A stretch of 64,000 bases of DNA from positions 12,008,606 to 12,072,605 of the forward strand of contig NC_090396.1 in assembly GCF_036365525.1 (NCBI RefSeq). The letters are read 5' to 3'. The notes under the pieces are model-generated. The model made no database searches, was not told the DNA's origin, and saw only the letters and a list, made by a program, of their open reading frames with translations. The number at the start of each line of letters is the position of its first letter. Position 1 is the stretch's first letter. The DNA comes from Heterodontus francisci (lineage: Eukaryota). The position numbers and the translations under genes were made by a program. Shown piece by piece: positions 1 through 64,000 of this stretch.

Positions 1-1070
1 GATGAAAAAGTTTTTCCTCATCTCCCCTCTAATTTTTCTACCAATCACTTTAAATCTATGCCCCCTCGTCACTGACCTCTCTGCTATGGTGAATAGACCC
101 TTCACCTCCACTCTATCCAGGCCCCTCAAAATTTTGTACATTTTAATCAGATCTCCCCTCAGCCTTCTCTGTTCCAAGGAGAACAACCCCAACCTATCCA
201 ATCTTTCCTCATAGCTGCATTTTTCCAGTCCTGGCAACATCCTCGTAAATCTCCTCTGTACCCTCTCTAGTGCAATTACATCCTTTCTGTAATGAAGTGA
301 CCAGAACTGCACACAGTACTCAAGTTGTGGCCTAACCAATGAGTTATACAGTTCCAGCATAACCTCCCTGCTTTTATATTCTATACCTCAGCTAATAAGG
401 AAAAGATTCCATATGCCTTCTTAACCACCTTATCGACCTGTCCTGCTACCTTCAGGGATCTGTGGACATTCACTCCCAGATCCCTCACTTCCTCTACACT
501 TCTCAGTATTTTCCCATTATTCGTGTATTCCTTTGCCTTGTTTGACCTCCCCAAATGCATCACCTCATACTTCTCTGGGTTTCATTCCATTTGCCACTTT
601 TCTGCCCATCTAATCAGACATTCAATATCTTCCTGCTGCCTACAGCTATCCTCCTCGCTATCTACTTCACGGCCAATTTTTGTGTCGTCTGCAAACTTCT
701 TGATCATGCCCCCTATATTTACATCCAAATCGTTAATATATACCACAAAAAGCAGGGGATCCAATACTAAGCCCTGTGGAACGCCACTGGAAACAGCCCT
801 CCAGTCACAAAAACACCCGTCAACATTTATCCTTTGTTTCCTGTCACTATGTCAATTTGTATCCATCTTGCTGCATTTCCCTGGAACGCATGGGATCTTA
901 TTTTTTTAACCAGTCTGTCGTGTGGGGCCTTGTCAAAAGCCTTGCTAAAATCCATGTAGACCACATCAACTGCACTACCCTCATCTATTTTCCTTGTTAC
1001 TTCTTCAAAATATTCAATCAAGTTGGTCAAACAAGATCTTACCTTAACAAATCCATGCTGACTATCCTTG

Positions 1071-2308
1071 TGTCAGGCAAGTCCTCCACCCACCAAGACT
1101 GAGGCACGCATTATTTTGCCACATGAACATTGGAACTTAAAATTGCAAGCCCTTGACTGGAAGGACACTTGCATTAGAGGCCTGCTTTAGGTCTGGAAAA
1201 GGAACCCAACCCGAACCCGACTGAACCACAGCAGGCCCGAGCCCGACCCGGCCCGAGTCCCTCCGATTTTGCCCCAAGCCTGACCCGACCCGAACCCGCC
1301 ACGATCCGGCCCGACCCAACCATCCATTTACTTACCTTCCTGACATCGAACCTGCAAGAAGCTGCAGCGCATGCGCGAGACATCATAGTGACGTCACTCA
1401 CTCACTGCGCAGACCCAGTTTCGTCCCGGACTCCCAGCTCAGGTAAATTTTTTTATTTTTAATACCACTTACCATGTGTGTCAGGCCCGACCCGACCCAA
1501 CTCAGTCTGGACTCAACCCGACCTGACCCAAGCCTGAAAGCCGGCCTCGGAAGATGTGCCCGACCCAACCCGAACCTGACACATGTTGTTGGGTCCCATC
1601 GTGTTCAGGTCGGGTAGCAGGCCTCTAACTTGCATAGTACTGGCGTGTTGGAACAAAAGGGACCCAGTAGTTGCTTCCCCAATACACAGAAGAAGTGGTC
1701 AGACCAGTTTTAGTCACATGACTAACCGGTTGTTGCAGAGAATTTGAACTTCCAACAAAGGGATTTGAACTCAGAAAGCCGTGTGCTTCTGGAACTGAAG
1801 CAAGAATTACCTCCTCTCCAGTCTTGTCTGCCTGCTCCATCTCTTTCCGATGGAACTAAATCTTGTGACAACACATGAACCGCAAAGAGAGAGAAAAATC
1901 TCCTATGTGAACAAGGTTTAAGAAGAACACTGGGACCCAATGAAAAAGGCTATTTAAAAAAGGACTCGAGCTCGAAGCACTGTAATGAGATATTGCCTCA
2001 AACTGTTCCACCTTTTCATTTCTTCTCTTTTCTGTCCCTGTCTGCATGTGTATATCGCATGTACATGCTAGCCTGGTATCGCCATATATCTGTAGGCATG
2101 AACCATATTAGAGTTTAAGTTTAAGGTTTAATAAACCTGAGAAAACCTGGTGTGCTCATTTCTTTGCCTTGTAATTGGAAAACTATGAACAAGGAATCAC
2201 AAAAAGGGAAGCTCAAAACACAGTGTGTTTAGAATTAAACCCCGTTACACTAAGACCAGGTAAAGGCAGCAAAAGACCCCTAGACACATTTCTCACCTGG
2301 TCGTAACA
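1071..2308 (+). mobile_element. Solo LTR inserted in the CR1
   Basis: TGT...ACA termini; 4-bp TSD CTTG at 1067-1070 and 2309-2312; removing it restores the CR1 sequence gactatccttgattaacc; TATA-like element ~1950 and AATAAA ~2130. Confidence 0.8.
1175..1627. mobile_element. Non-autonomous hAT-type MITE inside the solo LTR
   Basis: 12-bp perfect TIR TAGAGGCCTGCT/AGCAGGCCTCTA; 8-bp TSD ACTTGCAT at 1167-1174 and 1628-1635; many subterminal ACCCG/CCCGA repeats. Confidence 0.9.
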
Positions 2309-2738
2309 CTTGATTAACCTGTGCCTTTCTAAGTGACAGTTTATCCTGTCTCTCAGAATAGATTCCAATAATTTGCCCACTACTGAGGTTAGACTGGCTG
2401 GTCTGTAATTATTCGGTCTATCCTTCGCTCCCTTTTTAAACAGAGGTACAACGTTAGCAGTTCTCCAATCCTCCGGCACCACACCTGTATCCAGTGAGGA
2501 CTGGAAAATGATGGTCAGACCCTCTGCTATTTTCTCTCTTGCTTCTTTTAACAGCCTAGGGTGCATTTCATCTGGCCCTGGTGATTTATCCACTTTCAAG
2601 GATGCTAATCCCATTAATACTTCCTCTCTCCCTATGTTTATCACATCCAATACTTCATACTCCACCTCCTTAACTACAATATCTGCATCGTCCCCCTCTT
2701 TTATGAAGATAGATGCAAAGTATTCATTAAGAACATAA

Positions 2739-3097
2739 GGGCGGCACAGTGGCGCAGTGGTTAGCACCGCAGCCTCACAGCTCCAGCGACCTGGGTTCAA
2801 TTCTGGGTACTGCCTGTGTGGAGTTTGCAAGTTCTCCCTGTGTCTGCGTGGGTTTTCTCCGGGTGCTCCAGTTTCCTCCCACAAGCCAAAAGACTTGCAG
2901 GTTGGTAGGTAAATTGGCCATTATAAATTGCCCCTAGTATAGGTAGGTGGTAGGGAAATATAGGGACAGGTGGGGATGTGGTAGCAATATGGGATTAGTG
3001 TAGCATTAGTATAAAATGGGTGGTTGATGGTCGGCACAGACTCGGTGGGCCAAAGGGCCTGTTTCAGTGCTGTATCTCTAAAAACTAAAACTAAAAA
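2739..3097 (+). mobile_element. tRNA-derived V-SINE (HE1-like)
   Basis: A box TGGCGCAGTGG, B box GGTTCAATTC, V-domain tgtgtggagtttgcaagttctccc...tttcctcccac, CR1-like 3' tail ending in (ctaaaa)n. Confidence 0.9.
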
Positions 3098-3530
3098 CAG
3101 TACCGACATCTTCTATCCTTACACATAGGTTACCTTTTTAGTCTTTTATGGGCCCTACTCTCTCCTTAGTTATCATCTTACTCTTAATGTATTGATAAAA
3201 CATCTTTGGGTTCACCTTGATTTTGCTTGCCAATATTCTTTCATGCCTTCTCTTTGCTTTCCTAATTTCCTTTTTGATTTCACCCCTCCACTTTCTATAT
3301 TTCTCTCGGCTTTCCGTAGTATTGAGTTCTTGGTGTCGGACATTAACTTTCCTTTTCTGCCTTATCTTACCCGGTAAGCTCCTCGACTTTCATGGGGCTC
3401 TAGATTTGGCCGCCTCACCCTTTTTCTTTGTGGGAACATGTTTACCTTGAATCTCCCATTTGAATGCCTCCCACTGTTCTAACACTGATTTACCTTCAAG
3501 TCGCTGTTTCTAGTCCACTTTCGTTAAATA

Positions 3531-5536
3531 GGCATATAAGAAGCATATAAATCTACCAGAAAAAAACAACAGACCTGAGGATTGGGAGCAGTTTAGAATT
3601 CAGCAAAGGAGGACCAAGGGATTGATTAAGAAGGAGAAAATAGAGTACGAGAGCAAGCTTGCGGGGAACATAAAAACTGACTGTAAAAATTTCTATAGGT
3701 ATGTGAAGAGAATAAGATTGGTGAAGACAAATGTAGGTCCCTTACAGTCAGAAACAGGGGAATTTATTATGGGGAACAAAGAAATGGCTGACCAACTAAA
3801 TGCATACTTTGGTTCTGTCTTCATAAATGAGGACACAAATATCATACCAGAAATGTTGGGGAACACAGGGCTTAGTGAGAGAGAGGAACTGAAAGAAATC
3901 AGTATTAGTAGAGAAATGGTGTTGGGGAAATTGATGGGATTGAAGGCCGATAAATCTCCAGGGCCTGATGGTCTGCATCCCAGAGTACTTAAGGAAGTGG
4001 CCCTAGAAATAGTGGATGCATTGGTGGTCATCTTCCAAGACTCTATAGACTCTGGAACAGTTCCTACAGATTGGAGGGTAGCTAATGTAACCCCACTATT
4101 TAAAAAGGGAGGTAGAGAGAAAGCAGGGAATTATAGACCAGTCAGCCTGACGTCAGTAGTGGGGAAAATTCTAGAGTCCATTATCAAAGATTTTATAGCA
4201 GAACACTTGGAGAACAGTGGTAGAATCGGACAGAGTCAGCATGGATTTACAAAAGGGAAATCATGCGTGACAAATCTACTAGAATTCTTCGAGGATGTAA
4301 CTAGTAGAGTTGATGAGGGGGAGCCAGTGGATGTGGTTTGTTTGGACTTTCAGAAGGCTTTCGACAAAGTCCCACATAAGAGATTAGCGTGTAAAATTAA
4401 AGTGCATGGGATTGGGAGTAGTGTATTGCGATGGTTGGAAAAATGGTTGGCAGACAGGAAACAAAGAGTAGGGATAAATGGGTCTTTTTCCGAATGGCAG
4501 GCAGTGACTAGTGGGGTACCGCAGGGATCGATGCTAGGACCCCAGCTATTCACAATATATATTAATGATTTAGATGAGGGGTTTAAATGTAATATCTCCA
4601 AATTTGCAGATGACACAAAACTGGGTGGGAGGGTGAGCTGTGAGGAGGATGCAGAGAGGCTTCAGGGTGATTTGGACAAGTTGAGTGAGTGGGCTAATGC
4701 ATGGTAGATGCAGTATAATGTGGATAAATGTGAGGTTATCCACTTTGGTGGCAAAAACAGGAAGGCAGATTATTATCTGAACGGTTATAAACTGAGAGAG
4801 GAGAATATGCAGCGAGACCTGGGTGTACGCATACAACAGTCGCTGAAGGTAAGCATGCTGGTCCAACAGGCAGTAAAAAAGGCAAATGGTATGTTGGCCT
4901 TCATAGCGAGAGGATTCGAGTACAGGAGCAGGGATGTCTTGCTGCAAGTATACAGGGCCTTGGTGAGGCCATACCTGGAATATTGTGTGCAGTTTTGGTC
5001 TCCTTATCTGAGGAAAGATGTTCTTACTACAGACGGAGTGCAGCGAAGGTTTACCAGACTGATTCCTGGGATGGTGGGACTGATGTATGAGGAGAGATTG
5101 AGTCGGTTAGGAATATATTCGTTGGAGTTCAGAAGAGTGAGGGGGGATCTCATAGAAACCTATAAAATTCTGACAGGACTTAACAGGGTAGATGCAGGAA
5201 GGATGTTCCCGATGGTGGGGAATCCAGAACCAGGGGTCATAGTCTAAGGATACAGGGTAAACCTTTCAGGACTGAGATGAGGAGAAATTTCTTCACCCAG
5301 AGAGTGGTGAGCCTGTGGAATTCACTCCCACAGAAAGTAGTTGAGGCCAAAACATTGTCTGTTTTCAAGAAGGAGTTAGATATAGCTCTTGGGTCTAAAG
5401 GGGTCAAAGGATATGGGGCGAAAGCGGGAACAGGTTACTGAGTTGAATGATCAGCCATGATCATAATGAATGGTGGAGCAGGCTCGAAGGGCTGAATGGC
5501 CTACTCCTGCTCCCATTTTCTATGTTTCTATGTTTC
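3531..5536 (+). mobile_element. 5'-truncated CR1 LINE (RT half of ORF2 plus 3' UTR), nested antisense in the first CR1
   Basis: ORFs 3622-4707 and 4708-5247 with RT motifs (GVPQGS, FADDTK) separated by one stop; (tttctatg)n tail; TAAATA duplicated at 3525-3530 and 5537-5542. Confidence 0.92.
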
Positions 5537-8022
5537 TAAATAACTCCTCAGTTTAGTAAAATTGTCCTTGCCCCAATTGAGAACTCTAACTCCTGTTCTA
5601 TCTGTCCTTTTCCATAATTATGTTAAAATTGACTGAATTATGATCACTGCCACCAAAATACTCTCCCACTGCCACTCCTTCCAGCTGCCCATCTTCATTT
5701 CCTAAAACTAAGTCCAAAACTGTGCCCTCTCTTGTTGGACTTGCTACATACTGGGCAAAAAAGTTCTCCTGAATGCACCTCGAGAATTCTGCTCCCTAAA
5801 TTCCTTTCACACTAAAACTATCCCAGTTAATATCGGGGTAGTTAAAATCCCCTACTATTACTGCCCTATTGTTCTTGCACTTCTCAGAGATTTGTCTACA
5901 TATCTGCTGTTCTATTTCCCTCTGACTGTTTGGGGGTCTATAGTACACTCCCAGCAGTGTGACTGCCCCTTTTTAGTTCCTTAGCTCAATTCATATGGCC
6001 TCATTTGATGAACCTTCCAACATATCATCCCTCCTCACAGCTGTAGTTGTTTCTTTGACCAAAATTGCCACTCCCCTCCTTTCTTATCCCCCACCCTATC
6101 GCGTCTGAAAACCCTGCAAACAGGAATGTTGAGCTGCCATTCCTGTCCCTCCTTAAGCCATGTTTCTGTAATAGCTATGATATCATACTGCCACATGTCT
6201 ATATGTGCCCTCAGCTCATCTGCTTTATTTGCTATAGTCCTTGCATTGAAATAGATTCCGTTGAGCACTGCCAAACTCTTTTTTTTATTTTCCATCCTTT
6301 GTTTCCTCTGTCTTCCAGAACTCATTCATTAATTCTCTGCCTTCCATTTTTATTTCTAATTTTATCCCAACTGAGTCTACCCTCAGGTCCCTATTCCCCT
6401 GTCAAACTAGTTTAATCCCTCCCCAACAGCACTAGCAAAACTTCCCGCAAGGAGCTCAGTCCCGGCTCTGTTCAGGTGCAACACATCTGGCCCGTACAGG
6501 TCCCATCTCCCCCAGAGCCGGTCCCAATGTCCCAGGAATCTGAAGCCCTCCCTCCTGCACCATCTTTCCAGCCATGCATTCATCTGTCTTATCCTTCTAT
6601 TTCTATACTTTCTTGCAGGTGGCACTGGGAGTAATCTGGAGATTACTACTTTTGAGATCCTCCTTGCTAATTCCTGACTGAGCTTCCTAAATTCTGACGG
6701 CAAGACCACATCCCTCTTTCTACCTATGTCGTTGGCTGTTCACCCTCCCCCTTCAGAATGCACTGCAGCCGCTCAGTGACATCCTTGACCCTGGCACCAG
6801 GGAGGCAACACACCATCCTGGATTCACATCTGCGGCCACAGAAACACCTGTCTGTTCCCCTGACTATTGTATCACCTATCGCTATAGCTCTTCCAGTCTT
6901 CCCTATACCCCACTGTGCAGCTGAGCCACCTGTGGTGCCATGGACTTGACTCTGGCTGCACTGTCCAGATGAAGCATCACTGTCCTCCGTATTCAGAACT
7001 GAATACCTGTTGGAGAGTGAGATGCACTCAGGGGTCTCCTGCACTACCTGCCTGATTCTTTTTGACTGCCTGGTGGTCACCCATTCCCTCTCTCCCTGCA
7101 TACTCTTAAGCTGTGGGGTGACCACATCTCTAAATGTGCTATCCACGTAGCTCTCATCCTCACGAATGCACTGCAGTGTTGCCAGCTGCTGCTCGAGTTC
7201 CAAAACCCAGAGCTCAAGCTGTCGCAATTGACAACACTTCCTGCACAAATGGTTCTCCAGGATACAGGAAGTATCCTGGAGCTCCCACATAGCACAGGAG
7301 GTGCACTCTCGAGGTTGAAGCAACCCTGCCATTCATTTATTTATTAGTTGATCCTTTGGTACTGCTAAAATAATACCTTACCAATATTACAACACCTTAG
7401 TATTATTAATAAAACCTTACTAGTACTGATAAATCCTATTAAAAATCAATACAGTTCACTAGTTAAAATAAACCTTACTCAAAAAAATACTCACCAGCTA
7501 TTCACTTGTTCCTTGTGCCGTCAACTCATCTATCTTGTTACAAATGCTGCGTGCATTCAGAGAAAGAGCCTTAAGCTTAGACTTTTTACCATTATTACTC
7601 ATTCTGGTTCTAATTTCTGCTGCACTCTTCTGCTTATATTTTCTGCCCCTTCCTGTCACACTTTGATTACCATTCGCCTCTTCACTTCCCTGCACCTCTG
7701 CTCTCTCGTTTCTTTTTGATTTTTTAAACTTCCTTTCAATTGAACCCTCTCCCCCACTAATTAGTTTAAAGTCCTATCTACAATCCCAGTTATACAATTC
7801 ACCAGGACACTGGTCCCAGCATGGTTCAGTCACCTTGCAGCATTCCTGTGATGTCACTGTTCACTTTGGTTTCAAACACTGATGCTTCTGGACTCCTGTC
7901 CGCTGCTCTCCTGGAAGGTAAGTGCTGTAGACCGTGAGCCTCGTTCTTTATTTAACTCCTCCCTACTCCGTGTTCTTCCTGCAGGTCCACTCCTCTCTGC
8001 TGCTCTTCCGGAAGGTAAGTTG

Positions 8023-10800
8023 AAGCTGCACACATCCAGGCAAGTGGAGAGTATTCCATCACACTCCTGACTTGTGCCTTGTAGATGGTGGACAGGCTTT
8101 GGGGAGTCAGGAGGTGAGTTACCGCAGTATTCCTATCCTCTGACCTGCTCTTGTAGCCACAGTATTTATGTGGCTGGTCCAGTTCAGTTTCTAGTCAATG
8201 GTAACATCCCACCCCAGGTTGTTGATAGTGGGGAATTCAATGATCAGAATGCCATTGTATTTCAAGGGCAGATGGTTAGATTCTCTCTTGTTTGAGATAG
8301 TCATTGCCTGGCATTTGTGTGGCGCGAATGTTACTTGCGAATGTTATCAGCCCAAGACTGGATATTGTCCAGGTCTTGCTGCATTTCTCCATGGACTGCT
8401 TCAGTATCTGAGGAGTCGTGAATGGTGCTGAACATTGTGCAATCATCCGCGAACATCCCCACCTCTGACCTTATGATTGAGGGAAGGTCATTGATGAAGC
8501 AACTGAAGATGGTTGGGCCTCGGACACTACCCTGAGGAAATCCTGCAGTGATGTCCTGGGACTAAGATGATTGACCTCCAACAACCACAAGCATCTTCCT
8601 TTGCGCTAGGTATGACTCCAACCAGCGGAGAGTTTTCCCCCTGATTCCCATTGACTCCAGTTTTGCTAGGGCTCCTTGATGCCATACTCAGTCAAATGCT
8701 GCCTTGATGTACAGGCAGTCACTCTCACCTCACCTCTTGAGTTCAGCTCTTTTGTCCATGTTTGAACCAACGTTGTAATGAAGTCAGGAGCTGAGTGGCC
8801 CTGGCGGAACCCAAACTGAGCATCAGTGAGCGGGTTCTTGCTGAGTAAGTGCTGCTTGATAGTACTGTCAACAACACCTTCCATCACTTTACTGATGATT
8901 GAGAGTAGACTGAAGGAGTGGTAATTGGCCGGGTTGGATTTGTCCTGCTTTTTGTGTACAGGACATACCTGGGCAATTTTCCATATTGCCGTGTAGATGC
9001 TAGTGTTGTGGCTGTACTGGAACAGCTTGGCTAGGGGCACGGCAAGTTCTGGAGCACAGGTCTTCAGTACTATTGCCAGAATATTGTCAGGGCCCATAGC
9101 CTTTGCAGTATCCAGTGCCTTCAGCGTATCTTGATATTACGTGGAGTGAATCGGATTGGCTGAAAACTGGCATCTGTGATGCTGGGACTTCGGAAGGAAG
9201 CCAAGATCCATTATCCACTTGGCATTTCTAGGTGAAGATGGATGCAAGTGCTTCAGTCTTGTCTTTTGCACTAATGTGCTGGGACCCCCCATCATGAGAA
9301 TGGGGGTATTTGTGGAGCCACATCCTCCAGTTAGTTGTTTAGTCAACCACCACCATTGACGACTGGATGTGGCAGGACTGCAGAGCTTAGATCTGATCTG
9401 TTGGATGTGGGATTGCTTAGCCCTGTCTATCGCATGCTGCTTACTGTGTTGTCACTTCGGCATGGACAGAGTGGATAGTCAGAAGCTTTTTCCCACGGTG
9501 GAAGAGTCAGTTACTAGGGGACCTAGGTTTAAGGTGCAAGGGGCAAAGTTTAGAGGCAAGCTTTTTACACAGAGGGTGGTGAGTGCCTGGAACTTGCTGC
9601 CAGGGGAGGTGGTGGAAGCAGATACGATAGCGACGTTTAAGAGACATCTTGACAAATACATGAATAGGAAAGGAATAGAGGGATATGGGCCCCGGAAGTG
9701 CAGAAGGTGTTAGTTTAGGCAGGCATCAAGATCGGCGCAGGTTTGGAGGGCCGAATGGCCTGTTCCTGTGCTGTACTGTTCTTTGTTCTTTTGTTCTTTG
9801 TTCGCCAGGTTGACACCTCATTTTGAGGTATGCCTGGTGCTGCTCCTGGCATGTCCTCCTGCACTCCTCATTGAACAAGGGTTGGTCCCCCAGCTTGATG
9901 GTAATGGTAGAGTGGGGGATATGCCGGGCCATGAGGTTACAGATAGTGGTTGAATACAATTCTGCTGCTGTTGATGGTCCACAGCGCCTCATGGATGCCT
10001 AGTTTTGAATTATTCATTGTGAATCTATCACATTTAGCCCGATGATAGTGCCACACAACATGAAGGAGGGTATCCTCAATGTGAAGACGGGTCTTCGTCT
10101 CCACAAGGACTGTGCGGTGGTCACTCCTACCAATACTGTCATGAACAGATACATCTGCGGCAGGCAGATTGATGAGGACAAGGTCAAGTTTATTTTTCTC
10201 TCTTGTTGGTTCCCTCACCACCTGCCACAGACCCAGTCTAGCAGCTATGTCCTTTAGGACTCAACCAGCTCAGTCAGTAGTGGTGCTACCGAGCCACTCT
10301 TGGTGATGGACATTGAAGTCCCCACCCAGAGTACATCTGTGCCCTTGCTCACTCTGTGTTTCTTCCAAGTGGTATCAACATGGAGGAGTACTGATTCATC
10401 AACTGAGGGGGAGCAGTTGGTGATAATCAGTGGTAAGGCTATGAGACATCATGAGGCCCGGAGTCAATGTTGAGGACCCCCAGGGTCACTCCCTCCCGAC
10501 TGTATACCACTGTGCTGCCACCTCTGCTGGGACTGTCCTGCCGGTGGGACAGGACATACCCAGGGATGGTGATAGAGGACTCTGGAACATTGGCTGTAAG
10601 GTATGATTGGGTGAGTGTGGCTGTGTCAGGCTGTTGCTTAACCAGTCTGTGGAACAATTCTCCAAATTTTGGCACAAGTCCCCAGATGATAGTGAGGAGG
10701 ACTTTGTAGGGTCGACTGGGCATCGAGTGCTGTTGTCATTTCCAGTGCCTTGGTCAATGCCGGGTGGTGCATCTGGTTTTATTCTTTTTCGATTTTTCTA
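8023..10800 (-). mobile_element. Degenerate non-LTR retrotransposon of a second CR1/L2-clade family (endonuclease plus RT)
   Basis: GPDNILAIVLKTCAPELAVPL...QFGFRQGHS and SDHRTVLV motifs; same family as 31072-32540 and 63256-64000. Confidence 0.8.
9458..9803 (+). mobile_element. 3' fragment of the young CR1 family
   Basis: Near-identical to the 3' ends at 28380-28733 and 52170-52497; (tgttctt)n tail. Confidence 0.85.
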
Positions 10801-11544
10801 TAGTGGTTAATGGTTAATTTAATGCTTTGGGTCTGGAGTTACATGTAGGCCAGACCAGGTAAGGACGGTAGATTTCCCTCTGCAAAGGACATTAGTGAAT
10901 CAGATCGATTTTTACGACAATCCGGTATTGTATGAGCTCAAATTTATGTATGTTGAAAGGCTTGCCAGGAGATGGGCAATATTGCAGAGGTGGTCTTGGT
11001 GATGGAAAGGAGATGTGGTCAGAAGCTCAGCCAAGGGTCAGATAGGATGCTAAGATTGCGAACAGTCAAGTTCAGCTTGGGGCAATTTCTGGGAGCAGGA
11101 TGGAATAGGTGGGAATTGGGGGTAGAGGTAATGGCTTCAGTCTGCCCAATGTTTAACTGAAGGAAATTGTGGCTCAGGTAGAACCAGTCCAACAACACCG
11201 AGGCAATGAAGGGTCAAGACAGGTGGTGGTGAGGTAGAGCTAGGTATTGTCAGGACACAGTAGAAGCTGACCATTGTCTGTGAATGGTGTTGCCGAGGGG
11301 CTTCATGTAGATAAGAAATACAAGGGGGCCAAGGATCGAGTCTTTGGCAACTCCAGTGGTAATGGTATGGAGTCAGGAAGAGAGTCCATGGCTGAAATCC
11401 TCTTGCTGTGACTGGATAGATAAAAGTGGAAGCAGATGAGGGTAATCCCACCGAGCTAGACAATGGAGGAAGGGATTTGGAGGAGGATGGTGTAGTCGAT
11501 TGGGTCAAAGCTTTCAAACAGGTCGACATGCCCCTGTCCCTCAC

Positions 11545-11698
11545 CTTGAATCAAACACACACACATTTGTAGAAGCGATCTGGTGCAGAATTCCTGACTG
11601 CATTCCCTCACTCTGATCTGGGACACTCTAGACTGTGGAAGCCTCTTACTGCTGCCCAGCTGCAGTTTGCTGACACAACACCAAGTGGCGATCAAAGT
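11545..11698 (-). CDS. TRIM copy A candidate exon 4 (linker; acceptor uncertain, could extend to ~11722)
   Basis: Open frame with VSQIRVRECSQEFCTRSLLQM, resembling the finTRIM linker; donor CAAG|GTGAGG in phase 1; homologous segment in copy B at ~33725-33852. Confidence 0.4.
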
Positions 11699-11911
11699 CT
11701 GTGTGTTCCGGTCTGTACGACTCTGGATAAACTCACTGAGTCAATAGTGAGTTTACCCACTCAGTCTTTATCTCTTGTTATTATGAAATGGGCTTTGTCA
11801 CAAAGCTGTTGTCGTGGTTAATCTGTAAGATATGAATCAATACATTTGATTGTTGGATGGATGAATGAATAGGAATAGATTCAGTATTTATCACTTGGGT
11901 GTATTCATTAC

Positions 11912-12145
11912 CTGCACCAATGTCACATGATCACTGCTCTTTGACAGGGTTCTCAGCTGCTGCTCTTTCTCTCTCAGCTCACCACATTTCTGTTCCAGTC
12001 GGCTCCGGATACTGTCAGCCTGGCTCAGTGTCACTCGCACTGCACTCTCTACCAATCCAATCACTTCTTCCCCAGTTTCCTCAATGGCTTCAGTCATTGC
12101 AGAGAATGTGCCTCTGATTTCACATCCCACTTTGAGTGAAGAGCT
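11912..12145 (-). CDS. TRIM copy A exon 3 (coiled coil, 234 nt)
   Basis: ctctcttAG acceptor and CAG|GTAATG donor; SSSLKVGCEIRGTFSAMTEAIEETGEEVIGLVESAVRVTLSQADSIRSRLEQKCGELREKEQQLRTLSKSSDHVTLVQ; phase 0/0, a size typical of TRIM25/finTRIM genes. Confidence 0.9.
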
Positions 12146-12234
12146 CTAAGAGAGAATGAGAGACGGGCCAATGACTATCTGAGCACATGCACCACAGACA
12201 ACTGACCTGCCTCAACCCTTAAGGACCCACTCAC

Positions 12235-12330
12235 CATGATCGAATCAACCGTTTGCTGCAGGAGTCTGATCTCAGCCAGGATTCTCTGTGTCTCTGCTTC
12301 TGCTTCACATCCTTTTTGGAGAAGTTGTTT
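12235..12330 (-). CDS. TRIM copy A exon 2 (coiled coil, 96 nt)
   Basis: tttcaAG acceptor and ATG|GTGAGT donor; KQLLQKGCEAEAETQRILAEIRLLQQTVDSIM; the canonical 96-nt TRIM exon. Confidence 0.88.
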
Positions 12331-13119
12331 CTTGAAAGTAGGAAAGTATGTTAAGTTAATGGTGAATCATTAACAAGAACCAACAAATGCATCCTGTCCC
12401 CATCCCAAGCTCCCTGTTCCCAAGGCTGCCTGGAAACACAGCAAGTCAATTCACATCTGAAAGGGACAATACTGGCCAATATTTTGGGTGGAGACCATTT
12501 ATACAAACCTTTTCTTTCTCTGTCACATGCTTACTGTGGTGCTATGTAGTTCCATTTGCAGATTTCCTCACATGTTACTGCTGTTATAGAGACTGCTGTG
12601 TGAACTGCTACTCTGCAGCAAGGAGATATATGAAGAGGGAATCTTACTAACGCTGCTTGAATACTTCTTGCTATTCTATCACAAGATGGCTACAATGAGC
12701 CCTTTGATGTTCTCCCATCTAAAGGTATTCTACAGTTGCCCCATCAGAGCATCCAACTGGTTTCCTGTTGTTTCACTGGTCCTACAGATGCTCCCATCGA
12801 TGGCTACACTGAGGACCCAATGGATGGTCCCACTAATTCAACTAAATCAATCAGACATGACCTATTTCACAAATCCATGCCGGCTTTCTCTGACCAGCTC
12901 AGATTTTGTGAAAGTGCTCAGACACTCTGTGTCTAATGACAGATTCTTGTAACATCCCCACAACAGGCATTAGACTAATAGAGCTATCATTTCCCAGTTT
13001 ATCCCTGCTGGAGGCTTAATGTGTGGATATTGGATGAGAACAGGATCACATTGGGCTGTGATGGTGGCCACAGTGCAATAGCCACCCATCATTCCCTGCC
13101 ATTCATTCATTCACTCACA

Positions 13120-14330
13120 TAGTGCCTGAGCACTTTCACAAAATTTGAACTAATCAGAGACAGCCAGCATGGATCTGTGATGGGTAGGTCATGAATGATT
13201 GATTTAGATGATTTTTTTGAGGAGGTCACTAACATGGAGGGAAAGGGAATGTCTATGGGTGTTATTGGATGGAATTCCACAAGGCATTCAACAAGGTTTC
13301 ACAGAACAAAAAATGAGAGTGCATGGAATTAGAGGCAACCTTGGATTGGTTAGGGAATTGCTTAGGAGATTGGAGACGGAGAGTTGGGGATAATGCATAT
13401 GCACTCCAGGATGTGACTGATGATGAACCCCAGGGATCTGTACTGGGGCCTCAGCTACTCACTATAATATAAATGACTTAGATGAAGGAATAGAGAGGCA
13501 CTAAGTTAGTGGGCACAGTACACAGTGTAGATGGAAGCAGAAAGTTTCAAGGGGACATTGATGGTGTTTGATGTGGGAAAGTGTGAGGTGAACAGTTTGG
13601 ACTTAGGAAAGATGGATCAGAATGTTTCTGAATAGTGAGAAGCTAGAGAAGTGGAGGAGCAGAGAGATTTAAAAATCCAAGTACAGAAATCACTAAAAGC
13701 TTAATGGACCAGTACAAAAGATAATTAAAAAGGCTAATAGAATGTTGGCCTTTATCTCAAGGGGGCAGGAATGCAAAGGGGGGGAAGTTAGGTTAGACCC
13801 CACCTGGAGTACAGTGTTCAGTTTTGAGCACCGCATCTCAGGAAGGATATATTGACCTTGCAGGGGGTCCAGAACAGATTCACCAGAATGATATCAGAAT
13901 GGTTAAATTATGAGGGCAGTTTGCATAGACTAGGCTTGTATTCCCTTGAATGTAAAGATTAAGGGGGGATCCAATTAAAGTGTTTACGATTACAGGAATT
14001 AATAGAGTAGATAGAAAGAAATTATTTTTCTGGTGGGGGAGTCCAGAATAAGGGGCATAAACGTAAAATGAGAGCTGGGCCATTCAGGGAAGTATTTTTC
14101 ACACAAAGGATAGTAAAAATCAGGGACTCTCTCCCCCAAAAAGCTGTTGAGACTGGGGGGTGGGGTGGGGTCAATTGAAAATTTCAAAAAGGAGATAAAT
14201 AGGATTTTGTTAGGCAAGGATATTAAGTATTATGGCAGCAAGTTAGGTAAGATGGAGTTCAGATACAGGCCAGTCATGATCTAGTTGAATGGCAGAACAG
14301 GCTTGAAGGGCTGAATGGCCTCCTTCTGGA
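13120..14330 (+). mobile_element. Old degenerate CR1 3' fragment in TRIM-A intron 1
   Basis: Eroded RT-region motifs and a CR1 3' UTR (gaagggctgaatggcctcc). Confidence 0.75.
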
Positions 14331-14429
14331 TCTATATAAGAGCAGCCTTATGTATTGACCCTGACTGTGGATCATTTTCTTTCTGTAAAGTGATAAACAA
14401 TGGAGGAACTTCCCTCGCAGTGAGCTCAC

Positions 14430-15014
14430 CTTTCTGTCAGCCCCCTCCTCCTCCACTGTGACTGTCTCGTGGTTCCTGTGTTCCTTTGTCGTACACACTG
14501 AGCAGATAAAGATCTGGTTTGTTCTGCAGAACAAGTCGAGAGCTTTTCCATGTGCTGGGCACCGTCTCTGGCTCAGCTCCTTCACCGGCTGGGCCAGGTT
14601 GTGGTGCTGGAATACCACATTCTCCTGGTGAGGCTTCAGGTGGAATCCACAATAAGAAGCCAGACACGTCAGACAGGATTGTGCAGCCTGGAGCTTGATG
14701 TGGGTACAGAAATCACAGGCCACATCGCCTGGGCCAGCAACAGGGCCTTCAGCAAAACTCCCCCTGGATGAGGCAAAGTCCTCCAGCACTCTACACAGGA
14801 CGAGGCTCCTGAGAAGCTGAGGTCTGGGAGTGAATCCCTGTTGGCACTGTGGACAGCTGTGGGCTCCGCCATCTGTGTCTCGATCCCAGCAGCTCTGAAT
14901 GCATCCCAGACAGAAACTGTGTCCACACGGGATGGTGACGGGATCCTTGAACATTTCCAAGCATATCCCACAGGCCAGGCTGTCCTCTGAGAGAAGCACA
15001 TTAACAGCAAACAT
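14430..15014 (-). CDS. TRIM copy A exon 1: RING, B-box1 and B-box2 of a finTRIM/TRIM16/TRIM25-like E3 ligase
   Basis: ATG at 15014; C3HC4 RING (CGICLEMFKDPVTIPCGHSFCLGC...CPQC), B-box1 (CDFC...CLTCLASYC..H), B-box2 (CPAH...FC.....IC.VC...EH..H); 585 nt ending at AAG|GTGAGC. Confidence 0.93.
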
Positions 15015-15054
15015 GATAACACAAACAGGACCAAGAGCAGGGGTCAGCGACACT

Positions 15055-15130
15055 GAGATTTAAACAGATTTCCAGCCAGTTAGACACACCCATGAGGTGC
15101 GGTTTCACCGTCAGCCACCAATCAGTTAAT
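15055..15130 (-). promoter_or_regulatory. Putative TRIM-A core promoter (CCAAT box plus TTTAAA TATA-like element)
   Basis: tgattggtggctgacggtgaaacc...tgtttaaatc is conserved in the diverged paralog promoter at ~17919-17990 while the flanks differ. Confidence 0.5.
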
Positions 15131-15555
15131 TTCAACATCAGGAATGTACAGCCTCTTGGTGGCCGAATGTATCTATTGGGTGCAGGGCCAGTGATAGTCA
15201 TGCCTGCCCCTGGGAGTTGGCCCCTGTGAGGCATGATGGCTGATGAGGAAAGAATTCATTGCCTCCAGTTATTTTTGGGCCATTTCTGACATTCTGCCGC
15301 CCTGAGCAACACTGAACCTTGGATTGGAAGGAAACGATGATCTGAAGCATTTTACACCCAATGAAGTAGTTTTGAAGTGCAGTCACTGTTGTAATTTAGG
15401 AAACATAACATTCCGTTAGTACACAGCAAGATCCCACAAACAGTGATGAGATAAATGACCAGATAATCTGTTCTTGGTGTTCGTTGAGGGATAAAGATTG
15501 GCCAGGAAAACTCACCTGCTCTTCTTCAAAATAGCACCAAGTGCCATTTTATATA

Positions 15556-17605
15556 GAGTCATAGAGTTAACAGCACAGTAACAGGCCCTTCGGCCCATCG
15601 TGTCCGTGCCGGCCATCAAGCACCTATCTATTCTAATCCCATTTTGCAGCATTTGGCTCACAGCCATGTATACTATGGTGTTTCAAGTGCTCATCTAGAT
15701 ACTTCTTAAACGTTGTGATGGTTCCTGTCTCTACCACCCCTTCAGGCAGTGTGTTCCAGATTCCAACCATCCTGTGTGTGAAATTTTTTTTCCTCAAATC
15801 CCCTCTAAACCTCCTGACCCCTACCTTAAATCTATGCCCCCTGGTTATTGACCCCTCCACTAAGGGGAAAAGTTTCTTCCTATCTACTCTATCTATGCCC
15901 CTCATAATTTTGTATACCTCAATCAAGTCCCCCCTCAGCCTTCTCTGCTGTAAGGAAAACAACCCTAGCCTATCCAGTCTCTCTTCATAGCTGAAATGCT
16001 CCAGCCCAGGCAACATCCTGGTGAATCTCCTCTGCACCCTCTCCAGTGCAATCACATCCTTCCTATAGTGTGGTGCCCAGAACTGTACTCAGTACTCCAG
16101 CTGTGGCCTAACTAGCATTTTATACAGCTCCATCGGCTAATAAAGGCAAGTATCCCATATGCCTTCCTAACCACCTTATCTATCTGTGCAGCTGGCTTCA
16201 GTGATCTATGGACAAGTACACCAAGGTCCCTCTGACCCTCTGTACTTCCTAGGGTCCTGCCACCCATTGTATATTCCCTTGCCTTGTTAGTCCTCCCAAA
16301 ATGCATCACCTCACACTTCTCAGAATTAAATTCCACTGCTCTGCCCATCTTACTAGCCCATCTATATCGTCCTGTAATCTAAGGCTTTCTTCCTCACTAT
16401 TTACGACACCACCAATTTTCGTGTCATCTGCGAACTTACTGATCATACCTCCTATATTCACGTCTAAATCATTAATGTACACTACAAGCAATAAGGGTCC
16501 CAGCACCAATCCCCGCGGTACAACACTGGTCACAGGCTTCCAATCGCAAAAACAACCGTCGATCGTCACCCTCTGCCTCCTGCCACTAAGCCAATTTTGG
16601 ATCCAATTTGCCAAATTGCCCTGGATCCCATGGTCTCTTACCTTCTTCACCAATCTCCCATGCGGGACCTTATCAAAAGCTTCACTGAAGTCCATGTAGA
16701 CTACAACTGCTTTACCCTCATCTACCGCCTTGAAAATTTCAGTCAAGTTAGTTAAACACGATCTCCCCCTGACAAAGCCATGCTGACTATCCCTGATTAA
16801 TCCCTGCCTCCCCGAGTGGAGATTAATCCTGTCCCTCAGAACTTTTTCCAATATTTTTCCAACCGTTGATGTTAGACTCACTGGCCTGTAATTACCTGGT
16901 TTATCCCTGTTACTCTTGAATAATGGTACCACATTTACTGTGCTCCAGTCCTCTGGTACCTCTCCTGTGGCCAGAGAGGATTTGAAAATTTGTGTCAGAG
17001 CGGCACAGCGGCGCAGTGGTTAGCACCGCAGCCTCACAGCTCCAGCGACCCGGGTTCAATTCTGGGTACTGCCTGTGTGGAGTTTGCAAGTTCTCCCTGT
17101 GTCTGCGTGGGTTTTCTCCGGGTGCTCCAGTTTCCTCCCACAAGCCAAAAGACTTGCAGGTTGGTAGGTAAATTGGCCATTATAAATTGCCCCTAAAATA
17201 GGTAGGTGGTAGGGAAATATAGGGACAGGTGGGGATGTGGTAGGAATATGGGATTAGTGTAGGATTAGTATAAATGGGTGGTTGATGGTCGGCACAGACT
17301 CGGTGGGCCGAAGGGCCTGTTTCAGTGCTGTATCTCTACACTAAACTAAACTAAACTAAACAGCCCCTCCTATCTCCTCCCTTGTCTCACATAACAGCCT
17401 GGGATACATCTCATCTGGGCCTGTGGATTTATCCACTTTTAAGCCCGCTAAAACAGCGAATACCTCCTCCCTTTCAATACTAATTTGTTCAAGTATATCA
17501 CAATCCCCCTCCCTGATCTCTACACCTACATCGTCCTTCTCCATAGTGAACACAGATGAAAAGTAATCATTTAAAACCTCACCTCTGTCCTCCGGTTCCA
17601 CACAC
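15556..17605 (-). mobile_element. 5'-truncated CR1 LINE
   Basis: RT ORF pieces 16306-16932 and 15633-16055; (agagtcat) tail; ATATA duplicated at 15551-15555 and 17606-17610. Confidence 0.9.
17001..17361 (+). mobile_element. tRNA-derived V-SINE (HE1-like)
   Basis: Near-identical to 2739-3097; (ctaaa)n tail. Confidence 0.9.
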
Positions 17606-17879
17606 ATATACAGCTGACAGGGCTCATAGTGCCTCAGTTTAATGTCCCATTTGAAAGACAGCATCACCACTGGTACGTCAGCCTCGATTATCAGCTCAAC
17701 TGTCTGGAGTGGGACTTAAACCCACAACTCGCTGGCTTACAGGCAAGAGTATTACCCACTGAGCTATGCCTGACACCCAATAGGAGAGAAGTGGCATATG
17801 ATATCACATCATCATTATTGCCTCATTTAAATATGGGCAAGCACTTCTGTCACGTCCTGATGAAATCTGTTTAACTTTC

Positions 17880-18740
17880 AATGTCACTGGTCAGCTCTCA
17901 CACCCTGATAACACGGCCTTGATTGGTGGCTGACAGTGAAACCCCACCCCCGACCCTCTTCTCACTGGCTGGAAACCTGTTTAAATCCCAGCACTGATGA
18001 CCCCTGCTTGAATCCTGTTTGCTTCATCATGTCTGTTGTTGATGTGCAGGTACAGCTAGTGATTATGTAGGCAAATGGAATGTTGACCTTTATGGCAAGG
18101 GGGATAGAGTATAAAAGTAGAGAAGTCTTGCTACAACTGTGCAGGGCATTGGTGAGACCGCACCTAGAGTACAGCGTACTGTTTTGGTTTCCTTATTTAA
18201 GGAGAGATATACTTGCTTTGGAGGTAGTTCAGAGAAGGTTCACTAGGTTGATTCCTAAGATGAAGGGGCTGTATTTTGAGGAAAGGTTGGGCTGAGACTC
18301 ATTGGAGTTTAGAAGAATGAGAGATGATCTTATTGAAACATATAAGATTCTGAGGGAGCTTGACAGGGTAGATGCTGAGAGGATGTTTCCCCTCATGGAG
18401 AAATCTAGAACTAGGGGCACAGTTTCAGAATAAGGAGTCACCCATTTAAGATGGAGATGAGGAAGGATTTCTTCTCTCGGAGGGTCGTTAACCTTTGGAA
18501 TTCTCTACCCCAGAGAGCTGGACATTGAATATATTCAGGCTGAGATGGACAGATCTTTGAACTATAGGGAAGTCAAGGGTTACGGGGAACAGGCAGGAAT
18601 TGAGGCCAAGATCAGATCAGCCATGGTCTTATTTAATGGCGGAGCAGGCTCGAGGGACCAAATGGCCTACTCCTACTCCTTGTTCTTAGGTTCTCTAGAG
18701 GATGGCCTGGCCTGTGGGATATGCTTGGAAATGTTCAAGA
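17880..18740 (+). pseudogene. Relic promoter and first codons of an older TRIM paralog, interrupted by a CR1 fragment
   Basis: ATG at 18029 reads MSVVDV, then CR1 (18048-18690), then EDGLACGICLEMFK; homologous to but clearly diverged from copy A (MFAVNVLLSEDSLACGICLEMFK). Confidence 0.8.
18048..18690 (+). mobile_element. CR1 3' fragment
   Basis: ARGIEYKSREV...LVRPHLEY motif and CR1 3' UTR. Confidence 0.85.
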
Positions 18741-19043
18741 ACAGATTATCTGGTCATTTATATCATCACTGTTTGTGGGATCTTGCTGTGTACTAACAGA
18801 ATGTTCTTTCCTCATCAGCCATCATGCCTCACAGGGGCCAACTCCCAGGGACAGGCAGGACTATCACTGGCCCTTCACCCAATAGATACATTCAGCCACC
18901 AAGAGGCTGTACATTCCTGATGTTGAAATTAACTGATTGGTGGCTGACGGTGAAACCGCACCTCATGGGTGTGTCTAACTGGCTGGAAATCTGTTTAAAT
19001 CTCAGTGTCGCTGACCCCTGCTCTTGGTCCTGTTTGTGTTATC

Positions 19044-19860
19044 ATGTTTGCTGTTAATGTGCTTCTCTCAGAGGACAGCCTGGCCTGTGGGATATGCTTG
19101 GAAATGTTCAAGGATCCCGTCACCATCCCGTGTGGACACAGTTTCTGTCTGGGATGCATTCAGAGCTGCTGGGATCGAGACACAGATGGCGGAGCCCACA
19201 GCTGTCCACAGTGCCAACAGGGATTCACTCCCAGACCTCAGCTTCTCAGGAGCCTTGCCCTGTGTAGAGTGCTGGAGGACTTTGCCTCATCCAGGGGGAG
19301 TTTTGCTGAAGGCCCTGTTGCTGGCCCAGGCGATGTGTCCTGTGATTTCTGTACCCACATCAAGCTCCAGGCTGCACAATCCTGTCTGACGTGTCTGGCT
19401 TCTTAAAAGCAAAATACTGCGGATGCTGGAAATCTGAAACAAAAACAAGAAATGCTGGAATCACTCAGCAGGTCTGGCAGCATCTGTGGAAAGAGAAGCA
19501 GAGTTAACGTTTCGGGTCAGTGACCCTTCTTCGGAAGGGTCACTGACCCGAAATGTTAACTCTGCTTCTCTTTCCACAGATGCTGCCAGACCTGCTGAGT
19601 GATTCCAGCATTTCTTGTTTTTGTGTCTGGCTTCTTATTGTGGATTCCACCTGAAGCCTCACCAGGAGAATGTGGTATTCCAGCACCACAACCTGGCCCA
19701 GCCGGTGAAGGAGCTGAGCCAGAGACGGTGCCCAGCACATGGAAAAGCTCTTGACTTGCTCTGCAGAACAAACCAGATCTTTTTCTGCTCAGTGTGTACG
19801 ACAAAGGAACACAGGAAGCACGAGACAGTCACAGTGGAGGAGGAGGGGGCTGACAGAAAG
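19044..19860 (+). pseudogene. TRIM copy B exon 1, about 99% identical to copy A, disrupted by an insertion that creates TAA at 19404-19406
   Basis: Length 817 = 585 + 217-bp insert + 15-bp TSD; donor AAG|GTAGGA at 19860/19861. Confidence 0.9.
19406..19622. mobile_element. Palindromic Penelope-like element terminal fragment
   Basis: 15-bp TSD GTGTCTGGCTTCTTA at 19391-19405 and 19623-19637; 91-bp inverted arms 19439-19529 and 19534-19624 with one mismatch; hammerhead-like motif. Confidence 0.75.
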
Positions 19861-20158
19861 GTAGGATTTTATATGTCAGCGAATCCCTCAATGCGGAGGA
19901 TAAACCTGTTCAGAAGGGATGTTATTCCCAATACTCCCTCTACTTACTGCCGTAAAAAACCAAGGGCTGCTTGGGAATGTCCAGATGAATAGGCCACTAA
20001 ATCCTTGTCATTGTCATTGAATTGAAAACAATTTGGCCAACCTGGGGGAGAAGATTCAGAAAGGAGTGACCAGAATGATTCCAGGCCTGTGGACATTGAG
20101 TTGTGAAGAAGGACTCAAACAACTAAACTTATTTACGCTGGAGTAAAGAGAAAGAGGA

Positions 20159-20350
20159 GATGGAGAGGGACTGATGACCCAATGGGTCCGGATGGAGAGG
20201 GACTGATGACCCAATGGGTCCGGATAGAGAGGGACTGATGACCCAATGGGTCCGGATGGAGAGGGACTGATGACCCAATGGGTCCGAATGGAGAGGGACT
20301 GATGCCCCAATGGGTCCGAATGGAGAGGGACTGATGACCCAATGGGTCCG
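20159..20350. repeat. 32-bp minisatellite, 6 copies
   Basis: Unit GATGGAGAGGGACTGATGACCCAATGGGTCCG. Confidence 0.95.
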
Positions 20351-20549
20351 GATGGGTTTTTTTACAATTCTCGACAAGAATTTTATGATTACCATTACTG
20401 AGACTAGCTTTTATTTTAATTCCAGATTTATTAATTGAATTTAAATTCCACCAGCTGCCATGGTGGGATTTGAACCCATGTCCTCATATCATTAGCCTGG
20501 GCCTTTGGATTGCTAGTGCAATGACATTACCATTATGTCACCACCTCCC

Positions 20550-21318
20550 CAATGGCAGATAGAATTTAATACAGAGAAGTGTGAGGTGACACATTTTGGC
20601 AGAAAGGCTAGGGGGAGGCAATATAGACTAAATGGCACAGTTCTAAAGGTTGTGCAGGGACAGCGGGACCTAGGGATTCATGTGCATCGATCTTTGAAGG
20701 TGGAAGGACATATTGATGGAGTTGTGAGGAAAACATATGGGATTTTAGGCTTCATAATTAGAGGTATTGAGTACAACAGCAGGGAGGTTATGCTGAATCT
20801 TTCTAAAGCTCTGATTAGGTCACAACTAGAGTATTGCGTCCAGTTTTAGTCACCACACTTTAGGAGGGATGTGAGGGTCCTTGAAAGGCATTTTAGCTAC
20901 AAGGTTAGGTTGGATAAGCTGGGGTTGTTCTGTTTGGAGCAAAGGAGATTGAGGGGAGATTTGATAGAGGTGTAGAAGATTAAAACAGGTTTAGATAAGG
21001 TCGATAAGGGAAACCAGTTTTCATTAGGTGATTGTACAAGGACTCAGGAAGACAGATTTAAGATTTTGGGCAAGAGATGCAGGGGGATGTGAGGAAGAAC
21101 TATTTTACATAGCGAATGGTAATGACCTGGAACTCACTGCCCATGTGGGTGGTGGAAGCAGAGATGATTAATGATTTCAAAAGGAAGTTGGATGAGCACT
21201 TGAGGGAAATAAACTTGCAGGGCTACAGGAACAGAGCTGGGGAATGGGTCAGACTGGATGCCGGCAAGGATTTGATGGGCAAATGGCCTATTTTGTACCG
21301 TAATGATTCTGTGACTCT
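20550..21318 (+). mobile_element. CR1 3' fragment
   Basis: WQIEFNTEKCEV...QLEYCVQF and 3' UTR. Confidence 0.8.
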
Positions 21319-21319
21319 A

Positions 21320-22023
21320 TAGCCAGGATCTTACCAAAACCTAGGAACTGCCGCTGCTCGGAACAAAAGCGGGTCCTGAAAATGCCGGCTGGACGGTGGG
21401 TCCCTGGGCAAGATTTTACTGGTGGTGGCCAATTGAGAGGCTGCTGCTGGGACTGACGTCCAATTGAGGATGACAGCCCGCCTCTCAGAGCTGCTGGCCC
21501 AATCAGCTTGGTAGCCTCAGCAGCACCACCAATACAATTGGCCGCTGCTGAGGATGCAGGGGGAGCAAGAGGGCACCTCCATGTTGGGGCACCCTCAAAG
21601 GCCAGGTAAGATTGTTTTCATTATGTTGGGGCCAGGCAGGTGGGCCAAGGCAATTGGAGGGGTGAACCCTCCAGCAGTGGTGCTGGAATCACGGGGGCAG
21701 CCATTGCCGCTGGGGCTGCTTCTCCACGGGCCGTGGACCAGTCATGAAGGCAGACCCCCCCTCCCCCATGGAAGCCCCCGAGAAGCAACCACGGTTTACC
21801 TGGCGGTCTGTTCATTCTGACAGGGTCCCATCCCGATGTTGGTAAAATACCGGCAGGGGCAGGAAGTGGCCATTATTTGGCTGCCTGCCTCAGGTGGTAG
21901 GGCGGCTGTGCCACTGGTTCCCACCATTGAGAATATCCTGTGATGGCGGGAAAAGCTCCATCGCCATTTTACAAGGCCTCCCACATCCTGGCCCGTCTCC
22001 AGAGGGCTGGTAAAATCCAGCAC
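21320..22023. mobile_element. GC-rich MITE, probably PIF/Harbinger-derived
   Basis: Imperfect TIR (ggatcttacca / tggtaaaatcc) flanked by TAT. Confidence 0.5.
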
Positions 22024-22024
22024 T

Positions 22025-22820
22025 ATGCCTCAATCACAAACCTTCCCTTTTGTTCTTCTTCCCACCCTCCCCTTTTCACTTGCTTTTCCCAGTTGTGATG
22101 ATAGGTCACAGACCCGAAACATTGGGTTGAATTTTCCTGGCCCGTTGGGGTCAGGCTGGGAGGCGGGAGGGCTGGCGGTGGGTGGGAGGGGGGAGCGGGG
22201 GAGACAATGGGAGGGGAGCAGAACATCTTTGGCAATATGCCAATGGCAGGAAACCCAGTGATCTGGCAGCCCATTGGGCAGCCCATTGGGCCGCCTATTG
22301 AGCCACTTAAGAGCCCCATGAAGAGTTACTACTTCCCCATTGGGAGGGTCCAACTGCCACATGGGGAGACCACTCGGTAAACCCTGGTTAACACCCAGTG
22401 AGTTCCTGGCGGGGGCCCTCCTTGATGGGTGCTCCATGGCCCATGGAGGGGCTCTCTGGTGGCAATGCCACCCCCACGCCACCAGTGCAGCACCACCACC
22501 CCCCGCCCCCCACCTACCTCCTCTTCTAGGGTGCCCAACCATTGAGGCATCCTCTCGCTGGTGTTGCCTCACTAGCGGTTAATTGACTGCTAATTAGCGT
22601 GTTAATTGGCTGCTGCCGGAATAATGCTGCCCTGGGGTCCCGCCGCCTGCCAGAGCAGGGTTGGCTCCCGCTTTCGGCCCTGGCAGCCGGACTTCAGCCT
22701 TTCCCGAAAAATTCAGCCCATTCACTCTGTTTCTCCACAGATGCTGCCTGACCTGCTGAGTATTTCCAGCACTTTCTGTTTTTATTTCAGATTTCCAGCA
22801 CCCGCAGTATTTTACCTTTG
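22025..22820 (+). mobile_element. Older Penelope-like terminal fragment split by a MITE
   Basis: gtgatgataggtcacagacccgaaacatt|cactctgtttctccacagatgctgcctgacctgctgag...ccgcagtatttt is homologous to the 19406-19622 insert. Confidence 0.65.
22124..22719. mobile_element. PIF/Harbinger-type MITE
   Basis: TIR GGGTTGAATTTT/AAAATTCAGCCC; 3-bp TSD ATT at 22121-22123 and 22720-22722. Confidence 0.75.
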
Positions 22821-23137
22821 TGTAAGCTGACAGAATCCGTTGACAGTAATGTTGTTTTAAACCATCGCAGGTCTAGTTGTTACTATCTTATTTCCTGCTG
22901 GGTTATTCGTTACCCTAACAACAATGGGGCTGGAATTGCCTGGATCAACAACAAAAAGCCCCATCGAGCCTCAGACCCAGTAAAAGCAACAGAGGGAGTG
23001 TCCATTTTCACAGAGCGTTACTGGGTGGAACTCTGAAAAGTTGGGAGATCACACACACCAAAGGCAGTCAATTTGTATCACACAAGGATAGTGATTATTG
23101 ATTTTTTGTTAACTAGATGTGTTTTTCTAATTTCAAG

Positions 23138-23220
23138 AAAAAACTTGTCAAGGAGGAGGCAGACACAGAGAATCTTGGCACAAGATCAGACAACTTTAGC
23201 AAACCATTGCATTGACCATG
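23138..23220 (+). pseudogene. TRIM copy B degenerate exon 2
   Basis: tttcaAG acceptor and ATG|GTGAGT donor match copy A exon 2, but it is 83 nt instead of 96 (frameshift) and strongly diverged. Confidence 0.75.
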
Positions 23221-24039
23221 GTGAGTACCTCAAAGTCATCACTTGCTCCTTTTTTTCCTCCCGATATCCCACCCTCACTCTGCTTCTCCACAGATAGAAC
23301 ACCCATCAGAACATCAGACCAGCCTTCCTGTCTGAGCCACTGAAGTGAGTGTTAGCAAGGGACACACCACAGCCAACACCAATCCTGTCATCACTTGATG
23401 AGCACACTCAGGTTCACAACCCCCTGGATTGTCCGGGCATCTCCAGGAATTAAACAATAATCTACAGGATCCTGCTACAAGGGAGAAAAATCATAGGGAA
23501 CGTCCCCAAAAAATTGTGTGTTTTTTTGTTGTTTTCTTTCATTTTTGAGTTATTAATATATTGGCAACAGGATAAAATGGCGGTTTGACTGTCAAACACA
23601 GAACATCCAATCAGTTAATTAAGAGTCTGTTCATTTACTGATTGGCGGGGTGCTGTGAGGATGGACGGTTCAGGTGACCAATAGCAGGGGCGTGGGGGCA
23701 GGGAGTTCGGGGGCAGGAGGTCCTGTGGTAAAACCTCCAGGAATATATCCAACCAGTGTTGGCAACCCCTAGTGCACAAACTTCCACCAAAGCTCAGTGG
23801 GTAATGATCAGCAGGTTCTCTCTCTCTAACCGGGGTGGGGGGGTGTGCGGGGGGTGTGCAGTTATGAGGCCAGTTTTAAGGTTCCAGCTGCCACCCTGGC
23901 TAAGATCAGCTATCTCAGCACAGACTCAGGAACATAGATGGCACGGTCCTGCTCTTGTTGGCTCACATTTTCACTGGCTTCAAGAGCTGGGCCTTCACCT
24001 GAGTTGTCTGTGCTCATGTAAGAGTGCTTCATTAACAAA

Positions 24040-27000
24040 GTGCTAAAGTTGGGAATTTGGTGCAAGTGGGAATTCAGTGCAGAGGGGGAAGGAGGTTCTG
24101 CTTTTTATTCATTTTTTTTTCACCTCCAGTAGCTGATGAATGTTTTTACTTTGTCTTTAAGCGAGGACACTGTAACTTGCTATTACTTTACTAAATCAGT
24201 ACCTTAAACTAGATAAACCAGTTAATTAATAAAACTAAAACAACTGATTCAATTAAAAAAATTTACTAATTAACTAATCAAATAAATAAATAAATAAGGT
24301 GAGACAGACATGGCACGGCAGGTGGTGTGTTGTAACTGTTGTAATGTGGGAGTTTGTGGAGAGCATCGTAATCCCAGACAACCATATCCACACTAAGTGT
24401 TGATAGTTCGAGGAAATTCGGCTCAGTGTTGAGCTGGAGCCCAAGCTGCAGACATTGTGGGGCATCAGGGAAGGGATAGTTACCTGGACACTTTGTTCCA
24501 GGAGGCAATCACACCCCTTAGGTTAGGTAGATCTTTAGAGTTTGTCAGTGGACAGGGACAGGAGGGTATGTGGAGCCAGCATGTAGTGATGGAGGAGCCT
24601 CAGCCCCTGACTTTGACCAAAAAAGGTACAAGGTGCTTGCTGTTTGGATGAGAAGGACTGTGGGGTGGATATGCAAACTGATCATGGCACCATGGTGCAG
24701 GAGACCATTCAAGTGGGGTGCGAGAAAGGGAATGTGGTAGCAATAGGGGGCAGTATAATCAGGGGGTTAGATACTCTTCTCTGCAGCCGCGACCGGGAGA
24801 TCTGAAGGTTGTGTTGCCTGCCTGGTGCTAGGGTTAAGGACATCTCATGGCTGGAGACAAACGTGGAGTGGGAGGGGGAGGATCCAGTTGTCGTGGTCCA
24901 TGTGGGAACCAATGACATAGGTAGAACCAGGAATGATATTCTGCTGAGAGAGTTTGAGGAGTTACGAACCAAATTAAAATGCAGAATTGAGCCACATGCC
25001 AAATGGCATTGGGATAAACAGATTAGAAAGTTAAATGCGTGCTGAAAGAGTTGTGGGGGAGGCAACGGTTTTGCTTCATGGGGCACTGGGGAAAGAGGGA
25101 GCTGTTCTGTTGGGACAGGCTGCACTTAAACTTGGGACAGTGACTTGGTAAATCAAATAACGAGGGCAGTAGGCAGGGTTTTAACGAATAAAGGGGGTGG
25201 GAGGATTCAGGAAAGCTGTAATGGAATTGTCAAGGCTCTAGAGCAGTGCAGCATTTTTAGTAAAAATAAGCAGAGTGGGTCAGGAAGGGACAGTGAGAGT
25301 AACAAAGGTAATAGGACATTAGTGACCAAGGTGACATCAGGGAAAATTGAAAAGGAGGAGGGGCAGCCCTGCTAATAAAGGATGGGATAAAGACATCGAG
25401 AGAAAATATCTTAGCTCAGCAAATCAAGAAGTAAAATCAGTTTAGGTGGAGTGAAGAAACAACAAGGGGCAGAAAACATTGGTGGGAGTTGTTTATTGGT
25501 CCCGAACAGTAGTTGTAGTGTAGGATAGAGTATAAATCAGGAAATTAGAGATGCTTGTAACAGGGGTAATAAAGTAATCATGGGGGACTTTAATCTTCAT
25601 ATAAACTGGACAAACCAAATTTGCAGTAACAGTGTGGAGGACAAGTTCAAGGAATAGTTCAAGATAGTAATAGTCTGGGTCATGTCGATATCAAAAAGGT
25701 GGTGTTGGGCGTCTTGAAAAACATTAAGGTAGATAAGTCCCCTGGGCCTGTTGGGATCTACCCCAGAATACTGAGGGAGGCAAGGGAAGAAATTGCTGGG
25801 GCCTTGACAGAAATCTTTGTATCCTCATTGGCTACAGGTGAGGTCCCAGTTGTTCCTTTGTTTAAGAAGGGTGGTAAGGATAATCCAGGAAATTATAGGC
25901 CGGTGAGCCTTACGTCAGTGGTAGGGAAATTATTAGAGAGGATTCTTCGGGACAGGATTTACTCCCATTTGGAAACAAATGGACTTATTAGCGAGAGGCA
26001 GCATGGTTTTGTGAAGGGGAGGTTGTGTCTCACTAATTTGATTGAGTTTTTTGAGGAAGTGACGAAGATGATTGATGAAGGAAGGGCAGTGGATGTTGTC
26101 TACATGGACTTCAGTGAAGCCTTTGACAAGGTCCCTCATGGCAGACTGGTACAAAAGGTGAAGTCACACGGGATCAGAGGTGAGCTGACAAGATGGATAC
26201 AGAACTGGCTCGGTCACAGAAGACAGAGGGTATCAGTGGAAGGGTGCTTTTCTGAATGGAGGGATGTGACTAGTGGTGTTCCGCAGGGGTCAGTGCTGGG
26301 ACCTTTGCTGTTTGTAGTATATATAAATGATTTGGAGGAAAATGTAGCTGGTCTGATTAGTAAGTTTGCGGATGACACAAAGGTTGGTGGAGTTGCGGAT
26401 AGTGATGAGGATTGTCAGAGGATACAGCAGGATATAGATCGGTTGGAGACTTGGGCGGAGAAATGGCAGATGAAATTTAATTTGGACAAATGTGAGGTAA
26501 TGCATTTTGGAAGGTCTAATGCAGGTGGGAAGTATACAGTAAATGGCAGAACCCTCAGGCGTATTGACAGGCAGAGAGATCTGGGCGTACAGGTCCACAG
26601 GTCACTGAAAGTGGCAACACAGGTGGATAAGGTAGTCAAGAAGGCATACGGCATGCTTGCCTTCATCGGTCGGGGCATAGAGTATAAAAATTGGCAAGTC
26701 ATGCTGCAGCTGTACAGAACTTTAGTTAGGCCACACTTAGAATATTGTATGCAATTCTGGTCGTCACACTACCAGAAGGACGTGGAGGCTTTGGAGAGGG
26801 TACAGAAGAGGTTTACCAGGATGTTGGCTGGTGTGGAGGGCATTAGCTATGAGGAGAGGTTGGATAAACTTGGATTGTTTTCACTGGAACGACGGAGGTG
26901 GAGGGGCGTCATGATAGAGGTTTACAAAGTTATGAGCGGCATGGACAGAGTGGATAGTCAGAAGCTTTTTCCCAGGGTGGAACAGTCAGTTACATTGGGG

Positions 27001-29490
27001 ACATAGATTTAAGGTGCGAGGGGCAAAGTTTAGAGGGGATGTGCGAAGCAAGTTCTTTACACAGAGGGTGGTGAGTGCCTGGAACTTGTTGCCGGGGCAG
27101 GTGGTGGAAGCAGGTACCACAGAGACGTTTAAGAGGCATCTTGACAAATACATGAATAGGATAGGAATAGAGGGATACGGTCCCCGGAAGTGCAGAAGGT
27201 TTTAGTTTAGGCAGGCATCAAGATCGGCGCAGGCTTGGAGGGCTGAATGGCCTGTTCCTGTGCTGTACTGTTCTTTGTTCTTTGACTAGAGAATAGCCAA
27301 TGTTGTTCCTTTGTTTAAGAAGGGTAGCAAGGATAATCCAGGATATTATAGGCCAGTGAGCCTTATGTCAGTGGTAGGGAGAGGATTCTTCGGGACAGGA
27401 TTTACTCCCATTTGGAAACAAATGAACTTATTAGCAAGATGCAGTATGGTTTTGTGAAGGGAAGGTCGTGTCTCACTAACTTGATCGAGTTTTTTGAGGA
27501 AGTGAGAAAGATGATTGATGAAGGAAGGGCAGTGGATGTTGTCTACATGGACTTCAGTAAAGCCTTTGACAAGGTCCCTCATGGCAGACTGGTACAAAAA
27601 GTGAAGTCACACGGGATCAGAGGTGAGCTGACAAGATGGATACAGAACTGGCTCGGTCACAGAAGACAGAGGGTAGCAGTGGAAGGGTGCTTTTCTGAAT
27701 GGAGGGATGTGACTAGTGGTGTTCCGCAGGGATCGGTGCTGGGACCTTTGCTGTTTGTAGTATATATAAATGATTTGGAGGAAAATGTAGCTGGTCTGAT
27801 TAGTAAGTTTGCGGACGACACAAAGGTTGGTGGAATTGCGGATAGTGATGAGGATTGTCAGAGGATACAGCAGGATATAGATCGGTTGGAGACTTGGGCG
27901 GAGAAATGGCAGATGGAGTTTAATCCGGACAAATGTGAGGTAATGCATTTGGGAAGGTCTAATACAGGTGGGAAGTATACAGTAAATGGCAGAACCCTTA
28001 GGAGTATTGACAGGCAGAGAGATCTGGGCGTACAGGTCCACAGGTCACTGAAAGTGGTAACACAGGTGGATAAGGTAGTCAAGAAGGCATACGGCATGCT
28101 TGCCTTCATCGGTCGGGGCATGGAGTATAAAAATTGGCAAGTCATGCTGCAGTTGTACAGAACCTTAGTTAGGCCACACTTAGAATATTGCGTGCAATTC
28201 TGGTCGCCACACTACCAGAGGGATGTGGAGGCTTTGGAGAGGGTACAGAGGAGGTTTACCAGGATGTTGCCTGGTCTGGAGGGTATTAGCTGTGAGGAGA
28301 GGTTAGATAAACTCGGATTGTTTTCACTGGAACGACGAAGGTGGAGGGGCGACATGATAGAGGTTTACAAAGTTATGAGCGGCATGGACAGAGTGGATAG
28401 TCAGAAGCTTTTTCCCAGGGTGGAGGAGTCAGTTACTAGGGGACATAGGTTTAAGGTGCGAGGGGCAAAGATTCGAGGAGATGTGCGAAGCACGTTTTTT
28501 ACACAGAGGGTGGTGAGTGCCTGGAACTTGCTGCCGGGGGAGGTGGTGGAAGCAGGTATGATAGCGACGTTTAAGAGACATCTTGACAAATACATGAATA
28601 GGATGGGAATAGAGGGATACTGACGCCGGAAGTGCAGAAGGTCTTAGTTTGGGCAGGCATCAAGATCGGCGCAGGCTTGGAGGGCCGAATGGCCTGTTCC
28701 TGTGCTGTACTGTTCTTCGTTCTTTTGTTCTTTAAGATAGTTTTCTAGATTAGTGTTTCAAGGAACCAACACAGGGAACAGGCCATTTTAGATTAAGTAT
28801 TGAGCAATGAGAAAGAGTTAATTAATAACCTTGTAGTAAAGGAGCCTCTGGAGAAGAGTATTCATGATATAGAATTTTATATTGAGTTTGACAGTAATTT
28901 ACTTAAGTTCAAAACTAGGGTCTTATATCTAAACAAAGCAAACTCTGTAGGTATGAGGGACAAGTTGTTCATGAATCATAGAAAGTTAATATGCAGGTAC
29001 AGCAAGCAAATAGGAAGGCAAATGGTATGTTAGCTTTTGTTACAAAAGGATTGGAGTCTAAAGGTTAAGAAGTCTTCCTTCAATGAGACAGAGAATTGGT
29101 GAGGCCACGCATGGAGTATTGCGTACAGTTTTAGTCTTCTTACCTAGGGAAGGACATACTTGCCCTAAAGGAGTACAATGAAGGCTCATTAGACTGATTC
29201 CTGGGATGAGGAGATTGTCCTAAGGAGAGAGATCGAGTAGACTAGGCCGACATTCCCTGGAATTTAGAAGAATAATAGGTGATCTAATTGAAACATCTAC
29301 AGTTTTTAAGGGGCTTGACAGGGTAGATGCTCAGAAAATGTTTCCCCAGGCTGAAACTTCTAGAACTTTGGGTCACAGACTCAGAATAAGGGGTAGGCCA
29401 TTTAGGACTGAGATGAGGAGAAATTCCTTCATAAAAGGGTTGCGATCTGCAGAATTCTCTACCCAAGATAGCTGTGGGTGCTCAGTCATT
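24040..29490 (+). mobile_element. Old internally deleted CR1 (ORF1 ~24310-25180, endonuclease, 3' remnants) hosting young CR1 copies
   Basis: CCLPGARVKDI...VVHVGTNDIG ORF1 motif; the sequence resumes at 28742. Confidence 0.75.
25669..28733 (+). mobile_element. Two young CR1 copies arranged head to tail
   Basis: RT ORFs 25699-27006 and 27412-28623; tails at ~27283 and ~28733; one 8-bp TSD AAGATAGT at 25661-25668 and 28734-28741. Confidence 0.92.
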
Positions 29491-29491
29491 G

Positions 29492-30745
29492 AATAGAGTC
29501 ATTTATAGCACGGAAGGAGGCCATTCGGCCCATCGAGTCAATGCCAGCTCTCTGTAGAGCAATCCAGCCAGTCCCATTCTGCCGCTCTATCCCCAGAGAC
29601 CTGCAAGTTTATTTCCTTTAAGTCCCTGTACAATTTAATTCTGAATTAATTGATTTTCTCTGCTTCCACTACCTTCGTAGGCAGCAAGTTCCAGGTCATT
29701 ACCACTCGCTGCGTAACAAAGTTCTTCCTCACATCTCCACTGCATCTCTTGCCCAAAACCTTAAATCTCTGTCCCCTAGTCCTTATATCATCAGTTAATG
29801 GGAACAACTATTATTTGTCTACCTTATCCAAACCCATTATAACGTTGTACACCTCTTTTAAATCTTCCCTCAATCTCCTTTGCTTCTCCAACCTAACCTT
29901 GTAGCTAAAATCCCTGGAACCATTCTGGTAAATCTCCTCTGCATCCTCTCAAGGACCCTCACATCCTTCCTAAAATGTGGTGATCAAAACTGGACACAGT
30001 TCTCTAGTTGTGGCCTTTCAGAGCTTTATAAAGGTTCAGCATAACTTCCCTGCTTTTGTACTCATTACCTCTGTGTATGAAGCCCAAGATGCCATATGCT
30101 TTGCTAACTACTCTCTCAATATGTCCTGCACCTTCAAAGATCGACGCACATGAACCCCCAAGTCCCTCTTTCCCTGTGCACTCTTTAGAACTGTGCCATT
30201 AAGTATATATTGCCTCTCCCTATTCCTTCTGCCAAAATGTATCACCTCACACCTCTCTGTATTAAATTCCATCTGCCACTTGTCTGCCCATTCTGTTAAC
30301 CCATCGCAGTTGTCCTATTGCAGTTGATTTGTATCATCCTCACCGTTTGTCGCTCCTCCAAGTTTGGTATTATTGGCAAATTTTGAAATGTTAATCTCTA
30401 TTCCAATATCCAAGTCATTTATAGATATCAAAATATGCAGTGGTCCTAATACTGACCCTTGGGGAACATCACTGTCTACCCCCATCCTCCAATCTGAAAA
30501 ATAACCATTTACCACAACTCGCTGTTTTTTGTCCTGAAGCCAATTTTTTATCCAAGCTGGCATTGGCCCTCTAATTCCATGACCCTCCGTTTTGTTAACC
30601 AGCCTTTTATGTGGTACTTTGTCAAACGCTTTCTTTAAATCTAAATAAACAACATCCATTGCTTTCCCTTCAACAACCTTCTCTGTTGCTTCATCAAAAA
30701 TTCAATTAGATTCGTCAAGCATGACCTGCCTTTTACAGATCTGTG
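29492..30745 (-). mobile_element. CR1 3' fragment
   Basis: MDVVYLDLKKAFDKVPHKRL...VPQGSVLGP; tail at ~29495. Confidence 0.8.
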
Positions 30746-31071
30746 CCGTGTCAGGAAAAACTTTATTTGCCAAATGGGATATATTAATTTAATCGGTTCG
30801 AAATTTTTAATGGAAAAAATCCTACAAGTTAACTTTTAAAAAACTAGCAGCCAAGATGGCCACTGCAATTTACATTTGAAACACCAGAAGAATGAACTGG
30901 AGACAAAGAGTCTAACAAGAGGCCCAGCCAGAACAATGACTTGCTCTAAGTGATTGAATTACGTAGAATGGCTTTATTAGCACGACCGTCAAGGCCATTC
31001 CCACCCATTGTCTTTGAAAGAACCAACCCCCTCCAACTCTGAATGGACCTCCTGGGACATGTTTTTTAAAA

Positions 31072-32540
31072 ATTTTTTTATTCATTTATGGGATGTGGGC
31101 ATCACTGGCTATGCCAGCATTTATTGCCCATCTCTAATTGCCCTCGAGAAGGTGGTGGTGAGCTGCCTTCTTGAACCACTGCAGTCCATGTGGGGATGGT
31201 ACACCCACAGTGCTGTTCAGAAGGGAGTTCCAGGATTTTGACCCAGTGACAGTGAAGGAATGGTGATATAGTTGCAAGTCAGGATGGTGTGTGACTTGGA
31301 CGGGAACTTGCAGGTGGTGATGTTCCCATGCATCTGCTGCTCTTGTTCTTGAGGTGGTAGAGGTCGCGGGTTTGGAAGGTGCTGTCTAAGGAACCTTGAT
31401 GCTTTGCTGCAGTGCATCTTGTAGACGGTACACACTGCTGCCACTGTGTGTCGGTGGTGGAGGGAGTGAATGTTTGTGGATGGGTTGCCAATCAAGCAGG
31501 CTGCTTTGTCCTGGATGGTGTCGAGCTTCTTGAGTGTTGTGGGAGCTGCACCCATCCAGGCAAGTGGAGAGTATTCCATCACACTCCTGACTTGTGCCTT
31601 GTAGATGGTGGACAGGCTTTGGGGAGTCAGGAGGTGAGTTACTCGCCTCAGGATTCCTAGCCTCTGACCTGCTCTTGAAGCCACGGTATTTATATGGCTA
31701 CTCCAGTTCAGTTTCTGGTCAATGGTAGCCCCTAGGATGTTGATAGTGGGGGATTCAGCGATGGTAATGCCATTGAATGTCAAAGGGAGATGGTTAGATT
31801 CTCTCTTGTTTGAGATGGTCATTGCTTGGCACTTGTGTGGTGCGGATGTTACTTGCCGTTTATCAGCCCAAGACTGGATATTGCTCAGGTCTTGCTGCAT
31901 TTCTACACGGACTGCATCAGTATTTGAGGAGTCACGAATGGTGCTGAACATTGTGCAATCATCAGCGAACATCCCCACTTCTGACCTTATGATTGAAGGA
32001 AGGTCATTGATGAAGCAGCTGAAGATGGTTGGGCCTAGGACACTACCCTGAGGAACTCCTGCAGTGATGTCCTGGAGCTCAGATGATTGACCTCCAACAA
32101 CCACAACCATCTTCCTTTGCAGAACCTTGAATTTCATTAGAAGGTTCCAGAAAAACCTCATTAGAAACAAAGGGAGATTGATAGAAGCATCTCTGAAGAA
32201 ACCTTTCCACTCTCCATTTCCGCTGGCACCTCGCCGGTACCTAGGGAAGACTGGAATCTTATGGTAAGGCTTTCTGTTGTCTCCACCCTCACTTCCTTCA
32301 GCAACCTTGGATGGGCCTCAGACACTACCCTGAGGAACTCCTGCAGTGATGTTCTGGAGCTGAGATGTTTGGCCTCCAACAACCACAACCATCTTCCTTT
32401 GTGCTAGGTATGACTCCAACCAGCAGAGAGTTTCTCCCCTGATTCCCATTGACTCCAGTTTTGCTGGGGCTCCTTGATACCATACTCTGTCAAATGCTGC
32501 CTTGATGTCAAGGGCAGTCACTCTCACCTCATCTCTTGAA
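31072..32540 (-). mobile_element. 3' part of the second CR1/L2-clade LINE family (two pieces)
   Basis: GVPQGSVLGPTIFSCFINDL...FADDC; A-rich 3' end at ~31072. Confidence 0.85.
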
Positions 32541-32544
32541 TTAG

Positions 32545-33400
32545 ACATTTTACTTTAGATTGTTCCTTGCTCTTCTCCATTGCTAATCTAAACCTTATAA
32601 CTTTATGATACAATGATCACTCCTACCCAAGTGCTCCCCCATAGTCCACTTGGCCCACCTCATTCACGTGCACCAGATCCAGCAATGCCTCCTTCCTAGT
32701 TGGATTGAGAACATACTCGTCAAGGAAATTCTCCTGAACACATTTCAGAAATTCCTCCTCCTCCTTCTTTCCCTTTACTCTAACATTATCCCAATATATT
32801 TGGGTAATTAAGGTCCCCGGTATCACCACTCCATAGTTCTTGCAGATTTCCCTGCAGATTTTTCTCCTCTACCTCTCTCACTATTTGGAGGCCTTTAGAA
32901 TATCCCCAGTAGTGTGATCATCCCCTTTTTGTTTCTCACCTCTAACCAAATGGATTCTGCCTTTGCCCCCTTAAGGACATCTTCTCTTTCCAACGCACAA
33001 TGTCTTCACTAATCAGTACTGCCACTCCACCTTCCTTTTTCCCTTCCCTATCTTTTCTGAACACTTCGTATCCTTGAATATTAAGCACCCAGTCTGCACC
33101 ATTTTTAAGCCACCCTTTCGTTATTTCCACTATATCATATTCTCACACAGCTATTTGTGCTTGTAGCTCACCAACTTTATTCACCGCACTTTGCATTGTA
33201 AACCTGTCTTCGTATTCCTCGTAGTCCTTCTCAGTCTGCTCCTATCTAATGTGGTACTACTTCTTTCTGTCCAACACATTCAATTTGTGCACATTATTCC
33301 TCTTTTCTACTTCTATATGCTGGTGCCCACCCTCCTGCCAATTTAGTTTGTACTCTCCCCGACCACACGAGTGAATGTTCCCATGAGGACATTGGTCAAG
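32545..33400 (-). mobile_element. CR1 endonuclease-region fragment
   Basis: EITKGWLK...VFRKDREGKKEGGVAV and FLKCVQENFL motifs. Confidence 0.75.
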
Positions 33401-33409
33401 ATAGAAGTC

Positions 33410-33548
33410 GAGAGTGCAGTGCGAGTGACACTGAGCCAGGCTGACAGTATCCGGAGCCGACTGGAACAGAAATGTGGTGAGCTGAGAGAGAAAGAGCAGC
33501 AGCTGAGAACCCTGTCAAAGAGCAGTGATCATGTGACGTTGGTGCAGG
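33410..33548 (+). pseudogene. TRIM copy B exon 3, 3' part only
   Basis: ESAVRVTLSQAD...HVTLVQ|GTAATG, almost identical to copy A; the 5' part and acceptor are missing. Confidence 0.85.
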
Positions 33549-34814
33549 TAATGAATACACCCAAGTGATAAATACTGAATCTATTCCTATTCATTCATCT
33601 ATCCAACAATCAAATGTATTGATTCATATCTTACAGATTAAACACGACAACAGCTTTGTGACAAAGCCCATTGTGTATGCACCCAATAATGAGATAAAAG
33701 ACACTGATTCCCACTCGCTGCTACGTCAGCAAACAGCAGCTGGGCAGCAGTAAGAGGCTTCAATAGTCTAGAATGTCCCAGGTCAGAGAGAGGGAACGCA
33801 TTCAGGAATTCTGCTGCAGATCCCTTCTAGAAGTGCTTGTGTTTGATGCTAGGTGAGGGACAGGGGCATGTTGACTGTATTGCAGCCTTTGTCTACCAGA
33901 CCAATTGTCTCCAAACCCCCCTACATTGTCTAGCTTGGTGTGATTGCCCTCATTTGGTTCCACTCTTACCTATGAGTCGTAGCCAGAGAATATTTAGCAA
34001 TGGATTTTCTTCCCTATCCTGCACCCTCTGGAAAGCCGAATCTTTAGCCCCCTCCTTTTCTCCTACATGCTGCTCCTTGGTAACATCATCTGCAGACATG
34101 GTGTTAGCTTGCACATGTACACTGACAACTCCCAACTTTACCTCACCACCACCACCTCTCTCAACCCCTCCTCTGCCTCTGATTTGTCATGCTTCTTTCC
34201 CAACATCAAATACTGGATGAGCTGGAATTTCCTCCAGTTATATTTTTGGAAGACCAAAGCCATTCGTTCTCTGGTCACTGTCTCAGGTTGAATCAGAGTT
34301 TTCGGAACCTCTGCGTCCTATTTGTGAACTGAGCTTCTGTTCCCATATCCTCTGCATCACAGAAACTGACTATTTCCATCTCTGTAAATCCTCCCTCTCC
34401 ATTACTACCTCAGCCCATCTGTTGAAACACACATCCATGCCTTTTCTTTAACCTCCAGACTAAACTAGTCCAATGCTCTCTCAGCCGGTTTCCCATCTTC
34501 CACACTCTATAAACTTGAGCTCATCCAAAACTCTGCTGCCCCTATCTTAACTTGCACCAAGTCCCGTTCACCTGCACCTGGCAATGAATACCCCTGAGTG
34601 AGAAATACTGAATCATTGCTATTTATTCATTCATCCAGACACCAGAAGCTTCATATCTTATGAATTAAACGTAATAATAGAGCATCATCGTGAAAGTACT
34701 TCATTGGCTGTGTTGCACTTTAGGACATCCTGAGATTGTAAAAGGTGATAAATAAATCCAAGGAAATGTCTGCACTGGTTGGAGTCATGCCTAGCACAAA
34801 GGAAGATGTGGTTA

Positions 34815-35510
34815 AGAATATAAGAACATAAAAAATAGGAGAAGTAGACCATTCAGCCCTTTGAACCCGTTCCTCCATTCAATGAGATCATGGCTGATCC
34901 ACTTCAACACCATTTTCCTGTACTATCCCCATATCCCTTGATGTTTCTAATATGTAGAAATCTATTGATCTCAGTTTTGAACATACTCAATGACTGAGCC
35001 TCCACAGCCCTGTGGGGTAGAGAATTCCAGATTCACCACCCTCTAAATGAAGATATTCCTCCTCATCTCAGCCCTGAATGGCCTGACCCTTATTCTGACC
35101 CTGTGTCCCCTGGTTCTAGACTCCCCAGCAGGGGAAACATCCTTCCTGCATCTACCCTGTCAAGCCCTGTAAAAATTTTGTATGTTTGAATGAAATCACC
35201 TCACATTCTTCTAAACTCTGGACAATACAGGCTCAGTCTATTTAATCTTTCCTCATAGGACAATTCCATCATCCCAGGAATTAGTTTGGTGAACCCTCTT
35301 TGCATTCCCTCTATGGCAAGTACATCTTTCCTTGGGTAAGGAGACCAAAACTGCACACAATACTCCAGGTGCGGTCTCACCAAGGCTCTCTATAATTGCA
35401 GTAAGACTTCTTTACTCCCATACTCAAATCCTCTTGTAATAAAGGCCAACATACTATTTGCCTTCTTAATTGCTTGTTGTACCTGCATGTTAGCTTTCAG
35501 TGACTCATGA
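34815..35510 (-). mobile_element. CR1 3' fragment
   Basis: [15 protein letters not shown] motif; (aagaacat) tail. Confidence 0.8.
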
Positions 35511-35730
35511 TGTTCCAAATATAGCCCAGCACTGACCCATTGCAGAGTATTAATGGGACACGTGGCTGCTGTCTGTTACGAACAGGTAGTTATTTTTTTT
35601 TGTCTCAACAAATTTCTCTGTTTTTCCAACCACCTATTCGTAAACAGATTAGTGATTGAATTTTTCCCTCCCTTAAACCCTAATAATAAATGACCGCAAC
35701 ACCAACATGGTTGTTAGAATTAAATCAAAG

Positions 35731-36106
35731 ACCCTCACAGGCTTCATCCTCGACCCTCAGGCTTCATCCTCAACCCACACAGGCTTCACCCTCGACCCTC
35801 ACAGGCTTCACCCTCATCCCTCACAGGCTTCATCCTCGACCCTCACAGGCTTCACTCTCATCCCTCACAGTCTTCACCCTCGACCCTCACAGGCTTCACT
35901 CTCATCCCTCACAGTCTTCACCCTCGACCCTCACAGGCTTCACCCTCGACCCTCACAGGCTTCACTCTCAACCCTCACAGTCTTCACCCTCGACCTTCAC
36001 AGGCTTCACCCTCATCCCTCACAGGCTTCACCCTCGACCCTCACAGGCTTCACTCTCATCCTTCACAGGCTTCACCCTCGACCCTCACAGGCTTCACCCT
36101 CGACCC
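35731..36106. repeat. 22-bp minisatellite, about 17 copies
   Basis: Variants CCCTCACAGGCTTCACCCTCGA and CCCTCACAGGCTTCACTCTCAT. Confidence 0.93.
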
Positions 36107-36606
36107 CCACTGCACAGGTACCAAGTCACACGGGCTAATGCCGCCCCTCCCCCAACAATAAACTAAAACATGTCCAAGGTGGAGTTTTTGATCTATCTGA
36201 GGAATTTCCAGTTGGTGATGAGCAGGACTGAGGAGTGTTGTGAACAGATTGCACAAAGTGCCTTGGGCAGCTCGGGATCAATCCCTTCAGTCACGTTAGT
36301 TAATTTCCTGCTTTGATTGATATAAAATGTTTCCCCCATATTAATGAATAAAATGACTTACACTCCCTCCAATGGCCATTAACTCATTCCCATGAGGCAC
36401 ACTGTTCTGTGCCTACCTGAGGTGGTCCATACTCAGTGAACCTGAGTGTCCTTCACACTCACCTACAGCCCTTTCTTGAGAAGAGGCGGAATCTTGCTAA
36501 AGTGCAAACCTCCTGGACTAAAGTCACTGGTCCCTTACTAACAGAGATGGGAGTTATACAGTGGCAGGTATGCAAATTAAACAACAATCAGGTTTTCTTA
36601 TTCTAC

Positions 36607-36612
36607 TTTATT
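36607..36612 (-). terminator. Probable polyadenylation signal of the avidin gene
   Basis: AATAAA on the minus strand about 65 nt after the stop codon. Confidence 0.6.
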
Positions 36613-36676
36613 GAGAATACCAGGCAAAAGCAAGGATCCAGTGATGGTGTGTTGTGTTACACTGAAGATTGAGAGA

Positions 36677-36737
36677 TTAATGGTGGTTCCCTGGCAGGAT
36701 GGCTGCTGTGGTTCGGCGGAAAGTGTCTTGTCCAATT
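36677..36737 (-). CDS. AVD: Avidin-like protein, exon 4
   Basis: ttttctttgactcttAG acceptor; (R)IGQDTFRRTTAAILPGNHH* aligns with avidin RVGINIFTR. Confidence 0.85.
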
Positions 36738-36779
36738 CTAAGAGTCAAAGAAAAGATGTGAGTAGAAGGTATATCAACA

Positions 36780-38200
36780 GTCACACAGCACAGGAACAGG
36801 AGGAGGCCATTCAGCCCCTCGAGCCTGTTCTGCCATTCAATGAGGTCATGGCTGATCTGTATCTTAACTCCATCCACCTGCCTTGGGCTCCATATACTTT
36901 TATACCCTTGGCTGGCAAAAATCTATCAGTCTCTGATTTAAAATTATTAATGAGTTAGCGTCTATTGCTTTTTGTGGGGGAGAGTTCCAAATTTCTACCA
37001 CCCTTTACTCAAAGAAGTGTTTCCTAACTTCTCTCCTGAGTGACTTGGCTCTAATTTTAACATTGCGACCCCCTTGTCCTAGACTCTCCCACCAGTGGAA
37101 AAAGTTTCTCTCTGTCTACCCTATCAATCCCTTTCAAAATCCGAAAAACCTCAATCAGTGCTCAGATCAGAACAGACACCTGGAGCTTGGACAGGTCAGA
37201 GTGAGTAGAGACAGATAGTGCAGCCGATTGTGTGGCTGGTGAAATGGTGAAGGAGGGAGAGCTTTAGATTCCTGGAGCATTTGGACCAGTTCTGGGGGAG
37301 GTGGGACCTGTACAGGCAGGATGGGCTGCACCTCAACAGAGTCGGGACCAATATCGTGGCGGGGAGGTTTGCTAGTGCTGTTCAGCTAACTTGACGGGGG
37401 GATGGGAACCTGAGTGTGGATTCAGAGGAAGAAACAATTATAGTCGTGAGGAGGGATTATTTGGTAGAAGGATCATCAAATGAGGTCATATTGGTTGAAC
37501 TGAAGAACAAAAAAGGGGCAATCACACCACTGGGGCTGTGAGACCCCCCCCAAAGAATCAGAGGGAGATAGAAGAGCAAGTATGGAGGCAAATCTCTGAG
37601 AAGTGCAAAAACAATAGAGCAGAAATGGTGGGGCATTTCAACTACCCTAATATTAACTGGAATAAGTTCATTGTAAAAGGTACAGAGGGTACAGAATTCT
37701 TAAAATGTATCCAGGAGTTTTTTAGCCAGTATGGCAAGCCCAACAAGGGGCAGTTCTGGACTTAGTTTCAGGAAATGAATCCAGGCAAGTAGAAGGGGTA
37801 TTAGTGGCAGAGCAGTTTAGTGGTAGTGATCATAATTCAGCCAGATTTAGAATAGATATGGAAAGGGATAAAGATAGACTAGAATAGAAGTTTTAAATTG
37901 GGGAAAGGCCATTTTTACCAGCAGAGATATTAATAATCAGGGATTTAAAGTAATTGGTAGAAGGGTAAGAGTGGAGTTGAGATAATGTTTTCACCCAGAA
38001 GGTGGTGGGGGTCTGGAACTCGCTGCCTGGAAGGGTGGTACAGGCATTAAAACTTCCACCACATTTAAGAACATTTGGATAAGCACTTGAGGTGCTGTAA
38101 CCTACAGGACTATGGATCAAGAGCTGGAAGGTAGGGTTAGACTGAATAACTCTTTCTTGGCCAGCACAGACACTATGGGCTGAATGTAAATCTTTCTGTT
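36780..38200. mobile_element. CR1 fragments filling avidin intron 3
   Basis: Minus-strand CR1 tail ~36780-37150; plus-strand ORF1, endonuclease and tail remnants ~37225-38190. Confidence 0.7.
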
Positions 38201-38215
38201 TCTATGATGGCTCAC

Positions 38216-38336
38216 CTTGTTGATTTCCAGTCATCCTCTAGACTGGCAGCCAGAGATCTCAGCAGCCATGTGGTCTTCAAAACCTGCTGTCCATCCTTCA
38301 GCATCAGGCACTGACCAACCCAGCATGTAATGGAGC
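38216..38336 (-). CDS. AVD: Avidin-like protein, exon 3 (121 nt)
   Basis: ttattttcAG acceptor and AAG|GTGAGC donor; (G)SITCWVGQCLMLKDGQQVLKTTWLLRSLAASLEDDWKST(R) matches avidin STTVFTGQC...LKTMWLLRS...DDWKATR. Confidence 0.93.
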
Positions 38337-38526
38337 CTGAAAATAACAGGAAACACTCTTCACAGTCTGATCATTAATCCTCACCAATCACTCCATTCAC
38401 CCCTTCAGTGAAACTCAGAGCAGGTCCAGAGGTCCCACTCCGAGATGCTCAACACCTAGTTTCATTTTAAAGGACTCATTCACTCGCAAATTACTTGAAT
38501 TATTTAATGCTTTCGTCATACTGGTT

Positions 38527-38737
38527 AGCAGGAAAGGCAGGGAAAGGGAGGGAGGGAGATGAGAAAAGGAGACAGAGAGAGTAAGACAGAGAGGGAAAGT
38601 GAGGGAGAGATAAAGAGACAGAGAGAGGGGGTAAGAGAGGGAGGGAAAGAGAGAGAGGGAGGGAGACAGAGATAGAGCATAACAGAGAGAGAGCGCAAAA
38701 GAAAGGAAGCGAGAGAGGGATACAGAGAGACAGAGGA
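38527..38737. repeat. Purine-rich GA low-complexity tract
   Basis: Almost only G and A on the plus strand. Confidence 0.85.
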
Positions 38738-41705
38738 CAAAGAACAAAGAACAGTACAGCACAGGAACAGGCCATTCGACCATCCAAGCCTGCGCTGATC
38801 TTGATGCCTGTCTAAACTAAAACTGTCTGTACTTCCGGGGTCCGTATCCCTCTATTCCCATCCTATTCATGTATTTGTCAAGATGCCTCTTAAAGGTCGC
38901 TATCGTACCTGCTTCCACCACCTCCCCCGGCAGCAAGTTCCAGGCACTCACCACCCTCTGTGTAAAGAACTTGCCACGCACATCCCCTCTAAACTTTGCC
39001 CCTCGCACCTTAAACCTATGTCCCCTAGTAACTGACTCTTCTACCCTGGGAAAAAGCTTCTGACTATCCACTCTGTCCATGCCGCTCATAACTTTGTAAA
39101 CCTCTATCATGTCGCCCCTCCACCTCCGTCGTTCCAGTGAAAACAATCCGAGTTTATCCAACCTCTCCTCATAGCTAATGCCCTCCAGACCAGGCAACAT
39201 CCTGGTAAACCTCTTCTGTACCCTCTCCAAAGCCTCCACGTCCTTCTGGTAGTGTGGCGACCAGAATTGCACGCAATATTCTAAGTGTGGCCTAACTAAA
39301 GTTCTGTACAGCTGCAGCATGACTTGCCAATTTTTATACTCTATGCCCCGACCGATGAAGGCAAGCATGCCGTATGCCTTCTTGACTACCTTATCCACCT
39401 GCGTTGCCACTTTCAGTGACCTGTGGACCTGTATGCCCAGATCTCTCTGCCTGTCAATACTCCTAAGGGTTCTGCCATTTACTGTATACTTCCCACCTGC
39501 ATTAGACCTTCCAAAATGCATTACCTCACATTTGTCCGATTAAACTCCATCTGCCATTTCTCCGCCCAAGTCTCCAACCGATCTATATCCTGCTGTATCC
39601 TCTGACAATCCTCATCACTATCTGCAACTCCACCAACCTTTGTGTCGTCCGCAAACTTACTAGTCAGACCAGCTACATTTTCCTCCAAATCATTTATATA
39701 TACTACAAAGAGCAAAGGTCCCTGCACTGACCCTTGTGGAACACCACTAGTCACAGCCCTCCATTCAGAAAAGCACCCTTCCACTGATACCCTCTGTCTT
39801 CTATGACCGAGCCAGTTCTGTATCCATCTTGCCAGCTCACCTCTGATCCCGTGTGACTTCACTTTTTGTACCAGTCTGCCATGAGGGACCTAGTCAAAGG
39901 CTTTACTGAAGTCCATATAGACAACATCCACTGCTCTTCCTTCATCAATCATCTTCATCACTTCCTCAAAAAACTCAATCAAGTTAATGAAACACGACCT
40001 CCCCTTCACAAAACCATGTTGCCTCTCGCTAATATGTTCATTTGTTTCCAAATGGGAGTAAATCCTGTCCCAAAGAATCTTCTCCAATAATTTCCCTACC
40101 ACTGACGTAAGGCTCACCGGCCTGTAATTTCCTGGATTATCCTTGCTACCCTTCTTAAACAAAGCAACAACATTGGCTATTCTCCAGTCCTCTGGGACCT
40201 CACCTGTAGCCAATGAGGAGACAAAGATTTCTGTCAAGGCCCCAGCAATTTCTTCCCTTGCCTCCCTCAGTATTCTGGGGTAGATCCCATCAGGCCCAGG
40301 GGACTTATAGAGTCTTAGAGTCGTACAGCATGGAAACAGGCCCTTCGGCCCACCGCGTCCATGCCGACCATCATGCCTATCTATACTAATCCCACCTGCC
40401 TACATTAATTCCATATCCCTCTATGCCTTGCTCATTCAAGTCCCTGTCCAGATGCCTCTTAGATGTCGCTACTGTTCCTGCCTCCACCACCTCCTCTGGC
40501 AGCTCATTCCAGATACCCACTATTCTTTGTGTGAAAAATTTACCCCTTTGATCCCCTTTAAACCTCCTTCCTCTCACCTTAAATCTATGCCCTCTAGTTT
40601 TACTCACCCCTACCATGGGAAACAGACTCTGGCTATCTACCCTATCTATGCCTCTCATAATTTTATATACCTCTATCATGTCCCCTCTCAACCTCCTTCG
40701 CTCCAGGGAAAACAGACCCAGCCTATCCAATCTCTCTTTATAACTCAAGCCCTCCAAACCAGGCAACATCCTTGTGAATCTTTTCTGCACCCTCTCTAGC
40801 TTAATCACATTTTTCCTGTAGTGCGGTGACCAGAACTGCACACAGTACTCCAAATGCGGCCGAATCAACGTTATGTACAACTGTAACATGACGTCCCAAC
40901 TCTTGTACTCAATGCCTCTGCCGATGAAGGCAAGCATGCCATACTCCTTCTTCACCACCCTGTCTACCTGTGTTATCTACCTTAATGCTTTGCAAGACGC
41001 CCAACACCTCCTCCTTTTTGATAACGACATGACCCAGACTATCTACACTCCCTTCCCTCGACTCATCATCCACCAAGTCCTTCTGTTTGGTGAATACTGA
41101 TGCAAAGTACTCATTTAGTACATCGCCCATTTCCTCTCGCTCCACACATAGATTCCCTCCTCTGTCCTTGAGTGGGCCAACCCTTTCCCTGGTTACCCTC
41201 TTGCTCTTTATATACGTATAAAAAGCCTTGGGATTTTCCTTAATCCTGTTTGCCAATGACTTCTCATAACATCTTTTAGCCCTCCTGACTCCTTGCTTAA
41301 GTTGCTTCCTACTGTCTTTATATTCCTCAAGGGATTCGTCTGTTCCCAGCCTTCCAGCTCTTACAAATGCTTCCTTTTTCTTTTTGACTAGGCTCACAAT
41401 ATCCCTCGTTATCCAAGGTTCCTGAAACTTGCCAAACTTATCCTTCTTCCTCACAGGAACATGCTGGTCCTGGATTCTAATCAACTGACGTTTGAAAGAC
41501 TCCCACATGTCAGATGTTGATTTACCCTCAAACAGCCGCCCCCAATCTAAATTCTTCAGTTCCTGCCTAATATTGTTATAATTAGCCTTCCCCCAATTTA
41601 GCACCTTCACCCGAGGACTACTCGTATCCTTATCCACAAGTACCTTAAAACTTACGGAATTATGGTCACTGTTCCCAAAATGCTCCCCTACTGAAAGTTT
41701 GACCA
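38738..41705 (-). mobile_element. Young CR1 copy containing a nested 3' fragment of another CR1 family (40309-40972)
   Basis: RT ORFs between 38817 and 40237; nested piece bounded by TTAT at 40305-40308 and 40973-40976; the 5' end abuts the satellite. Confidence 0.9.
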
Positions 41706-44700
41706 CCCGTACGGTGGGGGATAACAATCGTGTAACTATCCCGTACGGTGGGGGATAACAATTGTGTAACTATCCCGTACAGTGGGGGGATAACAATCGT
41801 GTAAGTGTAACTATCCCGTACGGCGGGGGATAACAATCGTGTAACTATCCCATAGGGTGGGGAATAACAATCGTGTCAGTTTCCGATATGGCAGGGAATA
41901 ACAATCGTGTAAGTATCCGGTACGGCGGGGGATAACAATCGTGTAAGTGTAACTATCCCATACAGTGGGGGATAACAATTGTGTAACTGTCCCATACGGC
42001 GGGGGATAATAATCGTGTAACTATCCCGTACGATGGGGGATAATAATCGTGTAACTATCCCATACGGTGGGGAATAATAATCGTGTAACTATCCCGTACG
42101 GTGGGGAATAATAATCGTGTAACTATCCCGTACGGTGGGGGATAATAATCATGTAACTATCCCGTACGGTGGGGGATAACAATCGGGTAACTATCCCGTA
42201 CGGTGGGGGATAATAATCGTGTAACTATCCCGTACGGTGGGGGATAATAATCGTGTAACTATCCCATACGGTGGGGAATAACAATCGTGTCAGTTTCCGA
42301 TACGGCGGGGAATAACAATCGTGTAAGTATCCGGTACGGCAGGGGATAACAATCGTGTAAGTGTAACTATCCCATACAGTGGGGGATAACAATCGTGTAA
42401 CTATCCCGTACGCTGGGATAGCAATTGTGTAATTATCCCCGACGGTGGGTGATACAATCGCGCAACTATCCAGTATGGCGGGGGATAACAATCGTGTAAG
42501 TATCCTTTACGGTGGGGGATTACAATCGTGTAAGTATCCCGTATGGCGGGGGATAACAATCATGCAACTATCCCTGACGGTGGGTGATAACAATCGTGTA
42601 ACTAGCCCACACGGTGGGGATAAACAATTGTGTAGATATCCCGTATAGTGGGGGATAACACTCGTGTAACAATCCCGTACGGTGGGGGATAACAATTGTG
42701 TAATTATCCCGTATGGTGGGGGATAACAATCATGTAACTATCCCGTATAGTGGGGGATAACAATCGTGTAAGTATCCTGTACGGTGGGGGATAACAATCG
42801 TGTAACTATCCCGTGCGGTGGGTGATAACAATCGTGTAACTATCCCACACGGTGGGGGATAACAATTGTGTAACTATCCCACATGGTAGGGGATAACAAT
42901 CGTGTAACTATCCAATACAGTGGGTGATAACAATCGTGTAAGTATCCCATACGGTGGGGGATAACAATCGTAAAACTATCCCAAACGGCGGGGGATAACA
43001 ATCGTGTAAGTATCCCGTATGGCGGAGGATAACAATCGTGTAAGTGTAACTATCCCGTATGGTGGGAGATAACAATCGTATAAGTTTCCCATACGGCGGG
43101 GGGTACCAATCGTGTAACTATCCCGTACAGCAGGGGATAACAATCGCGTAAGTGTAACTATCCCTTAGGGTGGGGGATAACAATCCTGTAACTATCTCAC
43201 ATGGTGGGTGATAACAATTGTCTAACTATCCAGTGCGGTGGGTGATAACAATCATGTAATTATCCAACACGGCGGCGGGGGGGGGATAACAATCGTGTAA
43301 CTATCCCGTATGGCGGGAGATAACAATCGTGTAACTATCCCGTACGGTGGGGGATAACAATCGTGTAAGTGTAACTATCCCATACAGTGAGGGTTAACAA
43401 TCGTGTAACTATCCTGTATGGCGGGGGATAACAATTGTGTAACTGTCCCATACGGCAGGGGATAACAATTGTGTAAGTATCCGGTACGGCGGGGGATAAC
43501 AATCGTGTAAGTGTAACTATCCCATACAATGGGGGATAACAATCGTGTAACTATCCCGTATGGCGGGGGATAACAATTGTGTAACTGTCCCATACGGCGG
43601 GGGATAACAATTGGGTAACTATCCTGTACGGTGGGGGATAATAATCGTGTAACTACCCCGTACGGTGGGGGATAATAATCGTGTAACTATCCCGTACGGC
43701 GGGGATAACAATTGTGTAATTATCCCCTACGGTGGGTGATAACAATCGCGCAACTATCCCGTACGGCGGGGGGAAACAATCGTGTAAGTATCCCGTATGG
43801 CGGGGGATAACAATCGTGCAACTATCCCTGACGGTGGGTGATAACAATCGTGTAACTATCCCACACGGTGGGGGATAACAATTGTGTAACTATCCCGTAT
43901 AGTGGGGGATAACAATCGTGTAACAATCCCGTATAGTGGGGGATAACAATCGTGTAAGTATCCCGTACAGTGGGGGATAATAATCGTGTAACTATCCCGT
44001 ACAGCGGGGATTATAATTGTGTAATTATCCCGTACGGTGGGGGACAACAATCGTGTAACTATCCTGTATAGTGGGGGATCACAATCGTGTAAGTATCCTA
44101 TACGGTGGGGGATAACAATCGTGTACCTATCCCGTGCGGTGGGTGATAACAATCGTGTAACTATCCCACATGGTGGGGGATAACAATTGTGTAACTATCT
44201 CTCACGGTAGGGGATAACAATCGTGTAACTATCCAATACAGTGGGTGATAACAATCGTGTAAGTGTCCTGTACGGTGGGGGATAACAATCGTGTAACTAT
44301 CCCATACGGCGGGGGATAACAATCGTGTAAGTATCCCGTATGGCGGAGGATAACAATCGTGTAAGTGTAACTATCCCGTATGGTGGGAGATAACAATCGT
44401 GTAAGTTTCCCATACGGCGGTGGGTAACAATTGTGTAACTATCCCGTACGGTGGGGCATAACAATCGTGTAACTATCCCATACGGCGGGGGATAACAATC
44501 GTGTAACTATCCCGTACGGTGGGGGATAACAATCGTGTAACTATCCCATACGGCGGGGGATAACAATCGTGTAAGTATCCTGTACGGCAGGGGATAATAA
44601 TCGTGTAACTATCCTTTAGGTGAGGGATAACAATCGTGTAAGTTTCCTCGACAGCGGGGGATAACAATCGTGTAAGTGTAACTATCTTGTACAGTGGGGG

Positions 44701-47700
44701 ATAGCAATCGTGTAACTATCCCGTACGGCTGGGGATAATAATCGTGTAACTATTCCGTACGGTGGGGGATAACAATCGTGGAAGTGTAACTATCCTGTAC
44801 AGTGGAGGGTAACAATCGTGTAAGTATCCCGTAGGGCGGGGGATAACAATCGTGTAACCATCCTTTACGGTGGGGGATAACAATCGTGTAACTATCCCGT
44901 ATGGTGGGGGATAACAATCGTGTAACTATCCTGTACGGCGGGGGATAACAATCGTGTAAGTATCCCGTATAGCGGGGGATATCAATCGTGTAACTATCCC
45001 GTACAGTGGGGGATAACAATCGTGTAACTATCACGTATGGTGGGGGATAACAATCGTGTATGTATCCCGTACGGTGGGGGATAACAATCGTCTAAGTATC
45101 CCGTATGGCGGGGGATAACAATCGTCTAAGTATCCCGTATGGCGGGGGATAACAATCGTGTAAGTATCCCGTATGGCGGGGGATAACAATCGTGTAACCA
45201 TCCTTTACGGTGGGGGATAACAATCGTGTAAGTATCCCGTATGGCGGGGATAACAATCGTGTAACTATCCTTTACGGTGCGGGATAACAATCGAGTAAGT
45301 ATCCCGTACGGCGGGGGATAACAATCGTGTAAGTATCCCGTATGGCGGGGGATAACAATCGTGTAACTATCCCGTACGGTGGGGGATAACAATCGTGTAA
45401 CTATCCTTTACGGTGGGGGATGACAATCGTGTAACTATCCTTTACGGTGGGGGGTAACAATCGTGTAACTATCCCGTGTGGTGGGGGATAACAATCGTGT
45501 CAGTATCCCGTATGGCGGGGGAAAACAATCGTGTAACTATCCTTTACGGTGAGGAATAACAATCGTGTAACTATCCTGTATGGCGGGGGATAACAATCGT
45601 GTAACTATCCTTTACGGTGGGGGATGACAATCGTGTAACTATCCTTTACGGTGGGGGATAACAATCGTGTAACTATCCCGTATGGCGGGGGATAACAATC
45701 GTGTAACTATCCTTTACAGTGAGGGATAACAATCGGGTAACTATCCCGTACGGCGAGGAATAACAATCGTGTAACTATCCTGCACGGTGGGGGATAACAA
45801 TCGTGTAACTAACCCGTATGGCGGGGGATAACAATCGTGTAACTATCCCGTATGGCGGGGGATAACAATCGTGTAACTATCCCGTATGGCGGGGGATAAC
45901 GATCGTGTAACTATCCTTTATGGTGAGGGATAACAATCGTGTAACTATCCCGTACGGTGGGGGATAACAATCGTGTAACTATCCCGTACGGCGAGGGATA
46001 ACAATCGTGCAACTATCCCGTACGGTGGGGGATAACAATTGTACAATTAACCCGTACGGCAGTGGATTACAATTGTGTAACTATCTCGTACGGCAGTGGA
46101 TTACAATTGTGTAACTAACCCGTATGGCGGGGGATAACAATCGTGTAACTATCCCGTATGGCGGGGGATAACAATCGTGTAACTATCCCGTATGGCGGGG
46201 GATAACAATCGTGTAACTATCCCGTATGGCGGGGGATAACGATCGTGTAACTATCCTTTACGGTGAGGGATAACAATCGTGTAACTATCCCGTACGGCGT
46301 GGGGATAACAATCGTGTAACTATCTCGTACGGCAGTGGATTACAATTGTGTAACTATCCCTTACGGCGTGGGGATAACAATCGTGTAACTATCTCGTACG
46401 GTGGGGGATAACAATTGTGTAACTATCTCGTACGGTGGGGGATAACAATTGTGTAAGTATCCCATATGGCGGGGAATAATAATCGTGTAACTATCTCGTA
46501 CGGTGGGGGATAACAATCGTGTAACTATCCCGTACGGTGGGGGATAATAATCGTGTAACTATCCTTTATGGTGGGGGATAACAATCGTGTAAGTATCCCG
46601 TACGGCGGGGGATAACAATCGTGTAAGTATCCCGTGTGGCAGGGGATAACAATCGTGTAACTATCCCGTACGGTGGCCGATAACAATTGTATAATTATCC
46701 TGTACAGTGGGGTATAACAATCGTGTACTATCACATACGGTGGGTGTTAACAATTGTGTAACTATGCCGTATGGCAGGTGATAACAGTCCTGTAACATTC
46801 CCGGATGGTGGGGGATAACAATCGTGTAAGTATCCCGTGTGGCGGGGGATAGTAATCGTGTAACTATCCTGTACGGTGGGGGATAACAATCGTGTAAGTA
46901 TGCTGTACGGTGGGGGATAACAATTGTTTAAGTATCCCGTGAGGTGGGGGATAACAATCGTGTAAGTATCCCGTACGGTGGGGGATAACAATCGTGTAAG
47001 TATCCTGTGAGGTGGGGGATAACAATCGTGTAAGTATCCCGTATGGTGGGGGATACCAATCGTGTAAGTATCCTTTAGGTGAGGGATAACAATCGTGTAA
47101 GTTTCCTCTACAGCGGGGGATAACAACCTTGTAAGTGTAACTATCTTGTACAGTGGGGGATAGCAATCGTGTAACTATCCCGTACGGCAGGGGATAATAA
47201 TCGTGTAACTATTCCGTACGGTGGGGGATAACAATTGTGTAAGTGTAACTATCCTGTACAGTGGAGGATAACAATCGTGTAACTATCCCGTAGGGCGGGG
47301 GATATATTCGTGTAACTATTCCGTACGGTGGGGAATAATAATCGTTTAAGTATCTCGTACGGTGGGGGATATCAATCGTGTAACTATCCTTTACGCTGGG
47401 GGATAACAATCGCCTAAGTATCCCGTACGGCGGGGGATAACAATCGTGTAAGTATCCCGTATAGCGGGGGATATCAATCGTGTAACTATCCCGTACGGTG
47501 GGGGATAACAATCATGCAACCATCCCGTACGGTGGGGGATAACAATCGTCTGAGTATCCCGTACGGCGGGGGATAACAATCGTGTAAGTATCCCGTATGG
47601 CGGGGGATAACAATCGTGTAAGTATCCCGTATGGCGGGGGATAACAATCGTGTAACTATCCTTTACGGTGGGGGATGACAATCGTGTAACTATCCTTTAC

Positions 47701-50007
47701 GGTGGGGGGTAACAATCGTGTAACTATCCCGTGTGGCGGGGGATAACAATCGTGTCAGTATCCCGTATGGCGGGGGATAACAATCGTGTAACTATCCTTT
47801 ACGGTGGGGGATGACAATCGTGTAACTATCCTTTACGGTGAGGGATAACAATCGTGTAACTATCCCGTATGGCGGGGGATAACAATCGTGTAACTATCCT
47901 TTACGGTGGGGGATGACAATCGTGTAACTATCCTTTACGGTGGGGGATAACAATCGTGTAACTATCCCGTATGGCGGGGGATAACAATCGTGTAACTATC
48001 CTTTACAGTGAGGGATAACAATCGGGTAACTATCCCGTACGGCGAGGAATAACAATCGTGTAACTATCCTGCACGGTGGGGGATAACAATCGTGTAACTA
48101 TCCCGTATGGCGGGGGATAACAATCGTGTAACTATCCCGTATGGCGGGGGATAACGATCGTGTAACTATCCTTTATGGTGAGGGATAACAATCGTGTAAC
48201 TATCCCGTACGGTGGGGGATAACAATCCTGTAACTATCCCGTACGGCGAGGGATAACAATCGTGCAACTATCCCGTACGGTGGGGGATAACAATTGTACA
48301 ATTAACCCGTACGGCAGTGGATTACAATTGTGTAACTATCTCGTACGGCAGTGGATTACAATTGTGTAACTAACCCGTATGGCGGGGGATAACAATCGTG
48401 TAACTATCCCGTATGGCGGGGGATAACAATCGTGTAACTATCCCGTATGGCGGGGGATAACAATCGTGTAACTATCCCGTATGGCGGGGGATAACGATCG
48501 TGTAACTATCCTTTACGGTGAGGGATAACAATCGTGTAACTATCCCGTACGGCGTGGGGATAACAATCGTGTAACTATCTCGTACGGCAGTGGATTACAA
48601 TTGTGTAACTATCCCTTACGGCGTGGGGATAACAATCGTGTAACTATCTCGTACAGTGGGGGATAACAATCGTGTAACTATCTCGTACGGCAGTGGATTA
48701 CAATTGTGTAACTATCCCTTACGGCGTGGGGATAACAATCGTGTAACTATCTCGTACGGTGGGGGATAACAATCGTGTAACTATCTCGTACGGTGGGGGA
48801 TAACAATCGTGTAAGTATCCCATATGGCGGGGAATAATAATCGTGTAACTATCTCGTACGGTGGGGGATAACAATCGTGTACGTATCCCATATGGCGGGG
48901 AATAATAATCGTGTAACTATCCCGTACGGTGGGGGATAACAATCGTGTAAGTATCCCATATGGCGGGGAATAATAATCGTGTAACTATCTCGTACGGTGG
49001 GGGATAACAATCGTGCAACTATCCATTACGGTGGGGGATAATAATCGTGTAACTATCCCGTACGGTGGGGGATAATAATCGTGTAACTATCCTTTACGGT
49101 GGGGGATAACAATCGTGTAAGTATCCCGTGTGGCAGGGGATAACAATCGTGTAACTATCCCGTACGGTGGCCGATAACAATTGTATAATTATCCTGTACA
49201 GTGGGGTATAACAATCGTGTACTATCACATACGGTGGGTGTTAACAATTGTGTAACTATGCCGTATGGCAGGTGATAACAATCCTGTAACATTCCTGGAT
49301 GGTGGGGGATAACAATCGTGTAAGTATCCCGTGCGGCGGGGGATAGTAATCGTGTAACTATCCTGTACGGTGGGGGATAACAATCGTGTAAGTATGCCGT
49401 ACGGTGGGGGATAACAATCGTGTAAGTATCCCGTACGGTGGGGGATAATAATCGTGTAAGTATCCCGTGAGGTGGGGTATAACAATCGTGTAAGTATCCC
49501 GTACAGTGGGGGATAACAATCGTGTAAGTATCCCGTGAGGTGGGGGATAACAATCGTGTAGTATCCCGTGAGGTGGGGGATAACAATCGTGTAAGTATCC
49601 CGTACGGTGGGGGATACCAATCGTGTAAGTATCCCGTACGGTGGGGGATAACAATCGTGGAAGTATCCCGTGAGGTGGGGGATAACAATCGTGTAAGTAT
49701 CCCATACGGTGGGGGATAACAATCGTGTAACTATCCCCTACGGTGGGGGATAACAATTGCGTAAGTATCCCGTGAGGTGGGGGATAACAATCGTGTAAGT
49801 ATCCCGTACGGTGGGGGATAACAATCGTGTAACTATCCCCTACGGTGGGGGATCACAATCGTGTAACTATCCCGTGAGGTGTGGGATAACAATCGTGTAA
49901 GTATCCCCTTCGGTGGGGGATCACAATCGTGTAACTATCCCGTGAGGTGTGGGATAACAATCGTGTAAGTATCCCATACGGTGGGTGATTACAATCGTGT
50001 AACTATC
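41706..50007. repeat. 8.3-kb tandem satellite, 34-bp unit, about 240 copies
   Basis: Consensus TATCCCGTACGGTGGGGGATAACAATCGTGTAAC; 40-bp variants carry an extra GTAAGT; units are directly adjacent with no spacers. Confidence 0.97.
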
Positions 50008-50169
50008 ATCTCAGACCTTTCGTGATTTTGACAGCTCGATCAAATCTCTTTTAGGGAAAACAGCCCCAGCTTCTCCATGGTATTGTCATAATTGAAGTCC
50101 CTCATCTCTTGAACCATTCTTATAAATCTTTTCTGCACCCTCTCCAATGCCTTCACATTCTTCCCAAAG

Positions 50170-50415
50170 TGCAAGGGGTTTATTTAATATTCAGGGCTAT
50201 TTAATATTGAGGGTGGGTTAATATTGGAGTTAATTGTTATTGTGGTTTAATTAATCTTGGGTGTTGATTATTGGAGATTAATTTATATTGGTTGTTAATT
50301 AGAATGGGATTAATTGGTATTGGGTTATTTAATACTTGACTTATTTCATATTGAGTGTCATTTAATATTGGGTGTTAATTATTGGTTGTTAACTTTGGGG
50401 GTTTATTTGACATTG
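50170..50415. repeat. C-poor degenerate (ttaatattgg)-like tract, resuming at ~54782-54880
   Basis: Same composition on both sides of the 50416-54781 CR1 block. Confidence 0.65.
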
Positions 50416-53400
50416 GTTGCCTCTAAACAGTCAGGGAGAGATAGAGGAGCAGATATGTAGGCAAATCTCAGAGAGGTGTAAAAATAGTAGGGTAATAATA
50501 GTAGGGGATTTCAACTTACCTAATATCAACTGGGATAGTGCAAAAGGCTTAAAGGGGATGGAATTCTTAAAGTGCATCCAGGAGAGCTTTTTGAGCCAGC
50601 ACGTAGAAAGTCCTACAAGAGAAGGGGCGGTACTGGACCTAATCTTAGGTAATGAAGCCGGATAAGTGGTAGAAGTGTCAGTGGGGGAACATTTCAGGGA
50701 TAGTGACCATAACTCTGTAAGATTTAAGGTAGTTTTGGAAAAGGACAAAGATGGACTGGAAATAAAGGTACTGAATTGGGGGAAGGCAGATTTCAACATG
50801 ATTAACAGGATCTGGCCAAAGTGGACTGGGAGCAGCTACTCGTAGGAAAATCTACATCAGACCAGTGGGAGCCATTCAAAAAGGAAATAGTGAGAGTTCA
50901 GGGCCAACATGTTCCCATAAAGGTGAAGGGTAGGACCAACAGGTCAGGGAACCCTGGATGTCAAGGGATCTACCCCAGAATACTGAGGGAGGCAAGGGAG
51001 GAAATTGCTGGGGCCTTGACAGAAATCTTTGTATCCTCATTGGCTACAGGTGAGGTCCCAGAGGACTGGAGAATAGCCAATGTTGTTCCTTTGTTTAAGA
51101 AGGGTACAAAGGATAATCCAGGAAATTATAGGCCGGTGAGTTTTACGTCAGTGGTGGGGAAATTATTGGAGAGGATTCTTCAGGACAGGATTTACTCCCA
51201 TTTGGAAACAAATGAACTTATTAGCGAGAGGCAGCATGGTTTTGTGAAGGGGAGGTCATGTCTCACTAACTTGATTGAGTTTTTTGAGGAAGTGAGGAAG
51301 ATGATTGATGAAGAAAGGGCAGTGGATGTTGTCTAAATGGACTTCAGTAAAGCCTTTGACAAGGTCCCTCATGGCAGACTGGTACAAAAGGTGAAGTCAC
51401 ACGGGATCAGAGGTGAGCTGGCAAGATGGATACAGAACTGGCTCAGTCATAGAAGACAGAGGGTATCAGTGGAAGGGTGCTTTTCTGAATGGAGGGCTGT
51501 GACTAGTGGTGTTCCGCAGGGATCAGTGCTGGGATCTTTGCTGTTTGCAGTATATATAAATGATTTGGAGGAAAATGTAGCTGGTCTGATTAGTAAGTTT
51601 GCGGACGACACAAAGGTTGGTGGAGTTGCGGATAGTGATGAGGATTGTCAGAGGATACAGCAGGATATAGATCGGTTGGAGACTCGGGCGGTGAAATGGC
51701 AGATGGAGTTTAATCCGGACAAATGTGAGGTAATGCATTTTGGAAGATCTAATACAGGTGGGAAGTATACAGTAAATGGCAGATCCCTTAGGAGTATTGA
51801 CGGGCAGAGAGATCTGGGCGTACAGGTCCACAGGTCACTGAAAATGGCAATGCAGGTGGATAAGGTAGTCAAGAAGTCATACGGCATGCTTGCCTTCATC
51901 GGTCGGGGCATAGAGTATAAAAATTGGCAAGTCATGCTGCAGCTGTACAGAACCTTAGTTCGGCCACACTTGGAATATTGCGTACAATTCTGGTCGCCAC
52001 ACTACCAGAAGGGTGTGGAGGCTTTGGAGAGGGTACAGAAGAGGTTTACCAGGATGTTGCCTGGTCTGGAGGGTATTAGCTATGAGGAGAAGTCGGATAA
52101 ATTCAGATTGTTTTCACTGGAACGACGGAGGTCGAGGGGCGACATGATAGAGGTTTACAAAGTTACGAGTGGCATGGACAGAGTGGATAGTCAGGAGCTT
52201 TTTCCCAGGGTGGAAGAATCAGTTACTGGGGGTTACTAGGTTTAAGGTGCGAGGGGCAAAGTTTAGAGGGGATGTGCGAGGGTGGTGAGTGCCTGGAACT
52301 TGCTGCCGGGGGAGGTGGTGGAAGCAGGTACGATAGCGACGTTTAAGAGGTGTCTTGACAAATACATGAACAGGAAGGGAATAGAGGGATACGGACCCCG
52401 GAAGTGCAAAAGGTTTTAGTTTAGACAGGCATCAAGATCGGCGCAGGCTTGGTGGGCCGAATGGCCTGTTCCTGTGCTGTACTGTTCTTTGTTATTTGAT
52501 TGGATCAGGAAAAATAAAGGAGGCAAATTCAGAGCGCTGAAAACAGCGGAGGCTCTAGAGGAGTATAGAAAGTGTAGTGGGGTACTAAAAAAAGTAATTA
52601 GGAGAGCGAAGAGGGGGGCGTGAAAAAACACTGGTGGGCAAGAGAAAGGTAAATCCCATGGCGTTTTATAAGTATATTAAGGGTAAGAGGATAACCAGGG
52701 AAAGAGTAGGGCCCATTAGGGACCAAAGTGGCTTTCTATGTGTGGAGCCAGAGGACGTGGGTGAGGGTTTAAATGATTATTTCTCATTTCTGTTCACTAT
52801 AGAGAAGGACGATGTAGGTGTAGAGATTTTATTTATTTAGAGATACAGCACTGAAACAGGCTCTTCAGCCCACCGAGTCTGTGCTGACCAACAACCACCC
52901 ATTTATACTAATCCTACATTAATCCCATATTCCCTACCACATCCCCACCGTTCACCTACCACCTACCTACACTCGGGGCAATTTATAATGGCCAATTTAC
53001 CTATCAACCTGCAAGTCTTTGGCTGTGGGAGGAAACCGGAGCACCCGGCGGAAACCCACACAGTCACAGGGAGAACTTGCAAACTCCACACAGGCAGTAC
53101 CCAGAATTGAACTCAGGTCATTGGAGCTGTGAGGCTGCAGTGCTAACCACTGTGCCGCCAGGGAGGGGGATTGTGATATACTTGAACAAATTAGCATTGA
53201 AGGGAAAGAGGTATTTAGCGGTTTTAGTGGGCTTAAAAGTGGATAAATCCCCAGGCTGTTATGTGAGGCAAGGGAGGAAATTGCAGGGGCTCTGACACAA
53301 ATTTTCAATCCTTTCTGGCCACAGGAGAGGTCCCAGAGGACTGGAGGACAGCGAATGTGGTGCCATTATTCAAGAAGGGTAGCAGGGATAAACCAGATAA

Positions 53401-54781
53401 TTACAGGCCAGTGAGTCTAACGTCAGTGGTCGGGAAACTATTGGAAAAAATTCTGAGGGACAGGATTAATCTCCACTTGGAGAGGCAGGGATTAATCAGG
53501 GATAGTTAGCATGGCTTTGTCAGGGGGAGATCGTGACTAACAAATTTGATTGAATTTTTCGAGGAGGTGACTAGATGTGTAGATGAGGGTAAAGCAGTTG
53601 ATGTAGTCTACATGGACTTCAGTAAGGTGGGAGTTTTTGATAAGGTCCCGCATGGGAGATTGGTTAAGAAGGTAAGAGCCCATGGGATCCAGGGCAATTT
53701 GGCAAATTGGATCCAAAATTGGGTTAGTGGCAGGAGGCAGAGGGTGATGGTCAAGGGTTGTTTTTGTGAGTGGAAGCCTGTGACCAGTGGTGTAACGCAG
53801 GGATCGGTGCTGGGACCCTTGCTGTTTGTAGTGTACATTTAGACGTGAATATAGGAGGTATGATCAGTAAGTTCGCAGATGACACGAAAATTGGTATTGT
53901 CGTAAATAGTGAGGAGGAAAGCCTTAGATTACAGGATGATATAGATGGGCTGGTAAGATGGGCAGAGCAGTGGCAAATGGAATTTAATCCTGAGAAGTGT
54001 GAGATGATGCACTTTGGGAGGACTAACAAGGCAAGGGAATATACAGTGGATGGTAGGACCCAAGGAAGTACAGAGGGTCATAGTGACCTTGGTGTACTTG
54101 TCCATAGATCACTGAAGGCAGCAGCACAGATAGATAAGGTGGTTAGGAAGGCATATGGGATACTTGCCTTTATTAGCCGAGGCATAGAATATAAGAGCAG
54201 GGAGGTTATGATGGAGCTGTATAAAATGCTAGTTAGGCCATAGCTGGAGTACTGTGTACAGTTCTGGGCACCACACTATAGGAAGGATGTGATTGCACTG
54301 GAGAGGGTTCAGAGGAGATTCACCAGGATGTTGCCTGGGCTGGAGCATTTCAGCTATGAAGAGAGATGGGATAGTCTAGGGTTGTTTTGCTTAGAGTGGA
54401 GAAGGCTGAGGGGGGACCTGATTGAGGTATACAAATTATGAGGGGCATTGATAGATTAGATAGGAAGAAACATTTTCCCTTAGCAGAGGGGTCAATAACC
54501 AGGGGGCATAGATTTAAGGTAAGGGGCAGGAGGTTTAGAGGGGATTTGAGGAAAAATCTTTTCACCCAGAGTGTGGTTGGAATCTGGAACACACTGCCTG
54601 AAGGGGTGGTAGAGGCAGGAACCCTCACAATACTTAAGAAGTATTTAGATGAGCACTTGAAACACCATAGAATACACGGCTATGGGCCAAGTGCTGGAAA
54701 ATGGAATTGGAATAGATAGATGCTTGATGGCTGGCATGGACACGATGGGCTGAAGGGCCTGTTTATGTGCTGTAAAACTCT
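50416..54781 (+). mobile_element. CR1 (endonuclease to 3' UTR) with a nested young CR1 (~50965-52497) and a SINE
   Basis: VGDFNLPNINW endonuclease motif; RT ORFs 51337-52239 and 53546-54719; two separate tails. Confidence 0.9.
52827..53159 (-). mobile_element. tRNA-derived V-SINE (HE1-like)
   Basis: Reverse complement of the 2739-3097 family. Confidence 0.88.
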
Positions 54782-54945
54782 ATTAATATGGGGTTATTTA
54801 ATATTGAAGTTAATTAAAATGGGGCTAAATTATATTAGTTAATTAATTTGGAGTTAATTAATATTGGAGATTATTTCATTTTGCTGAGTTATAATTTCAC
54901 TTGCTCCCAGGTTTCCCAGTGGTCCCCTCTCTGACACGCTGTTAC

Positions 54946-55159
54946 CTCCAGCCCATGCTGTAGACATGCTGAATGTTGGCTCTTTGCCATTATTCCTGAT
55001 GCCGGTCACTTGGGCCTGTCTCTCGGGTCCGGCCTCTTCCTTCGCTGCCTCCACCGCTGTCAAGTAACGGCCGTTCAGTATGAAGTCCTTGGCCTCGGTC
55101 AGGTAGAAGACGGAGCCCAGTTCATTCCGCCAGAACCCGGTCATGTTACAGCTGCCCGC
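54946..55159 (-). CDS. AVD: Avidin-like protein, exon 2 (214 nt)
   Basis: ttttcttttccAG acceptor and GAG|GTAACA donor; AGSCNMTGFWRNELGSVFYL...GRYLTAV...EPTFSMSTAWAG matches avidin CSLTGKWTNDLGS...GTYITAV...QPTFGFTVNW. Confidence 0.93.
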
Positions 55160-55609
55160 CTGGAAAAGAAAACAAGCCAAGGAGAGGAATGGGCACAGAC
55201 AGCAAATACCCACAGTGGGTAAACACCAACAAGGGAAATAGCAGCAGGGGGTAAACACCTAAAGGGGGCAATTATCAACAGAGGACAAAAACTGACAGGG
55301 AGCAAACATTGACCAAGGTTCGACTACAGTGCAAACTGTGCACTGTGAACCATGAGCCAAATTTCCTTTCAGGTCAAGTACTGAGATTGATAGAAACGGT
55401 TCACTCTCGAGCCTCTTCCTAAACTCCAACCCTCGCATAACCCCTTCCCCAATGACAGGGACAAATATCAACAAGGGTGAAACCCCAACAGAGATAAACA
55501 ATGCCAGAGGGTAAACACTGAAGGGGGTAAACAATGATGGGGCATATACCCAGAAGGAGCAAACACCAACTGGGGAAACAGCAACAGAGGAACTAAAATG
55601 GGGACTTAC

Positions 55610-55672
55610 CAAGATGCCAGGGGCAAGAAAAGCCAACAGGAAGAGAGAGAGTGCAGAGATCTGTCTCTCCAT
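55610..55672 (-). CDS. AVD: Avidin-like protein, exon 1 (signal peptide)
   Basis: acaATGg start context; MERQISALSLFLLAFLAPGIL hydrophobic leader; TTG|GTAAGT donor in phase 0, matching exon 2. Confidence 0.85.
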
Positions 55673-55708
55673 TGTGAATGCTCGGTGTAACTGCTCCAAA
55701 GTTCAGCT

Positions 55709-55715
55709 CTTTATG
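55709..55715 (-). promoter_or_regulatory. Putative TATA-like box of the avidin gene
   Basis: CATAAAG about 40 nt upstream of the ATG. Confidence 0.4.
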
Positions 55716-56513
55716 GAGAATCTGCTGCGTATTCAGAATCAATGCTGGCAGCAAACCAATTCAAATCACATCTGCTGACTTGCAGTTTTGCTGCTTAGCT
55801 CATTGGAAAATATCCACATTTCAGGCTGAGTTTAAATTATGAAATATTTTGTCTTTGAGTATGAGACCTTGAGGAGAACTTCAATATCTCGCTGGTCTTT
55901 AATTAAAAATATTTATAGCACAGCATTTAACATAAAAAATACAGTCACAAAGCTCACTGATTTTCCACTCTCAATCCCCCCCAGACTCTGATCCCTCTGC
56001 ACTCACATGCTCCTCCCCTGACTCTCAATTACCTCCCTACCCGCACCGCCCCCCCTTTTCTCACTTACCTGAGGGCTGCTATTAGTGTCGCAGCTGCCTG
56101 ATGTTAAATTACATTTCCATTGTTTTATTTGTCTTTTATGTTGCTGTATTTTCCCCATCTCCCAACACAGAAAGAGGCCAAAATTGTGCCGTTGTTTGTC
56201 ACTACCTGAAATTCCCTCAACAACAGCAACTTGCATTTACATCATGCCTTTAGTCATAGAGTCATTACAGCACAGAATAAGGCTATTCGGCCCATCAAGT
56301 CTATGCTGGCTCTCTGTAGAGCAATCCAGTCAGTTCCATTCCTCCACTCTATCCCTCTAGCCCAACAATAACATAGATTTATACAGCGCCTTTAACAGAA
56401 TAAAACAGCTCCAGGTGCCTCACAGGAGCATTATAAAACAAACTATGACACCCATCCACATAAGGAGATATTAGGTGTGATGACAAAAGCTTAGCTGAAG
56501 AGATAGCTTTTAC

Positions 56514-56860
56514 GGACGGCACAGTGGCGCAGTGGTTAGCACCACAGCCTCACAGCTCCAGTGACCCGGGTTCGATTCTGGGTCCTGCCTGTGTGGAGTT
56601 TGCAAGTTCTCCCTGTGTCTGCGTGGGTTTCCTCTGGGTGCTCCGGTTTCCTCCCACATGCCAAAGACTTGTGGGTTGATAGGTTAATTGGCCATTATAA
56701 ATTGCCCCTAGTATAGGTAGGTGGTAGGGGAATATAGGAACAGGTGGGGATGTGGTAGGAATATGGGATTAGTGTAGGATTAGTATAAATGGGTGGTTGA
56801 TGGTCGGCAGAGACTCGGTGGGCCAAAGGACCTGTTTCAGTGCTGTATCTCTAAAACTAA
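56514..56860 (+). mobile_element. tRNA-derived V-SINE (HE1-like), nested in an old L2-like fragment
   Basis: Same family as 2739-3097. Confidence 0.88.
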
Positions 56861-57552
56861 GGAGTGTCTTAAAGGATGAAAGTGAGGTGGAGAGGTTTAG
56901 GGAGGAAATTCCAGAGCTTGGGGTCAAAGCAACTGAAGGCATGGCCACCAAGGGTGGAGCAATTAAAATCAGGGATGCTCAAGAGGCCAGAATTCGAGGA
57001 GTGCAGAGATTGTGGAGGGTGTGGGTCTGGAGGAGATTCCAGAGATTGGGAGGGACATGACCCTGGAGGGATTTGAAAACAAGGATGAGAATTTTAAAAT
57101 TGACCGGTAGCCAATGTAGCTCAGGGGTGATAGGCAATGGGACTTGGTATGAATCAAGACATAGGCAGCAGAGTTTTGGATGACCACAAGTTTACAGGGA
57201 GTAGAATATGGGAGACCAGCCAGGAGTACATTGCCCTGTAAGTTGACAGGGTGAATGTGGAAAGAATGTTTCCCCTTGTGGGAGAATCTAGAACTAGAGG
57301 TCACTGTTTAAAAATAAGGGGTCGCCCATTTAAGACAGAGGTGGGGAGAAATTTTTTTCTCTCAGTGGGTTGAGAATCTTTGGAATTCTCTTCCTCAAAA
57401 GACATTAGAAGCAGAGTCTTTGAATACTTTTAAGGCAGAGGTAGATAGATTCTTGATAAGCAAGGGGGTGAAAGGTTATCGGAGGTAGGCAGGAATGTGA
57501 AGTTGAGGTTAAAAATGGCAAAGCAGGCTTGAGGGGCCGAGCGGCCTACTCC

Positions 57553-58169
57553 TGTGAGAATAAGAAATACTGTAATGTTGTTTCTACAGCTTGTGGAAAG
57601 TTACCAAGAAGTCATTTGTGCACAACATAATGAAATCACTGAAAAAGAGAACTGATAAGGATATGTCAGTGGAGACCTTAAGACAGTACATCACTGACAA
57701 AGAATTGATCAGGGTATGTAAGTGGAGACCTTGGGACAGTACATCACTTAAAAATTGTGCTTAGGCAGATAACAGAGAAACAGCAAGAGTTAGAACAACG
57801 GATGTAGTGAATAAGAAACTGCCCCACTAAGATAAAGGCTGACAGCTGCAAGTTAAAACACATAATGGAGAGCCAAATAAGGTAAAACAAAAACAAGAGT
57901 TAGGGGCTAGAAAGTTGGAGTAGGGGGAGAAGTAAACAGAGGAGGAGACTGTAGCAACCATAGGATAGGTTAGTGTCATAATACGTTATAACCAATAATG
58001 TAAAATAAAGGCGTGGACAAATGGATTTGTATTGTATAAACATGAACTGAATATGTTGATCGATGTGCCTGCTTGTTGGACACCCGATCTTGCAAGACCG
58101 TTAAATAAACTTACTTCTTCAGAGTTTGACTTGGTGTAAATTATTATTAAGTGGGCTACGTTTCTCACA
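57553..58169 (+). repeat. ERV 5' LTR (617 bp)
   Basis: Direct repeat of 62164-62831; two ~55-bp U3 repeats. Confidence 0.95.
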
Positions 58170-58171
58170 AT

Positions 58172-58189
58172 TGGGGGCTCATCCGGGAT
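58172..58189 (+). promoter_or_regulatory. Primer binding site for tRNA-Pro
   Basis: TGGGGGCTCATCCGGGAT, one mismatch to the MLV-type PBS TGGGGGCTCGTCCGGGAT. Confidence 0.92.
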
Positions 58190-58492
58190 CTCTTCATCAT
58201 TGACGGGACCGCGGCCGACGACAGACGAGAAGACGCGTCCCGTTAATTTAAAAACGGTCTCGTTTCTCTCGTTGGTAGCGGACCCGAGTAATCGACTGAA
58301 AATGATCCTAGGGAAGTCACTCTGAACGAGTATTTAGTGCGGCAGGTACACACGTGAAGTCAGGCAACTCAGTGCACGGACCAAGGTAAGAAAAACGACT
58401 TTTAAGTATTATCTTGGTGACTTATGGTTAACTGTAGGATGAGACCTTCTAAGTACCAAAAGTCCTTGAGGAGTGAATTTTACAGTCCTGCA

Positions 58493-58658
58493 GTATAAGA
58501 CCCTTCAGCTAGGAGGTGAGTACTGTAGGGTATAAGACCCTTCAGTTAGGAGGTGAATACCGTAAGGTATAAGACCCTTCAGCTAGGAGGTGAATACTGT
58601 AAGGTATAAGACCCTTCAGCTAGGAGGTGAATACCGTAGGGTACAAGACCCTTCAGTT
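58493..58658 (+). repeat. 37-bp tandem repeat (about 4.5 copies) in the ERV leader
   Basis: GTATAAGACCCTTCAGCTAGGAGGTGAATACTGTAAG-like units starting at 58493, 58530, 58567, 58604 and 58641. Confidence 0.93.
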
Positions 58659-58662
58659 AACC

Positions 58663-59153
58663 ATGGGAAATAAATCGTCTAAAAAGGAAGACGATGGGAG
58701 ACAAGGAAAGTCTGCCGGCAACATCCCTCCAGAAAGTCCATTGGGACGGATGTTGGAGTATTGGGATTTAGAGTCAAAAACCAAGGAGAAAAAGACCCAA
58801 ATATGATCTAAGGACAGCAAGAAGGACCACCCCTAAACCCGACGATAACGATGACGATAGAGACAGAGAGTCTCCTAAGACAATGATGCCGTTGAGAGAG
58901 GTACCAATAGGAAATAATGAAATTGGATTTGTTAGTGCACCATTAACGTCAGGAGAGGTAAGAGTGTTTAAAAAGGAAATGAAAGTCCTCGTAGGAGACC
59001 CCTGAAAATTTGGGAAAGAGAAAACCCTCCCGGGGTAGGGGGAAACGAACCAGCTGAACAGAAATACCCTAATAAAGACCCGCAGTGGCAGAACAATAAT
59101 ATCGGCCATAGGGGCCAGATGAAAGACCTTAGAAATCTGATAGTAAAAGGCAT
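58663..59153 (+). pseudogene. gag: Internally deleted gag (matrix start and capsid fragments)
   Basis: MGNKSS myristoylation motif and IPPESPLGRMLEYW, then a stop; PLREVPIG...FVSAPLTSGEVRVFKKEMK and LRNLIVKGI capsid pieces. Confidence 0.8.
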
Positions 59154-59831
59154 TGTTGTAAACAAGTAGTTGAAGCCCCTGCAAAACTTATGCCTTTACA
59201 GAGTTACCGCAGGCCCCTCTTATGGCACAAGCAGGCGACATATTGAGTGCGACCCCTCTGGGTGTTGAAGGCTGTTTCTAGACAAATATAGACCATTAAA
59301 GGCACCTAGGTGGGATCAAGGGAATGATTTTTAAAAATGTTTTGAAGAATCAAAGGGGGGACTGTGAACAGAATTTAGATTTTAGAATTTTTAAGAACAG
59401 AATTACATGGGAACATTTAAGATAAAACAATTAATCAGTCATGTATTGCTAACAAGCTAGCTGACTTCATAACTTCAGGGCTGCAGAGGCAACTTGGCCT
59501 TGCAGCTGGTACAGCGAGAGAGAGAGAGAGAGACATTGTACTTCAACAGCACTCTTCTTATCACCCAGACATGACAAAGTTAGAATGAAAAACATACCGA
59601 CCAGGCTAATACACGCCCCCTTGTTAGAGGATGGCTCAGCCTACCCTTCTGATTCAGCAGTTGCTGAGTTTTTTTATATTTGCTTTTAGGCATGGTACAA
59701 TGCTTAATGGGAAATATAGCAAAGTTAGGAATAGTAGCTTTGCTGAGCTTTGATTCTAAGTGGCAGAAACCACAATGAAATAGCTAGAAGGGATGGCCAG
59801 AGTGTGTGCAAGCTGTGGCAACCACAGCACT

Positions 59832-60485
59832 TCAGACCAAGGAAGTCATTTTACCTTGAAGCTATTACAAGAAATAGTTAGGGGATTGGGAATCCAATGG
59901 GACTTCCATACCCCTTGGCACCCTCCCTCTTCAGGGCGGGTGGAAAGAATGAATCAGGCCTTAAAGAAACACCTGTCCAAACTGATACTTGAAACAAGGT
60001 TACCCTGGACAAAATGTTTACCTATAGCGATACTCAGAATTCGGACAGCCCCTAGAAAAGATGTGGGACTGTCCCCCTATGAAATGCTATTCGGATTACC
60101 CTATATGGGAACCAGGGGCGAGATGCCAACCTTAGAAACTAAAGATTCGTTTCTAAAGAACTATATACTGGCGTTGTCTTCCTCATTGTCATTCCTCAGG
60201 AAGCAAGGCCTGTTAGCACAGACCCCACCTCTCGAATTTGCAGTGCACAAGATCCAACCAGGAGATTGGGTTCTGGTGAAATCATGGAAAGAGACTAAAC
60301 TACAACTGAACTGGGAAAGACCATACCAGACTCTCCTAACCACTGAAACAGCCATAAGAACGGCAGAAAGAGGTTGGACCCACTACACAAGAATCAAGGG
60401 GCCGGTACAACCCCCGGCCGAGGAAGGAACTTGGACAACCGAATTAACAGAAGAACCATTGAAAATAAAGCTAAAAAGGCTATGA
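59832..60485 (+). pseudogene. pol: C-terminal half of integrase (protease, RT and RNase H absent)
   Basis: SDQGSHFT...HTPWHPPSSGRVERMNQALK...GLSPYEMLFG...IQPGDWVLVK; the zinc finger and first catalytic Asp are missing. Confidence 0.9.
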
Positions 60486-60545
60486 GTAACGAACTTTTTT
60501 TTTAATATAGCGGCGCGAGCGCGGAAATACTGTCTGTAATATTGT

Positions 60546-62144
60546 GTGCCTTCGCTCTTTCTTTTCAAAAGTAGCCAGGAAATAAAATGGGTTGGATGTT
60601 TTTATATTACCCACTTCCAATTAGACAACAAGGTGTTTGGAGTAACAGTTAGAGAAGGGAAAAAGAAAGGTGAATTAAAATGTTGTTTTCAGGTAACAAT
60701 AGATAAGATTGGTAAACCATCTAACAAACTAAAAGGGACCTCTCATAACGATCCTAACATAGTAAAAATAATAGAGGTAAAGGACCTGAGAAAGACAATT
60801 GAGATAGAAACCGGTTACGGGGACACAAATGCCTGGGTAGAATGGATAAAATATACTGTAAAAAGTTTGAACAAAAACAATTGCTATGCTTGTGCATCTG
60901 GTAGACCGATAGCTCAAGTAGTACCTTTCCCGCTGGGGTGGGAGCGTGACCGAAAGGGCATGGAATGCATGTTAGCCCTATATCAGGATAAGACGGCTTG
61001 GGGTATTCAAACTTGCATATCCTTGTCAATAATGTTCCCTCCCCTAGAGAAAGAAGATTCAAGGACTCCCCCTTCATTTTTAGCCACCAGTGTGAATCAC
61101 ACATCATGCGTAAGTCGACACGGTGCGGAGCTAACCAGAAATATGGGAGAGTTGAAGTCATGCATAGAGACTGAGGACGTAACTGGAAGAGTCAGGGGAG
61201 GGAACTACTCATCATTGAATGTCCCCAGAGCGGATTTATGGTGGTATTGCGGAGGAAAAATCCTGAGACAGACCCTACCCTCCCAGTGGAAGGGGACGTG
61301 CGCAATTGTTCAATTGGCAATACCATTCACCTTGGCATTTGAGAAACAAAAGATAATAACGAGGGAAAGGGGTAAAAGGGAAGCGATAGCGAACTCTTTT
61401 GACGACCAGGATTCCATAGGGGTCCCAAGAGGGGTACCTGATGAATTCAAGGCCCGAAACCAAATAACCGCCGGTTTCGAGTCTTTGTTTTGGTGGGTCA
61501 CTATTAACAAAAATGTAGATTGGATAAATTATATTTATTACAACCAACAAAGATTTATAAATTATACTAGAGATGCGGTAAAAGGTATAGCTGAACAATT
61601 AGATGCCACTAGTAGAATGGCTTGGGAAAATCGACTGGCTCTAGATATGATCTTAGCAGAAAAAGGAGGCGTGTGTATAATGTTAGGAGGGAAATGTTGC
61701 ACATTTATCCCAAATAACACAGCACCCGATGGTTCAATCACCCGAGCACTGCAAGGGTTAACAACTTTAGCAGAAGAGATGGCTGAAAATTCAGGAGCAG
61801 ACACTTCCCTGATGGGGTGGCTTGAATCCTGGTTTGGAAAATGGAAAGGCATCATAATCTCGGTTTTTACCTCCCTGATCATGGTTGTCAGAATACTAAT
61901 AGCCATCGGGTGTTGTATTATTCCTTGTGTAAGAGGGCTGACACAGCGATTGATTGAGACAGCTTTGACGAAGCAGATGTCAATACAAAGAGGCCAGGAA
62001 GAGAGTATATACCTGTTAGGTAATGACAAAGTGGATAGTATCAACGGAAATACAGACATTGAAAAGGCGGCTGAAATAATGCTCAGAGGATTTGAGAGGA
62101 CATATGAGAACCCTCCGCAGTATGTAGAAAACAACAAGGATTAA
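60546..62144 (+). CDS. env: Retroviral envelope open frame (gamma-type; no evident signal peptide, first ATG at 60960)
   Basis: CYAC CxxC, furin site RGKR, GVPRGVPDEFKARNQ...WINYIYYNQQRF, ISD WENRLALDMILAEKGGVC, CX6CC, TM helix, cytoplasmic tail. Confidence 0.85.
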   Translation: MPSLFLFKSSQEIKWVGCFYITHFQLDNKVFGVTVREGKKKGELKCCFQVTIDKIGKPSNKLKGTSHNDPNIVKIIEVKDLRKTIEIETGYGDTNAWVEWIKYTVKSLNKNNCYACASGRPIAQVVPFPLGWERDRKGMECMLALYQDKTAWGIQTCISLSIMFPPLEKEDSRTPPSFLATSVNHTSCVSRHGAELTRNMGELKSCIETEDVTGRVRGGNYSSLNVPRADLWWYCGGKILRQTLPSQWKGTCAIVQLAIPFTLAFEKQKIITRERGKREAIANSFDDQDSIGVPRGVPDEFKARNQITAGFESLFWWVTINKNVDWINYIYYNQQRFINYTRDAVKGIAEQLDATSRMAWENRLALDMILAEKGGVCIMLGGKCCTFIPNNTAPDGSITRALQGLTTLAEEMAENSGADTSLMGWLESWFGKWKGIIISVFTSLIMVVRILIAIGCCIIPCVRGLTQRLIETALTKQMSIQRGQEESIYLLGNDKVDSINGNTDIEKAAEIMLRGFERTYENPPQYVENNKD

Positions 62145-62146
62145 GT

Positions 62147-62161
62147 AAAAGAAAAGGGGGA
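62147..62161 (+). promoter_or_regulatory. Polypurine tract
   Basis: AAAAGAAAAGGGGGA just before the 3' LTR. Confidence 0.9.
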
Positions 62162-62163
62162 AT

Positions 62164-62831
62164 TGTGAGAATAAGAAATACTGTAATGTTGTTTCTACAG
62201 CTTGTGGAAAGTTACCAAGAAGTCATTTGTGCACAACATAATGAAATCACTGAAAAAGAGAACTAATAAGGGTATGTGGAGACTTTAAGACAGTACATCA
62301 CTGAAAAAGAGAATTGATAAGGGTCTGTAAGTGGAGACCTTAAGACAGTACATCACTGACAAAGAATTGATCAGGGTATGTAAGTGGAGACCTTGGGACA
62401 GTACATCACTTAAAAATTGTGCTTAGGCAGATAACAGAGAAACAGCAAGAGTTAGAACAAAGGATGTAGTGAATAAGAAACTGCCCCACTAAGATAAAGG
62501 CTGACAGCTGCAAGTTAAAACACATAATGGAGAGCCAAATAAGGTAAAACAAAAACAAGAGTTAGGGGCTAGAAAGTTAGAGTAGGGGGAGAAGTAAACA
62601 GAGGAGGAGACTGTAGCAACCATAGGATAGGTTAGTGTCATAATACGTTATAACCAATAATGTAAAATAAAGGCGTGGACAAATGGATTTGTATTGTATA
62701 AACATGAACTGAATATGTTGATCGGTGTGCCTGCTTGTAGGACACCCGATCTTGCAAGACCGTTAAATAAACTTACTTCTTCAGAGTTTGACTTGGTGTA
62801 AATTATTATCAAGTGGGCTACGTTTCCCACA
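62164..62831 (+). repeat. ERV 3' LTR (668 bp)
   Basis: Three U3 repeats; about 6 substitutions versus the 5' LTR outside the repeat block. Confidence 0.95.
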
Positions 62832-62869
62832 CTCCTGCTCATAATTCGTATGCTGGTAAGTTTTTTCAC

Positions 62870-63255
62870 TCGAGTGCCCATCAAATTTCCTTTTGAAAAC
62901 ATTCATCATTTCTGCTTCCACCATCCTTGTAGGCAGCGAGTTCCAGGTCATTTTCATTTGCTGTGGAAAATAACTATTCCTCACATCCCCCACTGCATCT
63001 CTTGCCTAAAACCTTAAATCCATGTCCCCTAGTTCTTGTACAGCTAATGGGAAGAGCTTTTCTTTGTCTACCCTATCTAAATCTGTCATAATCTTGTACA
63101 CCTCGATCAAATCACTCCTCAATCTCCTTTGCTCAAAGGAGAACAACCCCAGCTTCTCCAACCTAACCTTGTAGTTAAAATCCCTCATCCTTGGAACCAT
63201 TCTGGTAAATCTCCTCTGTACCCTCTCAAGGACCCTCACATCCTTCCTAAAGTGT
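62870..63255 (-). mobile_element. CR1 3' fragment
   Basis: [17 protein letters not shown] motif. Confidence 0.75.
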
Positions 63256-64000
63256 TTTTTTAATTCACTCCTGGGATGTGGGCAGCCCTGGCTAAGACAG
63301 CATTTATTGCCCATCTCTAATTGCCCTCGAGAAGGTGGTGGTGAGCTCCCTTCTTGAACCACTGCAGTCCATGTGGGGTAGATACACCCACAGTGCTGTT
63401 AGGAAGGGAGTTCCAGGATTTTGACCCAGTGACAGTGAAGGAACAGCAATATGGTTCCAGGTCAGGATGGTGTGTGGCTTGCAGGGGAACTTGCAGGTGG
63501 TGGTGTTCCCATACAACTGCTGCCCTTGTCTTTCTAGGTGATAGAGGTCGTGGGTTCAGAAGGTGCTGTCTAAGGAGCATTGGTGTATTGCTGCAGTGCA
63601 TCTTGTAGATGGTACACACTGCTGCCACTGTGTGTCTGTGGTGGAGGGAGTGAATGTTTGTAGATGGGGTGCCAATCAAGCGGGCTGCTTTGTCCTGGAT
63701 GGTGTCAAGCTTCTTGAGTGTTGTTGGAGCTGCACCCATCCAGGCAAATGGAAAGTATTCCATCAGACTCCTGATTTGTGCCTTGTAGATGGTGGACAGG
63801 CTTTGGGGAGTCAGGAGGTGAGTTACTCGCCACAGGATTCCTAGCCACGGTATTTATATGGCTACTCCAGTTCAGTTTCTGGTCAATGGTAACCCCTAGG
63901 ATGTTGATAGTGGGGGATTCAGCGATGGTAATGCCATTGAATGTCAAGGGGAGATGGTTAGATTCTCTCTTGTTGGAGATGGTCATTGCCTGGCACTTGT
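63256..64000 (-). mobile_element. 3' end of the second CR1/L2-clade LINE family
   Basis: Highly similar to 31072-31830. Confidence 0.85.

Follow-up and report, generated by a model that had tools for sequence, protein, structure and literature searches.

A spliced avidin gene of the horn shark Heterodontus francisci and its predicted biotin-binding product

Introduction

Zebavidin, the avidin of zebrafish (PDB 4BJ8; PMC3811995), binds biotin with a Kd of 3.7 nM, and the same report links its loops to a much faster biotin off-rate and finds its mRNA enriched in gonad and ovum. A 2026 study (PMC13425791) catalogued 130 fish avidins, and its Table S2 contains 18 Chondrichthyes rows in two clades, including the white shark protein C. 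carcharias_1. According to that study, zebavidin is reported as most abundant in yolk, a possible role in biotin supply being suggested, and avd-knockout zebrafish develop and breed normally and resist S. agalactiae normally (one pathogen in one model).

The locus considered here lies in a window of 64,000 nucleotides of horn shark DNA (contig NC_090396.1, forward-strand positions 12,008,606 to 12,072,605), and all positions below are counted from its first letter. A sequence-only reading of the window had described a complete avidin-family gene spread over repeats and had mentioned no characterised avidin from sharks. The implied novelty fails, since the horn shark avidin is already known: RefSeq contains an annotation of it, and PMC13425791, in whose four supplements the name Heterodontus has no mention, catalogues its counterparts in sharks. 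As a discovery, the gene with its published shark clade thus amounts to little. The narrower point stands, in that no biochemical study or binding measurement of any shark avidin was found in the literature covered, which leaves out most subscription journals, and none was found there on XP_067914767.1, a database annotation.

Results

Organization of the gene

The coding sequence occupies the minus strand and is split into four exons that total 459 nt and join into a stop-ended frame of 152 amino acids, over a gene span of 18,996 nt. The elements of the locus are given below in the direction of transcription, X5 being one of the public runs described further on.

55912..55917, minus strand: candidate TATA box (TATAAA), lying some 30 nt before position 55885, where contig X5 record 23 has its 5' end
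55673..55885, minus strand: probable untranslated 5' part of exon 1, spanned by X5 record 23, a spliced contig of a related organism
55610..55672, minus strand: coding exon 1, 63 nt, with the start codon and a hydrophobic signal peptide (residues 1-21)
55160..55609, minus strand: intron 1, 450 nt, GT-AG, phase 0
54946..55159, minus strand: exon 2, 214 nt, encoding the first strands of the barrel, with C25, the N26 sequon, N33, L35, S37, Y53, T55, V57 and W90
38337..54945, minus strand: intron 2, 16,609 nt, GT-AG, phase 1, repeats making up at least 90%
41706..50007, no strand assigned: tandem array within intron 2, rich in CpG, with 242 copies of a 34-bp unit at 83% matches
38216..38336, minus strand: exon 3, 121 nt, with S94, T96, C97, W98, C102, W116, L118 and W129
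36738..38215, minus strand: intron 3, 1,478 nt, GT-AG, phase 2, 71% matching other repeats
36677..36737, minus strand: coding exon 4, 61 nt, encoding D137 in the last strand, then a short tail and the stop codon TAA
36593..36676, minus strand: probable 3' UTR, with AATAAA at 36612-36607

AG/GT ends are found at every exon border. The four exons, canonical splice sites and 152-residue protein proposed from the letters were reproduced exactly, in their positions as well as in translation. Exon 3 is missing from the open reading frame track because the open frame around it is just 52 aa long. Since exons 2 and 3 each match the Pfam Avidin profile alone (E 4.3e-9 and 7.6e-10, respectively), the gene is not a chance assembly. 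The signal peptide was assigned from hydropathy, a helix at residues 3-15 of the model and the alignment with the chicken avidin signal peptide; the C-terminal pattern of exon 4 also occurs in 15 orthologues.

The repeat share was estimated by a crude self-comparison, in which a nucleotide was counted when it belonged to an array or matched elsewhere in the window or in the stretch of contig C44 considered below. By this measure, the repeat share is at least 90% in intron 2 and 71% in intron 3, and zero in intron 1. The description of a gene spread over repeats therefore holds for introns 2 and 3 but not for intron 1 (0 of 450 nt matched). Intron 2 includes the 34-bp-unit array, 8,302 bp long, as well as reverse-transcriptase-like ORF fragments.

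Upstream of the coding region, the TATAAA motif gives a weak hint of a TATA box, as contigs cannot mark a transcription start. The probable 5' UTR contains three upstream ATGs, one of which opens a 17-codon uORF. Another motif, CATAAA at 55715, was excluded as a TATA box because the spliced contig extends 170 nt beyond it.

Assignment to the avidin family

The four-exon join is letter-identical to RefSeq XP_067914767.1 of Heterodontus francisci (152 aa). With exon 2 as the query, this protein and XP_067914768.1, of the same species, were both found at 100% identity. Against Pfam Avidin (PF01382), the protein scored 96.7 bits, the cut-off being 24, with an E-value of 1.5e-27 and coverage of profile positions 1-115 of 116. 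A match to the Chimallin profile (E 0.043, below cut-off) was regarded as noise. The claim of a complete spliced avidin-family gene in a cartilaginous fish is supported.

When the full protein was searched, 17 matches were obtained among 108 candidates, namely 15 elasmobranch records (both horn shark isoforms included), one frog and one parrot. Full-length orthologues are 62-82% identical to the horn shark protein. The white shark orthologue XP_041073212.1 (C. carcharias_1), at 82%, shares the cysteine pair, the sequon and the pocket. C25 and C102 are present, and identity to the C44 paralogue is 31%; on these sequence features, the horn shark gene is a clade-1 (zebavidin-like) avidin.

A second avidin gene was observed on the minus strand of contig C44, between 21128306 and about 21119100. 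Its four exons have GT-AG borders and form an open frame of 160 aa, exon 4 having been chosen from two pattern candidates. By eye, its sequence resembles clade 2 as given in PMC13425791. The clade-1 cysteine pair is missing from it. Ser stands in place of Asn12 and His in place of Leu99, the Thr35 position is altered, and the L3,4 loop is shorter. Due to these pocket changes and the missing cysteines, biotin binding by this protein appears doubtful. A second clade-2 copy, like the 2A/2B pair of the white shark, was not found in the genome search (one match among 12 candidates).

Splicing of the transcript

Twelve public runs contain the exon 2 stretch; their RNA status is guessed or unlabelled and they carry no tissue label. 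The contigs of four of these runs were compared with the 5' part of the gene (54400-56000). Intron 1 was skipped in contigs of two of the four (X2 and X5, from two studies), which join 55610 to 55159, and depth was zero across 55210-55587 in all four. Exon 2 was wholly covered by contigs in three. Furthermore, an X8 contig carried, at the exon 2 donor, a loose end identical to letters 2-31 of exon 3 (30 letters), so that the joint 54946/38336 is present in at least one of the four runs, among the loose ends listed. Both of these junctions had been predicted from the letters. We infer the joint between exons 3 and 4. If these two exons follow, the three longest exon 2 contigs, by length, end at 36593 (X5) and 36606 (X2), beside the AATAAA at 36612, and at 36672, just past the stop codon. 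Such projected ends would be compatible with the joining of exons 3 and 4 and with the 3' UTR.

The second RefSeq protein, XP_067914768.1 (138 aa), corresponds by exact match to a version of the same gene in which exon 3 is skipped. It is a frameshifted half-barrel without W116, W129 and C102 and, judging from its sequence, is likely unable to fold or to bind.

In a search of the 6.0-Gb genome, four exon-sized matches at two loci were found among the six best candidates scored; one exon-2 and one exon-3 match lie on the contig of the window itself. A DNA retrocopy is thus an unlikely source of the spliced contigs. At least five coding differences separate the gene from organism B among the rows listed, two of them synonymous (exon 2) and three conservative (signal peptide), too few for a selection test.

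Predicted fold and tetramer

An AlphaFold2 model calculated from 18 sequences (mean pLDDT 79.8, pTM 0.71) contains seven strand elements of three or more residues according to DSSP, and an antiparallel avidin beta-barrel is predicted. Of the solved relatives with a single domain, zebavidin 4BJ8 scores best (E 4.6e-34); an engineered dual-chain avidin scores higher through its two domains. The model superimposes on zebavidin with an rmsd of 1.5 A, 49% identity and a target TM of 0.91-0.94.

Four copies modelled together scored 0.89, the best control reaching 0.00; as avidin tetramers have been solved, the score may merely reproduce known structures. In microbes, 21 of 30 solved pairs but none of 23 single chains attained the score mark; in animals, 7 of 16 pairs did. 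The runs agreed in at least 97% of contacts, with pLDDT of at least 85. In the four-copy model, residues 129-135, Trp129 among them, contact residues 35, 57 and 118 of the neighbouring chain. The model indicates a likeness to solved avidin tetramers, not binding.

The biotin pocket

Pocket residues were mapped by hand from the alignments with solved relatives and the contact lists of PMC3811995. The sequence-only reading had listed 11 chicken avidin contacts and two cysteines, and all of them have identical counterparts in the alignment. Its list had omitted the chicken contacts that differ, i.e. Phe72 (absent), Ser73 (Gly92 here), Thr38 (Glu58), Thr40 (Ala60), Phe79 (Trp98) and Asn118 (Asp137). 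Relative to the ring contacts listed for zebavidin, 11 of 11 are kept (N33, L35, S37, Y53, T55, V57, T96, W98, W116, W129 and D137), ten of them identical, the exception being zebavidin S76, replaced by T96 as in chicken avidin. Five of the eight valerate contacts are identical, while S39, T40 and A43 of zebavidin correspond to A59, A60 and E63.

Across the 15 elasmobranch orthologues (the 18-row alignment without the frog, parrot and query rows), no substitution is seen at 10 of the 11 ring positions, W129 among them, compared with 56 of the 120 positions of the mature protein. A permutation test gives p 0.002, although this value overstates independence because the orthologues are related. 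The single variable ring position is Tyr53, which is Phe in four of the 15 orthologues (carpet sharks).

The L3,4 and L5,6 loops have zebavidin lengths and align without gaps. As in zebavidin, the Phe72/Ser73 pair of chicken-type very-high-affinity avidins is lacking: Phe72 falls in a gap of one residue, and Ser73 is replaced by Gly92. Because the loops are of the zebavidin type, tied to the faster off-rate, and because zebavidin itself has a Kd of 3.7 nM (PMC3811995), the affinity of the horn shark protein is predicted, by analogy, to be around nanomolar and not femtomolar. Given the three differing valerate contacts, it could be lower or higher.

Discussion

Taken as a whole, the evidence shows an intact spliced avidin gene, whose product would probably be a secreted homotetramer that binds biotin at around nanomolar strength; its likeliest role is to store or buffer biotin in the egg. 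By analogy with zebavidin, the protein would be secreted with cleavage of the signal peptide near Ala22, and a Cys25-Cys102 disulfide and a glycan on Asn26 would form. According to the model, four beta-barrels would assemble so that the Trp129 region of each subunit reaches residues 35, 57 and 118 of the neighbouring pocket. If zebavidin is a guide, the biotin ring would be hydrogen-bonded by Asn33, Ser37, Tyr53, Thr55, Thr96 and Asp137, and the valerate tail would be gripped more weakly, the Phe72/Ser73 loop being shortened. Service in the egg is the least certain step.

Concerning this role, an egg biotin store is our leading candidate, put forward tentatively from analogy; antimicrobial sequestration is possible at a somewhat lower confidence, and any other role is unlikely. 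As we read it, the zebrafish knockout favours neither the yolk store nor the antimicrobial role as essential. Orthologues are present in white shark, basking shark, smooth-hound, devil ray, stingray and sawfish. These species are live-bearing and have yolky eggs without a long-lived egg case. The persistence of the gene among them therefore fits a yolk role better than defence of an egg case.

The main alternative is a tight trap of the chicken type, released in secretions of the oviduct or the shell gland, or where mucosa is inflamed, that would starve biotin-dependent microbes. We consider it rather unlikely. All 11 listed chicken contacts are kept, and chicken avidin is induced by infection (PMC13425791). 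In addition, the core residues F95, M97, M114 and E116, to which the weakness of the zebavidin tetramer is attributed (PMC3811995), are T115, L117, I134 and Q136 here; as two of these four lie nearer to chicken avidin, the tetramer could be more stable. However, the zebavidin-like L3,4 and L5,6 loops without Phe72/Ser73 are tied to faster biotin release (PMC3811995), and the zebrafish knockouts, with one pathogen and in one model, resist S. agalactiae normally (PMC13425791). Moreover, the computed pI of mature orthologues ranges from 5.1 to 8.0 (n=7), so that conservation does not extend to a strongly basic surface. Of the functional biotin-sequestering antimicrobial or egg protein suggested at the outset, the kept pocket residues are upheld, as are the likely secretion and likely functionality, while the antimicrobial part is weakened by the loops and by the knockout.

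It is improbable that the barrel has been retained for another small ligand or for weak biotin binding. The differing valerate contacts speak for it, as does the Phe of four carpet sharks at Tyr53, which indicates that the pocket tolerates change, but the remaining ring set is invariant in sharks, skates and rays and matches that of proteins with measured biotin binding. Finally, a pseudogene, or exons of separate copies wrongly joined across 16.6 kb of repeats, is very improbable and largely refuted already: the very long repeat-filled intron 2, the frameshifted exon-3-skipped isoform in RefSeq and the inferred exon 3-4 joint would suit it, but the frame has no stop or frameshift, exons 2 and 3 each have a single match on the contig (six candidates scored), contigs splice exons 1-2 and 2-3, the two changes in exon 2 relative to organism B are synonymous (a tiny count) and full-length orthologues exist.

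The Cys97 codon also occurs in the loose end of the X8 contig, which rules out an assembly error. Residue 97 lies in the large 1-4 interface of the model, and the contacts 95-99' and 117-117' place the symmetry axis beside it; the pair 97-97' is absent from the best 25 contact pairs of the four-copy model. A Cys97-Cys97' disulfide near the two-fold axis, which would yield covalent dimers within the tetramer and a naturally cross-linked avidin, is quite unlikely. A literature search for a disulfide at this position returned nothing relevant and gives no evidence either way. A cross-linked or moderate-affinity avidin could find minor use in biotechnology.

The zebrafish knockout being without phenotype, the horn shark protein is a usable reagent for finding out what fish avidins do. 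Since the clade is found in egg-laying as well as live-bearing elasmobranchs, tissue expression and affinity could separate yolk storage from defence.

Comparison with known avidins

Compared with zebavidin, the horn shark gene has four exons of similar size (87/211/120/42 nt in zebavidin, 63/214/121/61 nt here), with intron 2 the longest in both, and its product is alike in sequence (49% identity), modelled fold (rmsd 1.5 A) and loop lengths. It differs in extending over 19 kb instead of 3 kb, in having A59/A60/E63 for S39/T40/A43 and in its core, T115/L117/I134/Q136 for F95/M97/M114/E116 (PMC3811995). The counterpart of Cys97 is Ala77, at the 1-4 interface of zebavidin (PMC3811995), and the nearby Cys75 of zebavidin, which stays free, corresponds to position 95, two residues before the horn shark cysteine.

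With chicken avidin (1AVD, 7ZN1), the protein shares the predicted fold (rmsd 1.8 A to 1AVD, 36% identity), the signal peptide, the cysteine pair of the disulfide, the ring contacts and, as W129, the counterpart of Trp110, which in the model comes from the neighbouring subunit. It differs in that Phe72 is absent and Ser73 is Gly, Phe79 is Trp, Asn118 is Asp, Ile117 is Gln and Met96 is Thr, and an affinity lower than that of chicken avidin is predicted from its sequence. Among C. carcharias_1 and the other chondrichthyan clade-1 avidins, the horn shark protein is set apart by Cys97, this residue being Ser in all 15 orthologues.

A second avidin gene in the horn shark genome

Besides the avidin gene of the window, a second, clade-2-like avidin gene was found on another contig stretch (C44) of the same genome.

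G000:C44:21128306-21119100 (handles L005 and L006), minus strand: four GT-AG exons, open 160-aa frame

The two horn shark avidins share 31% identity. In the C44 protein, several biotin contacts are altered, among them Asn12 to Ser and Leu99 to His (chicken avidin numbering), and the L3,4 binding loop is short. This avidin may bind biotin weakly or not at all. A long, retroelement-like insertion is present in intron 3 of the C44 gene.

Transcript and probable 5' UTR of the window avidin

In RefSeq isoform X2 (XP_067914768.1), position 54946 is joined directly to 36737 and exon 3 is left out. This skipping shifts the reading frame, with a stop at 36598, within the last exon, and the predicted product would be a half-barrel of 138 aa. 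The probable 5' UTR includes the following uORF, together with two further tiny ones.

55819-55766, minus strand: 17-codon uORF in the frame of the avidin start, closed by a stop

Repeats and other coding sequences in the window

The avidin start is preceded, at a distance of some 2 kb, by an endogenous retrovirus-like remnant.

About 57600-62420, plus strand: retrovirus-like remnant
59784-60485, plus strand: its integrase C-terminal domain
60540-62144, plus strand: its env-like open frame of 534 codons (Pfam TLV_coat, E 1.2e-10)

Tandem repeats with similar 53-bp units, one at 57635 and the other at 62246, are possible markers of the remnant's two LTRs. LINE-type reverse-transcriptase fragments were detected in tandem and at many other sites of the window, with similar ones inside avidin intron 2.

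25630-28623, plus strand: tandem LINE-type fragments (Pfam RVT_1, E 1.1e-35 for 25630-27006)

Half of this intron is occupied by a CpG-rich tandem array of 8.3 kb, in which the CpG count is several-fold above that of most of the window; two other arrays were observed.

41706-50007: 34-bp unit
35730-36110: 22-bp unit
20159-20355: 32-bp unit

Finally, two near-identical RING and B-box (TRIM-type) exons in opposite orientation look like an inverted duplication, with a stop and roughly 200 additional bases splitting the plus-strand copy.

14274-15059, minus strand: TRIM-type exon
18999-19992, plus strand: second copy

A pocket substitution in carpet sharks

Position 53 of the window protein, equivalent to the biotin contact Tyr33 and otherwise conserved, is Phe in all four aligned carpet-shark orthologues (P0010, P0011, P0013 and P0014). 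The whale-shark row of a published fish avidin table also gives Phe at this position (PMC13425791).
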